Below, piece after piece: positions 1-64,000 of a DNA stretch of 64,000 bases (position 1 is its first letter; the number at the start of each line of letters is the position of its first letter). The notes beneath the pieces are model-generated. The model ran no database searches, had not been told where the DNA came from, and worked only from the letters and a program-made list of their open reading frames with translations. The stretch is taken from NCBI GenBank assembly GCA_002269645.1, contig NIVC01002815.1:1-64000 (forward strand). Reading direction: 5' to 3'. The stretch comes from Macrostomum lignano. Lineage: Eukaryota. The position numbers were made by a program, and so were the translations under genes.

Positions 1-340
1 TCCATCACAACCCTCTCCATCACAACCTTCGCCATCACAACCTCTCCATCACAACCCTCTCCATCACAACATTTCCATCACAACCTCGCCATCACAACCC
101 TCTCCATCAACATTCTCCATCACAACCCTCTCCATCACAACCCCTCATCACAAACCCTCTCCATCACAACCCTCTCCATCACAACTCTCTCCATCACAAC
201 CCTCTCCATCACAACCCTCTCCATCACAACCTCTCCATCACAACCCTCTCCATCACAACCCTCTCCATCACAACCTTCTCCACAACCACCCTCTCCATCA
301 CAACCTTCTCCAAACAACCTTCTCTATCACAAACCTCCAC
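1..340. repeat. 15-bp minisatellite (CCATCACAACCCTCT)n, runs off the window start
   Basis: About 20 imperfect tandem copies read directly; it explains the spurious 135..317 ORF. Confidence 0.95.
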
Positions 341-479
341 AACAGCCCTATGTGCCATCTTTACTTTTCTCCTCAAGCAGCATATGTTTTCCTTTTTCGT
401 TTCTAAGAAATTTGTTTTACCTTTACTTACCTTAACTTTATTCTATTTGTACCGCTTCCTAGATTCATTTTAGAGGCCA

Positions 480-1560
480 CAGGAAACTTAAATGCTGTGC
501 TCCGTCCAGAAATACCCTCGCAATCTCAAGGATAGTCTTGTGGCAGACGGGAACCTGAGAACAATATTTGAGTGAGTAAATGAATAATTAATTGTCTAAT
601 CGATACTGTGGAAGCGGAGAATAGTCCCTATAGATTGTCAGCAATATTTAATAAGCTGATCTGCGATTTCACTATGCCAGATTTAGCTCAACGATGGTGA
701 ATTAATTAAGTAAGAGTCAGAATTTCTCACGCAGTCTCATGAGAAATCACGGTCGGTATGCAACTTTGAAGCGAGTCTCTGGTTGGTGAGTGCGGCTGCT
801 CATGGGGCTGCAGCTGATACGAGCAAGAGCTGGTTGATTGAGCCACGAGCCACACCCAAAAGATGCTCCAGGATCAGAGCCAGGCGGGTGGCAGTAGAGC
901 AGGGGGATCGAATTGTCGATCTGGTTCAAATTTCGCTTTGTAGATTGAGCTCGAGAAAGCCAAATGAGCAGCTCGGTACCAACTTTAATACCGTTCGTTT
1001 GCTTGCGTCTGAAGGCAAGAAAAGCTATCTTTTTGTCAGATAGCAGTTGCTTTTTTTCAACTTTTAATGCCGATAAAACTTTTATCAAAACACAACACAG
1101 GCAAAAATTTGCATACGATTCCGGCATGCAGGAGCAGAATATGATGGAAAAAGACAAGCTCGTTCACTTGTACGTACATGTAGGGACCCACAAAGAGAAA
1201 CTACAGATCGCAAAGCTGCATTCTTGATTTCCGATGCATTTGTTCAACTTTTGATCAAAGGGCTGGTGCTCTTTTGACAATTACTGTTTGATCAGGTCAG
1301 GCGTATTCCTGCACAAGGAATTTGGATAAATAGGGTATACAGAGCATTGGACGAATGAAGTTACATTTCTTGAGCACGGAACCGATCTTTTTGTTCCCAT
1401 TTTGCAAGGGTTGTAAAAGTAGGAGACAAATGGAACGCCTTTTAGATGCGTTGGCTACTGTCCAAGACGCGCATGCGGGACTTCTTTGGACAGCTTTAAT
1501 CGGGGTCGTAGGAGACACGTAACGAGCGTTTGCATCTTGTTGTTATAAAACGCTTTAAGA
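480..1560 (-). mobile_element. Heavily degraded non-LTR (CR1/L2/Jockey-like) reverse transcriptase remnant
   Basis: Minus-strand fragments occur in RT order: KKIGSVLKKCNFIRPMLCIPYLSKFL (like K.G....NYRPISLLP.LSKILE), STATRLALILE, DSYL, and IGTILR (like QGTILG). Many stops and frameshifts. Confidence 0.45.
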
Positions 1561-2405
1561 ATTCGCAATGAAGTCACGGGGACAGCAGCTCTATTGCACT
1601 ATGAACGAAGGATCCGGGACACGCAATGATCGTGTTGACGCGATAAACCTGCACCCGCGCCTCGCGATGATAAGCCAGCACAGTGATCCTAATCGAACAG
1701 GAAAAGCTGTCTAAAACTCAAGCTAAACACAGGGCTCCCAGAAAGGAGTAAGGAAGTGGCCGGCATTGGCATGACTAATAAGCTTAGCCTCTGTGTGTCT
1801 TAGTCCTCGCTTGATGTCATATTATTTATCCAGACTACGTAAGCCTGCTGACCTGAAAGCCGTGCAGAAAAAGCCAGGCATTACAACACAATAATCTGCT
1901 CCTTGTCTGATTTTATTTAGTAAACCATCAACTTGTCGGCACGAACCTAAGAGCGTCTGTATAAACAAAACAAATCATTCAGTACCGCTTGCAGTTTGAC
2001 GGCAGGCCAAGTTATTAACCCAATTCAGCTGGATACAGTCTGACTTGATGAAGATTGTCAGCCAGGCTACTCCATTATTTCATTCCAACTACCCAAGCCC
2101 TCGACCTCCCTGACATATCGATAATCTTGGGATACAGTAAACTGGGAGAACCTCACTTTCTTGAAAAGACTTAGGTTCAAATGTTACCAGCTGTTGTTGA
2201 CGCCCCCTAAGTTTCCAATTCTAAACCTGATTGATCACTGGGGTGGGGAGGCAAAGTTGCTCAGCAGTTAGAGCGTCTGAATTTCGCCCCAAAGCACCAC
2301 ACTAATTGTGGCTCCTTGCACGAAATTTGGTCTTGGGGCTTGTTGTGCAATTCCTGCACACGAGGGCCAACCACCGGGGCACAGTATGTCGGGGTCGCTG
2401 TACTT

Positions 2406-2910
2406 TAGGGGTCGGCAAACTCCGGCCGGCGGGCCACATGCGGCCCGAGAAGCCTCTCTATCCAGCTTTCGGGGCCTTTGAAACTTTACAATAGCCACCC
2501 TGCTCAAGGTTTGGGTCACTTAACTGCTCTCTTCTCTCTAATCTCCTTTCCCTTCTATTTTCTTCCTCTCTCCCTCTCCTCTTTCTCACTCCTCTCCATC
2601 CTCTCCTCTCCACTCCTTTCTTCCACTCCTCTCTCTCCTCTCCACTCCTCTCCTCTTCTCTCCTCTCCTCTCCTCTCCTCTCCTCTCCTCTCCTCTCTTC
2701 TCTCTCTCCTTTCTTCCTCCTCTCCTCTCCTCTCCTTTCTTCTCCTCTCTCTCTCCTCTCCACTCCTCTCCTCTCCTCTCTCTTCTCTCCTCTCCTCTCA
2801 ACTCTCATCTCTCATCTCTCCTATTTGATCTCTCTTCTGCGGAATGGAATGGGCATAACTGCCTGACTTCTCTCAAGCTGCGGGCCGACTGTCGCCTTGA
2901 CACCCTCGAT
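2406..2910. mobile_element. hAT/Charlie-like MITE carrying a CT-rich tract
   Basis: Left end taggggtcggcaaactccggccggcgggccacatgcggccc closely matches the element at 62852. A possible right end (ttgacaccctcg) lies near 2908. No TSD found. Confidence 0.5.
2525..2840. repeat. (CTCTC/CTCCT)n polypyrimidine low-complexity tract
   Basis: Read directly; source of the 2458-2828 pseudo-ORFs. Confidence 0.9.
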
Positions 2911-4944
2911 CCCAGCTAACTAACTAAAAATGAGCCTACGAGTTATAGCAATGTTTACTAAATGATCCACAATCAGAAATAAAACCGATTGCGATTGACA
3001 ACTATGTCAGAAATCAGTGCCCATAGTGACACTGATTCGAGGTCATTCTACGGAAGACAGTAGCCACGCAACTCTATAAGCAGCTGCACATTTCAATCCA
3101 ATGCCAGATCGCTGCTCAATATGCGACTTCAGTAGCGCATTCGGGGTCAATCGGGGTCAGAATGAGAAAGCAATACATTTGCATAGCATAATGAATGAAT
3201 TAGCGAGAAAATTCTCGGTAAAACATAAGCACTGCAACTTGTTGCAGATTTCTATATGTAATGCACAGATTATTTTTAGCAGGAATTTCCCCCACTTTTT
3301 GGGCCGAAAAAATCATGCCGATTCTCTGCATTCTTTCTAGGGTCAACCGACAACCTCTGCTTGGAAAAGGAGATTAAATAAAAACAACGAAATAAGTGAA
3401 CAGAGCTATTTCCGAACACTTTCGGTGTGACTTGAAACAGTACAGAAGTCCAATAGCGGTGCAAGGAAGGGGGTATAGACAAACTGAGAGAAACGGCTAT
3501 GCATGGTACAATCGTATGCGCTGCTCCTTACGGAAGGAGTTCAACCAATTTTATTAGCAAGCCATTGAAACCAGCGAAGTACGCGACGCTCAGCTATTCT
3601 CAACAACCATAGCTACGTACAGTCCGTAAGTAAACTGGTTAATCTTGGGCATGTAAGTACCAGGCAAAATTTGATATTACAACAGCTGCATTAGCTTGAA
3701 ACATGTTGCTCGGTTTTGCAAAAACAGAGGATTCGGGATTAACAGGACAGACATGATGTGCTGTGTGAAAATATTCTTTTTTCGCGGGGATACTGCTGGA
3801 ACATAAAACGGATTTCTAAAATTACTAATAAACAAATTTCGGTGCCTCATCACCTAATAGCTACGACAGCTTCGGTTTTATACAGTCCGGAGAAGAGCTA
3901 CTCATGCCCGACTCTGAACAGCCTGCGTGCACGGCGGGAGAGAAGGATTTAGAACAGAGATTTTGTCGAATAATGCAGACAACTATTCAACTGGAAATGT
4001 ACAGTGAGGTCCGATAATGATTTTGCAAATTAAAAAAATATCGAAAATGAAGAGTGGAAAGAGGTAAGTGAGGGTAGAAGGTGAGATTTAGAGCCATAAA
4101 GGAGACTGAGAAGGGTGAGGAGAGTTGGGTTGGGAGTGAGAGAGAGCACAGAGGGAGAGACGCAGTAAATTCTGGCCAAAGCAGGTTTTGACAAAGGAAG
4201 GCAAAGGAGCAGCAATTCCAAGAATTGTTAGAAAATGACTGTCAAAAAATAAATTAACGTACGAAGTTAGATACGATTGCAAAAAACAAAACAAAATATG
4301 AAGAACAGATGAAGGTAAGTCAGAGACGCGCTACGGAACAATGCACTTGCAGGAAAAGGGGATGCACGAACAAGATGACTCGGCTCAAAGGGCAATGCAG
4401 GTTTTTAAAAAGAATTTACAGACGTCCTTCAAACTTCGAAGAGTTTTCGTGTGTAGGAAAAACAACAATACTAGGACTTAACTAATTCAAATGAGTAACA
4501 AGCAAACTTTAGTGCAAGTGTTCTTGTAGGTTCGGGTCGTGCAGGGGTAAAAGTTGGTTGTATTACTTTTGACCCTATTCCTAGTAGGTAGAGGTAAATT
4601 TCTAGAATTTTAGGCAAGGGACATTTATAATGGTTGACTGTGTAATACTTAGACAGATGTACGAGTATAATGAACTAAAATGACTTGGTTAGTTACTGAT
4701 AATCGAAATTATCCGAACTACTCCCATAACATTCTCTATCTAGAACTTCGGCTCTAAGACTCTCCAGCTAGCACACTCGAGGTACAAAGCACTAAGCAGA
4801 TCTGGCAGCAATAATTTTACATGCAGAGTCTAGGCAATACAGATGGAGAGACTGCAGTCTGTAGCGCACAATGACAAGAAAAGAGCGCAAAAAGTTCGAG
4901 CTGGACTCTAGTTCTGTTCCCAAACCCCCAATGGGAGCTCAAAT

Positions 4945-6066
4945 TCAGGAGCACATGCAGGCGCACCGATCAGTGACGTAGTAGTTAATCTGCCGCCAGT
5001 AGCAGAAATAGTCGCCAACAGTTTTGGACAGGCGCATAATCAGCCTGCGGCGTCGCCTCTCCCGCAGGCCCTCGCGTCGGCGTGACTTCCGCGCCTGCCA
5101 GCCTTCAGGCAGGCGACGAGAGCCCGCCGAGGCGGATCCGCGTCTCGACGACGAGGCAGCTGAACCGGCCCCAGTGGCCGCCGCTGCTCGTCCATCTCGG
5201 CGCGGTCGTCGTTGGCGCCTCTTTCCTCGTCGACGCTGGCGTCGACGCCGGCGCTCTTCCCGGCTGACGCCGCGGTGAGCAGATCGACGCCTTGAGCCGC
5301 GCCTTGGATCCTGGGCGTCGTCCATCGAGGCCTTGTCGTTGCAGACCCAGCGCAGGACTTTCAGCTCCTTCTGGCCGCTCTTGCGACACTTCATTCCGGG
5401 TGGCCAGCTGCAGCTGCTCAGCGAACTGCAGACACCGCGGCGGATCCAACGCGGCCAAAACAGCGCGCCCAGGTCCTCCCAGAGGTACTCAACCGGACAG
5501 GCGGCTTGCTTCATTAGCCAGGACTTGAACAGGCGCACAGTCTTGTCGTCGAATGTGACAATTTGGCCAAGCTCGTCTCTCATCGTTCGCAGGTGAATTC
5601 TCTCTAGGTGAGCCAGGAGTTTTGAATCTGGCGCCGACTGCGGCGGCTGCAGATGCTCCTGGGAAGACACAGTCGATGACGCGGTGTCATTGCCCACCGC
5701 AGCGGCGTCGGCCTGACGCGGCCGATCGATAGACACCCAGTTCGGATCGAGCTTGCCGTCCAGCACTTTGCGCAGCTTCCTCGGCTTCATCTGGTTTATC
5801 TGCGGCTCCATGTTCACCGCAGCACCGCTCACTTTTTTACCCATGACGGTGACGTCGATTTGCGCGAACTCCGCACCCCCTGCGGGGGGCCAGGATTTGT
5901 CCACGGGCTCGTCTTTCTTGTCGTACAGCGTGCTCAGGCGGACTGAAGCTTTTCCACTGTAGTCAGGGTTCTGCAGCTGCGCCGAAACTGGCTGATGCGG
6001 GACAACAACAGCCGCCACTAGGAGCAGAAGAAGCAACATAGAAGAGCATCCTGACACTGCGGCCAT
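4945..6066 (-). CDS. nlg: Noggin-like secreted protein (373 aa, intronless CDS) with ~112 aa between Cys5 and Cys6, mostly Arg-rich insertion
   Basis: ATG at 6066; hydrophobic signal peptide (LLLLLLVAAVVV); noggin motifs LRKVLDGKLDPNWVS, WLMKQAACPVEYLWEDLGALFWPRWIRRGVC, CSWPPGMKC, LRWVC and CYW..INYYVTDRCACMC; 9 Cys. Confidence 0.92.
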   Translation of the reverse strand: MAAVSGCSSMLLLLLLVAAVVVPHQPVSAQLQNPDYSGKASVRLSTLYDKKDEPVDKSWPPAGGAEFAQIDVTVMGKKVSGAAVNMEPQINQMKPRKLRKVLDGKLDPNWVSIDRPRQADAAAVGNDTASSTVSSQEHLQPPQSAPDSKLLAHLERIHLRTMRDELGQIVTFDDKTVRLFKSWLMKQAACPVEYLWEDLGALFWPRWIRRGVCSSLSSCSWPPGMKCRKSGQKELKVLRWVCNDKASMDDAQDPRRGSRRRSAHRGVSREERRRRRQRRRGKRRQRRPRRDGRAAAATGAGSAASSSRRGSASAGSRRLPEGWQARKSRRREGLRERRRRRLIMRLSKTVGDYFCYWRQINYYVTDRCACMCS

Positions 6067-7629
6067 GGCGAAGCCTAGCAAAGCAACAGATGAGCTGGCG
6101 AGTATCGAATGAGAACCATAGGTCTTGTCCCCAGTATTTAGAGCCCGCTCTTAGATTTTTGGGAGCCGATAGGGGAAATGCAGGACATTCGTGGGAATTC
6201 AGCTCCCACCCGACCCCTATAATTGCATGCCTTCTCCGCTGATGTCAGATCAGAATTGGCAGCAGCCGACCAGCTCAGGCCTGCCATCACGGAATTTGCT
6301 TGACATTTTACATTTTATTCTATCCTTTTGAGCTTGTCTATCAACCAGGTTAGTCTATAAATTATTGATTTTATCCACCTGCCACTCTTGTCTTCACTAT
6401 AGAGACAAACAATGCCCCAGAACTGCCTAGGGTTTTTTCTATTGTATTTCCATCTTCCAGGAACTTTCAATGGACTCTTTTCCTCTCTCGTGTTCCCCTC
6501 ACTAGTCGTGCGCGATAAAGTTGGCTAAAAACGCAAGCTAAACTACTAAAATAATACTTGTACTTACCGAGGTAATGCAAGCAGATGCCCTGTTTCGATG
6601 CTTCAATGAAAACACTTCGCAGCGAAAAGCTTTTTGACTAGTAACTGGTTGATAAATCGAGTTCAGATGAGACTTATTCGAGTTTCCAGTTTGCCGTTGC
6701 TCCGTTTGACTTCTGGAGGAGCCGCCTGTATAGCGAGGCTTTCGGGACTCAAACCTCAGTGGCTCTTTACGTAACCCAAGGAGGCGAGGTGGGGCTCCGA
6801 CTGACTGACAGGCCAGCGCAGGGGGAGTTGACTGAGTCTATAATATGGGCTTGTTAGAGATTGCAATCTTGAGCCCTCCTGCTCAGTCGAATGCTCCGTG
6901 TGTTTGGTGCCTCCGATATATATTTGATGCTATGGATAAAGATATCCAGCCAAACACGACACGACCAACCGCGGAGAGGGAGGGAGAGAAAATACAAAGG
7001 CCGGCTTTTTGATATGCCAGAGACCTTGTGACAGGTGGATAAAGAAGGGCTCGGGGAAATATATGATATAAGCGCGGATTCCTTGCCGCGTGTGTAATGA
7101 GGGGGCAGCAGAAACACGATATGGCTAGCAGCTACCAAGCACGCGAGTGAAAGCTGCTTCTCCAATGTTGTGGACCAGGCTGAGCGCAAAAGCTCAATAT
7201 ATTCGAACAGAATTTTCTCTTGTCTGTTCAAAGCACTGGAGGGAGAAGGTTGGGGGGGCTACTTTCTGGGTCTTCTGCGTAGCTGTGGTTGGCTAGACTA
7301 CCTATTCTAACTTTACCTGTTCATGATAATACTAGGCAAAGCATGGAACAGGGCTCCTCTATGCAGAGGAGCGCCCTATTGGCTGAGAGGCCAATACATG
7401 CTTAAGCAACAAACTGGCAAAAGTTTAGTCAAAATCTCAAATTTCTAGTATCTAGTGACTTACTGTTTCACGTTGTCTTTATTGGCATTGTTTTCCTTTC
7501 AATAGGCCGTTAGTAATTAGAAAAGATAGGCAGGTGCAGTGGGATCGCGTGGATCGGAAAGGCTGAAACGCCAGATATGCTACTTAGGGCAGTCCCATAA
7601 AGACAGCTCCCATTTCCTAAGAAAAAACT

Positions 7630-8400
7630 CCCAAGGACAGCGCCCTTCCTCAGGGACAGTGTCCTTCCCCAAAGACAGCGCCATTCTTCAGGGACAGCGT
7701 CCTTCCCCAACGACAGCGCCCTTCCTCACAGTGTCCTTATACCCAAAGACAGCGCCCTCCTCAATGACAGTCCTTACCCAAAGACAGCGCCTTCCTCAGG
7801 GACTGCAGTGTCCTTACACAAAGACATCGCCATTCTTCAGGGACAGCTTCCTTCCCCAACGACAGCGCCCTTCCTCACAGTGTCCTTATACCCAAAGACA
7901 GCGCCCTCCTCAATGACAGTCCTTACCCAAAGACAGCGCCTTCCTCAGGGACTGCAGTGTCCTTACACAAAGACAGCGCCATTCTTCAGGGACAGCGTCC
8001 TTCCCCAACGACAGCGCCCTTCCTCAGGGACAGCGTCCTTCCCCAACGACAGCGCCCTTCCTCACAGTGTCCTTATACCCAAAGACAGCGCCCTCCTCAA
8101 TGACAGTCCTTACCCAAAGACAGCGCCATTCTTCAGGGACAGTGTCCTTCCCCCAAAGAAAGCGTCATTCCTCAGGGACAGTGTCCTTACCCAAAGACAG
8201 CGCCATTCCTCAGGGACAGTGTCCTTACCCAAGGAGAGTGTCCTTCCCCAAGGACAGCGCCACTCCTCAGGGACAGTGTCCTTCCCCAAGGACAGCGCCA
8301 TTCCTCAGGGACAGTGTCCTACCCAAGGAGAGTGTCCTTCCCCAAGGACAGCGCCACTCCTCAGGGACAGTGTCCTCCCCAAGGGAGAGCGCCCTTCCCA
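7630..8400. repeat. Minisatellite of ~19-bp subunits (GACAG(C/T)G(C/T)CCTTCC...) with a 149-bp higher-order repeat
   Basis: The variant GACTGCAGTGTCCTTACACAAAGAC recurs at 7801 and 7950. It explains the overlapping ORFs in 7510-8523. Confidence 0.93.
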
Positions 8401-11400
8401 CAGCATCTTGCATGTAAATTTTCCAGGTGGTTACAAATTACGAGTATACGAGTAGAGCACTTTCAAAAGATTCAATTTGCAACTGTTAATAGAAAGGTCC
8501 GTACAATGGTAACATACATGTAAATGCACTTAGTGGCTGAGTCATCTAAATCGTACAAAAAACCGCACCGCATGCGCATCAGATTAGGATTATTACAAGC
8601 TTATTAAAACTTTGTTAATGAAATAGCTTCGAGTGACTGTCGATTAAAGCTGGTAAAACCTAAGAGTTGTAAGGCTACTGCACTTGTTGCAAGGCAATAT
8701 TATGCGCTTTCTATTTGAATTGAAACTGTATCACTTGGCGTCTATACTGTAAGTTGTAAATTCATCATACAGAAGATGCAAATTAAAAAAAACTCCATTT
8801 CACAATGTGTAGAGCAAATGAGAAAAAAATCTAGACTAAAATGGCATCCTTTTAAAGGATATATTTTATTGCAATTTTCAAATGCCTTCCAGTCTATACG
8901 AGCGTATTAAGATACTCAGATATACCCCTATATTGCGTAAATATTTATATAGCCATGCGCATGCACTTGAAAATAAAAGAAACATATATGTAATCTACAA
9001 AAACTAAAAAACATAAATTTGTATACTTCGGCGACTTAAGCAGTAGGATTGGGGTAGAATTGGAGCTCAAAAAACCTCAGAAACTCGAGAGAGAAAACCT
9101 GCCGTCTCATCAGCAACTGAATTGAATGGCTGGGCAAGACTGGAGAGAGGGCAGGCAATGTGAGGCATAGAGAGAAGCTGTGTGTATTCCAAGCGAACCA
9201 AATAAATGCTGCACGCAGTGACTGCCAGTCTTTTGGTCGCCAAGCTGCTTCACAGACACTGTATAAGCTTAGTGAGCGATGGCAAGGGACAACACTAACT
9301 CGCTTTGAGTAGACAAATCTGTTACATTGTTCTCGAGTTTACTAGAACAAGAATTTCATGCATGACTTATATAGCTAGTTAACCATCCACCCCGCCCTCT
9401 ACCTACAAAATTGGTGCGTTCTTTCAATTGCTGCCTATCTCTGCTCCTTGTTTTTTGCTTGTTCAAATTGAGTTTGCATACACCGCAGAGTTGGATGATT
9501 TACGGCTACACACAATGCGTATAGTAGTAGTCTGTTGCAAGTCAATGCAGCTCGCAGTTTGCTTGCTGGAGCTTCTGGCTGAGTTCTACGAGCTACTTTT
9601 GGGTTGACAGACTGGCGTGCCTAAATAATAGACAGTAGTTTGAGAGGACATAGCATGCGCTCGTAATGACGCATCCTGCAAGTTAAGCAGAATTAGCCGT
9701 GGTTAGTACTACTCAGCTGTGTCTGCATGTGAGACACATGAGCAAGTGATGAATTAAGCTGAGCTGCAGTGGCAAAAACCGACTCCAGCGATCCCAACAG
9801 TCTCCAATACTGTATTTACGTACGAGTCGCTTACCAGTACAAAGCATTAATATTGGCTGCATACCTGACGAAATCTATTTGGCAGACGTATATCTGTGTG
9901 TTTTATTTCCTGTATCCTTCTCAATCTAATAACTAAACTATTGATTTGAATTCAAGGTTGAAATCAACACAAGCTAGGTGCTATAGGATCTAATTGGCAA
10001 CACCATTTACATCATTTTGCTAGAATGCTTTCTTATATATAATAAGTATTCATGCCCTATTCAAAACCAGATTCCAGCACTAAAATAACAATTTAGCTCG
10101 TAGAAGCATTCAACATATAGACTACTTATTATCAGTAGCATGCAAAACAATCACAAACTGAAACAAAAAACATGCAAATGAAGTCCAAATCAGTTTCCGG
10201 GATTAAATACCTGTTACAGTCTGACGAAAACAAACAGTATACATTTATTTTGTGCACTTAATTTAGTAAATTGAAATTCATACGCAAACTCATTATTAAT
10301 TGATTGGTGCAGGTTTTGCGAGATAAAAAGTTTATTTGCAAAAATACGGCAACGGCGACAAAGAAAGAGTTATATAGTTACACGCGTGTATTATAAAGAG
10401 CTTATAGGGTCAGTGTACACTTGTTCGACACTTGTCTTCTCCAGCATGGTTTGCTGTTAGTCGCAATATGCTAATTGCAGTTAAAAACAGATTCATATCA
10501 GTGCTGTTAGTGAAAGGCGCGCGTACAGACTTGAAAAAGATCATAAAGACTATATAACAGTTTAATACATTTATACACAATTGCGTAATCTCATGATACG
10601 AATTGACGCAGTTTTAGATCAAATAACAATTATGGATAAACTCTCTTAGGGTGTAATATTGAAGACTTATGTAAAAGACGGTGCAAGCTAAGCTAATATT
10701 TAGCAATAAAAACATCTCACAATCAATTACAAGCTTTTCGATTTTGAATTCACATATCGTGAACAAGTGCTACTCGTATGCTAGGCAAATAAGCGAATCA
10801 ATGTAAGCATAATCGCGTAATAGTTCTCAAAGCATTAGTGAGAATTAGCAACATGATTAGAGACCAAAAATGAGACTCCAAAAGCACTGAAAACATGGGC
10901 TTCTGAGTAGCTTGCAAGCTAAATAGTTATATACGATGCCGAATTACTTGCATTTTAATTTGATCAACAGAAATTTTATATATAGTATATATACAATAGT
11001 AATAAATACAAGTATATAGATTTTTCTAAGCACAGGCGCAAAGCTCTACTGCAAGAAGTAGGCATGCAAGACCAGTTTAGTGTAAAAAGCAGTAATAGTT
11101 ATATAATAGGCAATGTAAAGCAGTGGAGCAAAGTATGAAACAATCATTGAAAGTACATTTGTTGCAAGAATTTCAATCCGTTTGTACTAGCTCATTCAAC
11201 AGCAGATTTCAATCCTAAAGGTGAAAAGCAGCACATAAGACAGGAGCCACAGTAGTCAGTTTCGGGCGCTGATTGATGTACTGCTGGAGGCCACTTTATG
11301 CTGCAGAATGCATTAGCGAGATTAATAAACTTGTGAACAAACCTCGCACCAACCTTAAGCTCCGTTTGTAATTCGGAAGTCCACAAGGGTGAGATATCGA

Positions 11401-12689
11401 GAATTTTAATACTAAAATGAATAATTCCAATCTCGCTAATGCATTTTACAGCAATCATTGGCCTTCTGTGTTAGCTATGTTAGTTGTCCATGAGTAACAC
11501 AACGAAGAGTTGAATAAAACTGTCCCCAAAAACATGATGAGCTTTGCATCATTAGGCATTGCAATAATAATGCATAAACATATTCGCATTTTATTCAACA
11601 ATACCTGTAGCTCAGCAAAGAAAATATGCTATAAATTTTGCTCAAGCCTCGGTGAAATAAAACAAACGACACGAATGCAGCATTTGAATAGAATCAATCT
11701 TTCAATTAGCCTAAAGGTTTTAACAAATCTAGAAAGGGCGCCATCGAAAAGACGGTGTTTTAATCTACTGAGTACTGAGAACCAAAGCTTTGATAATATG
11801 AGAATAGCAGAGCCGCAACTGCACAGATAAGACTGAACAGACAGGCGAATTAAAGCAGACAGTTGCTAGCCTATCTGTTGATTTCACACAGAGATAAGCT
11901 ACTGTTGATTAAAACCAAAGTCCTGACAAGAGAGAAACGAGATAATCTACAAAAAAGCACACAGTTGGGTAAGCGCCGCATCGCTTGCAGCGGAGAATTC
12001 AGTTTAATTTTGCGCAACTGGCGCCAATAAAGGGCAGCACGAAATTATAAAGGGCTGAAAAGCAAGCAGAAATTCTGCGAACCGTGACCTGCGTACGCAG
12101 TGCAGTCAGGCGCTTCAGCTTACCGACAAGACATTAGGCTACTGCTGCTCGCTGAAATGTTCCAGCCCACCCAGCAAGTCAGTGCCCGTTGCCCGATAAA
12201 TATTTCCTACGCAATTCGAGTCCGGACTATTCGCTCCAACATAATCTGGCTTAATGTCATACTGGGCCATACTTCTTCACAGCTCTCATTCTGAATTCTG
12301 ATCAGAAAATCTCATCAGTTCAAAAGAGAGAAACCCGAACCCCAAATCCGCCTAGACACGCGCATGGATGACAAATATGCGTTTTCATTGCAGCATACAC
12401 GCGAGACAATTCCAAATTATTTCAAATTCATAACCAAGCTTGTCTCGAAGTGGGTGGCAGGCTGAATCCGACTGTTTCTATGCTCAAAAAGCAATTATTA
12501 TGGTTGAATGTCCTTGTTCTGTAACATCACGATTGAAACGCAAATAAAGCCTGGCAGATGCTTGATACGTATCATCAACAAAAGCTCATTGGTGTTACTA
12601 CTATTACTATAATACATAATATACATATACTTGCCCAACTTAAAACAACACACTTTCAAGCAGGAGCCTCACAGAGAGCGCACACACAG

Positions 12690-14063
12690 CTACGCCAACT
12701 GAGAATCTCTAGACCGCTCGTAGGGCAAAAACGAATACGTGATATTCATTCGATAGCACTTCACAATCAGTTTGTACACAGTGTGCCTGCTTTTAATTTG
12801 AACGCTCATAGCCGTGAAGAATGCCAAGAAGAATAGAATGCCGGACACAAGAGTCAAGGCTTCGTAGCCAGTCAGAACCAGCGGAGTCGGCGGCGGTTGG
12901 TGCGGATGCTGCGGCGGCAGAGGTTGCTGCTTTGAAGCGGCTTCCGAGGCCGCGCCAGGCGACGCAGAAGCAGACGAAGCAATAGAAGAGGAAGAAGCAG
13001 AAGTCACCAGCTGCTGCTGCTGAACAGGCCGGTCCCGATCGCGCACAAAGCACATGACCGTGATCACAGCGCAAGCGGTCATGACTAGCAGACAGAGCAA
13101 GAAGATGAGATGCAACACTCGGTCTCCTCGCGACACCCGAGGCATTCTCCAGCCGCCGTTAGCGGCCAAGCTGAATTTCGCCCGCCGCCTGTACTCATAA
13201 TTACACAGCTCGCATCGCGGCGGCGACCTGCCGTTTCGTCGGCGACCGCCTCGATGCCGACGGCGACGTTCGGCTTCAGCGGCCGGATCGAGGGAGCGGC
13301 GGATCCTGGCTGAGGCTTCAATCCATTTGGCTAGGCAGGCCGGGTGCACGTGCTGCAGGGTGCCGGAGCAGCGGCATGGCGACAGCAGCAGCCGGTTGTT
13401 CGCGCCGCTGACGCTGGCCGCGCCGCCACCGCTGCTGGCCTCGTCGCCTGGCAGATGGCAGATCCGGCAAAACGGCTTAGAGGCGCGGCCGCCCCCGCCC
13501 TGGCCTAGTAGCGACTCGTAGCTGGAGTATTCCGAATCATCCGGTAGAGGATATTTCGGGCGGCCAGTTGGGAAGCTGCCGCCGGCGCAGCCGCCGCTAG
13601 TGCCAGCAATGGCTACAGACGGCGTTACAGTTGGCTGCTTTGACTGCTGCTCCAGCAGCTGCATCTGTTGGCAACCGGCCGAAGAGGAACAGCAATTAAT
13701 AATTAATGACTCAGGCCAGGCCGTTGCTGTGGAAACAGAGATACCGGTGGCAGCAGTGGTCTCAGCAGACGAAGATTGACCAGCCTCAAGCGAAGACGGC
13801 ATCGGCGCAATGACCGACATGGGGAGTACAACAGATGCAGAAGCGGCATTGCGAACTGACGCCCCAATAGCTGCAGTTTCATTGATGTCATCAACGTGCT
13901 GCTGCGGATGCTGTCGGTGTTGGTTGCGACTGCTGCCACTTCGATCACGCCGGCGCTGCCTGCTGCGGTGACGGTGGCGACCAAGACTGCTACTGCTGCG
14001 GCTGCTGTCGCTGCCACTACTGCTAGAGTAGGTCTCGGAGCCACTGCTGCTGATATCGGCCAT
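12690..14063 (-). CDS. MARCH-family RING-CH (C4HC3) transmembrane E3 ubiquitin ligase, 457 aa, single exon
   Basis: CRICH...[23 protein letters not shown]...CELC, followed by two TM helices ([24 protein letters not shown]; [20 protein letters not shown]). Ser-rich N-terminus. Orthology within the MARCH family is not assignable. Confidence 0.9.
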
Positions 14064-16172
14064 GGCTTTGAGTAGCTTAGTATTTATATTTTTTGGAGTT
14101 AGTTATCCAGTTCTCTAGCTCTGCTGTTGGCAAGTTCAGGTCTCACTGTTCAAAAAATTCTTGGAGATCTGAGGAAGTGGGAAGAAGCGAAGAGTTATTC
14201 AGACTTTTTAAAAATGATCAAGCACTAGAAGTAAAATAATACAGAGCATTACAAAACAAATTTTACAATTTCTTGCTTTGTTTAACAATTAGATTATGCA
14301 CTTGAAGGGAAGAAAGAATGAAGGCAAGAAAGTAAGGAAAAAGAGGAAAAAATAAAAATGAAAGAAAAGAAGCAAATACCAAGTTATAGCATCCAACAAA
14401 AGGTATTTATATTGCAGCCAGAGGCAACTAATTTGCAGTCTGTAATAACTAATTTGTAGCATGTGACAAATAATCTGCAGCCTATAACAACTAAGTTTAA
14501 ATCAGAAGGTATTCATTGAATATAAACAATTAACAAAAAGATTATTCATAGTCAAAAACCATACATTTTTTTAATTTGAGAATAAAGCTTTTTTATGAGT
14601 AGGCTTAAACAAGAAAGTTAGTTGTAGTTGATCAACTTTGGCAAATAGTTTATGGGAGAGTTTAATAAAAAGGGATAAAAAAGTCACTTATGCTTAAAAG
14701 CTTAAGTAAAATTAATTCCATTCATTATAATTATACTTATATAACACAAAGTTGGATGCCATCACTGATATCAAATGAGCTACCAAACTATATAACCAAT
14801 GTATAAGAAATCAAACTTGATATACAAATTATGATTATATGAATTGATAACATTGTGAACATGCCTTTAGCAACTATTATGTTTGTTTAAATTGTGCTCA
14901 ATCAAGTTCTTAAATTTGATCATTGGTAGAACTATCCTTGATCATTCCATTATACTTCGTATAAATATATAAATATATAATCAAGCTCAATTGTGAGTTT
15001 TCAATGTTCAAATATGTATTTGCAAGGTGGTCAATGAATTTTTTGTTAAAAGCTATATTAGGCCTAATAATATAGTGTATTTTCTATTATTTTTTGCTAA
15101 ACTGATCACTTTCTTTTATCAAAATAGGGTTTATGTATTTATTTTTTATAAAAACAGAAATTCACTTTTACCAAAATGTCTTTTGCCAAAATTTCTTTAT
15201 GACTGGTTTTTCAGTTCCAGTTCCCAAATCGTACTTTAAAATCCCGCCGTAACGGAATAACTTACAACGCGTATTAAAACAAATGTTTACTGCTTTATGA
15301 ATGAAGTTGACATTAATGTTTTAAAAAATGAATAAAATACAATATAATTGAAACATTTTCTTATTTAATTTATATTTTTTGGTAGAAACAAGTACTATTA
15401 TAGAGGCGAATATTAAAAAAACCATGGTTCGATCTCAGAGCTCAGCTCAATCTAGATCATTATCGTTGTGTGATAATGTGACGATAACAATATGAAGTAA
15501 GAACTCTTCTAAATATGATAAAAATAAAAAATTAATATGCAGAATGAATAAACAAAGAAACTAGTAGACATTTATAAAAAATGTTTTGTTATTTTTACAC
15601 TTGATAAAGACAGTAGTTAACTACAATTAAGTTAACTGCAATTACTTTTGAGACAGGCATTAATAGTAGCTCTAACACTTTTAAATTTTACTCGTTTCAT
15701 GTTTGCCTTTCTTAGAAAACCTTTATTCAATTCCGCGCGAAGTATATATATTTGTTTAAATGTTGTGTTTTGCAAAAATATTTCCGCGATCATCATTTTG
15801 TTTAAATTGTAACGAATTTCTGTATAAATAGACGTGCTGAGCAGGATTGAAGAGGCAACCATTTGCCGCCTCTCGGTTTCTAATAAGCAAACGTAGTCCA
15901 TTCTAAATATTACAATTGCTCAAAGGCTTAGTCAATTGCTTAGAGTAAAGATCCTCATATTAAGAGTAATACTAGACTGCTAGAAGCGAGAATCACCTCA
16001 GGCAATAACCTCAGAGAGGATATAAACCGCCTCAGGGCAGGAAAGATCACCTCAGGGCAGGAAAAACGCATAGAGCTGTGACCCTCTGATCCAGGGAACG
16101 CCCAGGACTGAGAGATAGTAGAGTTGGACAGTGCCAGTAGACCGCTCAGGCTAAAAGTACAACAGTACATGT

Positions 16173-16253
16173 GTAGACGCTACCAATAGAAGTAGATAAG
16201 TAGACGCTACCAATAGAAGTAGATAAGTAGACGCTACCAATAGAAGTAGATAA
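16173..16253. repeat. 3 x 27-bp perfect tandem repeat GTAGACGCTACCAATAGAAGTAGATAA
   Basis: Copies start at 16173, 16200 and 16227. Confidence 0.95.
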
Positions 16254-16982
16254 GTACATTACGCTACCAATAGTAGTACATTTATACAAAAGTACATTAA
16301 GTAGAGAGGCAGAGGTTTAACTCTAGGACAATTTTAGTGACAACTTGGAACCAGTGGTGGGATTCCATATTGTACAGGAACACCGCTAGCACAGCTTTTA
16401 GTGACAGCTGTGGAATCATTTAGAGACAGAAGAATCACCACTGTAACAACTTGGTGGCAGCTCATAAGATCGGTAACTAGGCAAAGGCTAACGATTAGGA
16501 AGACAGAGCGAACAGGCCTAGCACAGCTTGGTGGCATAACGGTGGGATTCTCATAGAGAGCCAAAAGGCCTAGCACACTTTGAACTCAAAAATATTGTGG
16601 TAAATTAATAAATTAACTAATAGCAATGCAAATAATGGTTTCAATTGACGCCAAAAAAATTGTAAAAGTTAAAGGTCCTTATAAAACATGGGTTTTGAAT
16701 ATTACATGTGAAATAAAAATATTGAGATAAAAGTATAAGATAGGATACATGTAATTTATAAGATTATGATGTTACTTCTCCAGAAGAATATATGTAATTG
16801 TCATAAAAATTCTATCAATAATTTAATATAGTCAATAGGTAAATTAATCCAATAGTGCACCTTCAATTCATTAATCATTAATTAATTGTAATTTCTCTAC
16901 AGACCTTACTAATCTAATTGATCAAATATTAAACATGTAAATATGTTGCACAATTAGATATAATTCTTAACTTGCATGTGAT

Positions 16983-17212
16983 CAGGGGCGTGAGCACGTC
17001 GCTATGGATTTTATGGTGGGGGACAAAGTCAAGAATTCTAAGTGACAAAATTCCTACATTATTTTTTATAGCGGTGTTTTTAACACTCAATTTTATTGCC
17101 ACACAGACACTCATTTTGTTCGCTTTTTCATAGCTTTCACTCAGGCAAGGGGGGATATACGCACAGTTGTCCCGATGTCAGCCCCTGTCCCGCGTGGTGA
17201 CGCGGGCCCTTG
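16983..17212. mobile_element. hAT-type MITE nested in the MULE-like element
   Basis: CAGGGGCG...GGGCCCTTG ends; 8-bp TSD CATGTGAT at 16975-16982 and 17213-17220. Confidence 0.65.
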
Positions 17213-17429
17213 CATGTGATTATGCATTTAAAGGTACAATTTCGTAAAATGAAACAATGTACAAGCTGGAAATAATTGCACATGAATTGAGTCTGTACGC
17301 GCCAGCATGAACCTCGGAAAAATAGGAAATTAAAGTAGTTACAACTCTGTGAAAGGCTCGGCCTTTACTCAGCATTTTTTAGGATTTTTAATTATTATGG
17401 CATTCGATTCAGTGCTAAGAGTAACACTT

Positions 17430-18610
17430 CATTTTGTCCTACGAACCTGTCAAGTCCCCAGCAGCTAGTTGACGCCATCATATCGCTGTATGGTGATATG
17501 TCAGCTCCGCTGGGATATCGGCTCACTGAGATGGTCATATGCCAGCGCCTCAGTCTTTCAGCATGTTGACAAATAGGCCGACACTTTGATGCCACCTCGA
17601 CCAACCTTAATCTAGCGCTGTGCGCCATCAACAGTTAAGGACAGGAGTGTGAGGTCGTCGGCGTAGCCCAGAACTGCTCAGGCGCTTCTTGTTGTGGCGG
17701 CGACCAATGTGTCTGCACAGCAGGAAGCCATCGCCTGCTGAAGGGGGTCCATTCCGAAGCTGCACAATCCATGCCAGGAGCAGCACGAAGAGGAACGGAG
17801 CTAGAATGTGTCGCTCTGTCTAGCACTCCTAAACGAGGTTTCAGACAGGTCAGACAGGCTGTCTGCCGTCACCACAGCGTAATGCTGCGGCGCAGATGGG
17901 CAGACGACCAACCTCGCGCGCTATCAGCAGTTCACCTTGACAGTCTAATGCCCAACGTTGAGGATGAAATTCAGCGATGCAGATCTAGATCGAGAGGACT
18001 TGCCTAGACGGCCTACCAGTCAATTTGCGTCATCCTTCAGTCCAAAGCGCCCTGCCCGATCGTCAGAGCTAGGGCTCGGCTCATGAGACTGTGTTGCTCA
18101 ACAACGCTGCAGAGACGTGGATGTTCAAGGGATGCTAGAATTCGCGCTACTGGATTTTGCGCTAATTGTCTTTTGCACACCAGGATTTTGCACCAATCGG
18201 ATGATTTTAGGCGACTTAAAATTGAATTTGACTGCATCATTTCTCGCGACTTACTTCAAGCGACTAGATTTCGCGCGACGTAGAATTTCATGCGACTGGA
18301 TTTTGCGCGACTGAATTTTGCGCAACTGGATTTTGATCGACTGGATTTAAATCCAGTCGTGTGAAATCCAGTCGCTAGAAAGAAGTCACGCGCTTCAATT
18401 ATAGGTCGTGCGATTTCCAGTTGAGCAAATGCAGTTGCTTGAATTCCAGATCGCGCAAAATCCAGTGGCACGAATTCTAGCATCCCGGCTGATGTTAATG
18501 GCCACGCTGGAGCAACAGCTAAACAATTGGATCACTCGGCCCGTGGGGCTGCTCCTTGCATTCAGTCTGACAAAAGCGTCCTGTCCAAGGATGTGCCATC
18601 ATGCAGCGAG
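17430..18610 (+). mobile_element. Degraded RTE-clade LINE reverse transcriptase fragment
   Basis: Frameshifted peptides in RTE order: QQLVDAIISLY, CGADGQTTNLARYQQFT, LMPNVEDEIQR..RGLA*TAYQSI.VILQS, ETVLLNNAAETW, and after the MITE, MLMATLEQQL. Confidence 0.7.
18126..18490. mobile_element. Foldback-like MITE inserted in the RTE relic
   Basis: About 33-bp near-perfect inverted repeats (GGGATGCTAGAATTCG...TGGATTTTGCG at 18129; reverse copy ends at 18486); flanking GATGTT duplication (18120-18125 and 18491-18496); internal CGACTGGATTTT repeats. Confidence 0.7.
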
Positions 18611-18673
18611 ATGGCGACTCCATCTGACAGATGCTACACAAATTCAAAGTTACAAACCCTTGTAGCTATGAAA

Positions 18674-18990
18674 TTGTACAGTTTCTGACATTTGAACATC
18701 ACGCTATGCAAGATTGGAGATGTGCACTAAAGAAACAGTGAGGTCTGTAAAGCTGATTTTATACATATACACAGATTTCAGATGGTAAATTGCAAAAATA
18801 AAATTGGTTAACAGTCACTGTTTGGTAGGCCTATTTCGTAGTTCTGGGGGTAAAACTATTTGGCCTGTATGCGACATTGTACAGTTTCTGACGTTTCAAC
18901 ATCAGGCTATGCAAGATTGGAGACCTGCACTGAAGCAACAGTAAGGTCTGTGAAGTTGATTTTTTATATATACACAGATTTTAGATGGTA
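18674..18990. repeat. Diverged direct duplication of ~114 bp (copies at 18674 and 18877)
   Basis: TTGTACAGTTTCTGAC...GCTATGCAAGATTGGAGA...TACACAGATTT..GATGGTA occurs twice. Confidence 0.85.
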
Positions 18991-19377
18991 GGGCCTAAAT
19001 CTGAGTTTTGACTAAAAAAATGTTTTACATTCAAGTGTTTTCTGCTAAATTTATCTTTTTGTTATTTTTATCTTATTGGGAACTGGAACTGAAAAACCAG
19101 TCATAATTTCTTTACCAAAATGGGCTATACCCAATGTGGCTTGGGTCACAGTTTTACCTTATTGCAGTTGCAACCAATAGCCATTATTGTAGTCAAGTGC
19201 AAATTAGTCTTTAGTAGTATAATACTGGCATGTTCTAGTGCTCAGGCAGGCATAAGAAAGGGGTATGTCAAATGAATAATAGACTTTAGCTATAATAGAA
19301 CAGTTCTGGCCTTTAGGTTTTTTGCTAAAGACAAAATGAAAAATCATACCTTTTACCAATCTTAAGGTGCAATTATA

Positions 19378-20630
19378 CAGTGTTGGGCACTTCCGTTACC
19401 GAGTAACTTGTAAATGGTAACGCAAGTTACTTTTTCGTAAAGCGTTCCTTACGCAAGTTACTTTCCTATTTTGGTAACGGAGTAACGGTAAGTTACTCAA
19501 ATTTCGGAAGTCCGTTACAGTTACTTTGCAACAATCGCAATATTTAAATTTAAAACTGATATGCTTAGCTATTACGCCAGTTGTCACATTTTTAGCATTT
19601 TTCATTCCTAAATTCAAAACTAAGTGAATAATATCATACGGTATTACGCTGTAATTAATAAAGAAATACTTGAAACATGTTTTTACTTTGTTATTTTCGG
19701 TAAAATATTTTTGCTTTTCGTTTTTAAGTTAATAAAAATATTTTGTTTAGTTCTTAGAAACAAACAACCAAAGAAAGAAATTCATCTGTAGTCTCCACAA
19801 ATCCACTCAGTGATCGACGTAGCCAGGAATTTTAATTGGGGGGGGGCGGGTTGGCCTGGCTGGCCATGCCTCATGTTATTGCCACTTTTAGCGCCGCAGG
19901 CACTCATTTTAGCGCCGCAAGCACTTATTTAAGCGCCGCAGGCACTCATTTAAGCGCCGCAGGCACTCAAATCGCCTCATGGTTTTTGGTACCCGCCACG
20001 CCCAACCCCACCCCCCCAGGTGGGGTGTCTTGCAGGTGGGGTGAAGTTGCCGCCCCAACGATTGTTAAGGCGGCCTCCCTGGCTACACCACTAAAGTCCA
20101 CTGGCACTGCACTGCACTGCACAATAATTTAATATTAATGATAATAATTGAAAATAAATAAAAATACTAGTAAAGCAGACTGTAGAGTGGAGTAAAGCCA
20201 GATACTTATTACGAGCGATGTATTATCAAGGACAACTGAAGTTACGTTAAGTTGTCCTTGTGTATTATAACTTATGTTATTAAAAATTAAATTGCGTTTT
20301 GCCTTTAACATTTCTGACCTTCAGCTTCTCTTCTTTTTACGGAAAGGGCCTAAAGTGATTAAAATTTAATACAGTTACTGAAATTAATGTTGTTGTATTC
20401 TTCCTCCTGGCTTTCGCGATCATTTGTGCTGTTCCATCACATTTGCAATGTTAAAAAAAGCAGAAAATTTTGTTAATAACATAGGTAACGGAAGTAAGTA
20501 ACGGAAGTAACTTAAAAGTTACCGGGTTTTTGTTCAAAGTTACTAGGCTAACGTAAGTTACTTTTTAAAAAGTGGTAACTTAAGTTACAGTAACGCAAGT
20601 TACTTTTTTTGAGTAACTTGCCCAACACTG
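19378..20630. mobile_element. Non-autonomous hAT element (1.25 kb)
   Basis: 12-bp TIR CAGTGTTGGGCA / TGCCCAACACTG; perfect 8-bp TSD CAATTATA (19370-19377 and 20631-20638); many subterminal GTAAC/GTTAC motifs. Confidence 0.85.
19808..20093. mobile_element. GC-rich MITE nested in the hAT element, with 4 x 21-bp internal repeat
   Basis: cagtgatcgacgtagccagg ... cctggctacaccacta termini; GCGCCGCA repeats at 19891, 19912, 19933 and 19954. Confidence 0.55.
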
Positions 20631-23327
20631 CAATTATAAGGATTAGACTTAGAAAATAATTTTTCTTATTAAATGAGGCTTAAGGCTAAGCCTTAAAAGG
20701 AAAAATAGGTTATAAGACCATACTTAAATTGTATTCTACTTTTTTAATTTCAGGGTTTGATTTCAAAATTTAGGGTGCATACACACACTAGACTAGATAT
20801 TATACACAAAACCTAGTGTGACCTATTATTGTATTAAATGGACTTAAATAAACTAAACATGTCATAGTTTATTTGTTTGAATAGTTTTTTTTAATATTTA
20901 AATGGCAAGCATGTTTTATGTTTACAACACTTTTATATTATATATATATAAAAGTGCATACTTGATATACAAGTAACACAATTTAGGCCTAATAAAAATA
21001 AATACATTAGTACATAGCCAGGGCCTTGCTGCCTTTGCAATGCAAAGCACAAAACTGTCTTAATTGAGAATCTGCTAAAATGGTCCTTACCCTTAAATGT
21101 ATGCATTAACATATACATTTAATTTATTTGTGAATTTTAGTGTGGAAAAGCTAAAGATTAGTAAAGATCATTTGGAAGGATCCTACCAAGACTAAGACTT
21201 AGAATTTCTTTATCTAGTTACTGAGTTCCGAGTGCTACAACTTAATGTGGCTTTTTATGGTAGAAGCAATGACTCTCCACAAAACGTAGCAAACGAAATC
21301 ACCATTTTATCAGATTGGTTTCATGACAGACGATACAATTCTTTATTATAAACTCCGACACTATAGTCTAAAATTTTAATTTAAAGTTTTTTATATTTTC
21401 GCAATTTCTGGAATTTGGTAGTTTCTATGAATTCATTTAAATTTAAAATTTATGCAACGAGCAGATAAACATGTTCTTTTGTTAGGCAATGTCGTAATAG
21501 TTATTAAGCAGTCTTTATATTTAAGTAGTTGGCAAGTTGTTTTATAATTTAGATATTGTACAAAAAATCGCATTTTTTAAACAGCTATTTAACAGCTTAA
21601 CATATAGAGTTCTATGTAATGGGAGCCTCTTCACGGCAATCGGTTCTAGAACCAGAACCAGTGTGGAATGAGGAGCTTCGAACCCATTTTATGTTTGACA
21701 GTCTTTACAATTTTATTTTGTCATTCTTTGACTTTGTTTTCTCTTGGATATGACATTAAAAAACGGAATAGTTATATAACAATAATAAAAAATTAACGAT
21801 TTCAAATATATTTTACTATTAAAGTGTAAACATGACAATGGTTCGAGAAAATTTCTCGAACCATATTCCAGAACCAGAACCATGTTCCGAAACTGATTTT
21901 GTTTTTCGAACCATTGATATGAAGAGCGTCGAACCGATTCGGATTTTCGGAACCGGTTCCGTTTTTCAAACCGGCGATATGAATTGAGGCTCTGGGTTGC
22001 ACAGAACTTTCGGGTTTCGGGTTTTAAATTAAAAAAAATTAAATTTTGCCTCAGATAAAATGCTTTCGTAATGCTTTCGCTTTACGAAGAAATTACAGAG
22101 ATTGGCAAAGAAGAAACGAAAAACGAAGAAATTTACAGAGAAAATGCTTTCGTAAAGACCTTCATAACTCCATTTTGCATTTCGATATCGAAGTTGCCAG
22201 CGGCTGTAGTTTTGTAATAATGACTTGTAATACTACTTGTTGTATATCTGAGACCATACTTTGTCACCAACATTGGTTTATAACAAAAATGGTTTGTAAC
22301 AATGGGAATCGGGAATGCTTTGTAGCAAAGATGCTAATCTTTAGCAATAATACATCGTTAACAGCACATGACGTGCAAAACTAAACCAGAAATTTGGACA
22401 CTTCTTAATTTATCCTAAATTACAAATGAACCATCTAGCTTCATGTCTTCGAATAACAGCGGCTTTTCTCTAATGGGCCCCATTACTTTGAAGGCCCCTT
22501 TGGCCTTAGGCCGATGTATGCATGCATTTCAAAGAAAATTAAGTTAAGAAAATTTAGGACTATAGAATAGGCCCTATAGAGTCAATAGGCGCATTCATAT
22601 ACATATTAGGTTTTCCTAACATTCCTAACATAATTCCAACACCCACCCCCACCACCCTTGAATAGAGGGCGAAAATAATTCCGGAAATAATTAAACGAAC
22701 GAAACTTGAAGATTGCCGGTTTTTATTAGGCCCTAGGTTAGGATGATGACAAACTAGGTGTCCTAGGCCTAGGTCTATCACCTAGGTCTATCAGTTAGGC
22801 CTATATGTTAATGTTAGTCTAGGCCTATCTATGGAGGCTTACTAAAATTCTTAACATTCATAGACAGAAAATAATTTGTTTTTGTCTTTTTTAACTAAAA
22901 AATGGAAAAAGTTATGGTATTAAACTAGTATAAAAGTTATTAGGCCGAGTTAATTAACAGTTAAAAATTCTTTAAAAATTTAGAAAATAAGAAAAAAGAT
23001 TTTTGAAATCCAAGATCTATACTTTTGAGTTTTGATATGTTCAAGATTCAAGATTAAGCCTAATTTGCATAGGCCTATAGTAGACCTATTTACACTAATC
23101 TATTTATCAATATTAACTTTATTACTCAGTAAATATATACAATGATGATAATAAAACCAAAAGAAAAACGATGATTGGGCCTATTTAATTTCAATGTTAA
23201 GCTTATAATATTAGTAACTTAAAGTATAAGTATAATAAAATCAACAAGCTTCCAATTTGCTTTATAATTTTATTTTCAAGTTTCAACTGGTATTATAAGA
23301 TAGTGCCTCTGGCTCTAAGCATTAGAT

Positions 23328-24162
23328 CAGAGGTTGGCAACCTTTTTCCATTTGAGGGCCAGATGAGATTTTCTTTATCCTCTAAAATCTGCCTCCTCCT
23401 ATGTTTGTACCCTCTAAAATCCATCCCCTAGGTCTTTAGGCCTATCTCTGACTCTGACAATCTACCCCCTGGGTCTTTATCCTCTAGAATCTATCTACTG
23501 GGTCTTTATCTCCTAGAATCTGCTCCCTAGGTCTTTACCCTCTAGAATCTACTCCTTAGGTCTTTACCTCCTAGAATCTACCTCCATCCTAGGTTTTTAC
23601 CTTCTAATATCTGCTCCCTGGGTCTTTACCTTCCAGAATCTACTATTTAGCATCTGGGTCTTTACCCTCCAGAATCCACCCCTTGGGTCTTTACCCTTTA
23701 GAATTCGCCCCTAGGTATTTATCTTCTAGAATCTATCCCCTTAGGTCTTTACCCTCTAGAATCTGCCCCTTAGGTCTTTACTCTCCAGAATCTACCCCTG
23801 GGTATTTATTACACTACATTTGTACTCATATTATTGGCCTACCGCCACCTCATTTTCCTTTGCCACCAGTTTCTCTATTTCTATTCTATTCAAAAGTTTA
23901 AACTGATTTGCTATTTGTCTAGAGTTTATAAACAGCCACTTACATAGTCAATTCATGTCTTATTACTAATTTATTATTATAGTTGGCAATTGAGAAAAGA
24001 AGTTCCCCATTTTTTGTGCATAAAACTTTTGTGGGAAAACAATGAAGTTACAATAAAGATGCAGGCTAGATTATAATAATTAAGATTAAGGAAGTTCACA
24101 GGCCACATAAAAAGTCTTTGCAAGCCAGATCTGGCCCATAAGCCAGAGGTTGCCCACCCTTG
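23328..24162. mobile_element. hAT/Charlie-like MITE with internal ~29-bp tandem array
   Basis: CAGAGGTTGGCAACC / GGTTGCCCACCCTTG ends; TSD CATTAGAT / CAATAGAT (7/8 match); array (CTCTAGAATCT...GGTCTTTAC)n at ~23430-23800. Confidence 0.65.
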
Positions 24163-25085
24163 CAATAGATAGAGCAGTTTATTATAGAGAAAGAAATAAA
24201 ACAGTAGCTAAAGTGATAGATAAAGCAATAGATAGAGCAATAAAAATAATGATATATAGAATAGTGGATAAAGCAGTAGATTGAGTAATAAATAGAGCAA
24301 TAGATAAACCATCATTTATTAGCCACAATACCAATATTTGTACTCAATCTTGACTTGTTCCAAATCTTTGAGCCATATCAAAGTGACTATTTAGTATTTA
24401 GATTGTCAACTTTCTGATTCTAATTTGAACCAAATATTTTGCCAATTTGATTTTGATTCTAAATGTTCTTAATATTTGTCCTATATCTACTCTAAATTGA
24501 GTCACATCAAGTAAGCAAACAGTTGCCCTAATCCTCACAAAATTTGTATCTATTGACAAGTATGCTAAATATTTGGTCATTTAAAACAAAAATAAAAATG
24601 CATATAATTTTCTGGCATATTTAAGGAAAGTATTACCATAGATTGCATACAAATTTAAGTTGTACAAAAATATTTATTTATTGTATAAAAAGGCCTTCCA
24701 CAAAATCCTTAAACTTTAAGCCTTTCTATGTACACAGAAGCCTATCTGTAAAATACCACTTAATCAACATTAAGTTGGTGTACATATATGAAGGTCAATA
24801 TTAAAAAAATAGGAGCCCAGATATTTACTTTATTTGCACATGTATGAATATTGTTCTATTAAGACTGTAGTTTAATTAATTCAATGACTGTAATTCAAAG
24901 AAAATAGACAGTTTTTATATCCATTTGGTAGTTTTTTGTTGTTGGTAACTAATAATTTAGTAAAGTTTGTTTTACTGTCCTTATGGCTGGATTGCAGCTT
25001 CATTTATTTGTTGAAAGGTATTTTAGCAGATATTTTTATAGCTCATTTTTATTCGTCACGTTTCAGACTATTAAACCTGGACATC

Positions 25086-25806
25086 ATGGACACAAACACA
25101 CCGCGAGAGGTCAAGCCTGGCTTAAAAGGTATTAATTTAACAAAGAATTTCAATCGCAATGCACACAAGAAATCAACTGAGCAGCTCAATCCGCAATTGC
25201 CATTCTTTGTTGACCGCACTGGCATTTGCATTGACACTGGTGGCATTGATGAAGTTGCAGAAGCCACAGTAACTGACAGTTGCAGTTCATCTGTGTTAAA
25301 CTCTGATGCAGCAGTTAATAGCACCTCTCATGTTGCTGATGTTCCTGAAACAGCTGAACCGGCTGAAACAGAGCCTACTACTACCTCGCGTCAAAGGCGT
25401 AAGAGACGTAAAAAAGGTTGGCAAAATGGTGACAGTGACAGCAGCATTGGAGGTATGATTGGCAGCGCAAAGCGTAGAGTTATTGAACAACTGAAGCAGC
25501 TTGCAGGCAGCGAAGAAAGTAGTGCTGCAAATGCAACAATTCCTGCAGATCCACCTGCTATAGCTAGCACTAGTCGCGAAATGCGTTTTCTGCAATCTAT
25601 CAATGATCAATTGGCGGCCTCTATTATTAAAGATGAGCGCAGGCTTGAAAATGAGACTGACGTTAGTGTCCTTGCCGTTGATGGCGATAACGATGATGAT
25701 AGTGTTACTCTGGGCGTCAAGGCAACGGCCCATCATGCGCCAGCTTTCAATCGGGTGCACAGGCGAGATTTGGCCGAGTTTTTGGTCGATATGCGACCGG
25801 ATAAAG
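25086..25806 (+). CDS. ZCCHC7: ZCCHC7-like coding exon 1 (disordered N-terminus)
   Basis: Acceptor tttcag at 25066, ATG at 25086, donor AG|gtaagt at 25807 (phase 1). Confidence 0.75.
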
Positions 25807-28800
25807 GTAAGTATAAAATGTACACGCTTTCATATTTTAGCCTACCTCCTATTTTATCTGCATAGCTGTTGGGACCAACATTTATACTTTAAGGGTCAAA
25901 TGAATGATTCAACTTATGTCTCCGGGCCAGTGTTGTCAAACTGAATAAGAAGCGCATTAAGTTGTTTTTCTTCTGTGTATTTGGTACTGCATAGAGGGTA
26001 GAATAGAGAACACAAGATAATAGGAAAAGGGGAGAGGATTCAGAGGAGAGGATCATGATTGTTAACCATATACAAGAAATGCTTAAAATAAATGTATTGA
26101 CTTTTAGTCCATCAATATCTCAGCTTGCATGCCCGTCAACTTTGATTTCAAGGTCATGCACAAAAGTGCTGCTATGTATCCTCTTTAATTTGCAAGTAAA
26201 TAAGCACCACTTCTTGTTTGAGACACCCATCTTTTATGCGTATGGTTTCAAAATCAATACTGCATCGACTTCAGCGTGCCTGAGCCTCACTGAGTGCTTG
26301 CTTATGAGTGCGTGTGCATGCTCAGAGCATGACGGCTTGGCCCCTCGCTGACTGCGGATCGACTGTCGCCTTGATTTGCGCCGGTGCCCGCCTTGTGAAC
26401 TGGCTAACCAACTTAACTAAAATGCATGCTTTATTGCAGATCTTTGGCGTGTCGATCCGGAAGATCTGTTGCCAAGGCGACTGCAACAGCAACGCGTAAT
26501 TAGCCCAGCTTTAGCTGCCGCAGTCCAGCAGCAGCCTATTGATCCAATGCAGGTCGAGTGCAGTGTGTGCTTAAAACGCGGCCATCTAAGCGAGCAGTGC
26601 TCCCGTGCCGGTCCAGTTTGTATCCTATGCGGCTGCGAGGGTCATGCAAAAACCAGCTGTCCGGCCAGACTGTGTCCACTCTGCTTGACCTCCGGACACG
26701 GCGTAGAAGCCTGTCATCGGTTCGGCCTGCTAACTCGGACAGCGTGCAATCGATGTGGCGCTCTCGGACATTGGAAAGATGTGAGTTACAGAGGGTTGAG
26801 TACAGCAGAACTGTTCCCTATGCCGTAATTCATTAATTCATCCCAGAATATTCACGAGATGGCAGCGTGATTCTATGGCTATGCTGGTGTCTGATCATCT
26901 GGGACACGCGGGTCTGATTCCCCCCCCCCGTTGACGATCAACAGAGAAATATTTTTGTATGAACTACATGCAGCTAATGTAGCTCCATCTAGTTAATTGC
27001 AACAAATTTAAAGCTTGCGCATTCTACCATACTACTGGACTGCAAGTAAAGAAACTGCTACACTCTATGCCAAGCAAATGTGCCTGAGTGGCCAATCTAT
27101 TCAATAGTTACTATAAGTTTAGTAAGGCTTTATAACAGTATAGATTTCTTATTAGTTTTACTTATATCATGTGCTCCCCCTTTCAATCATTGCAGCAATG
27201 CCCCGACATCTGGCGACAGTATCATTCAACTGTAAGTCTTGATGCTTCTTTCGTATTATTTTTCGTGCAATTATAGTGAAATTCTTGAGGCGCTACTTGC
27301 ATATTAGCATTAGTAGTGTAATATGCATGTTGTTATTAGCACTGCAGCAAGACAATTATTAAATTATTTAATATTAGTAAGGCTTATCATTTAGATAAGT
27401 CACTTCTGGCTTGTAAGATACAATTGTCGGAATAATTTCGGGCGGTCTTTGTTTAATCCTCTACCTTTCACTAGACTTTTACTGTTTATTTTTGAAAAAG
27501 CTCCCTGAGCTGCTTAGAGTTTCTAACACATTTTCATACTTTTAATGGGAAGAATTACTAGATTTTTTGATAAACTTAAATAATAATAAAAATAATAGAA
27601 ATAAGATAAATGCAATATTAACCCACCTAAGTCTCATTAGTACCCAGGGTATGTCCATCTCTTAAAATTTTTTGGAAAATTTGTCACGTTGCTGGGATAG
27701 GATCTGTTTTGATTGGGACGTACGTGTGGCTTAATTGGACAGGCCGCTTTACGGAGAGTATAGTACTCGTAGAGTTTTATGTTCCCAGATGGAAGTATAA
27801 GAACGTGTGAAAACTGCCAAGTTTTAGCTCGGCTTATTCCTTCATCGAGTTGGAAAGTTTTTTTCGAAGTTAGACAGTCAGTCACGTTCGACGACTAATA
27901 TTGTAACAGTTTAGATTTCGCTTATCCATTTGTTTTAATAAACTGAAACTAATGGGATTGATACTTAATGCGAAGCTTTTCGTTGTATACAGATGCTATA
28001 GCATAGTGTCATTGAGGCACATATACCATTGCCGTGTCTAATTTCTAAACTAATTTAAATGTCCTTTTCATGGCTTTGAAAATATCCCTTTTCAGAAACT
28101 CGGGAGTTAAAAAGTTGGGATAAAACGGAATAGGGATGTTGGAAAGAAGAAGCAGCTGTCCCCCTGGCACTAGCTGCCCCCTGCTATTTGAAACTATTGC
28201 TTAACTGCAATGGGGAGGTTAAGGCAGGTCAAGGGGTCATATATTAGATGTTAGCCAAAGTAGAATCTTACACTATTTTATTTTTGTGATGCCAATTAGC
28301 TTATCGAATTTGGCCATTCGGCATCGAGGTTTTTTACGCCCATGCCTAGAATGCCAAACGACTTCACAAAGTCGAAAAAGTTCAAGTGATGAGCTTGTGA
28401 AAGTGACTGGCAAGACGTTTTTTACGATGTAAAGTTTCGACTTTATAAACGATTATAACTTTCCACAATGTAAAATTTCGAGTTTGATGAAACAGCTCAA
28501 GACATTTATGAGAAGTAGCTCAAGACATTTACTGCTATGTGCCTATACTATGTTCAGCGACACTTGTAAGTTTAACGTAGCGTAAAAATCTGAGTATCGA
28601 AGTAGCTAAATCGAATTCAGCGTCAGAAACAGTGGGCTGCAAAAGTAGTCAGATAGCGCCATATTATGCTTGATTGCGCACTTGAACCATATTGAGCACT
28701 CTTTTTTGCCTTGACATCTTTCACTTCGACAGTTGCTAATTTAACTATCGTCGTCTTACTGTTGGCTGTGCAGGTAAAGAACCTAGTACTAATTAGCTTA

Positions 28801-31800
28801 GAGTACATGATAATACAATTACGCAAATGCATTTTTTGTGCTTCACCTCATCTGCTGCTTGCTATTATTAGATTGACTATGCAGAATCGCATATTCGCTC
28901 ATTTTTACTAGGTGTTGCCAGGATGTCCGCCAGTGCAGTCCCAGCAACATCAACAGACATCGAATCCGACAGTCGGCAATGAATCCGATGGCAATGAAAA
29001 ACGGCAAGGAGAATCCACAATGGATTTGTTGAACGACTGCGACAGTACTTGCTTTGATAGCATTGTGGGACAAGTCAGTCCGTTTGCCTACTGCTGCAAC
29101 TGTGCCAGACGGGGTCACTCGGTACATGTGAGTGCACGATTCTTGCTTGTGGTTCACTTGTTCTGCATTAAAATCCAATATTTCAAAATCCTTGTCTAGG
29201 TATACACTATACAGACATGCTGGAATTGCATTGTATATAATTTTACCCTGTGTGAATCGAGCTTTCCAACATCAACATAAGGTGCATTTTAATATTTCTT
29301 AGTGAATTTTCGTTCCATATCAGGAAGGCCGCCAACCATCCCATCCAATTTGTCTAAGTGCTCTTTAAAATTTTGAATTTCAGGCGAGCTGGCGCAATTG
29401 TCAGATTTGGCTTTTGTGTTCCTCTTGTGCGAATAGCCGGGTATTCATTAATATTTTAAAGCTCCTGCTTCCTTTCATCTTTCATTCTCCCTAACTGACT
29501 GTCAGTCACTTCAATCGATTGATTTTTTATCTTCAAGATTAAGCAAACTGGGTCGCAAAATTTGGGTTTTTAAAAAGCAGTAGTTAGACATATGCCTTTG
29601 TTGTCGTCAAAATGCATAGTTATAAATACATATTCGCAGGAGGGCTGTGGTTTCAAGCACGAAGTTTTGGAAGTGATGCTATCGATTTTTTGAGAATTCC
29701 TTTCATGATGCAGCCTTGACAATGAGGCAAGTAGGCCAATGCCCACTGTCTTTTCTCTGGTCTTCGCATCACATATTTCGCTCGTAGTTGATTGGTTTCG
29801 AGCAAATGTCTAGAAGATAGATCTATTCGCTCAGAATCCTGAAAACGCTTAGTCTATGGTTTTAACCAGGCGAAAAGAAACGCTTATAGCCTCCTGTCGA
29901 AAGTAACAGGGCGTTGACTAAGGACTGCCTATGATATGATAGATATGTTATTCAGATAGATAGAGAAAATGGTTCAACAGATGACAGACACGGAAAGATT
30001 GCGAGCAGTTGAAATGTTAAAAGTAGGTTGTACTCTTCGAACAGTTGCGAACCACTTCGGGAAGTCACCTTCAATAGTTTTACGTCTGCTGCAAAATAAA
30101 GCAGAGGTCACTGGAAGCGTGGCTCAATTAAGAAAAGTTACGGTGCTTCACCAACTTTTCAGTACAACAGCGAGGGCAAATCGACGCCTGATGAGAATAG
30201 TGCGTGGAAACCCCACACTGCCTGCCACGCTTCTGTGATTGATATGGCAGAGAGAAGCCAGAGAAGCTACAGGATTGAGGTCAAGAAAAATGCGGAGAGG
30301 AGGCCGCGTCTGAGCGCTGCACATGTCGTTAATAGGGAACTGCGGGTCATGCAGCGGGCGCACTGTCGGCAAGGACAGTGGCAGCGCATTATCATTACAG
30401 ATGAGCGTCAGTTTTGTCTTTCTTGCAGTGGTGGTCGAATGCTCGAATTCGCGTCTAGCGTGAGCCACGGCAAGAGATTCTGCAGCAGCACGTGCAAAGC
30501 TGCGATCGGCAGGGACCCTGCGTACACAGGTGGGCAGAATTTCAATACGAGACAAGACCCAGTTGGTTTTCTTAGACGCAAACGGGAATAGCGATGAGTA
30601 CGCTCGTTTGCTGCAGATGCATCTGCTCCCTTTTGTTAACAACCACTTCGGTAGCGTCGCAAACGGCATACTGCAGCTGTCAGCGAACTCAAGGACTAGC
30701 TGCACCTGCGTACTCTAGTGGCCTTCAGATCCCCTGATATGAACTCAAGTGAACATGGGACTTTATCAAGCGGAGTGTATGGCGGAATCCGCCACAGACA
30801 GTCGCTGACCTGCGAAGCACTATTGCTATCGCATGGCAACAAATTCCCCAGGATTTTTTCCGACGCCTTGTTCTGGGAATGCCACGTCGAGTCAACGCCC
30901 GTTACTTGTGAGAGGAGGCTACTCATGTTTCTCAAGCTCGATATGAACCATAGACTATGCGCTTTGACTCTTCTGAGTTAGTTGATTGTTCTTCTAGTTA
31001 GAACAGTTGCATTTTAAATGCTGCCCAGTGTATATATATGCATATAGTCTATGGCCAGAGCGGGATTTATTTTTGTACGCCCTGAAATAGGCGTCCTAAA
31101 GTCAGCTGTTTTGCTTGGCAAACAAAAGTGAAACTGCTTATCTGGCAGTCTCACATGCATGAGTACAGTAAATCCTTGGGTTATAGATAGATACATTAGA
31201 AATATGTAGCAGTAGGAAAGTATTGTATGTGTGCGTGCGTGTGTTAGGAGAAATAGCGTCAAGAGGCGGTAGATAGAAAAAACAGGAAACGCAATCAAAG
31301 AGATGGTTGGGCTGCTTGTTCGAGAGGGCGAGAGATGGCGGCGCAAAAATGAGACGTCGATTTAGCCACTAGCACACTACTCATACACTTATACATGTAT
31401 GCTATTTGCGTCTTCCCATGGGAGTGTTTAGACCGCCCGAGGGCTGCCTCTCCTCGCTATACAGTCATCCCAATTCCCAGCCTTTTGATTGGATTCAGAT
31501 GAATACAAGACCTCAGAGACTGCTGTGCGTTGGGGACTCACAGATAGGACTGTTTAGATCTGATCTGTAATAATTCATTACAAATCTGAAACATAGAGTA
31601 ACCGAATCCAGCATGGAAACAGTAAATTCTACGTACATATTTAAAACCGTTTTTATTCATAGCTTAGTAGCTTATTTTTTAGGCATAATATTTTCAATTT
31701 TAGTTAGACAACATGCAAATCAACCTATATAAGTCTTGGCTGTCGATCCAAGCAGCCACTATTTAGACAGTTCCCCGTTTCACTCTCGATTGTTTATGGC

Positions 31801-34800
31801 TAAAAGTAAGGAACTGAGGAAAAACCTTAAAGGCATCAAGGCTCACGAGGGAATTTCTGAGATGTCAAGGCTCATGGGGAATCGCTCAGATTTCAAAGCT
31901 CATTGGAGAATTTCTGAGATATCAAGGCTCATAGTTTGATTGCTGAAATGCAGTCTCAATTATGGATTTCACCTTATGAGCTTAAGTTTACATAATAGTC
32001 CCTAATTGTCCCCTTGCTTGTTTCTCCTATCCCAGGTCCAACTTTTGTAGTTTTTTTTGCTAAATCCAGCTTCCTGGTGTCGCTGTGAGCAGAATGAAAT
32101 ATCATTTGTGCGCATAGGTTACTCGGGCTCCATTTTATGAGCTTAAGTTGACAGGCCCTTTCCCACGTTGTGTACGTACACAAATTTTCTCGTTAAAAAT
32201 CGAAAAATGAATTGGCGTAGATATTTAACAATGATTTTTCTCAATGCTTTAAATAGGGTTCAAACTGGTTGAAACTCTTGACTGCCTTAACAGGACAAAC
32301 TACCAATGTGGATTGTCCCCCCTCCCCTCGAGCGGAAAATGGCTTGGTATTCCTACTGTTAATAACTATCCCGGATAAAAATGAAAGCTTACATGCTTAT
32401 ACGTTTAGTTTAAGCCTCCAAAGCGAGGCTGGTGCTGCTTCTGCTTCTACTTGTGACTTTTTACCAGGCCGGCGCCTAAAAACTTAAGCGAAATTGACAG
32501 GCTGCTTCTCCATCTCTCTCTCTCTCTTTCTCTCTCCCCAGTTCTGTAGTTTAGTCTTGCACTTTCCGTGTATCTCAGACGATTTTACGGTAGGCTTTTT
32601 TCCTATAGATAAAGAGTCTAAGCGAGTAACAGTAAGCGATGTGATGCACGGCTTTGCGATACATGCATTCACGCTTGTGCTTTCTATTATGCAGCCTTGT
32701 CTTCGTACACGGTTCTTGCCTATAAATAAGTAGCCTATAGAAAATTCCCGTGTGCTAAATTCATTTCTGCTTATAGTTGTAGACCCCTGATAACTAAATT
32801 ACTTGCTATTTACTTCTCATAGAAGCAAGAACTGTAGGGATCTTAATTACTGTATATTAGGCACTGTTTTAAAGTACGCTTTTATTTAAAATGATGTAGG
32901 GAACTTGATATCAAAGTATGTAAATAATTACATCCATTGTACTTAAATTTTCTAAAACTTTACATAAACAATGCAGAGCAGTGCAGCTCAGTGGTAAACG
33001 CGTGTCGTGCGACTCACACTCCTCCAAGGCACAAAGAGTGTACATGTCTAAAAATTAGAAAGTCAAGGCACCTGTATACCCTGTGTAAGCGTGTGTACGA
33101 GTGCGCATCTGCGTGCAGTATCGGCACGCTTTTACTCGTATGTGCTCAAGAGTCGGCAGAATAAACAGAATTGTCTAACCGCTGGTAGCGGGATGATGTC
33201 TCCAAAGACTTCCACAGCCTTCTTGCGAATGTTGATGTATTGTGAATTCTATGCTAAAAGTCATAAATAGTTCGACTTAAGGGATAATAACACATTTAGC
33301 AATTGGGTAGAAGATAAATCTGTCTGTCAGTTTGAACAAGTTTAAAAAACTGCTATGGTAATTGATCCCAACCTGTCTGCTCCATCCGACAGCAAGCGTT
33401 TTAATTAATTTGCTTTCCTACTTTTCCTTAGCGCTGGGAAGATAATCTCAGGGATCTGCAGCGGCGACTTAGCTGCCAGCTGCCCAACAAATCCCTGCAT
33501 CCGAGCTGTTGTACACGGGTGGGATTTGGGATTTGGCCAGCTAAGTTCCACCAGGGGATCAGAAATTGGCTGGTATATCCCCTTTGAGATGAGAGGATAT
33601 TCCCTATTTTTCCCTGTCTGCGCTGGGGATTTAAGTGTAGGGATAATGAGGCAAAAGGTGCCCTGGCTGCCGCGAAGGAAATGGAAAATGAAGAAATGAG
33701 AGAGAGCTCCAATTTCCTGTCGCTTCTTCTTCTTCAATTCCCCAGCTCTCACTTCTCTGCTCAGTCCCAGAAAGCTTCGCGCATGGTGTTCAGGGCGGCT
33801 GAAGCAGTCTACATGCGGTGAGATTTTAGTCAAGAGCTGCAAAGCATATGCAGGAAAGCGAAGAGAGAAAGGTGTTCTTAGCAACTTGCCAGTACTGGCC
33901 GTCTCTAATTTCATGTTCAAACGCGAGAATTAGAATCCTTAGCGAGGATGTTTTTTACCCTGGAGCTAGTTTAGCACATTTAATTAAAAGCGAGATAATT
34001 TTTTAAATAGCAGCACTTGAACCAATTAGAGTGCTAATTACCGATCCGCCTTTTGAAGCCCATATTTTCATTCAGCCCATAAACATTTGAACTTGCAACT
34101 TAATTTTCTAATTTTCTGACTGTTTCAGACAATTCAAATTTACTTCTCAAATGGTTGCACATAATTTCGATTCTTATACAGCAGTGCGGGATTCCCTTAG
34201 TTAAGTGGGATGGTATCTTTGATACGAAATCGATGGGATTCTTATCAGTCGCAGCGTACTTGGGTACTTTAAAATCCTAAATCAGTCGCGAGATTTTCAA
34301 GGCCACAACAATTAACATTCCAGTGCTTGCAGTCAATTTTCCGCACCTGATTCCATTGACTCGTGAAAACCAGTTTGTAGCTCTTATTATCGTCGCGCAG
34401 CTCATTTGCGCGTGCAGTTAATGGACTAACAAAAAATTGCTGCTTTACTGATAAAGCCACTAAATCGTAAATCGCTTTTTAGTCGTTATTTAAGCCTCGC
34501 TTGAACGAATCCTTTGAGTTTGGTTGCGGATAATGCTGCGTTGATCTCAGTTTTGTTAACAAAGAGGCAGAATTCATCGCCATGGCTTAACCGCTAGTTT
34601 GTGGAGTTTTACGACCCCGCCTAACGCCCCTCGGATGCGGCAGCGAATATCAGTTCTTAGGCGGGGGCTTCATCCGATAAAACAACGGACAAGGGGATAT
34701 TTTTAACTGTCAGGGGAGTAATAATTTTTAGCAATAAATTTGCTTCGTAGCTAGATTACAAAACAGATAAGGACGTGCTTCCAAATGCATTCGACTGGAA

Positions 34801-37800
34801 GTATGCAAAATTAAGCATTTCTTAAAAAACAAAGCTGAAAGATACTGTTAAACATCTCAACGTTCTTGGGTGCTGTAAACAGGTAAGTTGCGGTCTAAAA
34901 TTAAGTACAGTTTAAGTCAGAGTACTGAGAGCGCCAGATAAAGTGCCAGTTAGGCCAAAAGCCGATTTTTGTACATTGCATCAGTCAGGGACTTTCTCTG
35001 ACAAAGCTTTCTGGTGCATTTACAAAGACAAAGTTTTGACCGCAACCGGCCTCGAAGTGAGAAAACGGCTTTAAACTTCGGCCTGATTGGCACTTTATAA
35101 ATCGAGTCTTGTTACTCAAGGTTGTCTTAGCCTATGCTGTGGCTTGCTCGCACAGTCTCGATGCCTAGCGGTTTGCTCATATTTGTTTCATAGCTAAGCA
35201 TTCTGAACGGAAGGATACTAGCCGTTATCAGCCCATCTCCTTAAAACTGAATTCCCAAGAGTTGAGGAGCCGCTGGTCCTCCGGCATGCTTCTCAACTGA
35301 ATTTGTGCGATAAAACCGACACGAGGTCTCGGAAAATGTGGGGATAAAAAGAAATTCAACCGCCGTCTTTTTCTATTGGAAGCGCATTTTACTGCCTTAC
35401 TGTTTACACATCTAGCATATACCCTTTTTATCCATGCGACTCGCTTCTGCGCATGACTGAATGATAAAAAGTTCACAAATCGGATTCTGTCCTTGGGAAA
35501 TCTAAGCACCGACCTTGACTATGCTCTCCGGAAATCAAATTTTATAGCTTTCATCAAAGTTCCTGGGGTCATTTTTCCTGCTACTTTAACAATTACTTGG
35601 CATAGCCGTGGTTTTTTCTACGAACTCGTACTTCTAATGGTACGGCAAAAATAATGAACTGAGTGATTATGGTTGTTAGATGTAATAATTTGATATAGAC
35701 TTTTATCTATGGCTTGACCGCCACTAGCATTACAGTACAACTTGAATGAGCGGTGCCTCGTTCTAAGGCCACAATCAATAAAAGTGATATTGAGAGCTGC
35801 TCAACTGGAGCACTTAAGAAATTACCGAGTTAGCTAAAGGCTACATCAAAATTGGTGTTATAGTGTCTGTGCATCCAGAACCAACACTGGTGACGAGGAT
35901 GGCGACGATTCCAATCGAACCCCCGGAGACAGACGTGCCTGCCGAGGTCAGCAGATGGCTACAGCGATTCGAGGCTATAGCCAAAGTCAACAAGTGGAAC
36001 GACGACGTGCTGAAGTATGCGTTCATAGCACAACTGGGAAAGAAGGCGTTCAACCTTCTGGCTGACGCTTCACTGCCAGCAAAGCCAGAGGAAAAGACCT
36101 TCGATCAGCTGAAGACGCTACTAACAAACGAAACGAAAGCATCGAAGTCGGGACTGGCCTATAGATACGCTTTCCACCACATGAAGCAGGAAAGCGGAGA
36201 AGACACGTCGGCCTATGCTAGGAGACTTCGACAAGCCGCGGACAACTGTGAATTCACGGACCTAAACGACAGGTTGCGCGACCAGTTTGTGTTTGGCTTG
36301 TTGAACAAAGACATCGTGAGGAAACTGCTAAGTGAAAAACTCGCAGATCTCACCTGGGAGAGGGTGACGTCCGTGGCAAGCGCATGCGAAGCCGTAGCGC
36401 GTGGTGAAAAACAGATGAGCAGCAGCGAAATTTTATCGGTCAAGAGGGCGGATCGACCGCGTTTGCGGATCGACAGAACGATCGCAAAGCGTGGCAGCCA
36501 ACCGGGTACGGCAAGTGGAATCAACAAAGCCATCGCGACCAAACAAAATGTTTCTGCTGTGGCAAGGATGGACACCGCAAGGACGTCTGCCAGCACCGTT
36601 CAAAGACCTGCCTGAATTGCGGAAAGACTGGCCATCTGAAAGCTGTGTGTAAGTCTAATACATCAAGACCTGCTCAAGGGTCAAGACAGACTGTCAAGGT
36701 GAGAGCGATCGAACCGCAGAAAGATTCTTCAGGACCTGTAGGAGCACAGGACAGCATCTTCTCCGTAAATGGCAGCTGTGAGGAGCCCAGCAGGCGCAGG
36801 ATAACAAGGCTTCAGCTGGTCAATGGGGCCAATCTTCATATGATTATGGACACGGGATCCGTCTCATCATTTGTACCTCTAAAGGTGTATCAAGGCCTTC
36901 CGTTAAAATCCAATTTAAGACCGACGGCCCGACGATTTACAGCATACCAAGGAGATCCGGTGCGTGTTTTAGGAGAAGTTACTGTCAGAGTAGAGCGTGG
37001 CGGCGCAGTAGCAAACCTGCCATTGTTTGTCGTAGACCACAGAGATGTGGAGCCCATATATGGTTTGGACTGGATTGCAGAGCTGGAGCCGGAGCTTTAT
37101 GTCGCCATAACCCAAGGTGGTAATGCTGACGCCACAGAAGAAAGGCAATCAAGTCGCATGTCTCCAGTCGACACCGTGAAGGCGTCACTATCGATCAGGC
37201 CAGGCGCAAAACCTGTTTTCTGCAAGCCAAGACCGATTCCATATGGTATTCAAGAAGACGTAAAGAACGAGCTACGAAGAATGGAATCTGAAGGACAGTT
37301 GGAGAAAGTGCAATCGAGCGAATGGGCCACGCCTATAGTGTGTGTCAGAAAGCAATCTGGAAGTATCAGGATTTGTGGCGACTATAAGATAACACTGAAC
37401 CCAGTCTTGAAAGACATGGTATCGACAACGCCATCGATAGATGAAGTGATGTCCAGATTGGGTCGAGCCCGGAAATTCTCCACGCTAGATCTCACAAATG
37501 CATACTTGCAGGTACCAGTCGACGCCGAGACAAGTCAGATACAAACTTGGAGCACTCCCTTTGGCCTGTTTCGTCCAACCGCATGGGCTTTTGGAGTAAA
37601 ACAAGCACCCGCTATCTTCCAGTCACATATGGATAAACTCCTGCTAAACCTCGACGGCGTGATATCCTACCAGGACGATATCCTCATCTGGGGCGAAAGT
37701 CAGACTGATCACGACGAAAGGCTCAACACCGTAATGAGAATCCTGGAAAACAATGGACTTCGCATAAATGCTGACAAGTCTGTACTAAACAAGTCGTCAA

Positions 37801-40800
37801 TACGATTCCTGGGCTACGAGATCAGTGCAGATGGAACTTGCCCTCTAAAGGAGAAAGTGGAAGCCATTGCCGGATTAAAAGAGCCAAGCGACCTCAAACA
37901 ACTACAGGCATTCTTGGGAATGGTCGATTTCTATGGACGGTGCATTCCTAACTTGGCTACGTTAAAAGAGTCATTGACCAATCTAACCAGGTCAGGTGTG
38001 CGATGGACCTGGGGAAGGCAAGAACAGAAGGCATTTAACACAATCAAGGAAAGATTGCTCAACGCCGGACTTCTAAAGTCATTCGATCCAGCTGACAATG
38101 TTATACTTACGACTGATGCATCACCGGTGGGACTGGGAGCCGTGTTGGAGCAGTCGTCCGGTCCTGTTCTATTTATCTCCAAGACGTTGACACAGGCTGA
38201 GAGAAATTATGCACAGATCGAAAGAGAGGCGCTAGCCATAGTCTGGGCGGTTAAACGCCTCCACAAATATCTGCTAGGACGCAAGTTCGTGCTCAGGACG
38301 GACCATCAACCACTGAAATTTTTGTTCAACCCGGGAAAGGCCTTGTCTACGGTTGCTGCTGCTAGGCTACAGCGATGGGCGATCACACTCATGGAGTATG
38401 GTTACGTCATCGAGTATAAGCGTTCCGAGGAGATCCCTGTCGCTGATGCCCTATCTCGATTGAATAATAGTGCCGCGGAGAGCGAACAATTCGACGTCAA
38501 CTCGATTCAGGACAGTCTACTTGATATACCAGTTGACAAGCAGCGGCTTAGGCGCACGTCAATGCTTGATCAGGAAATGCGACGACTGTTTGCGCTCGTC
38601 AAGCATGGCTGGACAGCCCGAGGAATCAAGGAGCTACCAACATACGCTCGAACTCGTGACGAACTGGTGATCGAGAACGGTCTTCTTTACAGAGGAATAC
38701 GCCTGCTGATCCCGGAGGAGGAGCGACAAAGAGTTCTTCAACTATTGCACGACGGCCACATAGGCGCGGACAAGATGAAATCCATCGCCAGACAATGCGT
38801 ATGGTGGCCGGGAATAGACGCTGATGTCACTAGGCATACCAAGCAATGCGTCGCTTGTCAGACAAATAAAGACCATGGAGCATCAATCCAATGGGCATCT
38901 TGGCCAGAGGAAAGCGAAAAGTGGTGCCGTGTGCACGCAGACTACGCTGGACCGTTTAAGGGCAACAAGTACCTGCTCGTAATAGTCGATGCCTACAGCA
39001 AATGGGCAGAATTACATGTTACGCAGTCAACTACATCGGCAGAAACTATCCGACGTTTCCGAAGAACGTTCTCGCAAGAAGGTGTTCCCGCAACATTGGT
39101 TACTGACAATGGTCCACAATTCACTTCAGTGGAGATGGAGGGCTGGCTCAAAGGAAACGGATGCAGACACGTGCTCACGCCTCCGTACCACCCACGATCA
39201 AACGGCCTTGCGGAAAGGTTTGTGAGAGACATAAAGAACCATGTGGCGGCATCAGGAGGCGAAGACGATCTACAAACCAGTGTCGACCGCTTCCTTCTAC
39301 AGTACAGGAACTCCCGTCACTCCACGACAGGAAGGGCACCTGCAGAGTTAATGCGAGGACATCTGCTTCGGACGGCAACGTTGACCTTGGCCAAAGAACC
39401 GGTGTGGGTAAAGACATACAGGAACGAAACCGAGAAATGGAAGCCCGGTGAAATCGTTGCTAGAGAAGGTAAGAAAATTGTGGGCGTACAATTGGAAGAC
39501 GGAAAACACGGCCGATATCATCTGGAGCAGACAAAGCCAAGGATTCCCGTTGAAACTAGCGAGCCTCAGGAGAGCTCACAGCAAGGTGTTGCTGACCAGA
39601 ACACAAGTAACCCGATAGAAGAGCCTGGACAACCTGAAAGAGGTCATCGCTGCCAGCGCACGCGGAAGGCACCCGACAGACTGAACTACTCAACTTTAGG
39701 AAGCCCGGATTGCGCGTGAACTGGAGTGAACTCGGACAGTTGCAGAAACTATCGGGAAGGAGTGTTAGATGTATTAATTTGATATAGACTTTTATCTATG
39801 GCTTGACCGCCACTAGAATTACAGTACAACTTGAATGAGCGGTGCCTCGTTCTAAGGCCACAATCAATAAAAGTGATATTGAGAGCTGCTCAACTGGAGC
39901 ACTTAAGAAATTACCGAGTTAGCTAAAGGCTACATCAAAATTGGTGTTATAGTGTCTGTGCATCCAGAACCAACAATGGTTAAGACGTCATACTGGCTTA
40001 TGTACTTTTGCTGAGAAGCCATTGGTCAACTGAAAATCTATGGTACAAAACTATTCTCCTCGTTTCGGTGTGCAAAGTAAAATATTGGCAAAGACAGTTT
40101 CAGAGCACATCGCAGTCTTTATGTAGCATTTCCCACTCAATTTGGTCCTGTGAGCAGTTACTTTAGTCCTGAATTTTAAAAGCACACACATCAAGCATCT
40201 ATCTTGATAATGCAACACAATGCGGAACAGTGCAACATAACAGAAGAGCCATCGTGCTGAATAGTCAGTTCCAAAAGTTACTCAACTCAGAGAATAGGTA
40301 CGCCAGCGATGCATCGGTGGAGGTAGCGCATCGTTTTACGATGCTATCCTCCGAATTTTACTGCAGTTACCGCATCTGTCGCCTCTACAATTCTCCACTT
40401 CCCGGGGAGGGAAGCTCTTCGCTACCTTTAACTTCCGTTATCAAGCAAACATGGTAAGATTGACAAGACGTACAGGCTTAGTGAGATACTTTTGAAAATG
40501 CTGAAACACCTTGGATACTGTGACTCTGTCTATTGACAATATTTAATGCCATTTAAATTTTCCAACAACTTATCGAGTGGAATAGCGGGTATATTGTATC
40601 TGTCTCCATCCCGCAGCAATGCTCTCAGCCTGCTGGCTCGCTAAACAAGTGCGTCGGCTCCTTTCACTCCCAACTGGTTTGTCGCTACGATCTGACTGAT
40701 AAATTCTCGCCCAACAGTCACCGGTCGCAGACTTCTGCTGCCGCTGCCGCTGCTGCTTCCTCTGGCACTTCCGCTGGTACCGAAACCGGAAACTACCTTG

Positions 40801-43800
40801 ACAGGAGCAACTATGATGGTAAGACTGCCTTTTAATGTTTGTATGCCATTTCTATCTGCTGCCTTTTTTGTTCTTTACTAGAAAGATCAGTACCTGATTG
40901 TGGTTGACATGCTATTGGATTTTTCTCTTTTTTGGCAAACTTTCGCTTTGATTTTCCTTGTCTACCTGCCTTCTTCGCCCATTGTGCAGTTGACTCGGCT
41001 TGCTTTTTAGCATCCGCGCTCACCAATAAGACATTGGCAAATAGAAGAAAACTAGCAATCTACGCCCCCCGTTGGGGAGCCAAAGAAATGCAATACACGT
41101 ATTTTTAATAAGCTACATGTAGCCTTGAAATCTTAAAAAATCTCCTGTCAAAATTCTAACCCTAACCAAAACCCTAAATTCAATATTTTGTCCATGAGTT
41201 TTTGCATGATCGATGCTTCTATGATTTTTGGCATGACGCTTCCATTGTTTTTGCATGACGCTTCCATTATTTTTGCATGATGCTTCCATGATAAACATTT
41301 TTAATAAGCTAAATGAGCCAAGTTATAAGCTACCCTAACCCTAACCCTAACCCGAATCTTAACGCAATAACCCTGAACCTAACCCTAAACCTAAACCCTA
41401 ATACCAACCCTAACACTAACCCTACAGCCTGACATCTGCATAAGTTTGTGAAGAGCTAGTATTATTTTTTAGCTTAGTATCTTAGCGTTAGGGAGCCAAA
41501 AATACAGTACAAGTTTTGTAATAAACTACATGTAGCATCTCTTTGCAATATACCTCAGAAGTCCCTTGTAAGCCTTGAAATGTCAGTAATTCCCCCCACA
41601 AGCTTTAACAAATCAACTCCCCCCCTTGACATCTCAGCGATGCCCCAAATAAGCCTTGAAGTCTAAAAAAATCTGTCAACCTTCTAACCCTAACCCTAGC
41701 CTAACCCTAACCCTAACCCTAGCCTAACCCTAACCCTAACCCTAGCCTAACCCTAACCCTAACCCTAACCTAACCCTAAAGCATTGAAATTTCAGTAATT
41801 CTGAGTCATTATAGCACTACTACAGCGTTATAGCGATTCCCTGCAAGCCTCGACATCGTAGGGATTCCCAAATGAATCTCTTAAATTCGACATGAAGCTT
41901 CTTTTATTTTTTACATTATGCTTTTTCTATCAGTGAGCCCTGAGGAGCCAACAAAAAATGTAATAAAAAGTTTTCATTAAACTACATGTAGCTTCTGACT
42001 TTAGCCTTGAAATATCATTTATACCCCCGTGAGCCTTGACATCTCAGCTATTCCCCCCGTAAGCCTTGACATGTCAGCAATGGCCCCCATAAACCTTGAA
42101 ATCTAAAAAATCCCCTGTTAACCTTGAAACCCGATAAAATATAACCCTCAACCCACACCTGACCTAAACCTAACTTTAACCCAACCTAAAGCCTTGAAAT
42201 CTCAGCAATTCTTCTCCCCTAAGCCTTGACATTTTGGTGATTCTTTCTTTAAGAATCACAGCACTATAACGATTTCCACCAAGCTTTGACATCGTAGCAA
42301 TTCCCAAATGAATCTTTTAACTTCGACATGACTTTTCTTTTATGTATACATAGTGCTACTTTTATTTTTTACATGACTTTTCTTCTATCAGCGCATCAGC
42401 TATCAGCCCCCCCGTGACGAGCCAACAAAGAATGCAATAAAAAAATGGAGTAAAGTACATGAACTTTGAAGTAGCTTCTGACTTTTGCTTTGACATCTCA
42501 GAAACCCCCCCCCCCGTAATCTCAGTTATTCTCTGAGAGCCTTTACGTCTCAGTTTTTCTCCCCAGCACAGCATTATAGTTGCATTTAATTTTTACATGA
42601 CGTTTCTTTTATTCTACCGTGACGCTTCTTAATTTTTTAAATGACACTTTCATTAGTTTTAAATGAGGCTTCTATGATTTTTTCTTGACGCTTCTATGAT
42701 TTTTATATGACGTTTCTATGATTGTTTACATGACGCTTCTATGATTGTTTACATGACGCTTCTATGATTTTTTACATGGCGCTTCTATGATTGTTTTCAT
42801 GACGCTTCTATGATTGTTTACATGACGCTTCTATGATTGTTTACATGACGCTTCTATGATTTTTTACATGACGCTCTATGATTGTTTACATGACGCTTCT
42901 ATGATTGTTTACATGACGCTTCTATGATTGTTTGCATGACGCTTCTATGATTTTTACATGACGCTTCTATGATTTTTTCATGACGCTTCTATGATTTTTG
43001 CATGACGCTTCTATGATTATTACATGACGCTTTTAATATTTTTTCATGACGCTTCCATGATTTTTTCATGACGCTTCTATGATTTTTTATGACGCTTCTA
43101 TGATTTTTTATGACGCTATTTTGACTTTTACATGACGCTTCTATGATTGTTTACATGACGCTTCTATGATTTTTTAAATGACGCTACTATGATTGTTTGC
43201 ATGACGCTTCTATGATTTTTACATGACGCTACTATGATTGTTTGCATGACGCTTCTATGATTTTTACATGACGCTTCTATGATTTTTTCATGACGCTTCT
43301 ATGATTTTTGCATGACGCTTCTATGATTATTACATGACGCTTTTATTATTTTTTCATGACGCTTCCATGATTTTTTCATGACGCTTCTATGATTTTTTAT
43401 GACGCTTTTTTGACTTTTACATGACGCTTCTATGATTGTTTGCATGACGCTTCTATGATTGTTTACATGACGCTTCTATGATTTTTTCATGACGCTTCTA
43501 TGATTTTTTACATGACGCTTCTATGATTGTTTACATGACGCTTCTATGATTTTTTTACATTACACTTCCATGATTTTTATATAACGCTTTTACGATTTTT
43601 ACATGGCGATTCTATGATTGTTTACATGACGCTTCTATGATTTTTTACATGACGCTTCTATGATTTTTTCATGACGCTTCTATGATTTTTTACATGACGC
43701 TTCTATGATTGTTTACATGACGCTTCTATGATTGTATACATGACGCTTCTATGATTGTTTACATGACGCTTCTATGATTTTTTACATTACGCTTCTATGA

Positions 43801-46800
43801 TTTTTATATAACGCTTTTACGATTTTTTACATGGCGCTTCTATGATTGTTTACATGACACTTCTATGATTTTTTACATGACGCTTCTTTTTAAAAAGTCT
43901 TTTAGTTTTCCTGACGTTGAAAAGCTTTAATTAAAAAAATTATACTCTATGAAAATTCGAACCATCGTCGCTGCATTTGGCAGTTCAGTTTGTTCACCTC
44001 TAGGCTAGCTCTCATCGTTTTGATAACATCAAATTTTGCACTTATATAATTCAACACTTTAAAATCCAAGCATAGAGTAAATCACACGAAGCAGTTATGA
44101 CATAATCAGTTTCTCAGTCAGTCAGTATCAGTTAACAATATGGTTACGCAATTTAAATCAAGTCTGGTGCTACGCTTCCACACTGCATTTTCAATTCAAG
44201 TCGGAGTTACAATTCAGTTATGATGCAATCTATTTCAGAATCAGAATTCAACCAGTCAGTTTTTTCTCTAGCATTCTTACAATGCATTTCAAGTCGAAAA
44301 GTTTGCTTGACCTTTGCAAAAAAGCATGTTTTTCGAATATTTAATCACTTTAACATGGAGCAATTTCTTAGCCAAGATGCATGTACCGTCACCGGAAAAT
44401 TTCTGATCGAACAGTGCAAGTCTCATGAAAATCGGTCCAGCCATTTTTTCTCTAATCGATTGCGTACAAACAAACAAACAAGCAAGATTTTCATTTTTAG
44501 TATATACGAGGCCAACTCCTCCGCTGGAGGAGAAAGGGGAAGAACTCCCATCACCGGAATTCCATTCCCTGAAATCCACCAACTGAATCCCATCATCCAA
44601 CTCCTCACCGCAAAACTGAACACCATGGAAATCCTCTCCGCGAAACAGAAATCCTCTCCGTGAAACTGAACTCCAAGGAAATCCTCTGCGTGAAACTAAA
44701 ATCCATCAAAATTGTCTCCGTAAAACAGAAATACATCAAAATTCTCTCCACGAAACAGAAATCGTCTCCGGGAAACTGAAAACCATCGAAATCCTCTCCG
44801 CAAGACAGAAATCCTCTCCAAGAAACTGAAAACCATTGAAATTCCCTCCGTGAAACTGGATTCAATCGAAATTTTCTCCGTCAAAGGGAATAAACTCCAA
44901 GGATTCAATGGTTAGGGTTAGGGTTAGGGTTATGGTTAGAGCTACACACAGCAGCGTGTTGAAAGGCGCCGATAAAAAAATTGAACCAATTGAATCAGTT
45001 GAATGCGCAACCAATTTCATAGTCATTCAGTATCAGTCTCGGTAAAATTAGGAAAAAAAATTGCGCAATCTAAATCAACCCTCCAATACACAGCGACCGA
45101 CCCCTTCCAATACGCAGTGAAGGTTAGAAATTCAACCCCCCCCCTAACTGTTGGGGTGTCGGTCGAACCCCCATTGAACCCGTAAAATGAGTACAATCTT
45201 TGCAGAGAGTTAAAAGTATTGAAATATCGTCTTTGCTTTTGCTTTGCTTTTTGCTTTCATATTTAAAGCAAACAACTTATATCCTCGAAGTCAGCATTGA
45301 AAGATCTTTCCAGCAATATAAGTCTCTTCTCTCAGAGTTCAAAACTCGAGGAACAGTTGGCGTTTGAAATATCCCAATTTAAAGCATTGAACTATCGAGT
45401 GTACGCATACGTGCACTGCCTGCTAAAAAGGCTTGCAAGTTTATTCATTGAATTCCACTGCCGCCCCAGCACCCTCAACACAGGGGGGTTTGGTTAAGTT
45501 CTCAGTGCACACAGTTGTGGCGCAATCGCTAAAAATTGATGTCAACCGGCCCAGCTTACACCCCTTCAGTTGAAAGAATACACTGCACAGATAGGCCGGC
45601 TGTTGTGGCGCAATCATTGCAAATTACGCAAGATGTTCATATTCCCCTATTGTTCTACGATTTCTGCTTTTTTAGGGATCTTAAAATTTGAAAATAAAAA
45701 ATTTAAATAGCCCACTGCCATCCTCGGAAAATTTGCAGTTTTCCCATATAAGTTTCAACGCTGACTTGCAAGTCGTCTAGGAGGAGATGTGTATCACACA
45801 AACAGACAAACAACGCACCAACTTTAGTATTAAGACGAGTGGAACTCCTCCGTTGGAGGAGAAATCCGCTGAATTGAAATCCCCGGAATCCCATGGTTGG
45901 AATGTTGAATCTGCAGAACTCCATATCGTAACCCTAACCCTAGCTCTTGGGCCAGCGAAATTGAGCTACTGAAACGATCGCCTGCCCCCGTTGATGCATA
46001 TGCATTGCGCCATCGCTGTCGCAGCCCGGTTCTCACAAATGTACACTGCATTTAGCCGAATTTATTCATTTATGCCGGCCTTGTTACTTGCAAGCGTACA
46101 GTAAAGATCTACAGTACAGTCTATAGCCCATGCACCTCCCCCAAATGCACAGGGAGAGTCTAGGCTTGTGCATTGCACAGTCAGAATTGAAATTAATGAA
46201 ACCCCTCCCCAGCCACTTAACGTTTTCACAATTGAAATCAAGAAATTTTCTATGACAAATTGCTCTGATGCAGTTGAGATTTCGGAACAGAAAATTATAC
46301 CATTCTGTTCAGTTTTTCAAACTCTTTCCAACGGTGTGATTCACTTTTCTGTAGCTTGAAAATTAAAAGCAGAAATTAAGGTGCAAGTTTTCCCGTTTCT
46401 TACTTGCAGAGCGCAATGTACACTCTGTGATGAGTTGAAAAATCAAGCCATCCATTCTCGCGCAGTGTGCACCTCCACCCCTTTTTAACACTGAGCAAGT
46501 AGGCCGCCAATTCTCAAGTGCCGGCGACCCTCCCCCAGCTGAAATGAAATACACTGCAGAGATAGGAGAAAAGTTGTGGCGCAACCATACAAAATAGCGT
46601 CAAGTGGGATGGGAAGTCCATGGAATGCGATATATAGACATCTGGCTGTCTGGTTTGTGCTGTTTTCTGCTTTTTTGAAGCACTTAAAATTGAAATTTGA
46701 AAATGAATTTTAAATTGTAGCATCGTCGGGACATTTGACATGTTTTGGTACCGGTTTGAAAGTTGAGTTGCAAGAATCCTAGGAGGAGATCGTCGACAAA

Positions 46801-48316
46801 CCCGGCCCACCGGCCCACCCTACCACCGGACCACGACGTCAGCTTTAGTATATAGAAGATAAGAGGAAGGAAGATTTAGTATATTTAGATTATACCGCCT
46901 TGATTCAGATCTAGTTTCCCTCCTTTATCTTCAGTTCCATTAATTAAGCCATGCTTAAAGTGCCAATTAATTGTTGTCAACTGAAAGGACAGTACAGGTA
47001 GCTAAAAGGTTCAAAGATTTCTTCGACCTGTCCTACCAGAATAGTACAGGCTGCTAGTCTATACCGTGGGAGGGCAGCTCAGCGGTGAACGCGTCCGAGT
47101 CTTGCTCCACAGTACCCGGGTTTAGCTTGTTTTTAAACTTCCAAACCACCCATTCTTATCACCGGCAGTTCTATTACGTATGTATTTATGGCTTAGTTGC
47201 ATGTGTTTTCTGTTTGTTTGTACTCGTCTTTCTGAGTTAAAATAGAGCTTGAGCCTGTGTACACCAATTTAGCCTGAAGTTCCAGGCACATACAGACGTA
47301 TTTGTGACCGGACGGGGCGGTTAGGAGCTCAACACTGGCTTCAAATTTTCGGCCTTGCTGACATTCTATATAAGGCTTTATCAGTAGATCTTTGTTCGCC
47401 TTCCTTTGGGACAGTGCCCCTAGAAAAATAGGTAGCTACCTTAGCCTGTCTTTATCCCAAACAGCAGTGGTCACATCAGCTATGATTATATATGTGACAT
47501 GTTAAACTGCTAGCCAAGCCACTCAATGTATTTCTCAAGCATACAGAGCTGTTGTCAGCTTGTCAAAACTCGCGCTCAGAACCCGCAGAATCCATACCGG
47601 ACCAACAGGCTGCGAACTGTGACACCCCAGCAGCAGCTTCGGCCGACCGCCGCCCAGCAGCTCAAATTGGCGAGGCCTTCATACCGCTATACCAGCAGCA
47701 GGCGGCTAGTAGCAGCAGCTTCCGAGTCGAGCTCGACCAGCTTCGAGCCATGGCTCGCCAGCTTCTGCCCGAGGGCACCAGTCGATCGCAGGTGAAAAAG
47801 CTGGCAAACCGGCTGCGCTACTGGCGCCGGCACGGCTACCAGCCGTCCACACCGGAGGAGGAGGCGCAGATGGCTCAGCGGATGGAAGCCTGGGTGCTGG
47901 AGGTGGCGGATTCTCACAACTATCTGCACAAATTGAACTTCAAACGACGATGCCGACTGTTGAATTCAACTGGTGCAGCTCTGGAAGTCATTCGCAGCTG
48001 CCGACAGTTCAGCGATGCTCCGCCAGCTGGCAGGGCAAAACAGCGAAAGGTCAAGCGAAAACGATGGCCAAATAAGCAGAAACTGAAGCAGCTGCAGCAG
48101 CAGCACAAGGAAGAGCTGATACTTGCTTCAAGGAAGCAAGCAAGTAAGCAGGGCAGCGCCCCAGTAGAAGCCACCGTGTGGTCGGGCCGGCTCCGTGAGC
48201 GGCGCTGCCAGAAGCAGCAGGACAAGAAAATTTGCACCGGGAAAAGCGTCAAGAATAAATCTGGCAGAGTTAGTAATGTACAGACTAGAAAGGCTGGACA
48301 GAAGAGAAAGAAGTGA
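25086..48316 (+). CDS. ZCCHC7: ZCCHC7/Air1-like zinc-knuckle protein (TRAMP RNA-binding subunit), 761 aa. Exons 25086-25806, 26440-26780, 27196-27231, 28912-29127, 40617-40818, 47547-48316
   Basis: All six exons have GT-AG sites with matching phases (2286 nt in total). Five CX2CX4HX4C knuckles, two of them completed only across introns. The CPDIWRQYHST linker matches the Air/ZCCHC7 IWRxY motif. Basic Lys/Arg-rich C-terminus. Confidence 0.85.
26440..26780 (+). CDS. ZCCHC7: ZCCHC7-like coding exon 2 (knuckles 1-3 and most of 4)
   Basis: ttgcag|ATCTTTGG; CSVCLKRGHLSEQC, CILCGCEGHAKTSC, CPLCLTSGHGVEAC, CNRCGALGHWKD; donor gtgagt. Confidence 0.9.
27196..27231 (+). CDS. ZCCHC7: ZCCHC7-like 36-nt exon 3 (QCPDIWRQYHST)
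   Basis: ttgcag|CAATGC...ACT|gtaagt, phase 0-0. Confidence 0.88.
28912..29127 (+). CDS. ZCCHC7: ZCCHC7-like exon 4 (ends in YCCNCARRGHSVH)
   Basis: tttactag|GTG ... CAT|gtgagt, 216 nt. Confidence 0.85.
29969..30981 (+). pseudogene. Frameshifted Tc1-family transposase remnant in ZCCHC7-like intron 4
   Basis: Paired HTH (RLRAVEML..G.TLRTVANHFG.S..IVLRL...TGSV), WQRIIITDE, ISIRDKTQLVFL, LLQMHLLPF and RSPDMNSSEH are split over several frames; the second catalytic Asp (QDN) is lost. Possible right TIR end GCCCAGTG|TA near 31030. Confidence 0.82.
31820..31945 (-). repeat. Inverted copy of the ~29-bp AGCCTTGACATCTCAG module also found at 41.5-42.5 kb
   Basis: CTGAGATGTCAAGGCTC (31857-31873) is the exact reverse complement of GAGCCTTGACATCTCAG near 42031. 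Confidence 0.7.
35674..35886 (+). repeat. 5' LTR
   Basis: TGTTAGATG...GAACCAACA; contains AATAAA. Confidence 0.97.
35888..35902 (+). promoter_or_regulatory. Primer-binding site TGGTGACGAGGATGG, likely tRNA-Ser(GCT); overlaps the gag ATG
   Basis: Lies one base after the LTR. It matches the recalled complement of the metazoan tRNA-Ser(GCT) 3' end (TGGCGACGAGGATGG) at 14/15 positions. Confidence 0.75.
35899..36615 (+). CDS. gag: Gypsy Gag (capsid-like part), 238 aa
   Basis: W..RFE...WNDD, RQAADNCEF..L.DRLRDQFVFGL. Confidence 0.9.
   Translation: MATIPIEPPETDVPAEVSRWLQRFEAIAKVNKWNDDVLKYAFIAQLGKKAFNLLADASLPAKPEEKTFDQLKTLLTNETKASKSGLAYRYAFHHMKQESGEDTSAYARRLRQAADNCEFTDLNDRLRDQFVFGLLNKDIVRKLLSEKLADLTWERVTSVASACEAVARGEKQMSSSEILSVKRADRPRLRIDRTIAKRGSQPGTASGINKAIATKQNVSAVARMDTARTSASTVQRPA
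36408..39719 (+). CDS. pol: Gypsy NC-PR-RT-RH-IN frame (open from 36408, -1 relative to gag)
   Basis: CFCCGKDGHRKDVC and CLNCGKTGHLKAVC knuckles; protease DTG; RT CGDYK, LDLTNAY, YQDD; RNase H TDAS, IEREALA, TDHQPL; integrase HHCC, HADYAGP, TDNGPQF, SNGLAERFV. Confidence 0.95.
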   Translation, partial: KTDEQQRNFIGQEGGSTAFADRQNDRKAWQPTGYGKWNQQSHRDQTKCFCCGKDGHRKDVCQHRSKTCLNCGKTGHLKAVCKSNTSRPAQGSRQTVKVRAIEPQKDSSGPVGAQDSIFSVNGSCEEPSRRRITRLQLVNGANLHMIMDTGSVSSFVPLKVYQGLPLKSNLRPTARRFTAYQGDPVRVLGEVTVRVERGGAVANLPLFVVDHRDVEPIYGLDWIAELEPELYVAITQGGNADATEERQSSRMSPVDTVKASLSIRPGAKPVFCKPRPIPYGIQEDVKNELRRMESEGQLEKVQSSEWATPIVCVRKQSGSIRICGDYKITLNPVLKDMVSTTPSIDEVMSRLGRARKFSTLDLTNAYLQVPVDAETSQIQTWSTPFGLFRPTAWAFGVKQAPAIFQSHMDKLLLNLDGVISYQDDILIWGESQTDHDERLNTVMRILENNGLRINADKSVLNKSSIRFLGYEISADGTCPLKEKVEAIAGLKEPSDLKQLQAFLGMVDFYGRCIPNLATLKESLTNLTRSGVRWTWGRQEQKAFNTIKERLLNAGLLKSFDPADNVILTTDASPVGLGAVLEQSSGPVLFISKTLTQAERNYAQIEREALAIVWAVKRLHKYLLGRKFVLRTDHQPLKFLFNPGKALSTVAAARLQRWAITLMEYGYVIEYKRSEEIPVADALSRLNNSAAESEQFDVNSIQDSLLDIPVDKQRLRRTSMLDQEMRRLFALVKHGWTARGIKELPTYARTRDELVIENGLLYRGIRLLIPEEERQRVLQLLHDGHIGADKMKSIARQCVWWPGIDADVTRHTKQCVACQTNKDHGASIQWASWPEESEKWCRVHADYAGPFKGNKYLLVIVDAYSKWAELHVTQSTTSAETIRRFRRTFSQEGVPATLVTDNGPQFTSVEMEGWLKGNGCRHVLTPPYHPRSNGLAERFVRDIKNHVAASGGEDDLQTSVDRFLLQYRNSRHSTTGRAPAELMRGHLLRTATLTLAKEPVWVKTYRNETEKWKPGEIVAREGKKIVGVQLEDGKHGRYHLEQTKPRIPVETSEPQESSQQGVADQNTSNPIEEPGQPERGHRCQRTRKAPDRLNYSTLGSPDCA
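39763..39975 (+). repeat. 3' LTR
   Basis: Same as the 5' LTR except two substitutions; preceded by PPT GGGAAGGAG (39754-39762). Confidence 0.97.
40617..40818 (+). CDS. ZCCHC7: ZCCHC7-like exon 5 (QCSQP...LVCRYD...), not present in the ORF track
   Basis: ccgcag|CAATGC completes knuckle 5; open for 67 codons; donor G|gtaaga. Confidence 0.8.
41060..42540. repeat. Degenerate ~420-480-bp tandem modules containing (CCCTAA)n tracts
   Basis: GGAGCCAA...CTACATGTAGC...CCTTGAAAT recurs near 41074, 41490, 41942 and 42420; telomere-like tracts at 41333-41420 and 41685-41778. Confidence 0.7.
42590..43870. repeat. ~22-23-bp minisatellite (CATGACGCTTCTATGATTGTTTA)n
   Basis: More than 50 tandem copies with no unique spacers. 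Confidence 0.97.
44180..46860 (+). mobile_element. Cluster of putative Helitron/Helentron-derived non-autonomous element 3' ends
   Basis: Three similar endings, each a short microsatellite followed by TTTAGTAT(A/T): ~44430-44510, ~45780-45838 and ~46780-46860. 45560-45830 and 46530-46860 are related to each other. The family assignment is from recalled resemblance only. Confidence 0.35.
44580..44940. repeat. Degenerate GAAACTGAA..CCAT.GAAATCCTCTCC tandem array followed by (GGGTTA)n
   Basis: Read directly; TTAGGG tract at ~44910-44938. Confidence 0.8.
47547..48316 (+). CDS. ZCCHC7: ZCCHC7-like terminal exon 6
   Basis: catacag|AG gives the required phase 1 join into the 47552..48316 ORF. Homology of this tail was not independently recognised. 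Confidence 0.65.
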
Positions 48317-49556
48317 TTTTCTAGCTGTGGTGGCTGTTAGCTGGTAACTGCAATCTTGTTATTATTATCATTCAGTAAGCCCTGTCTCTTAACTTATTAT
48401 TCAATTTTCTTCCAAGTCAACATGACCTTCTCTTTCTATCCTAAATAATAATTGAGATCCAGTTAAGCCTCAATATTGTTTTGTTTATCTAAAACGGATT
48501 TTAGCATTCACCTACCTGCTTAGCTTGTAATTTTATCAGAATTCCGGGTGATGAATTCTTTAGAGCAGCAGTTGATTTTCTGCGAGCGAAACTATTTCCC
48601 CTGATTTTATGTGTAACCTTGTTAATATCTGTTCATTACAATCGTATTTTAACTTGATCAGACCGCTAAGATGCTGCGATGGATAAAGTTAGTGCGAAGG
48701 TGTTATTTACTTTTTAGTGTATGTGAAAAATGATTTTAACTTAGCACAAATATAAAACTGAAAAAAACCTCTCCTTCACATTCACTTGGGAGTTGAAGAA
48801 AACGAGAAAACGATTTGATTGATCTTAAACTTTTGTTGGTTTAAACTTGTTTCATTTTTGCTGGCATTTCAAGTTCTGTTTGCTGCCTAAAATTGTTTTC
48901 GAAATTGTTCGCTGCCATTTTCATAATCATTGATGCCTGTATGCCCTCCGTGTACATGTACCGTGGTTGAGCCAGTTACCCTAAAATATTGTAGCTCTTT
49001 AGCATTCAGTATGCATAAGCTCAAAATAATAATATAATAATTGATTACACCTGCCCTAATGGCCAGATGTGCAACCAACAGCTCAGCCTCAGCTGTATCT
49101 GAAGGCTGTGTACGGCTGTTCAGTCCAAGGACTGGGGGTCGCCACACACACCCTCAATTGTACCATGACCTTTGTGCCCGCTGGGCACTATTCTTGCCTT
49201 TTAATGCCATAGACTACATTTAAGCCCGCTTGCAGGAGTCAAACTTACTTTAATGCAAATTAGCGGGCAGTTAATGACATTAAACCCCCGATTATCTATG
49301 CCAAACTTACTTTAATGCAAATTAGCGGGCACGTAATGTCATTAACTGCCCGCTAATTTTGTCCCACTTTGTCAAGGACAAAAATGTCTAAAATGACACA
49401 GAGGGCGCCGTTAGGCGCCCGAGGATTTCTCATTAACGCCCGCAAAGCATGGGTATTACTATTATTGTGCCATAGACATTTGGCATAATAACGGCGCCCT
49501 ATGATTTTCCCATTAACGCCCTTAAAGCATGGGTATTAATGTACCTAAGGTACTAT

Positions 49557-49687
49557 TACCCCAGCTAATTCTGGTACCCATTTTACAGCTGGGTGAACTG
49601 AAGCAATGCAGAGTTAAGTGTCTTACTCAAGGACACAAATTGTTCCGAGTGGGTCGAGAGACGCTCTAACCACTAGGCTATAGCCCC
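49557..49687 (-). mobile_element. tRNA-derived SINE with Meta-domain-like core
   Basis: Minus strand: GGGGCTATAGCCTAGTGGTTAGAGCG (A-box-like head), then GTGTCCTTGAGTAAGACACTTAAC...CACCCAGCTGTAAAATGGGTACCAG. Confidence 0.6.
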
Positions 49688-50230
49688 TTCATGGAATTTT
49701 CACAGAACTACAGTGAGCTTGTCACACGGTTTTTACGAGCGTAATTTGCATTCATATCGAAACTCGCCTAAATGTTGTCCCAAACTGAAATTCTTCCTGG
49801 ACTTTGTGATTTAAACACTGTCCATTGATCTACCGGTCATTTTTGTAGATTTTATCCAGTACACTGCTCCAGCAGATGTTGCAGTTTTGTTTTTGATGCG
49901 TTGAAAAAATTAAGCCAGAGACAACAGAGAACTCTATTCAATATTGCGATGCTGCGCTTTTAAATTGTCAGGTTTGGGACAGCTGTGCCAGAATTCGCAC
50001 AGCTCGGCGCTGGGGTGACTAACAAAGGTGGTTATCTCAGTTTTCCACATCAACTATAGCGGACTAGGGTGGCTGTGCGGGGGAAGGATAAGATGTACCT
50101 TTCTGTTTGCTAGTTTCAGTTGTAGAAAAGTAGTATATCAGTATTTTTGCAGATTAGTCTGTCTCAAGTCTCTCAGGCTCCACCCTTGGCTTCTAAATTA
50201 AAAAGTCCAGTTTTGCAGTTGTCAGTCCAG

Positions 50231-50937
50231 TCAGATCTTGCACTGGTAGTCGCAGTACTTCATAGACTCCCAGCAGGGGTTCTGGCAGCGCCAGTCGTTC
50301 TTCCCGCAGCCAAGTTCCTTCTTGCACAACTTGTAGTTCTCCTCGCAGCACTTGTTGCACCGCGCCTCTTCTGGGTGCTTCTCGTAGCAGTAGAGCTGCG
50401 GCTGCTCGGCTGAGAACGAGGAGCGCTTGTTGACTCCGCCGACTGCTCCGGCGATGGCGATTGCCATGAGCAGACTCAGACCACTGTGGGTGATGAGAAA
50501 AGCGTTAGTTTAGCTTTTACAGCCGTGTTATGGCTGACAATCTGTGTGCTAGATAAGCTGTCAAAATGGCATTAGTGAAATTGGCACTTACAAAATCTGG
50601 TTGACGGACATGCCGAATTTGCTGTAGCAAGATTACGTCTGACAAATTGGTTTGAGACCGAACGGTAGGTTGCACCTGAAAACTTCAGAGGCGGCGGGTC
50701 CTGCCTTCGGTGCCTGCTTAGCTGATTTATTGATGCAAGGGCGGGCCTCTCCCCTTGCTTGAGTCTATTGCTGAACCAATCGAAGGCTTCGGCCTATGGC
50801 GTGAGTAGTGCCGATACTCGCGTACTGAAGTGCACCTACTTTAGTTAGGAATTTCTGTGACTGATAAACGGTGACAATCTTTTCACGGCTGGTGAGCGCT
50901 TTGTAACCGAACTGACGTTTAATCCTGCTTACTTCAT
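50231..50937 (-). CDS. Secreted 10-Cys peptide precursor, 85 aa. Exons 50933-50937 and 50231-50483
   Basis: gccATGAA|gtaagc donor joins cccacag|T in phase 2, giving MNGLSLLMAIAIAGAVGG-VNKR-SSFSAEQPQLYCYEKHPEEARCNKCCEENYKLCKKELGCGKNDWRCQNPCWESMKYCDYQCKI. GC-rich coding-like composition. Confidence 0.8.
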
Positions 50938-51265
50938 GGCGAGTTCAACCAACTTACATGTACGTCATCACTCGAAGCGCAAGAGCAGTTTTTCATTATC
51001 AATTGTATTTTATATCAATTTCAAAAAGTATTCATACCTTTATCAAATTTTTTTTATTAATTTCAAATATTATTTTAACAGTATCTAATATCTTTATTTC
51101 ATTATCCAATAATATTTACGCCAATATCAAATACAGCTTCAGGAAAAATTGTTGCATACTTTAGCTCGTAGAATCATCACTACGAGCACATCACTAACAG
51201 TAGTTTCTTAGGGAAATTTAAATAACCTTACAAGTTTTGAGAGTTGCAATTCGAGTGTATGAAAT

Positions 51266-52693
51266 TCATATCAGTTTAAAGCAGTAGTACTCGATGATCA
51301 GATAGCTCGTATATGGCGGGCACTTTGTCCCCAACAAACTCTCGTCGGCGGTGGCCTGGCAGCTCCGTTTGCCTTGACAGAGTCGTCGGATCTTATGCAC
51401 AGCGTCGGGGTCCGTGCACCACTGCCTGAGGTACAGATGGCACTGCCACTGGTTCTGGCGCCTGCCATAGAATACGTAGCTGACCACGACTTGGTGCCCC
51501 CTTGGACACCGTAGCTGAATAGTCTCTCCTGGGCAGAACAGAGCTTCTTGAATTTGGCCTGAGTTACATTATATGGGTGATCAGTACATGATACAAATTA
51601 CTATGCATGTACACCCAGGAACACTAAACTGCTACCCTATCACACAATGAGTGATCTGGAGCTCTCTTGAAGGTCAGCTGCGTATTATACGCAGTCATCT
51701 CTGCTTAACTTTGCTGTATTCAATTAGCAAACGACTAAAAGGCCTTATAAATACAATAATACAAAAGTACTTAAATAACTATGCGCTATTATTTCATTGA
51801 TAAATTAACCAATTTCATAAAGTACTTTTGATTGAATGGCAAAGTACGTACGACATAGCCTACAGTTGTGCATGAAGAACTAAGTATTCGCAGGAGGGCT
51901 GCGGGCACCCTGCAGCGCAACGCCTTCGACGACATCATCCAACAACCAGCGTCGAGGCAATTCTGCCTATTCCCCTGCCTCCTGAGCACATGCAAGTTCT
52001 CCAATACTGTATGCAGACGTTCTCATACACGCTCACACAGGGTGTACAGCAGCCCCTACTTTCTAATCGCCAGGCATGTACACTCTCTGTGACCTTGGGG
52101 GTAGGACCTCATGGGTATGAATCGTACGACAACCCCTAGCACCATTATTGGTGCACAAGCCCGAATGAATGTAGCCGCCCACTAAATCAAACCAATTGGG
52201 TTGTGGGCCTGTGGCGCAAGCTGCTCTGCCAACCGCCCCTATACACTTGTTAAGTGGACTGGTTTGTGCGGCGAAAGTGCACAAACCGGCTTTAGTGCCC
52301 AGCGCGTTGATTGTACATCGCCGCCTGCCCCCCCCCCCTTGGGTGGCAGGGGTGTTTTTAAACCCCCGTCGCGCTCTACTGGCGGCTCACTTTGCCTTCT
52401 CGCAGTGAGTTCGTGTTTTTATTGCTTTTGTTGCTGGAAGCACTAACTGTTTATATTAAGCCGTTACCTGTTTACCCAACGTTGATTTTATTCAGATTGA
52501 TGAAGTACAACTTCAAATACTTCAGATTGGATAAAGTACCTTAACTGCTACCGAACGTCGCGGAGTAGTCATGACTCATATGCTGAAAACATGAGTAATG
52601 TATATATATAGCTAATCTTGTAAACTCAAGTTACTCACCAGCACTGAAGCCCGTTAGAAATGCTGAAATTGCAATAACTGCATGCAGCCTCAT
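51266..52693 (-). CDS. Secreted single-domain SUEL/rhamnose-binding-type (Gal_lectin) protein, 115 aa. Exons 52639-52693 and 51266-51558
   Basis: Signal-peptide exon MRLHAVIAISAFLTGFSAG|gtgagt joins in phase 1 to CPGETIQLRC..VVVSYVFYGR..C..C..CQGKRSC..LLGTKC...YLIIEYYC; 8 Cys in SUEL spacing. Confidence 0.85.
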
Positions 52694-54478
52694 TAGTTTT
52701 GCCGACTGACAACTATTGCAAGGTGTAGTTCATAATAGCTCCTTTGCCATGATCAGCTAGAAACTGAACATTCAAAGTTGAAAGCCTACAGAACAAAGAT
52801 AGTTTGGGCCATAGGAGCAAATTTCTGAGCGAAAAACGTGATTGAGAGACAAACTTGAAGTCGCCACCAACATGCAATATATTGCCATAGACTGTGTAAA
52901 AAGATTGAGAGCCAGCATACGAATTTATGAAAGCGGCTTTGCCCTGCAGATACCACAGAATATACACAGAATGGCGAATCGGCAGTTCTCTATGAAAGCG
53001 AAAATAAATGCGCTTGCACTACTAACGTTGTGAAGCTGATAAATAGCAGCGATTTTTTTAACGCAAAGTTGAATGTAAAATTCGAGCTCAAGATAGCCTT
53101 TGAAAGCTTTGAGTCGTAGTTTTGACGCTGCAGATGAATGCTGCGCTATCCTTGTAATTTAATTTGTTCATAACGGTGCGTGCGCAAAGTCATGAGCAGT
53201 ATAGTAACAACTGTTATAACCTCATTGCCATGTATATGTAAGCTAAAAAACAAAAGTAACAAACATATAACAACAGGTTAAGTTCTTCGAGGACGACAGG
53301 GATTTTGTGCAGCCCCTTCGTTTGAGCAGAAAAACACATTTGAAGATCTAAAACTCACTGGTTTGCCACTTATCTGCCAAGTGACTGCTTGCATCAGTAT
53401 TTATTGTAAAACTGAGAATATCAGGACTGATGAATTATTGGCGACCAGTGATTTTTATTTATTGGTTGTTCACCTGTCCCAGAAGTCTGTGCTCAGTTAT
53501 CACTTATCAGACTTGTAGCACTGATGCTAATCAACTCGTTTAAAAATATGTATCTCAGAGACTACTCAATAACTAGTATGTATCTATCTTTATTCTAATA
53601 GGCTTTAGCTTTGGATGTCCCATTTCTAATTCCGCATGACTAAAGCAGACTACCGAGCATAAGACAGAATGCCGAATTTGCAGTTGAAATCATAATGCAG
53701 CTCAACGGGCTTTAATATGAATAAATTAATTAATTAAAATTTTACTTGCTAATTCAAAACTGAGGGCATAAACATTTTTAAGCGTATGAAGGTAAAAAGT
53801 CCATGGCATTTCAGTTTTCACTTCAAATAGCACTACGTTCCAAGGCTGCATGGGGCGTGAAGATGGTATGATGGATTGAAACTTGAAGAGTCGTACAGTC
53901 GATATAAAAAATAATCGTGGGAGAATAAATATATAATGCATTTCTAATATATAAAAATATTATTAAGAAAACGTAAAATTTTATTGAAAAAATGGCGCGG
54001 TTTTTATACTTTTGATTGGGTGATTAGTTCACGAGCTACCGTTGTCTTTTTTATGGACATCGTTAAGTAAGTAAATCACAATGAACCTTGTGTATCAAAA
54101 AGCAAAATCAGTTCACATTCATTTGCCTGAGAGTTATTTCTAGTTCCACTTCTGAAATATCTTAGTCAGTTTTGGGTGTTTTGCTTAGTGACTACATGTG
54201 CTTTTGCAGTCGAAACTATATTCAGATGCTTCGAGTAGAACAGCTGGTTTATAAAAGAAAAAATAAAATTGGAATGCAATATATGCCACTTCACTGCTAA
54301 TTGCTTTAAAAACAGACTTTTAGCTATAGCTCGTAGTAGAAAAAAGTAGCTTTTACTTGGGGCCAAGTTTGTTATCTTACTTAAAAAGTTAGTCGGTCAA
54401 AAATACCCTAAGCCGACGTTCGGACGCAAATCTCAGATGTTATTATCCTTGTGATTGATTTTCTCCTAAAATTTAGAG

Positions 54479-57400
54479 CTACATTTCTTCTGCACCAGCT
54501 ACAGCAGCGGTTTCAACGTCATCCTGCTCAGATTTGTTGTCAGGCAATTTGGAGCTGACGTCACCCAGTTGACAATTTTCCTCTGCATTTTCACTCGGCT
54601 GCTCAGCACAATTTCCGGTCGTGTTGCCGAAGCGGCGTTTAACTAGCAGATAGGCGGCCAGCAGCAGGGCGAAGTAAGGCAGCCTGGCCAGCATGGGGAT
54701 GCCGTTAAACAGAATCCGAAGTCGCGTCCTGTCGTACAGCAGGCAGTTGCGTTCTCCAGCTGAGCCGCTGGTGGCTACCAGGCACGCGGATTCATAAATA
54801 CGACCGCAGAAGCCGCCCATGATGGAGGCTGAAAGGTCATCAAGTGCTTTCAAGTGCTTTTGTTCAATTCAATTTGATTCTTGTTCTTCATCGGAAGCCT
54901 AGGCGATTTTAGACACAGAATGGGGCTGAGGACGGGCCAGAATATTTGCGGTTCTAGGTTCTAGCGGGTCCTTGTTAAAGGGTACTTGTGCTTAGGCAAG
55001 TCACCTGTGTTGTAGAATGAATAAGCCAGTCAGTCTGCAAGTTTGTAGGCGAAACTCTCAAGCTCTCAAACTCTCCACGCTCTAACTTATGTATCATACG
55101 CTCGTATATTGTACTGCGATCGATAGCTAAGAGGTGTACACACAATTACGCACACGCATAGAGTAGCGATCGACACAACAACCTGCTGTTGTCACATCGT
55201 ACAGGACAAAACTTTGTTTGTGAGCGCGATTGTTAAGAAAAATGAATGCGAAATTTCTAACCAGTTGGTTGTAACTCTGACAATCAATGATGCGCCCAGA
55301 CATCAATTGCGCTGGCGAATCCAGTGGGTTCCACTCGACATTTAGGGACATTAATTCCTGGGACCCTCTAAGCCATAGCCATAGGCAAGTCTCAATATGG
55401 AAGACTTGCACAATATGGTGTAAGTCTCAAAAATTTTCAAGTACCCGATGGGTTCAAGCATTTCACTACTCATTAACATGCATCTGGGGTGCATGTTATT
55501 GCTTAGTTTTAGTCATTTGTGAAAAAATATTCATTGTCTATACCTCCAAAACCATATAGACAATCTACCAATGATGCACGGACCATTGAGAAACAATGGT
55601 AGGTTGTGCATATGGTTTTGGTATATGGCTTCGCCACTCGTGAAGAATTAATCATTGTCTACCCCCAAAACTATATGCACAGAAACATTGTCTCATGAAT
55701 GTATGTTTAATAGCCTTGAATAATGATTTCGAAGCGTTGAATAACTAGCGTACGGCATGGGACATTGATGTTTGTCATGGAGACTTAAGAAAATAAGAAG
55801 AAAATAAAGCTTAGGACAGCTTTTTATGAGTTTTTGCATTACCCTCGTACTGTGCTTTTTTCACAAAAGTTTATCCATAAAGTAAAAAAATATCGATAGG
55901 GTTGTATGTATGGAGCCTTCTATTCCTATAGTTTAGTTGAAAATATCTCAGCAATGCAATTAAGTATTACTAATATGTTACCGGCAAGACTGAAGAACAG
56001 CGAGATAATCCCGACACCCATGGCCTCGTCGTCCTTTGAGTCTGTCACTCTAAAAATCGTACGGTTCCTCTTTTGATTATTGCCTAATAAATGCCACAGC
56101 ATCAAATTTTTGCAACATGCGCACCTCATCACTAGTAAGAACCATGACACATACGACAGGCCGTCAACAAAATGTGCGATGAATTTCAGCACGGAGAAGG
56201 CATAGACCATGTCGCATACACCGTAGCAACTGCCTGCCAGTGCAGTGCTGCTGACAAGGCCTTGTTCAGCGGAGTCCGTTAAACTGTAGTTTACAAATGC
56301 CTGTTCTAAACAGTTGCAGTTGCTAAACACCATCTCCGTAGGCTGGCATCGGAAATAAGTTATAATGAGTAATTACTTAATAAAAGCAATTGATTAGCAG
56401 AAACAGATCTTCGATAATAACAAAAGAATTTGTACCTGGTGTGTCCCGTTCTCAGCAACTGCTACAGACATTGTCCCTGTACACCCAGCATGACACGGTG
56501 ACATGTATAAGTTTCCATCAGCTCCGCACACTGGCAGATTGTTCAAGAGAGTGGCATCGCATCTGCACTTTGCAGCGCAGTCGGAGACGCTACTGACGTT
56601 GCTGTCCATTGTTTCTGTGAGGCTGTGACGGCGGTTATCGTCTTACGAGCTTTATGGAAATAAAGCCGTTTTGCACTTTTTGGCAAAAATGAATGCCGAT
56701 GTACGAATCAACGAACGGTTAATGTTGCCTTTTTTATAAATACACATGGATATATGAAATGAGCCATAGGATCAAAGTTCTAGACTCGATGATTTCACTA
56801 ACTTTCCTTTAACGTACCTGGGATCATTCTTACGTGTACAGGTAGTGGGAACCAGTACCCTGCATGATTGAAAAATCTAGCGTGATTACGTTACACATCT
56901 ACAGCGATGCATTGGTAACTTTGGATGGATACATCCAGCACAATACCTTGATATTTTAGCATGTGAATATATCTGAGTGCACATCTTGTTCGGTGTTTTC
57001 TGAACGATGGCATTGAAATGCATTGACAAATCGATAGCACAAATAATCGAGATGAAAATATGTAATCTTACACGTCCGTATTGATCCTTTCGGAGGGACA
57101 GTCCAGAAAGAATGCTGGCGAATTCAGTACGGTGGTCACCAGAAAGATACCACAGATGAGTCGCATCATTCCAACCACGTCAAGCTGCAAGCGCGACACC
57201 AAGTAGCCTCCAGCTAGTGTTGCCAGTGCGGTTGGCAGCGCATAGGTGATGCCAACGTACTGTCCTGCTGCCGAGGGCAATACGTTAAAGTAGTTCTCGT
57301 AGTACTTGACAATAAACAACACTTCGAGACCTGAACCGAGCAAACTGACCACGCAGGACAGCATGACCAGCATGAGGATCGCATTGGTCATAGTGCGCTT

Positions 57401-58519
57401 CACGGCGAGTGACAAGTCGCGAAGACTGTGAAGGAATTTTGCGCAATTCCCGGCCCCGCGCGGCTGCGATTCGCACGACCTGTGGCGACTCATACGGCGC
57501 ACTATATTTGCCTCGTTTAGCGGAGTCTCAGGATGAGAGGCGTCCGGATCGTCTTCAGCATCACAGGGATCGTCTTTCTGCTCATCCGGTCTTTCCGAGC
57601 AGCAGAACGCGTCTTCAAGTTGGCGGGGAAACAGCAGCATGGGAAAGCCAAGCAGGCTGGTAAGCAGGCCGAGACTGAGAAACCCCAGCCACCAGTTGCC
57701 AATCCACATGCTGTCGGATTCACGCAGACCAGATTCGCCAAATGATTCGTGCAGTGCTAAAAACTGCCCGATCAAGTAATAGCCCAGCATTGGTGATATT
57801 GATCGAGCAGTGATGACCAGGCCGATGTAGATTGGCGACCGAGACGGGGTGGCTGAGTCCTCGACCATTGTGAATAGCACTGACCAAGAGGGGGCAGAAG
57901 CGGCGCCCTGAACGATCCCGACAATCATAAAGATGGCAAAGACTACTTTGCGGGCTTCAACTTGATTGGTCGCGGATGATTCCGATGTTGTTGAACCCAA
58001 CCTCGGATACTTGTTTGACTCTGAGGATTTGTTGAACATGCCTGTTGAGTTCAAATCGAGGATTTTTCCACGGCACAATAGGTCGTTGTTTTCAGCAGCT
58101 AATGCTTTCAGCTGCTCGCTGTCGTTCTTCCAGCCGAGCTGTTGATCCGTGAGAGTCAAATAGCGTGCAATCTCGGCGTTCGAGTACTTCGGGCCGTAGA
58201 TAAAATATGGAAGTGCGTAGGCAGCCGTGGACAGACCCATAACAACTGCGCCCAGGCCCAAAATGCGAGGCCTGTGACCTCGGTTGCCATAGAAACTAAC
58301 TAGCGTCACAGTTGCAGCGAAGCCAATATCATTCGCCACTATGATTCGCCCCGTGTCCTCTGAATCGAAACCAAAGCGCCGCTCCAGAGTTGTCGTCATG
58401 CTCGATAAAAACACGTAGGATGCGTTGTAGGCGATGCCTGCTGAGATGCTGACTAACAGAAAGCACAGCAACGACCGAATTTGTCCGGCGCTTCTGAAAC
58501 TGCTTTCGATTTCTGACAT
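54479..58519 (-). CDS. SLCO: SLCO/OATP organic anion transporter, ~756-770 aa. Exons 57072-58519, (56818-56859 candidate), 56436-56622, 56125-56342, 55982-56049, 54479-54828
   Basis: TTLERRFG, DIG..V..VSFYGNRGHRPRILGLG, DSMWIGNWWLGF, extracellular Kazal-like domain (PVCGADGNLYMSPCHAGC) and CLLYD. All junction phases are consistent. Confidence 0.93.
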
Positions 58520-59248
58520 AATTTATTACCTGAACTGTACAGTTCTGTTCTTTGCAGCTAATGCAACTTTGAGCATTAATTCCTCAGCGGTGCGATGGCG
58601 CCCAGCTTCTCTCGTCACTCTTCTTAAATTATATACGATACGCTTCTTCCGCTAACCAAGAGCTACCAGGAAAAGGAAAACTAAAATGACACGAGCCACA
58701 TCCAACGCCGCACCTCTCCTTGTGTGACCTCTTTTCATCTCCACCCCTCTCACCCTCCGCTATCGTTGCATCGTTTGCTGGGAAAGGCAAATTCTAACAA
58801 AATGTCTGTCGACAGGCGCACACGTAAAACCCAACCTTCCGAAGAACACAAATTCAGCACTGATGGCGACGTGCAATGAATTTTATCAAGCACATATTTG
58901 CCCAGTGTCCCCGCCCATGACTGATAAGTGCTTTATTTACTTAGCCACCATATTGCTGTCGGAATGTGTAAGGACTATTCGCTGGATTGCGCTCGTATGA
59001 CAGCCTACGTTTTCAACTTTTCCTGTTTTTTGTAGCCTAGCATCTCTTCTGCCCCGAAGGAGCCAGTCTGCTTTATTGTGGATTTTTCTTTTGTCAATTT
59101 ACTTAAAGTAGTCAGATAAAATTCATGAAATTCATCACAAATATAAGCACTAGGTATCATTGTGAGTGAGTGAATAGAAATAGTAGTAATAATAATAATA
59201 AAAATAATAATGATAATAATATAATTTATATATAATTGATAATAATAC

Positions 59249-59433
<185 letters not shown>

Positions 59434-60867
59434 CACAACATATACCTATACGTTATTCTTTTCAAAGCTGTCTACTCTTAGTAAGCTTAGTACTCATCAG
59501 CTTCTCAAAGAAAGCAATGAATTATTAAGCATTTATACGGAAGGCAAGACATAAAAGAAATACAGAAGAGGATTAAAAAGTTGAGAAAGTTGAGACGCGT
59601 TCAAAAAGTTGATAGCAATAGGAGAATGGAAGTTAATTGAAAAGTCACTACGTATTTTTCGATTAGCAAGATTGTCTGTTTTAGGTTTTAGGTGGAGATT
59701 CAGGGGCTGTTAAATCTACCCAGAAGAAACCTTGGCCTGTGACGCAACCTAACGAGCACGTGGCTAAAATTTAAGCAGATCAAACGTTCAGGTAGCTAAT
59801 TAGTCAACTTACTGCAATAAATTATGCATGTCAGGTCATAAATGCAGCCCAGCAACTCTGCAACAATAGCAAGCAGGCTTTCATCGTTTCAGACCACGCC
59901 CATTTGTCCCACGAGCTCTAAATAGAATGGCACACCTTGCACGACAACATTCTCACGGGAACACATTTGAGTTCGGCTAATTTAGCTTAATCCTTTCGGA
60001 TGAGAAAATTTTATGGCAAAACGCACAGCCTATCTGAGATAATTATAGCGTTGAGCGCATCATAGTCACAGTAAAAATGCAGTAGTCGAGTCTCACTGCC
60101 TTGCCTAACCAACGTATTACTAATTTTTACCTTGATATTACCTTGATAATAATAGAATGAATGCAGATTTTCCTGCCGAATACATGCGCAGTCAGGAGAT
60201 TCCATCTCTAAATTTATTAGAGTAGATTGAGCCAACAATATGCGAATTTTGATGGAGCCATGAATAGATAGGAGAAACCTGCCCATTCAATATTGAAGTT
60301 TTGCTTCTGAAGTGTGCCTGTGTGTCAACTCTCTCACGACACAAAGCAAAATGAGTAAATGAACAGCGACCCACCTCAGAATTCTGTCTAGAATTATGTA
60401 AAAATAAACATGCCAGTGAGAAGCTGCGATAGAGGCAGATAGTTGTGAAGCTCATGTAGTTAAGAGGGCGGACTGTTGAGACAGAAATTTGAGCACAGAT
60501 GTCGTGGGTCGTGGAAGAGTATTAGACACCCTCATTGGCAGTCATATTCAGGTGCTTTCATTGTTAAATTTCAGTTGTGGGCTTGTAATATTCGTTTTTT
60601 AATGCTCATTTAATCTATTGTGCATTGCACACACACTGCTCTAGTGAGTGCTCTACTGCCCTGTGCTTTTGTCCTCCGCATCAGTAAATTATTATAAGGA
60701 CTGGCGTCGCGAGTCTGGGTGAGTTTTTTTATATACACTCCACTTGTTAGCAATAAAATCTGTTGAAAAAAGCGAGAACATACTGGCTCAGATTAATATC
60801 ACTCTAGAGATGCAAACGGCGGGTAAGCAGCATTTTCATACCAAAAAATAAAGCTGAGCAAAATTAA

Positions 60868-61204
60868 ATTACTACAGACGGGGTCAAAACACCGCTATTA
60901 GAATGCAGGACCCCGATCGGAAAACTTGCATCATTACTATACTGACGGGGCCAGAACACCGCTATTAGAATGCAGAACCCCGATCGGAAAACTTGCATCA
61001 TTACTATACTGACGGGGCCAGAACACCGCTATTAGAATGCAGGACCCCGATCGGAAAACTTGCATCATTACTATACTGACGGGGCCAGAACACCGCTATT
61101 AGAATGCAGGACCCCGATCGGAAAACTTGCATCATTACTATACTGACGGGGCCAGAACACCGCTATTAGAATGCAGAACCCGATCGGAAAACTTGCATCA
61201 TTAC
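60868..61204. repeat. 5 x 67-bp near-identical tandem repeat
   Basis: GACGGGG starts at 60877, 60944, 61011, 61078 and 61145. Confidence 0.97.
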
Positions 61205-61850
61205 ATCAAGGAATCGTAAAGGACATTGTGCTACAAATAATAATATTGACACTCGTAAAGACAAATAAATTTATAAGCAATCCATATAATCTTATCTCTC
61301 CTATTGAACTGTCCATGCTCAATTCTCCTAAACCCTCGCATTAACTCGCTCGAGTCGGCAGTCTTCGAAGAGATCTATTACTCTAAATTATAAAATCACA
61401 TAGCCATAAACTTTTTGCAATAGCCTCAGACATGAGTTGCGCCCGGAGCGCCTCTGAATGGCTGAAAAGCTGAGAGAAGATCGGAGAGGGAGAGAAGAGG
61501 GGCAGCCACTCAGGCGTTACAGTCCTGCCATTTCTATCTTTATCTGTCGAAGAAGTCAGACGGAGAAAGTATAATAATAAGCCCAAGCAATGCGCAGACG
61601 AACAAGGGGCCGCAGAAAAAGGAAAGGACGCGCAGAGACCATTGGCCCAGAAGTTGATGGGCTTAGCTAATCAAATTACGACGTCTCCACTTTTGAAAGA
61701 AATTTCTCCTCATTAATTTATAGACGCGAAAGCCACCAAGCAGAGGATAAAGACCGCTTCTTAAGCCTGAGAAGAAGAGAACAAAACAGCCTCTTCTTAC
61801 AGCAGCCAAGTGCAGCAGCAGAAAGCTTGGCTTCCAAAATTTCGATCGAA

Positions 61851-62645
61851 ATGAAAGCTTTTAGTGTTCGGTTGTTGTTGTTGTTGCTGCTTCTGCTGGC
61901 AGTATGGGAAAGCAGGGCATGCTACCTAAATTTGGCGATGAGCGGCAGCGGTAGCAGAGGCAGCGGCGTCTCAAAAAGTATCGAAGATTTGGCAGAGTCT
62001 TCTCCGATTGTGCTCACTGGACATGTGCTCAATACAACCGCGAGTGGCTCAGGCAGTGGCTCAAGGAGAAGCTACTCAGCCGAAATTCAAGTGCTCGAGG
62101 TGCTGAAGGGTAATGGATTGTTGCCCCTTAGCAACCGAAGCGCCTTTGATGATACCAATGATCACACAGTGGTGATTGACGAATACGGAGATCCAGTTAG
62201 CTGCTTGAGCGAAGTTTTTCAAGATGACTGGTTGATATTTTTCCTGTCAAAGTCGGGCTCCAGGCTCATGGCTTTTTATGCCAGACCATCTGCCGCGACA
62301 GCCCAGTTGACAGAATCGAATTTGGCAAGAGCTGCGACGGCCTTGGGTGAGCGATTCCGAGATCACTGCTTTATTGCACAGTTGAAGCAAAGACTATATG
62401 TTAACTATAACTCATTATAGACTGCTGAGCGACATTTTACCCTTCATTAATGAGCTCAGTAAGAAAAAAACATGGGAATTTTCTCCCCCACAATTCAGGC
62501 TGGTTCAGCTGGTCAAGTTGGACGGCCTGCAGCGGCAGCTGCGGCCTCGCTGGCATCAGACAGAGAGTCAGAAATTGCGCCGGACCGCCTTGCGACTACG
62601 GGGACGCCAAACAGACTCGTCAGTGCAATAGGTGGCCTTGCGAAG
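61851..62645 (+). CDS. Secreted protein with agrin N-terminal (NtA) domain followed by a TSP1 repeat; 3'-incomplete. Exons 61851-62346 and 62499-62645
   Basis: Signal peptide MKAFSVRLLLLLLLLLAVWESRA; NtA-like IEDLAESSPIVLTGHV, YSAEIQVLEVLKG, VIDEYGDPVSC, WLIFFL; phase-1 exon GWFSWSSWTACSGSCG..GIRQRVRNC...QC..WPC. Confidence 0.82.
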
Positions 62646-62851
62646 GTGAGAATTCCGCTCCGTTTGGACTCACCGATTACAGGAATAAAGAGAAAATGTT
62701 TTACAGTAAAGACATTCTAAATGCAAACCTTGTTTTTAAAACCTCTAACAGGTAACCTTTGTTGCCATTGATATGGGAATCTAATATGGAGTTCGTCGGA
62801 GGGAATTTCCGGACCATGTTTCTCTAAACAGAAAATTTCATTATTCTACAG

Positions 62852-63325
62852 CAGGGGTCTTCAAACTCCGGCCCTTGGGCCACATGCGGCTGGCAAAGCG
62901 TCTCTGGTCCTTTGAAACTGCACGGATAACAATCCGCTGCCATCATAAGGCTTGTGTCTCTATCCGTGCTCATCTCAGATCTCAGATCTCAGAATCTCAG
63001 CTTTCCAGTAAAGTCGCCTCTTTTCGCTTTTCTTCTCTCTCCCCTGCTATTCTTCTTTCCTCTCTCCTCTTCTCTCCGCTCCTCTTCTCTCTTCAGTACT
63101 CAGTCCTCCTTTTCTCTCATCTCTCTTCTCTAATCTTCTCTCCTTTCTTTCCTATATTCTCTTCTATTTAATATCTCGTCTCGTCTCGTCTCCTCTCATT
63201 TATTCTCTCGCCTCTCCTTTCTCCTTTCTCTCCTCTCTCTTCTTTATTCCTTCTCTGTCTGGCCAACAGTCATGCTCTGGGTTTTCGATCTGGTCCTTGA
63301 GGTTAAAAAGTTTGCCGACCCAAAG
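62852..63325. mobile_element. hAT/Charlie-like MITE with CT-rich interior
   Basis: CAGGGGTCTTCAAACTCCGGCCC ... AAGTTTGCCGACCCAAAG; TSD TTCTACAG / CTCTACAG (7/8 match). Confidence 0.7.
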
Positions 63326-64000
63326 CTCTACAGTATTGGGTTTCCAGCCTATATGCTCGCAGCTGTTGGAAAGAAAAAGTATATAATATAGCTCGCATAG
63401 TTACAAATACAATACAATATATTGTAATATTTAATACATGTTCAAAGGACAAAAGTCTAGCTCCACGCAAAATTCTAAAAAATTAAAATTCTGAAAATTT
63501 TCTTTCAACTTTCGGTATTCCCACAAAAATTGGGCAGTCAACATTAAAAAATTAAATTCCAAAATTCAAACAAAAAACCGCCTTGAAGACCAAGATATCA
63601 AGCACCCATGCCTCCATGGGCTGAAACAGATTTTTAATTTATTAAGAGCCAAAGACATTTGGCCTTCAGGACGTCCATATTGTCTTATTTTAAACAGAAA
63701 AACCAAACTCAACCTTTTCGTTGGATTTGCCTGTAGAAAAAGGTTTTATAGGTAACCTGCTGGTTGTTGTGTTTGCTGTACGCTCGTAGTGGTTCCTTTC
63801 AGAGTCAAAGTCGGACCACTGCATTCCTATACTCAAAACTGAAAATGAGACAAAAATGTAGAACTGAATTGAAGAAACAATCTGTTCTACTGCATATAAA
63901 ATTCGTAGCATATTAACTTTAATTTTTATTTTGACAGCTTAATTAAATTTGTCAATGGCAGCAATAGAAAAGTGAAGGTTTAAAATTCTGGATTTTCAGC

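Follow-up and report, generated by a model that had tools for sequence, protein, structure and literature searches.

A minus-strand locus of the flatworm Macrostomum lignano most probably represents, with a rough probability of 60%, an independent two-exon gene that begins with a micro first coding exon and encodes a secreted orphan peptide with ten cysteines, the likeness of which to the nemertean neurotoxin B-IV is convergent. The locus lies in the window, that is, the whole stretch of 64,000 nucleotides that was analysed (positions 1 to 64,000 of contig NIVC01002815.1, assembly GCA_002269645.1), and its features are collected in Table 1 with those of the surrounding genes. In the proposed arrangement, the first exon would give the ATG and one to three more codons, exon 2 would encode the remainder of the signal peptide together with a domain of 63-67 residues, and the signal peptide would take the pre-protein into the ER, with cleavage expected near AVGG/V.

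Table 1. Features of the peptide gene and of neighbouring genes in the window
Feature	Position	Strand	Remarks
Noggin	4948-6081	minus	
Ty3/gypsy-type pol	36648-39719	plus	
Exon 2 of peptide gene	50231..50483	minus	last base of split codon, most of signal peptide, whole Cys-rich domain, TGA at 50233-50231
Cys-rich domain (SSFSAEQ...YQCKI, 63 aa)	50234..50422	minus	10 Cys; predicted helices 8-15, 20-37, 44-62
Signal-peptide hydrophobic core GLSLLMAIAIAGAVGG	50435..50482	minus	followed by VNKR; aligns to the signal peptide of the paralogue
3' splice site	50484..50509	minus	ACTAAC, branch-point-like (50509-50504), pyrimidine-rich tract, ...CCCACAG ending at 50484
5-nt candidate first exon ATGAA	50933..50937	minus	donor GAA/GTAAGC, GT at 50932-50931; product MNGLSLL...
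11-nt candidate first exon ATGACGTACAT	50958..50968	minus	donor CAT/GTAAGT, GT at 50957-50956; product MTYIGLSLL...
TATAAAA, possible TATA box	51008..51014	minus	about 40 nt upstream of first candidate ATG; from motif scan
Two AATAAA signals	51053..51098	minus	51098-51093 and 51058-51053; 3' of the stop of the SUEL gene
SUEL-lectin exon, upstream gene	51266..51558	minus	own stop at 51268-51266; outside the peptide gene
OATP transporter	57071-58519	minus	Kazal exon at 56397-56609
NtA-domain ORF	61830-62420	plus	

Exon 2 and the choice of a first exon

The frame of exon 2 is clearly coding, beyond what chance would produce. The GC content at third codon positions (GC3) is 0.845 in this frame versus 0.47 and 0.42 in the other two, in an exon with an overall GC of 0.583, and the surrounding DNA has a GC of 0.47 in the intron and of 0.28 and 0.44 in the flanks; the accepted exons of the window have GC3 values of 0.60-0.74. 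The translation of exon 2 is 100% identical to the last 83 amino acids of UniProt A0A1I8G1Y5, a 354-aa gene model of M. lignano, and no gene is recorded for the 78-aa ORF that runs from ATG to stop within the exon (50231-50467, minus strand). The cis-acceptor motif of M. lignano is CAG and the donor motif GT[G/A]AG (PMC8629364). The residues GLSLL can be translated only after splicing, because an in-frame TAA is present at 50512-50510 and there is no ATG before 50467. The intron is in phase 2 and would measure about 450-475 nt with either of the first exons considered below. As read from these signals, the model of the peptide gene is plausible, but its first exon is uncertain.

To define the candidates, all ATG..GT pairs in 50900-51100 that read in frame into exon 2 were enumerated. 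Four such pairs exist, two of which have a GT[A/G]AG donor, namely ATGAA/GTAAGC and ATGACGTACAT/GTAAGT. The first of these is the 5-nt exon of the original prediction, and its elements (ATGAA, GTAAGC, the acceptor and the frame) are all present, such that splicing of ATGAA to exon 2 gives MNGLSLLMAIAIAGAVGGVNKR followed by the 63-aa peptide. The choice is not unique, however, since ATGACGTACAT, located 25 nt upstream of ATGAA, is equally in frame and in phase 2.

The 11-nt exon is slightly favoured, at a little better than even odds, with the 5-nt exon the somewhat weaker candidate. The preference for ATGACGTACAT is due to its possession of the first ATG downstream of TATAAAA, to its GTAAGT donor, which is the better consensus match, and to its length, which is nearer the 14-nt first exon of a paralogue described below. 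The ATGAA choice, by comparison, would leave two ATGs upstream, a uORF of four codons and, in the 5' UTR, a GTAAGT donor that is not used. The 300 nt around TATAAAA are only 28% GC, so that the match to a TATA box could be due to chance. Alignment of the upstream DNA with the paralogue loci revealed no conserved promoter or exon-1 sequence, and because these regions do not align, homology is no arbiter between the two candidates.

It is also conceivable that the gene has no cis-encoded first exon, and that a spliced leader (SL) is joined to the acceptor at 50484, possibly as part of an operon with the upstream OATP/SUEL gene, with translation beginning at the methionine at 50467 (MAIAIAGAVGG...). 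About 30% of the genes in M. lignano undergo SL trans-splicing, and genes on one strand separated by less than 1 kb are treated as operon candidates (PMC8629364); the gap here is about 780 nt, and the ATG at 50467 does open the 78-aa ORF. However, the SL itself ends in ATG (PMC8629364), and when placed on 50483 this ATG would be out of frame with the peptide and would open an overlapping ORF of 97 codons. Moreover, the acceptor CCACAG misfits the trans-splice motif [T/C]TNCAG, and trans-splicing is enriched in conserved, not lineage-specific, genes (PMC8629364). For the paralogue, the annotation gives a first exon that is cis-spliced, and the hydrophobic core remaining downstream of the methionine would be short. 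Trans-splicing is thus considered quite improbable.

Neighbouring genes and the fused gene model

The other genes of the window, encoding Noggin, a pol protein, an OATP transporter, a SUEL lectin and an NtA-domain protein, are consistent with an animal genome. A RINGv ORF is also found at 12690-14063 of the contig (assembly Mlig_3_7). When queried with the peptide by tBLASTn, the window yielded no second copy, and a blastn comparison of 49500-51300 with the window found no repeat that would account for filtering of the peptide gene from annotation. The window has no matches in Rfam, and when proteins were searched with the OATP exon, none matched at E <= 1e-30.

The gene immediately upstream of the peptide gene bears on where the latter begins. 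If the SUEL-lectin exon is read to its own stop at 51266, a full SUEL_Lectin domain is obtained (profile 1-80/80, 58 bits), and the pair of AATAAA signals 3' of this stop suggests that the upstream gene ends before the peptide gene begins.

The existing UniProt model A0A1I8G1Y5 depicts the region differently: the OATP/SUEL-lectin gene upstream takes in exon 2 as its C-terminal exon, in which case the hydrophobic stretch would be a linker or a membrane segment instead of a signal peptide. Exactly this join is made in the published ML2 annotation, the frame is compatible, and the neighbour is on the same strand about 780 nt upstream. To make the join, however, a poor donor (TT/GTTGGG at 51335) must be used to enter exon 2 at 50483, and the last quarter of the SUEL domain is lost (1-60/80 and 35.8 bits, versus 1-80/80 at the exon's own stop). 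The join also runs past the AATAAA signals, and the paralogue is a stand-alone, transcript-based gene of 96 aa beside a P450 gene. The same ML2 annotation places the exon of that paralogue in a 1135-aa chimera with a retroelement (P0006). Given the truncated SUEL domain, the AATAAA signals and the chimera of the paralogue, the fusion in A0A1I8G1Y5 is probably an artefact of gene finding, and there is only a very slight chance that exon 2 belongs to the OATP/SUEL gene.

The Mlig017896 paralogue and evidence on expression

An exhaustive phmmer search of 1.84 billion representative sequences matched three proteins. One is the gene model A0A1I8G1Y5, and another is PAA84244.1 (BOX15_Mlig017896g3), a hypothetical M. 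lignano protein of 96 aa, with an E-value of 5.8e-5. In pairwise comparison the peptide and Mlig017896 align with an E-value of 1e-10 and an identity of 33-34%. Two further near-identical copies of PAA84244.1 exist, and the group Mlig017896g1-g3 corresponds to PAA58971.1, PAA84373.1 and PAA84244.1 (UniProt A0A267GFV7 and A0A267GEB2). The original prediction proposed a tBLASTn search for paralogues; a paralogue does exist, as found by phmmer, and tBLASTn disclosed no second copy in the window. A word-indexed protein search returned nothing with the peptide as query and only the paralogue with the family alignment, and the exhaustive phmmer search found no intermediates in other phyla. The known family thus consists of two paralogue groups only, and, as judged from these database searches, the peptide and Mlig017896 form a tiny family seen so far only in M. 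lignano.

The ten-cysteine pattern originally described, C-X9-C-X2-CC-X6-C-X5-C-X6-C-X3-C-X6-C-X3-C, is exact (spacings of 9, 2, 0, 6, 5, 6, 3, 6 and 3), with cysteines at positions 12, 22, 25, 26, 33, 39, 46, 50, 57 and 61 of the 63-aa domain. All ten are invariant in the alignment of the peptide with Mlig017896, and the two share the frame C-X9-C-X2-CC-X6-C-Xn-C-Xn-C-X3-C-X6-C-X3-C as well as a C-terminal motif, CWE(S/R)MKYCD(Y/F)QC(K/G)I, in which W, E, M, K, Y, D, Q and I are invariant; the paralogue ends in CWERMKYCDFQCGI and the window peptide in CWESMKYCDYQCKI. In other respects the two proteins differ. The loop of the paralogue is 6 residues longer, its net charge is +3 as opposed to 0, and a 15-residue Gln/Pro-rich spacer, with no KR, follows its signal peptide. 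The genomic settings are also distinct, with Mlig017896 adjoining an unrelated P450 gene and the window gene adjoining an OATP gene. The two copies of Mlig017896 differ from one another by four synonymous and two non-synonymous codons, which is no less than the divergence of their introns.

The N-terminus of the window peptide resembles a signal peptide in its hydrophobicity, with a best 12-residue Kyte-Doolittle mean of 2.4-2.6 compared with 2.7 for the canonical signal peptide of PAA84244.1 (MSGHYLTILIALTAILAASVEA). The KR that had been proposed as a processing site is indeed present after the hydrophobic core, but it is missing in the paralogue, and because it is not conserved its status as a processing site stays putative. 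Neither the peptide nor its paralogue matched anything in Pfam, and sequence and profile searches of the PDB gave nothing relevant, the sole match being eL42 at an E-value of 0.25.

The structure of the Mlig017896 gene is relevant to the first exon in the window. Its first coding exon, ATGTCTGGACATTA/GTAAGT, measures 14 nt, and the signal peptide is then interrupted by a phase-2 intron of 552 nt (1063 nt in the second copy), which ends with the acceptor CTTACAG/C. The Mlig genes in GenBank come from an RNA-seq assembly guided by the genome, with ORFs called by TransDecoder (PMC5730564), and Mlig017896 is for this reason regarded as transcript-supported. Both candidate exons in the window, of 5 or 11 nt, have the same phase as the micro-exon of the paralogue, and the existence of the latter suggests that micro-exon architecture is a trait of the family.

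A metagenomic protein of 147 aa (P0003; library E-value 6.3e-5) was weighed as a possible third member but not included, since it is encoded on a compact, bacterial-looking contig, has a lipobox-like signal, and is without counterparts of C22, C25, C50 and C61.

Unlike its paralogue, the peptide gene has no entry in the M. lignano annotation of GenBank. Twelve products that the locus might give, namely variants of the cis exon, alternative starts, partial forms and the SL frame, were looked up as exact sequences, and none of them is in a collection of 15 billion proteins. In addition, neither AATAAA nor ATTAAA occurs in the 700 nt past the stop codon, where only weak variants are seen, from +267 onward. 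These observations are what would be expected of a locus with an intact frame that is silent or barely expressed, as with a young, decaying or conditionally expressed duplicate that has no current product, and M. lignano became polyploid recently and carries much redundancy (PMC5730564). However, the 83-codon frame is uninterrupted and has a very strong third-position bias, the ten cysteines and the C-terminal motif have been kept at an identity of only 33%, and the donors, branch point and acceptor are intact. The GenBank set excluded low-expression and repeat-overlapping transcripts (PMC5730564), and as such transcripts were dropped, the missing gene is weak evidence against expression. A silent locus is accordingly rated as unlikely, if less so than the fused or trans-spliced alternatives. 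Three papers on M. lignano expression, supplements included, make no mention of Mlig017896, and a search of the literature on secreted Cys-rich proteins of Macrostomum recovered adhesion papers only.

Predicted fold, neurotoxin B-IV and possible roles

Structure models of the two paralogues were each built by AlphaFold2 from a single sequence. For the 63-aa domain the prediction is three helices (8-15, 20-37 and 44-62) with a loop at 38-43, at a mean pLDDT of 77, and three of the five models score above 70. The mature region of Mlig017896, which is 33% identical, is predicted to form a short helix at C1, a helix at 24-41, a loop, and a helix at 52-72 (pLDDT 64). The helical-hairpin scaffold of the original prediction is supported at the level of a model, as a helix-loop-helix is predicted in both paralogues, but Foldseek did not match either model to 1VIB, the structure of B-IV, and what it found in the PDB for the two models was confined to generic hairpins without significance (MexA, EncB, PsbZ and ATP synthase c). 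As a prediction, the peptide has the two antiparallel helices and short loop by which the CS-alpha/alpha class is defined.

The placement of the cysteines is in accordance with such a hairpin. C22, C26 and C33 lie within 40 degrees of one another on helix 1, and C46, C50, C57 and C61 within 60 degrees on helix 2. The index sums of nested cysteines are constant, with 22+61 = 26+57 = 33+50 = 83, and the same holds for Mlig017896 (99/99/99) and for B-IV (64/64/64); the six extra residues of the paralogue are all located between C5 and C7, that is, in the predicted loop. This register, together with the confinement of indels to the loop, fits ladder-like, nested staples between the helices, although the pairing itself is inferred. 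Under this scheme the ten cysteines would oxidise to five disulfides, three of which (C22-C61, C26-C57 and C33-C50) would be ladder-type staples that lock the antiparallel helices, while C39-C46 would close the loop and C12-C25 would anchor the short N-terminal helix. The product would be a compact, protease-resistant extracellular peptide with a net charge of zero.

The likeness to neurotoxin B-IV of Cerebratulus lacteus (nemertide beta; PDB 1VIB), a toxin from another phylum, is one of architecture. Both are secreted, have about 55-63 residues and consist of two antiparallel helices, with secretion and helices predicted in the case of the window peptide. In each, the cysteines sit on one face, spaced i, i+4, i+11 along helix 1 and i, i+4, i+11, i+15 along helix 2, and the C-X3-C-X6-C-X3-C spacing of the second helix is identical, with the same antiparallel register. 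The B-IV sequence and cysteine pattern given in the original prediction (C-X3-C-X6-C-X2-C-X10-C-X3-C-X6-C-X3-C, with four disulfides in B-IV) are identical to those of 1VIB. With one gap in the loop, seven of the eight B-IV cysteines can be superposed, which is equalled by 9 of 20000 random cysteine placements under a null that ignores helical periodicity. In the original prediction the peptide adds one cysteine pair to the B-IV set; in the superposition, the fourth B-IV cysteine (C26) is unmatched, and there are three extra cysteines, for a total of ten. In place of C26, the window peptide has a cysteine in the loop, a doublet (CC) and an additional N-terminal helix that bears a cysteine, and it would have five disulfides instead of four.

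These likenesses could mean that the peptide is a true, very divergent nemertean B-neurotoxin (nemertide beta), and as such an old helical-hairpin toxin of spiralians that has excitable-membrane channels as its target. The superposed cysteines, the second-helix spacing and register, and the predicted hairpin would all favour such kinship. However, every homology test failed. BLASTP against the B toxins (B-II or B-IV) gave E-values of 20 and 60, alignment of the family with B-IV by hhalign gave a probability of 0.27%, and neither phmmer and hmmsearch against PDB sequences nor the Foldseek searches found 1VIB; the lack of intermediates in other phyla points in the same direction. The resemblance that had been noted between CENNCRKKYDLC and CNKCCEENYKLC does not extend to the family, since the shared Y and L are not kept in the paralogue (CYTCCQRQRLTC), and the loop Trp of the peptide is out of register with B-IV and missing in the paralogue.

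The set of residues on which the activity of the toxin depends is likewise not retained as a whole. Arg-17 is essential in B-IV, where replacement even by Lys abolishes activity, and a basic residue at position 25, an aromatic residue at position 30 and a strongly basic surface are also of functional importance (PMC6410017). In the alignment of the original prediction, the equivalent of Arg-17 is Glu in the window peptide and Gln in the paralogue, with Lys at position 25. The caution about charge raised at the outset was well founded, as the 10 K/R and 10 D/E residues of the mature peptide give a net charge of 0 (+3 in the paralogue) versus +10 for B-IV. Membership in the B-toxin family is therefore judged highly improbable.

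The i, i+4, i+11 spacing is a requirement of any stapling on one face of a helix. Ladder-stapled helix-loop-helix peptides of unrelated sequence are known from scorpions, plants and marine animals, and across these lineages the cystine-stabilised fold has been put to channel block, antimicrobial action and protease inhibition (bioRxiv 10.1101/2020.05.26.118075). For instance, plant alpha-hairpinins, vicilin-buried peptides and scorpion kappa-KTx toxins (CS-alpha/alpha) have a helix-loop-helix with CX3C-type ladder staples, as predicted for the flatworm peptide. These peptides are 23-55 residues long with two disulfides (four in B-IV), and bear no sequence relationship to the flatworm peptide. 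According to one survey, the structures described for this fold have 0, 2 or 4 disulfides only (bioRxiv 10.1101/2020.05.26.118075), whereas the flatworm peptide would have three inter-helix staples, two further bridges and a third short helix. Given the failed homology tests and the recurrence of the ladder-stapled fold, the economical interpretation is that the peptide has converged on a structural class already known, with the B-IV likeness reflecting geometry and no detectable homology.

If the peptide is rigid, disulfide-rich and uncharged as predicted, specific binding is likelier than membrane disruption; it would most likely bind a surface target, for instance a receptor or a channel on a mating partner, a prey animal or a microbe, in preference to lysing membranes. 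It could be a toxin, a ligand of the pheromone or seminal-fluid kind, or a different gland product. Small neutral or acidic, all-helical signalling peptides locked by disulfides are secreted by other aquatic organisms, as exemplified by Aplysia attractin and the Euplotes pheromones. These differ from the flatworm peptide in cysteine number and spacing, and are likened to it as a functional analogy only. As a rough split that amounts to guesses, defence or predation and reproduction or signalling are equally weighted and tentative roles, an antimicrobial role is doubtful, and the remainder falls to other or structural functions. It would be a bold claim, and an improbable one, that in the Macrostomum ten-cysteine peptides a free-living flatworm has its first peptide toxins or pheromones, made on a helical hairpin with five disulfides, whether as an ancient relative of the B toxins or as a bioactive scaffold that evolved independently, with three staples and two more bridges. 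Lineage-restricted Cys-rich orphans are common in invertebrate genomes, and for this reason the finding is a modest one pending data on expression or activity.

With regard to annotation, the locus provides a lesson, in that a real-looking gene for a small secreted peptide is missing in GenBank and mis-fused to OATP/SUEL in UniProt. Micro first exons within signal peptides, a probable feature of this family, are poorly handled by gene finders. If expressed and folded as predicted, the peptide would represent a flatworm-specific, five-disulfide version of a recurrent cystine-stapled hairpin scaffold that is of interest to toxin and peptide-engineering researchers, and would make a candidate for a product of the glands, seminal fluid or defences of a model flatworm.

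Neighbours of the peptide exon

Neighbours of the 10-Cys peptide exon are listed with other features in the table below. Opposite the peptide exon lies a reading frame that probably owes its existence to the strong GC3 bias in the minus-strand frame. The exon encoding a SUEL lectin domain is found 3' of the OATP transporter gene on the same strand, and the two are joined in a single UniProt model (A0A1I8G1Y5). Because a lectin domain beyond the last membrane segment of an OATP would be unusual, the SUEL exon may represent a separate gene, or an alternative 3' exon.

Features in the window and in a metagenomic locus
Feature	Location	Strand	Remark
Noggin-domain ORF	window 4948-6081	-	long, Arg-rich C-terminal extension
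Tandem coding-like repeat units	window 7500-8460	both	
RINGv (MARCH-type) gene	window 12690-14063	-	single exon, 457-aa product
Ty3/gypsy-type retrotransposon coding region	window 35866-39719	+	
88-aa ORF rich in Leu/Ala/Val	window 50147-50413	+	antisense to peptide exon
SUEL/rhamnose-binding lectin exon	window 51266-51558	-	complete domain, own stop
OATP transporter gene	window 54479-58519	-	OATP and Kazal exons
Agrin NtA-like domain ORF	window 61830-62420	+	signal peptide present
147-aa protein	L005 616-1059		JGI metagenome 3300028647, contig Ga0272412_1068694

Repeats and duplicated sequence

The retrotransposon coding region appears intact; a gag-like ORF comes first, and the 1023-aa pol ORF after it encodes protease, RT, RNase H and integrase domains. 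The tandem units give long ORFs on both strands, and the motifs PEEWRC and SLGKD recur in their minus-strand translation. An identical copy of the RINGv protein is encoded on a second contig, NIVC01005188.1, consistent with the large-scale duplication already known from the M. lignano DV1 assembly.

Repeats are also found in the intron of the paralogue Mlig017896, where a long (CTGT)n microsatellite is followed by (AATT)/(CCAA)-type repeats (4225-4445 in paralogue locus L003; also in L004). The length of this intron differs between the two copies, 552 nt against 1063 nt, while over its first 200 nt they are 98.5% identical.

A metagenomic protein resembling the peptide

The metagenomic protein matches the flatworm peptide with a library E of 6.3e-5, and contains two repeats that resemble the C33-C57 segment, LGCG.N.(W/F)RC.N..W..M..C; four of the ten cysteines of the flatworm peptide are absent. 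The match to Mlig017896 is weaker, with the register unchanged. The contig is compact and bacterial in appearance, and the protein carries a lipobox-like signal. The likeness to the flatworm peptide may represent chance, a shared mini-domain, or transfer.
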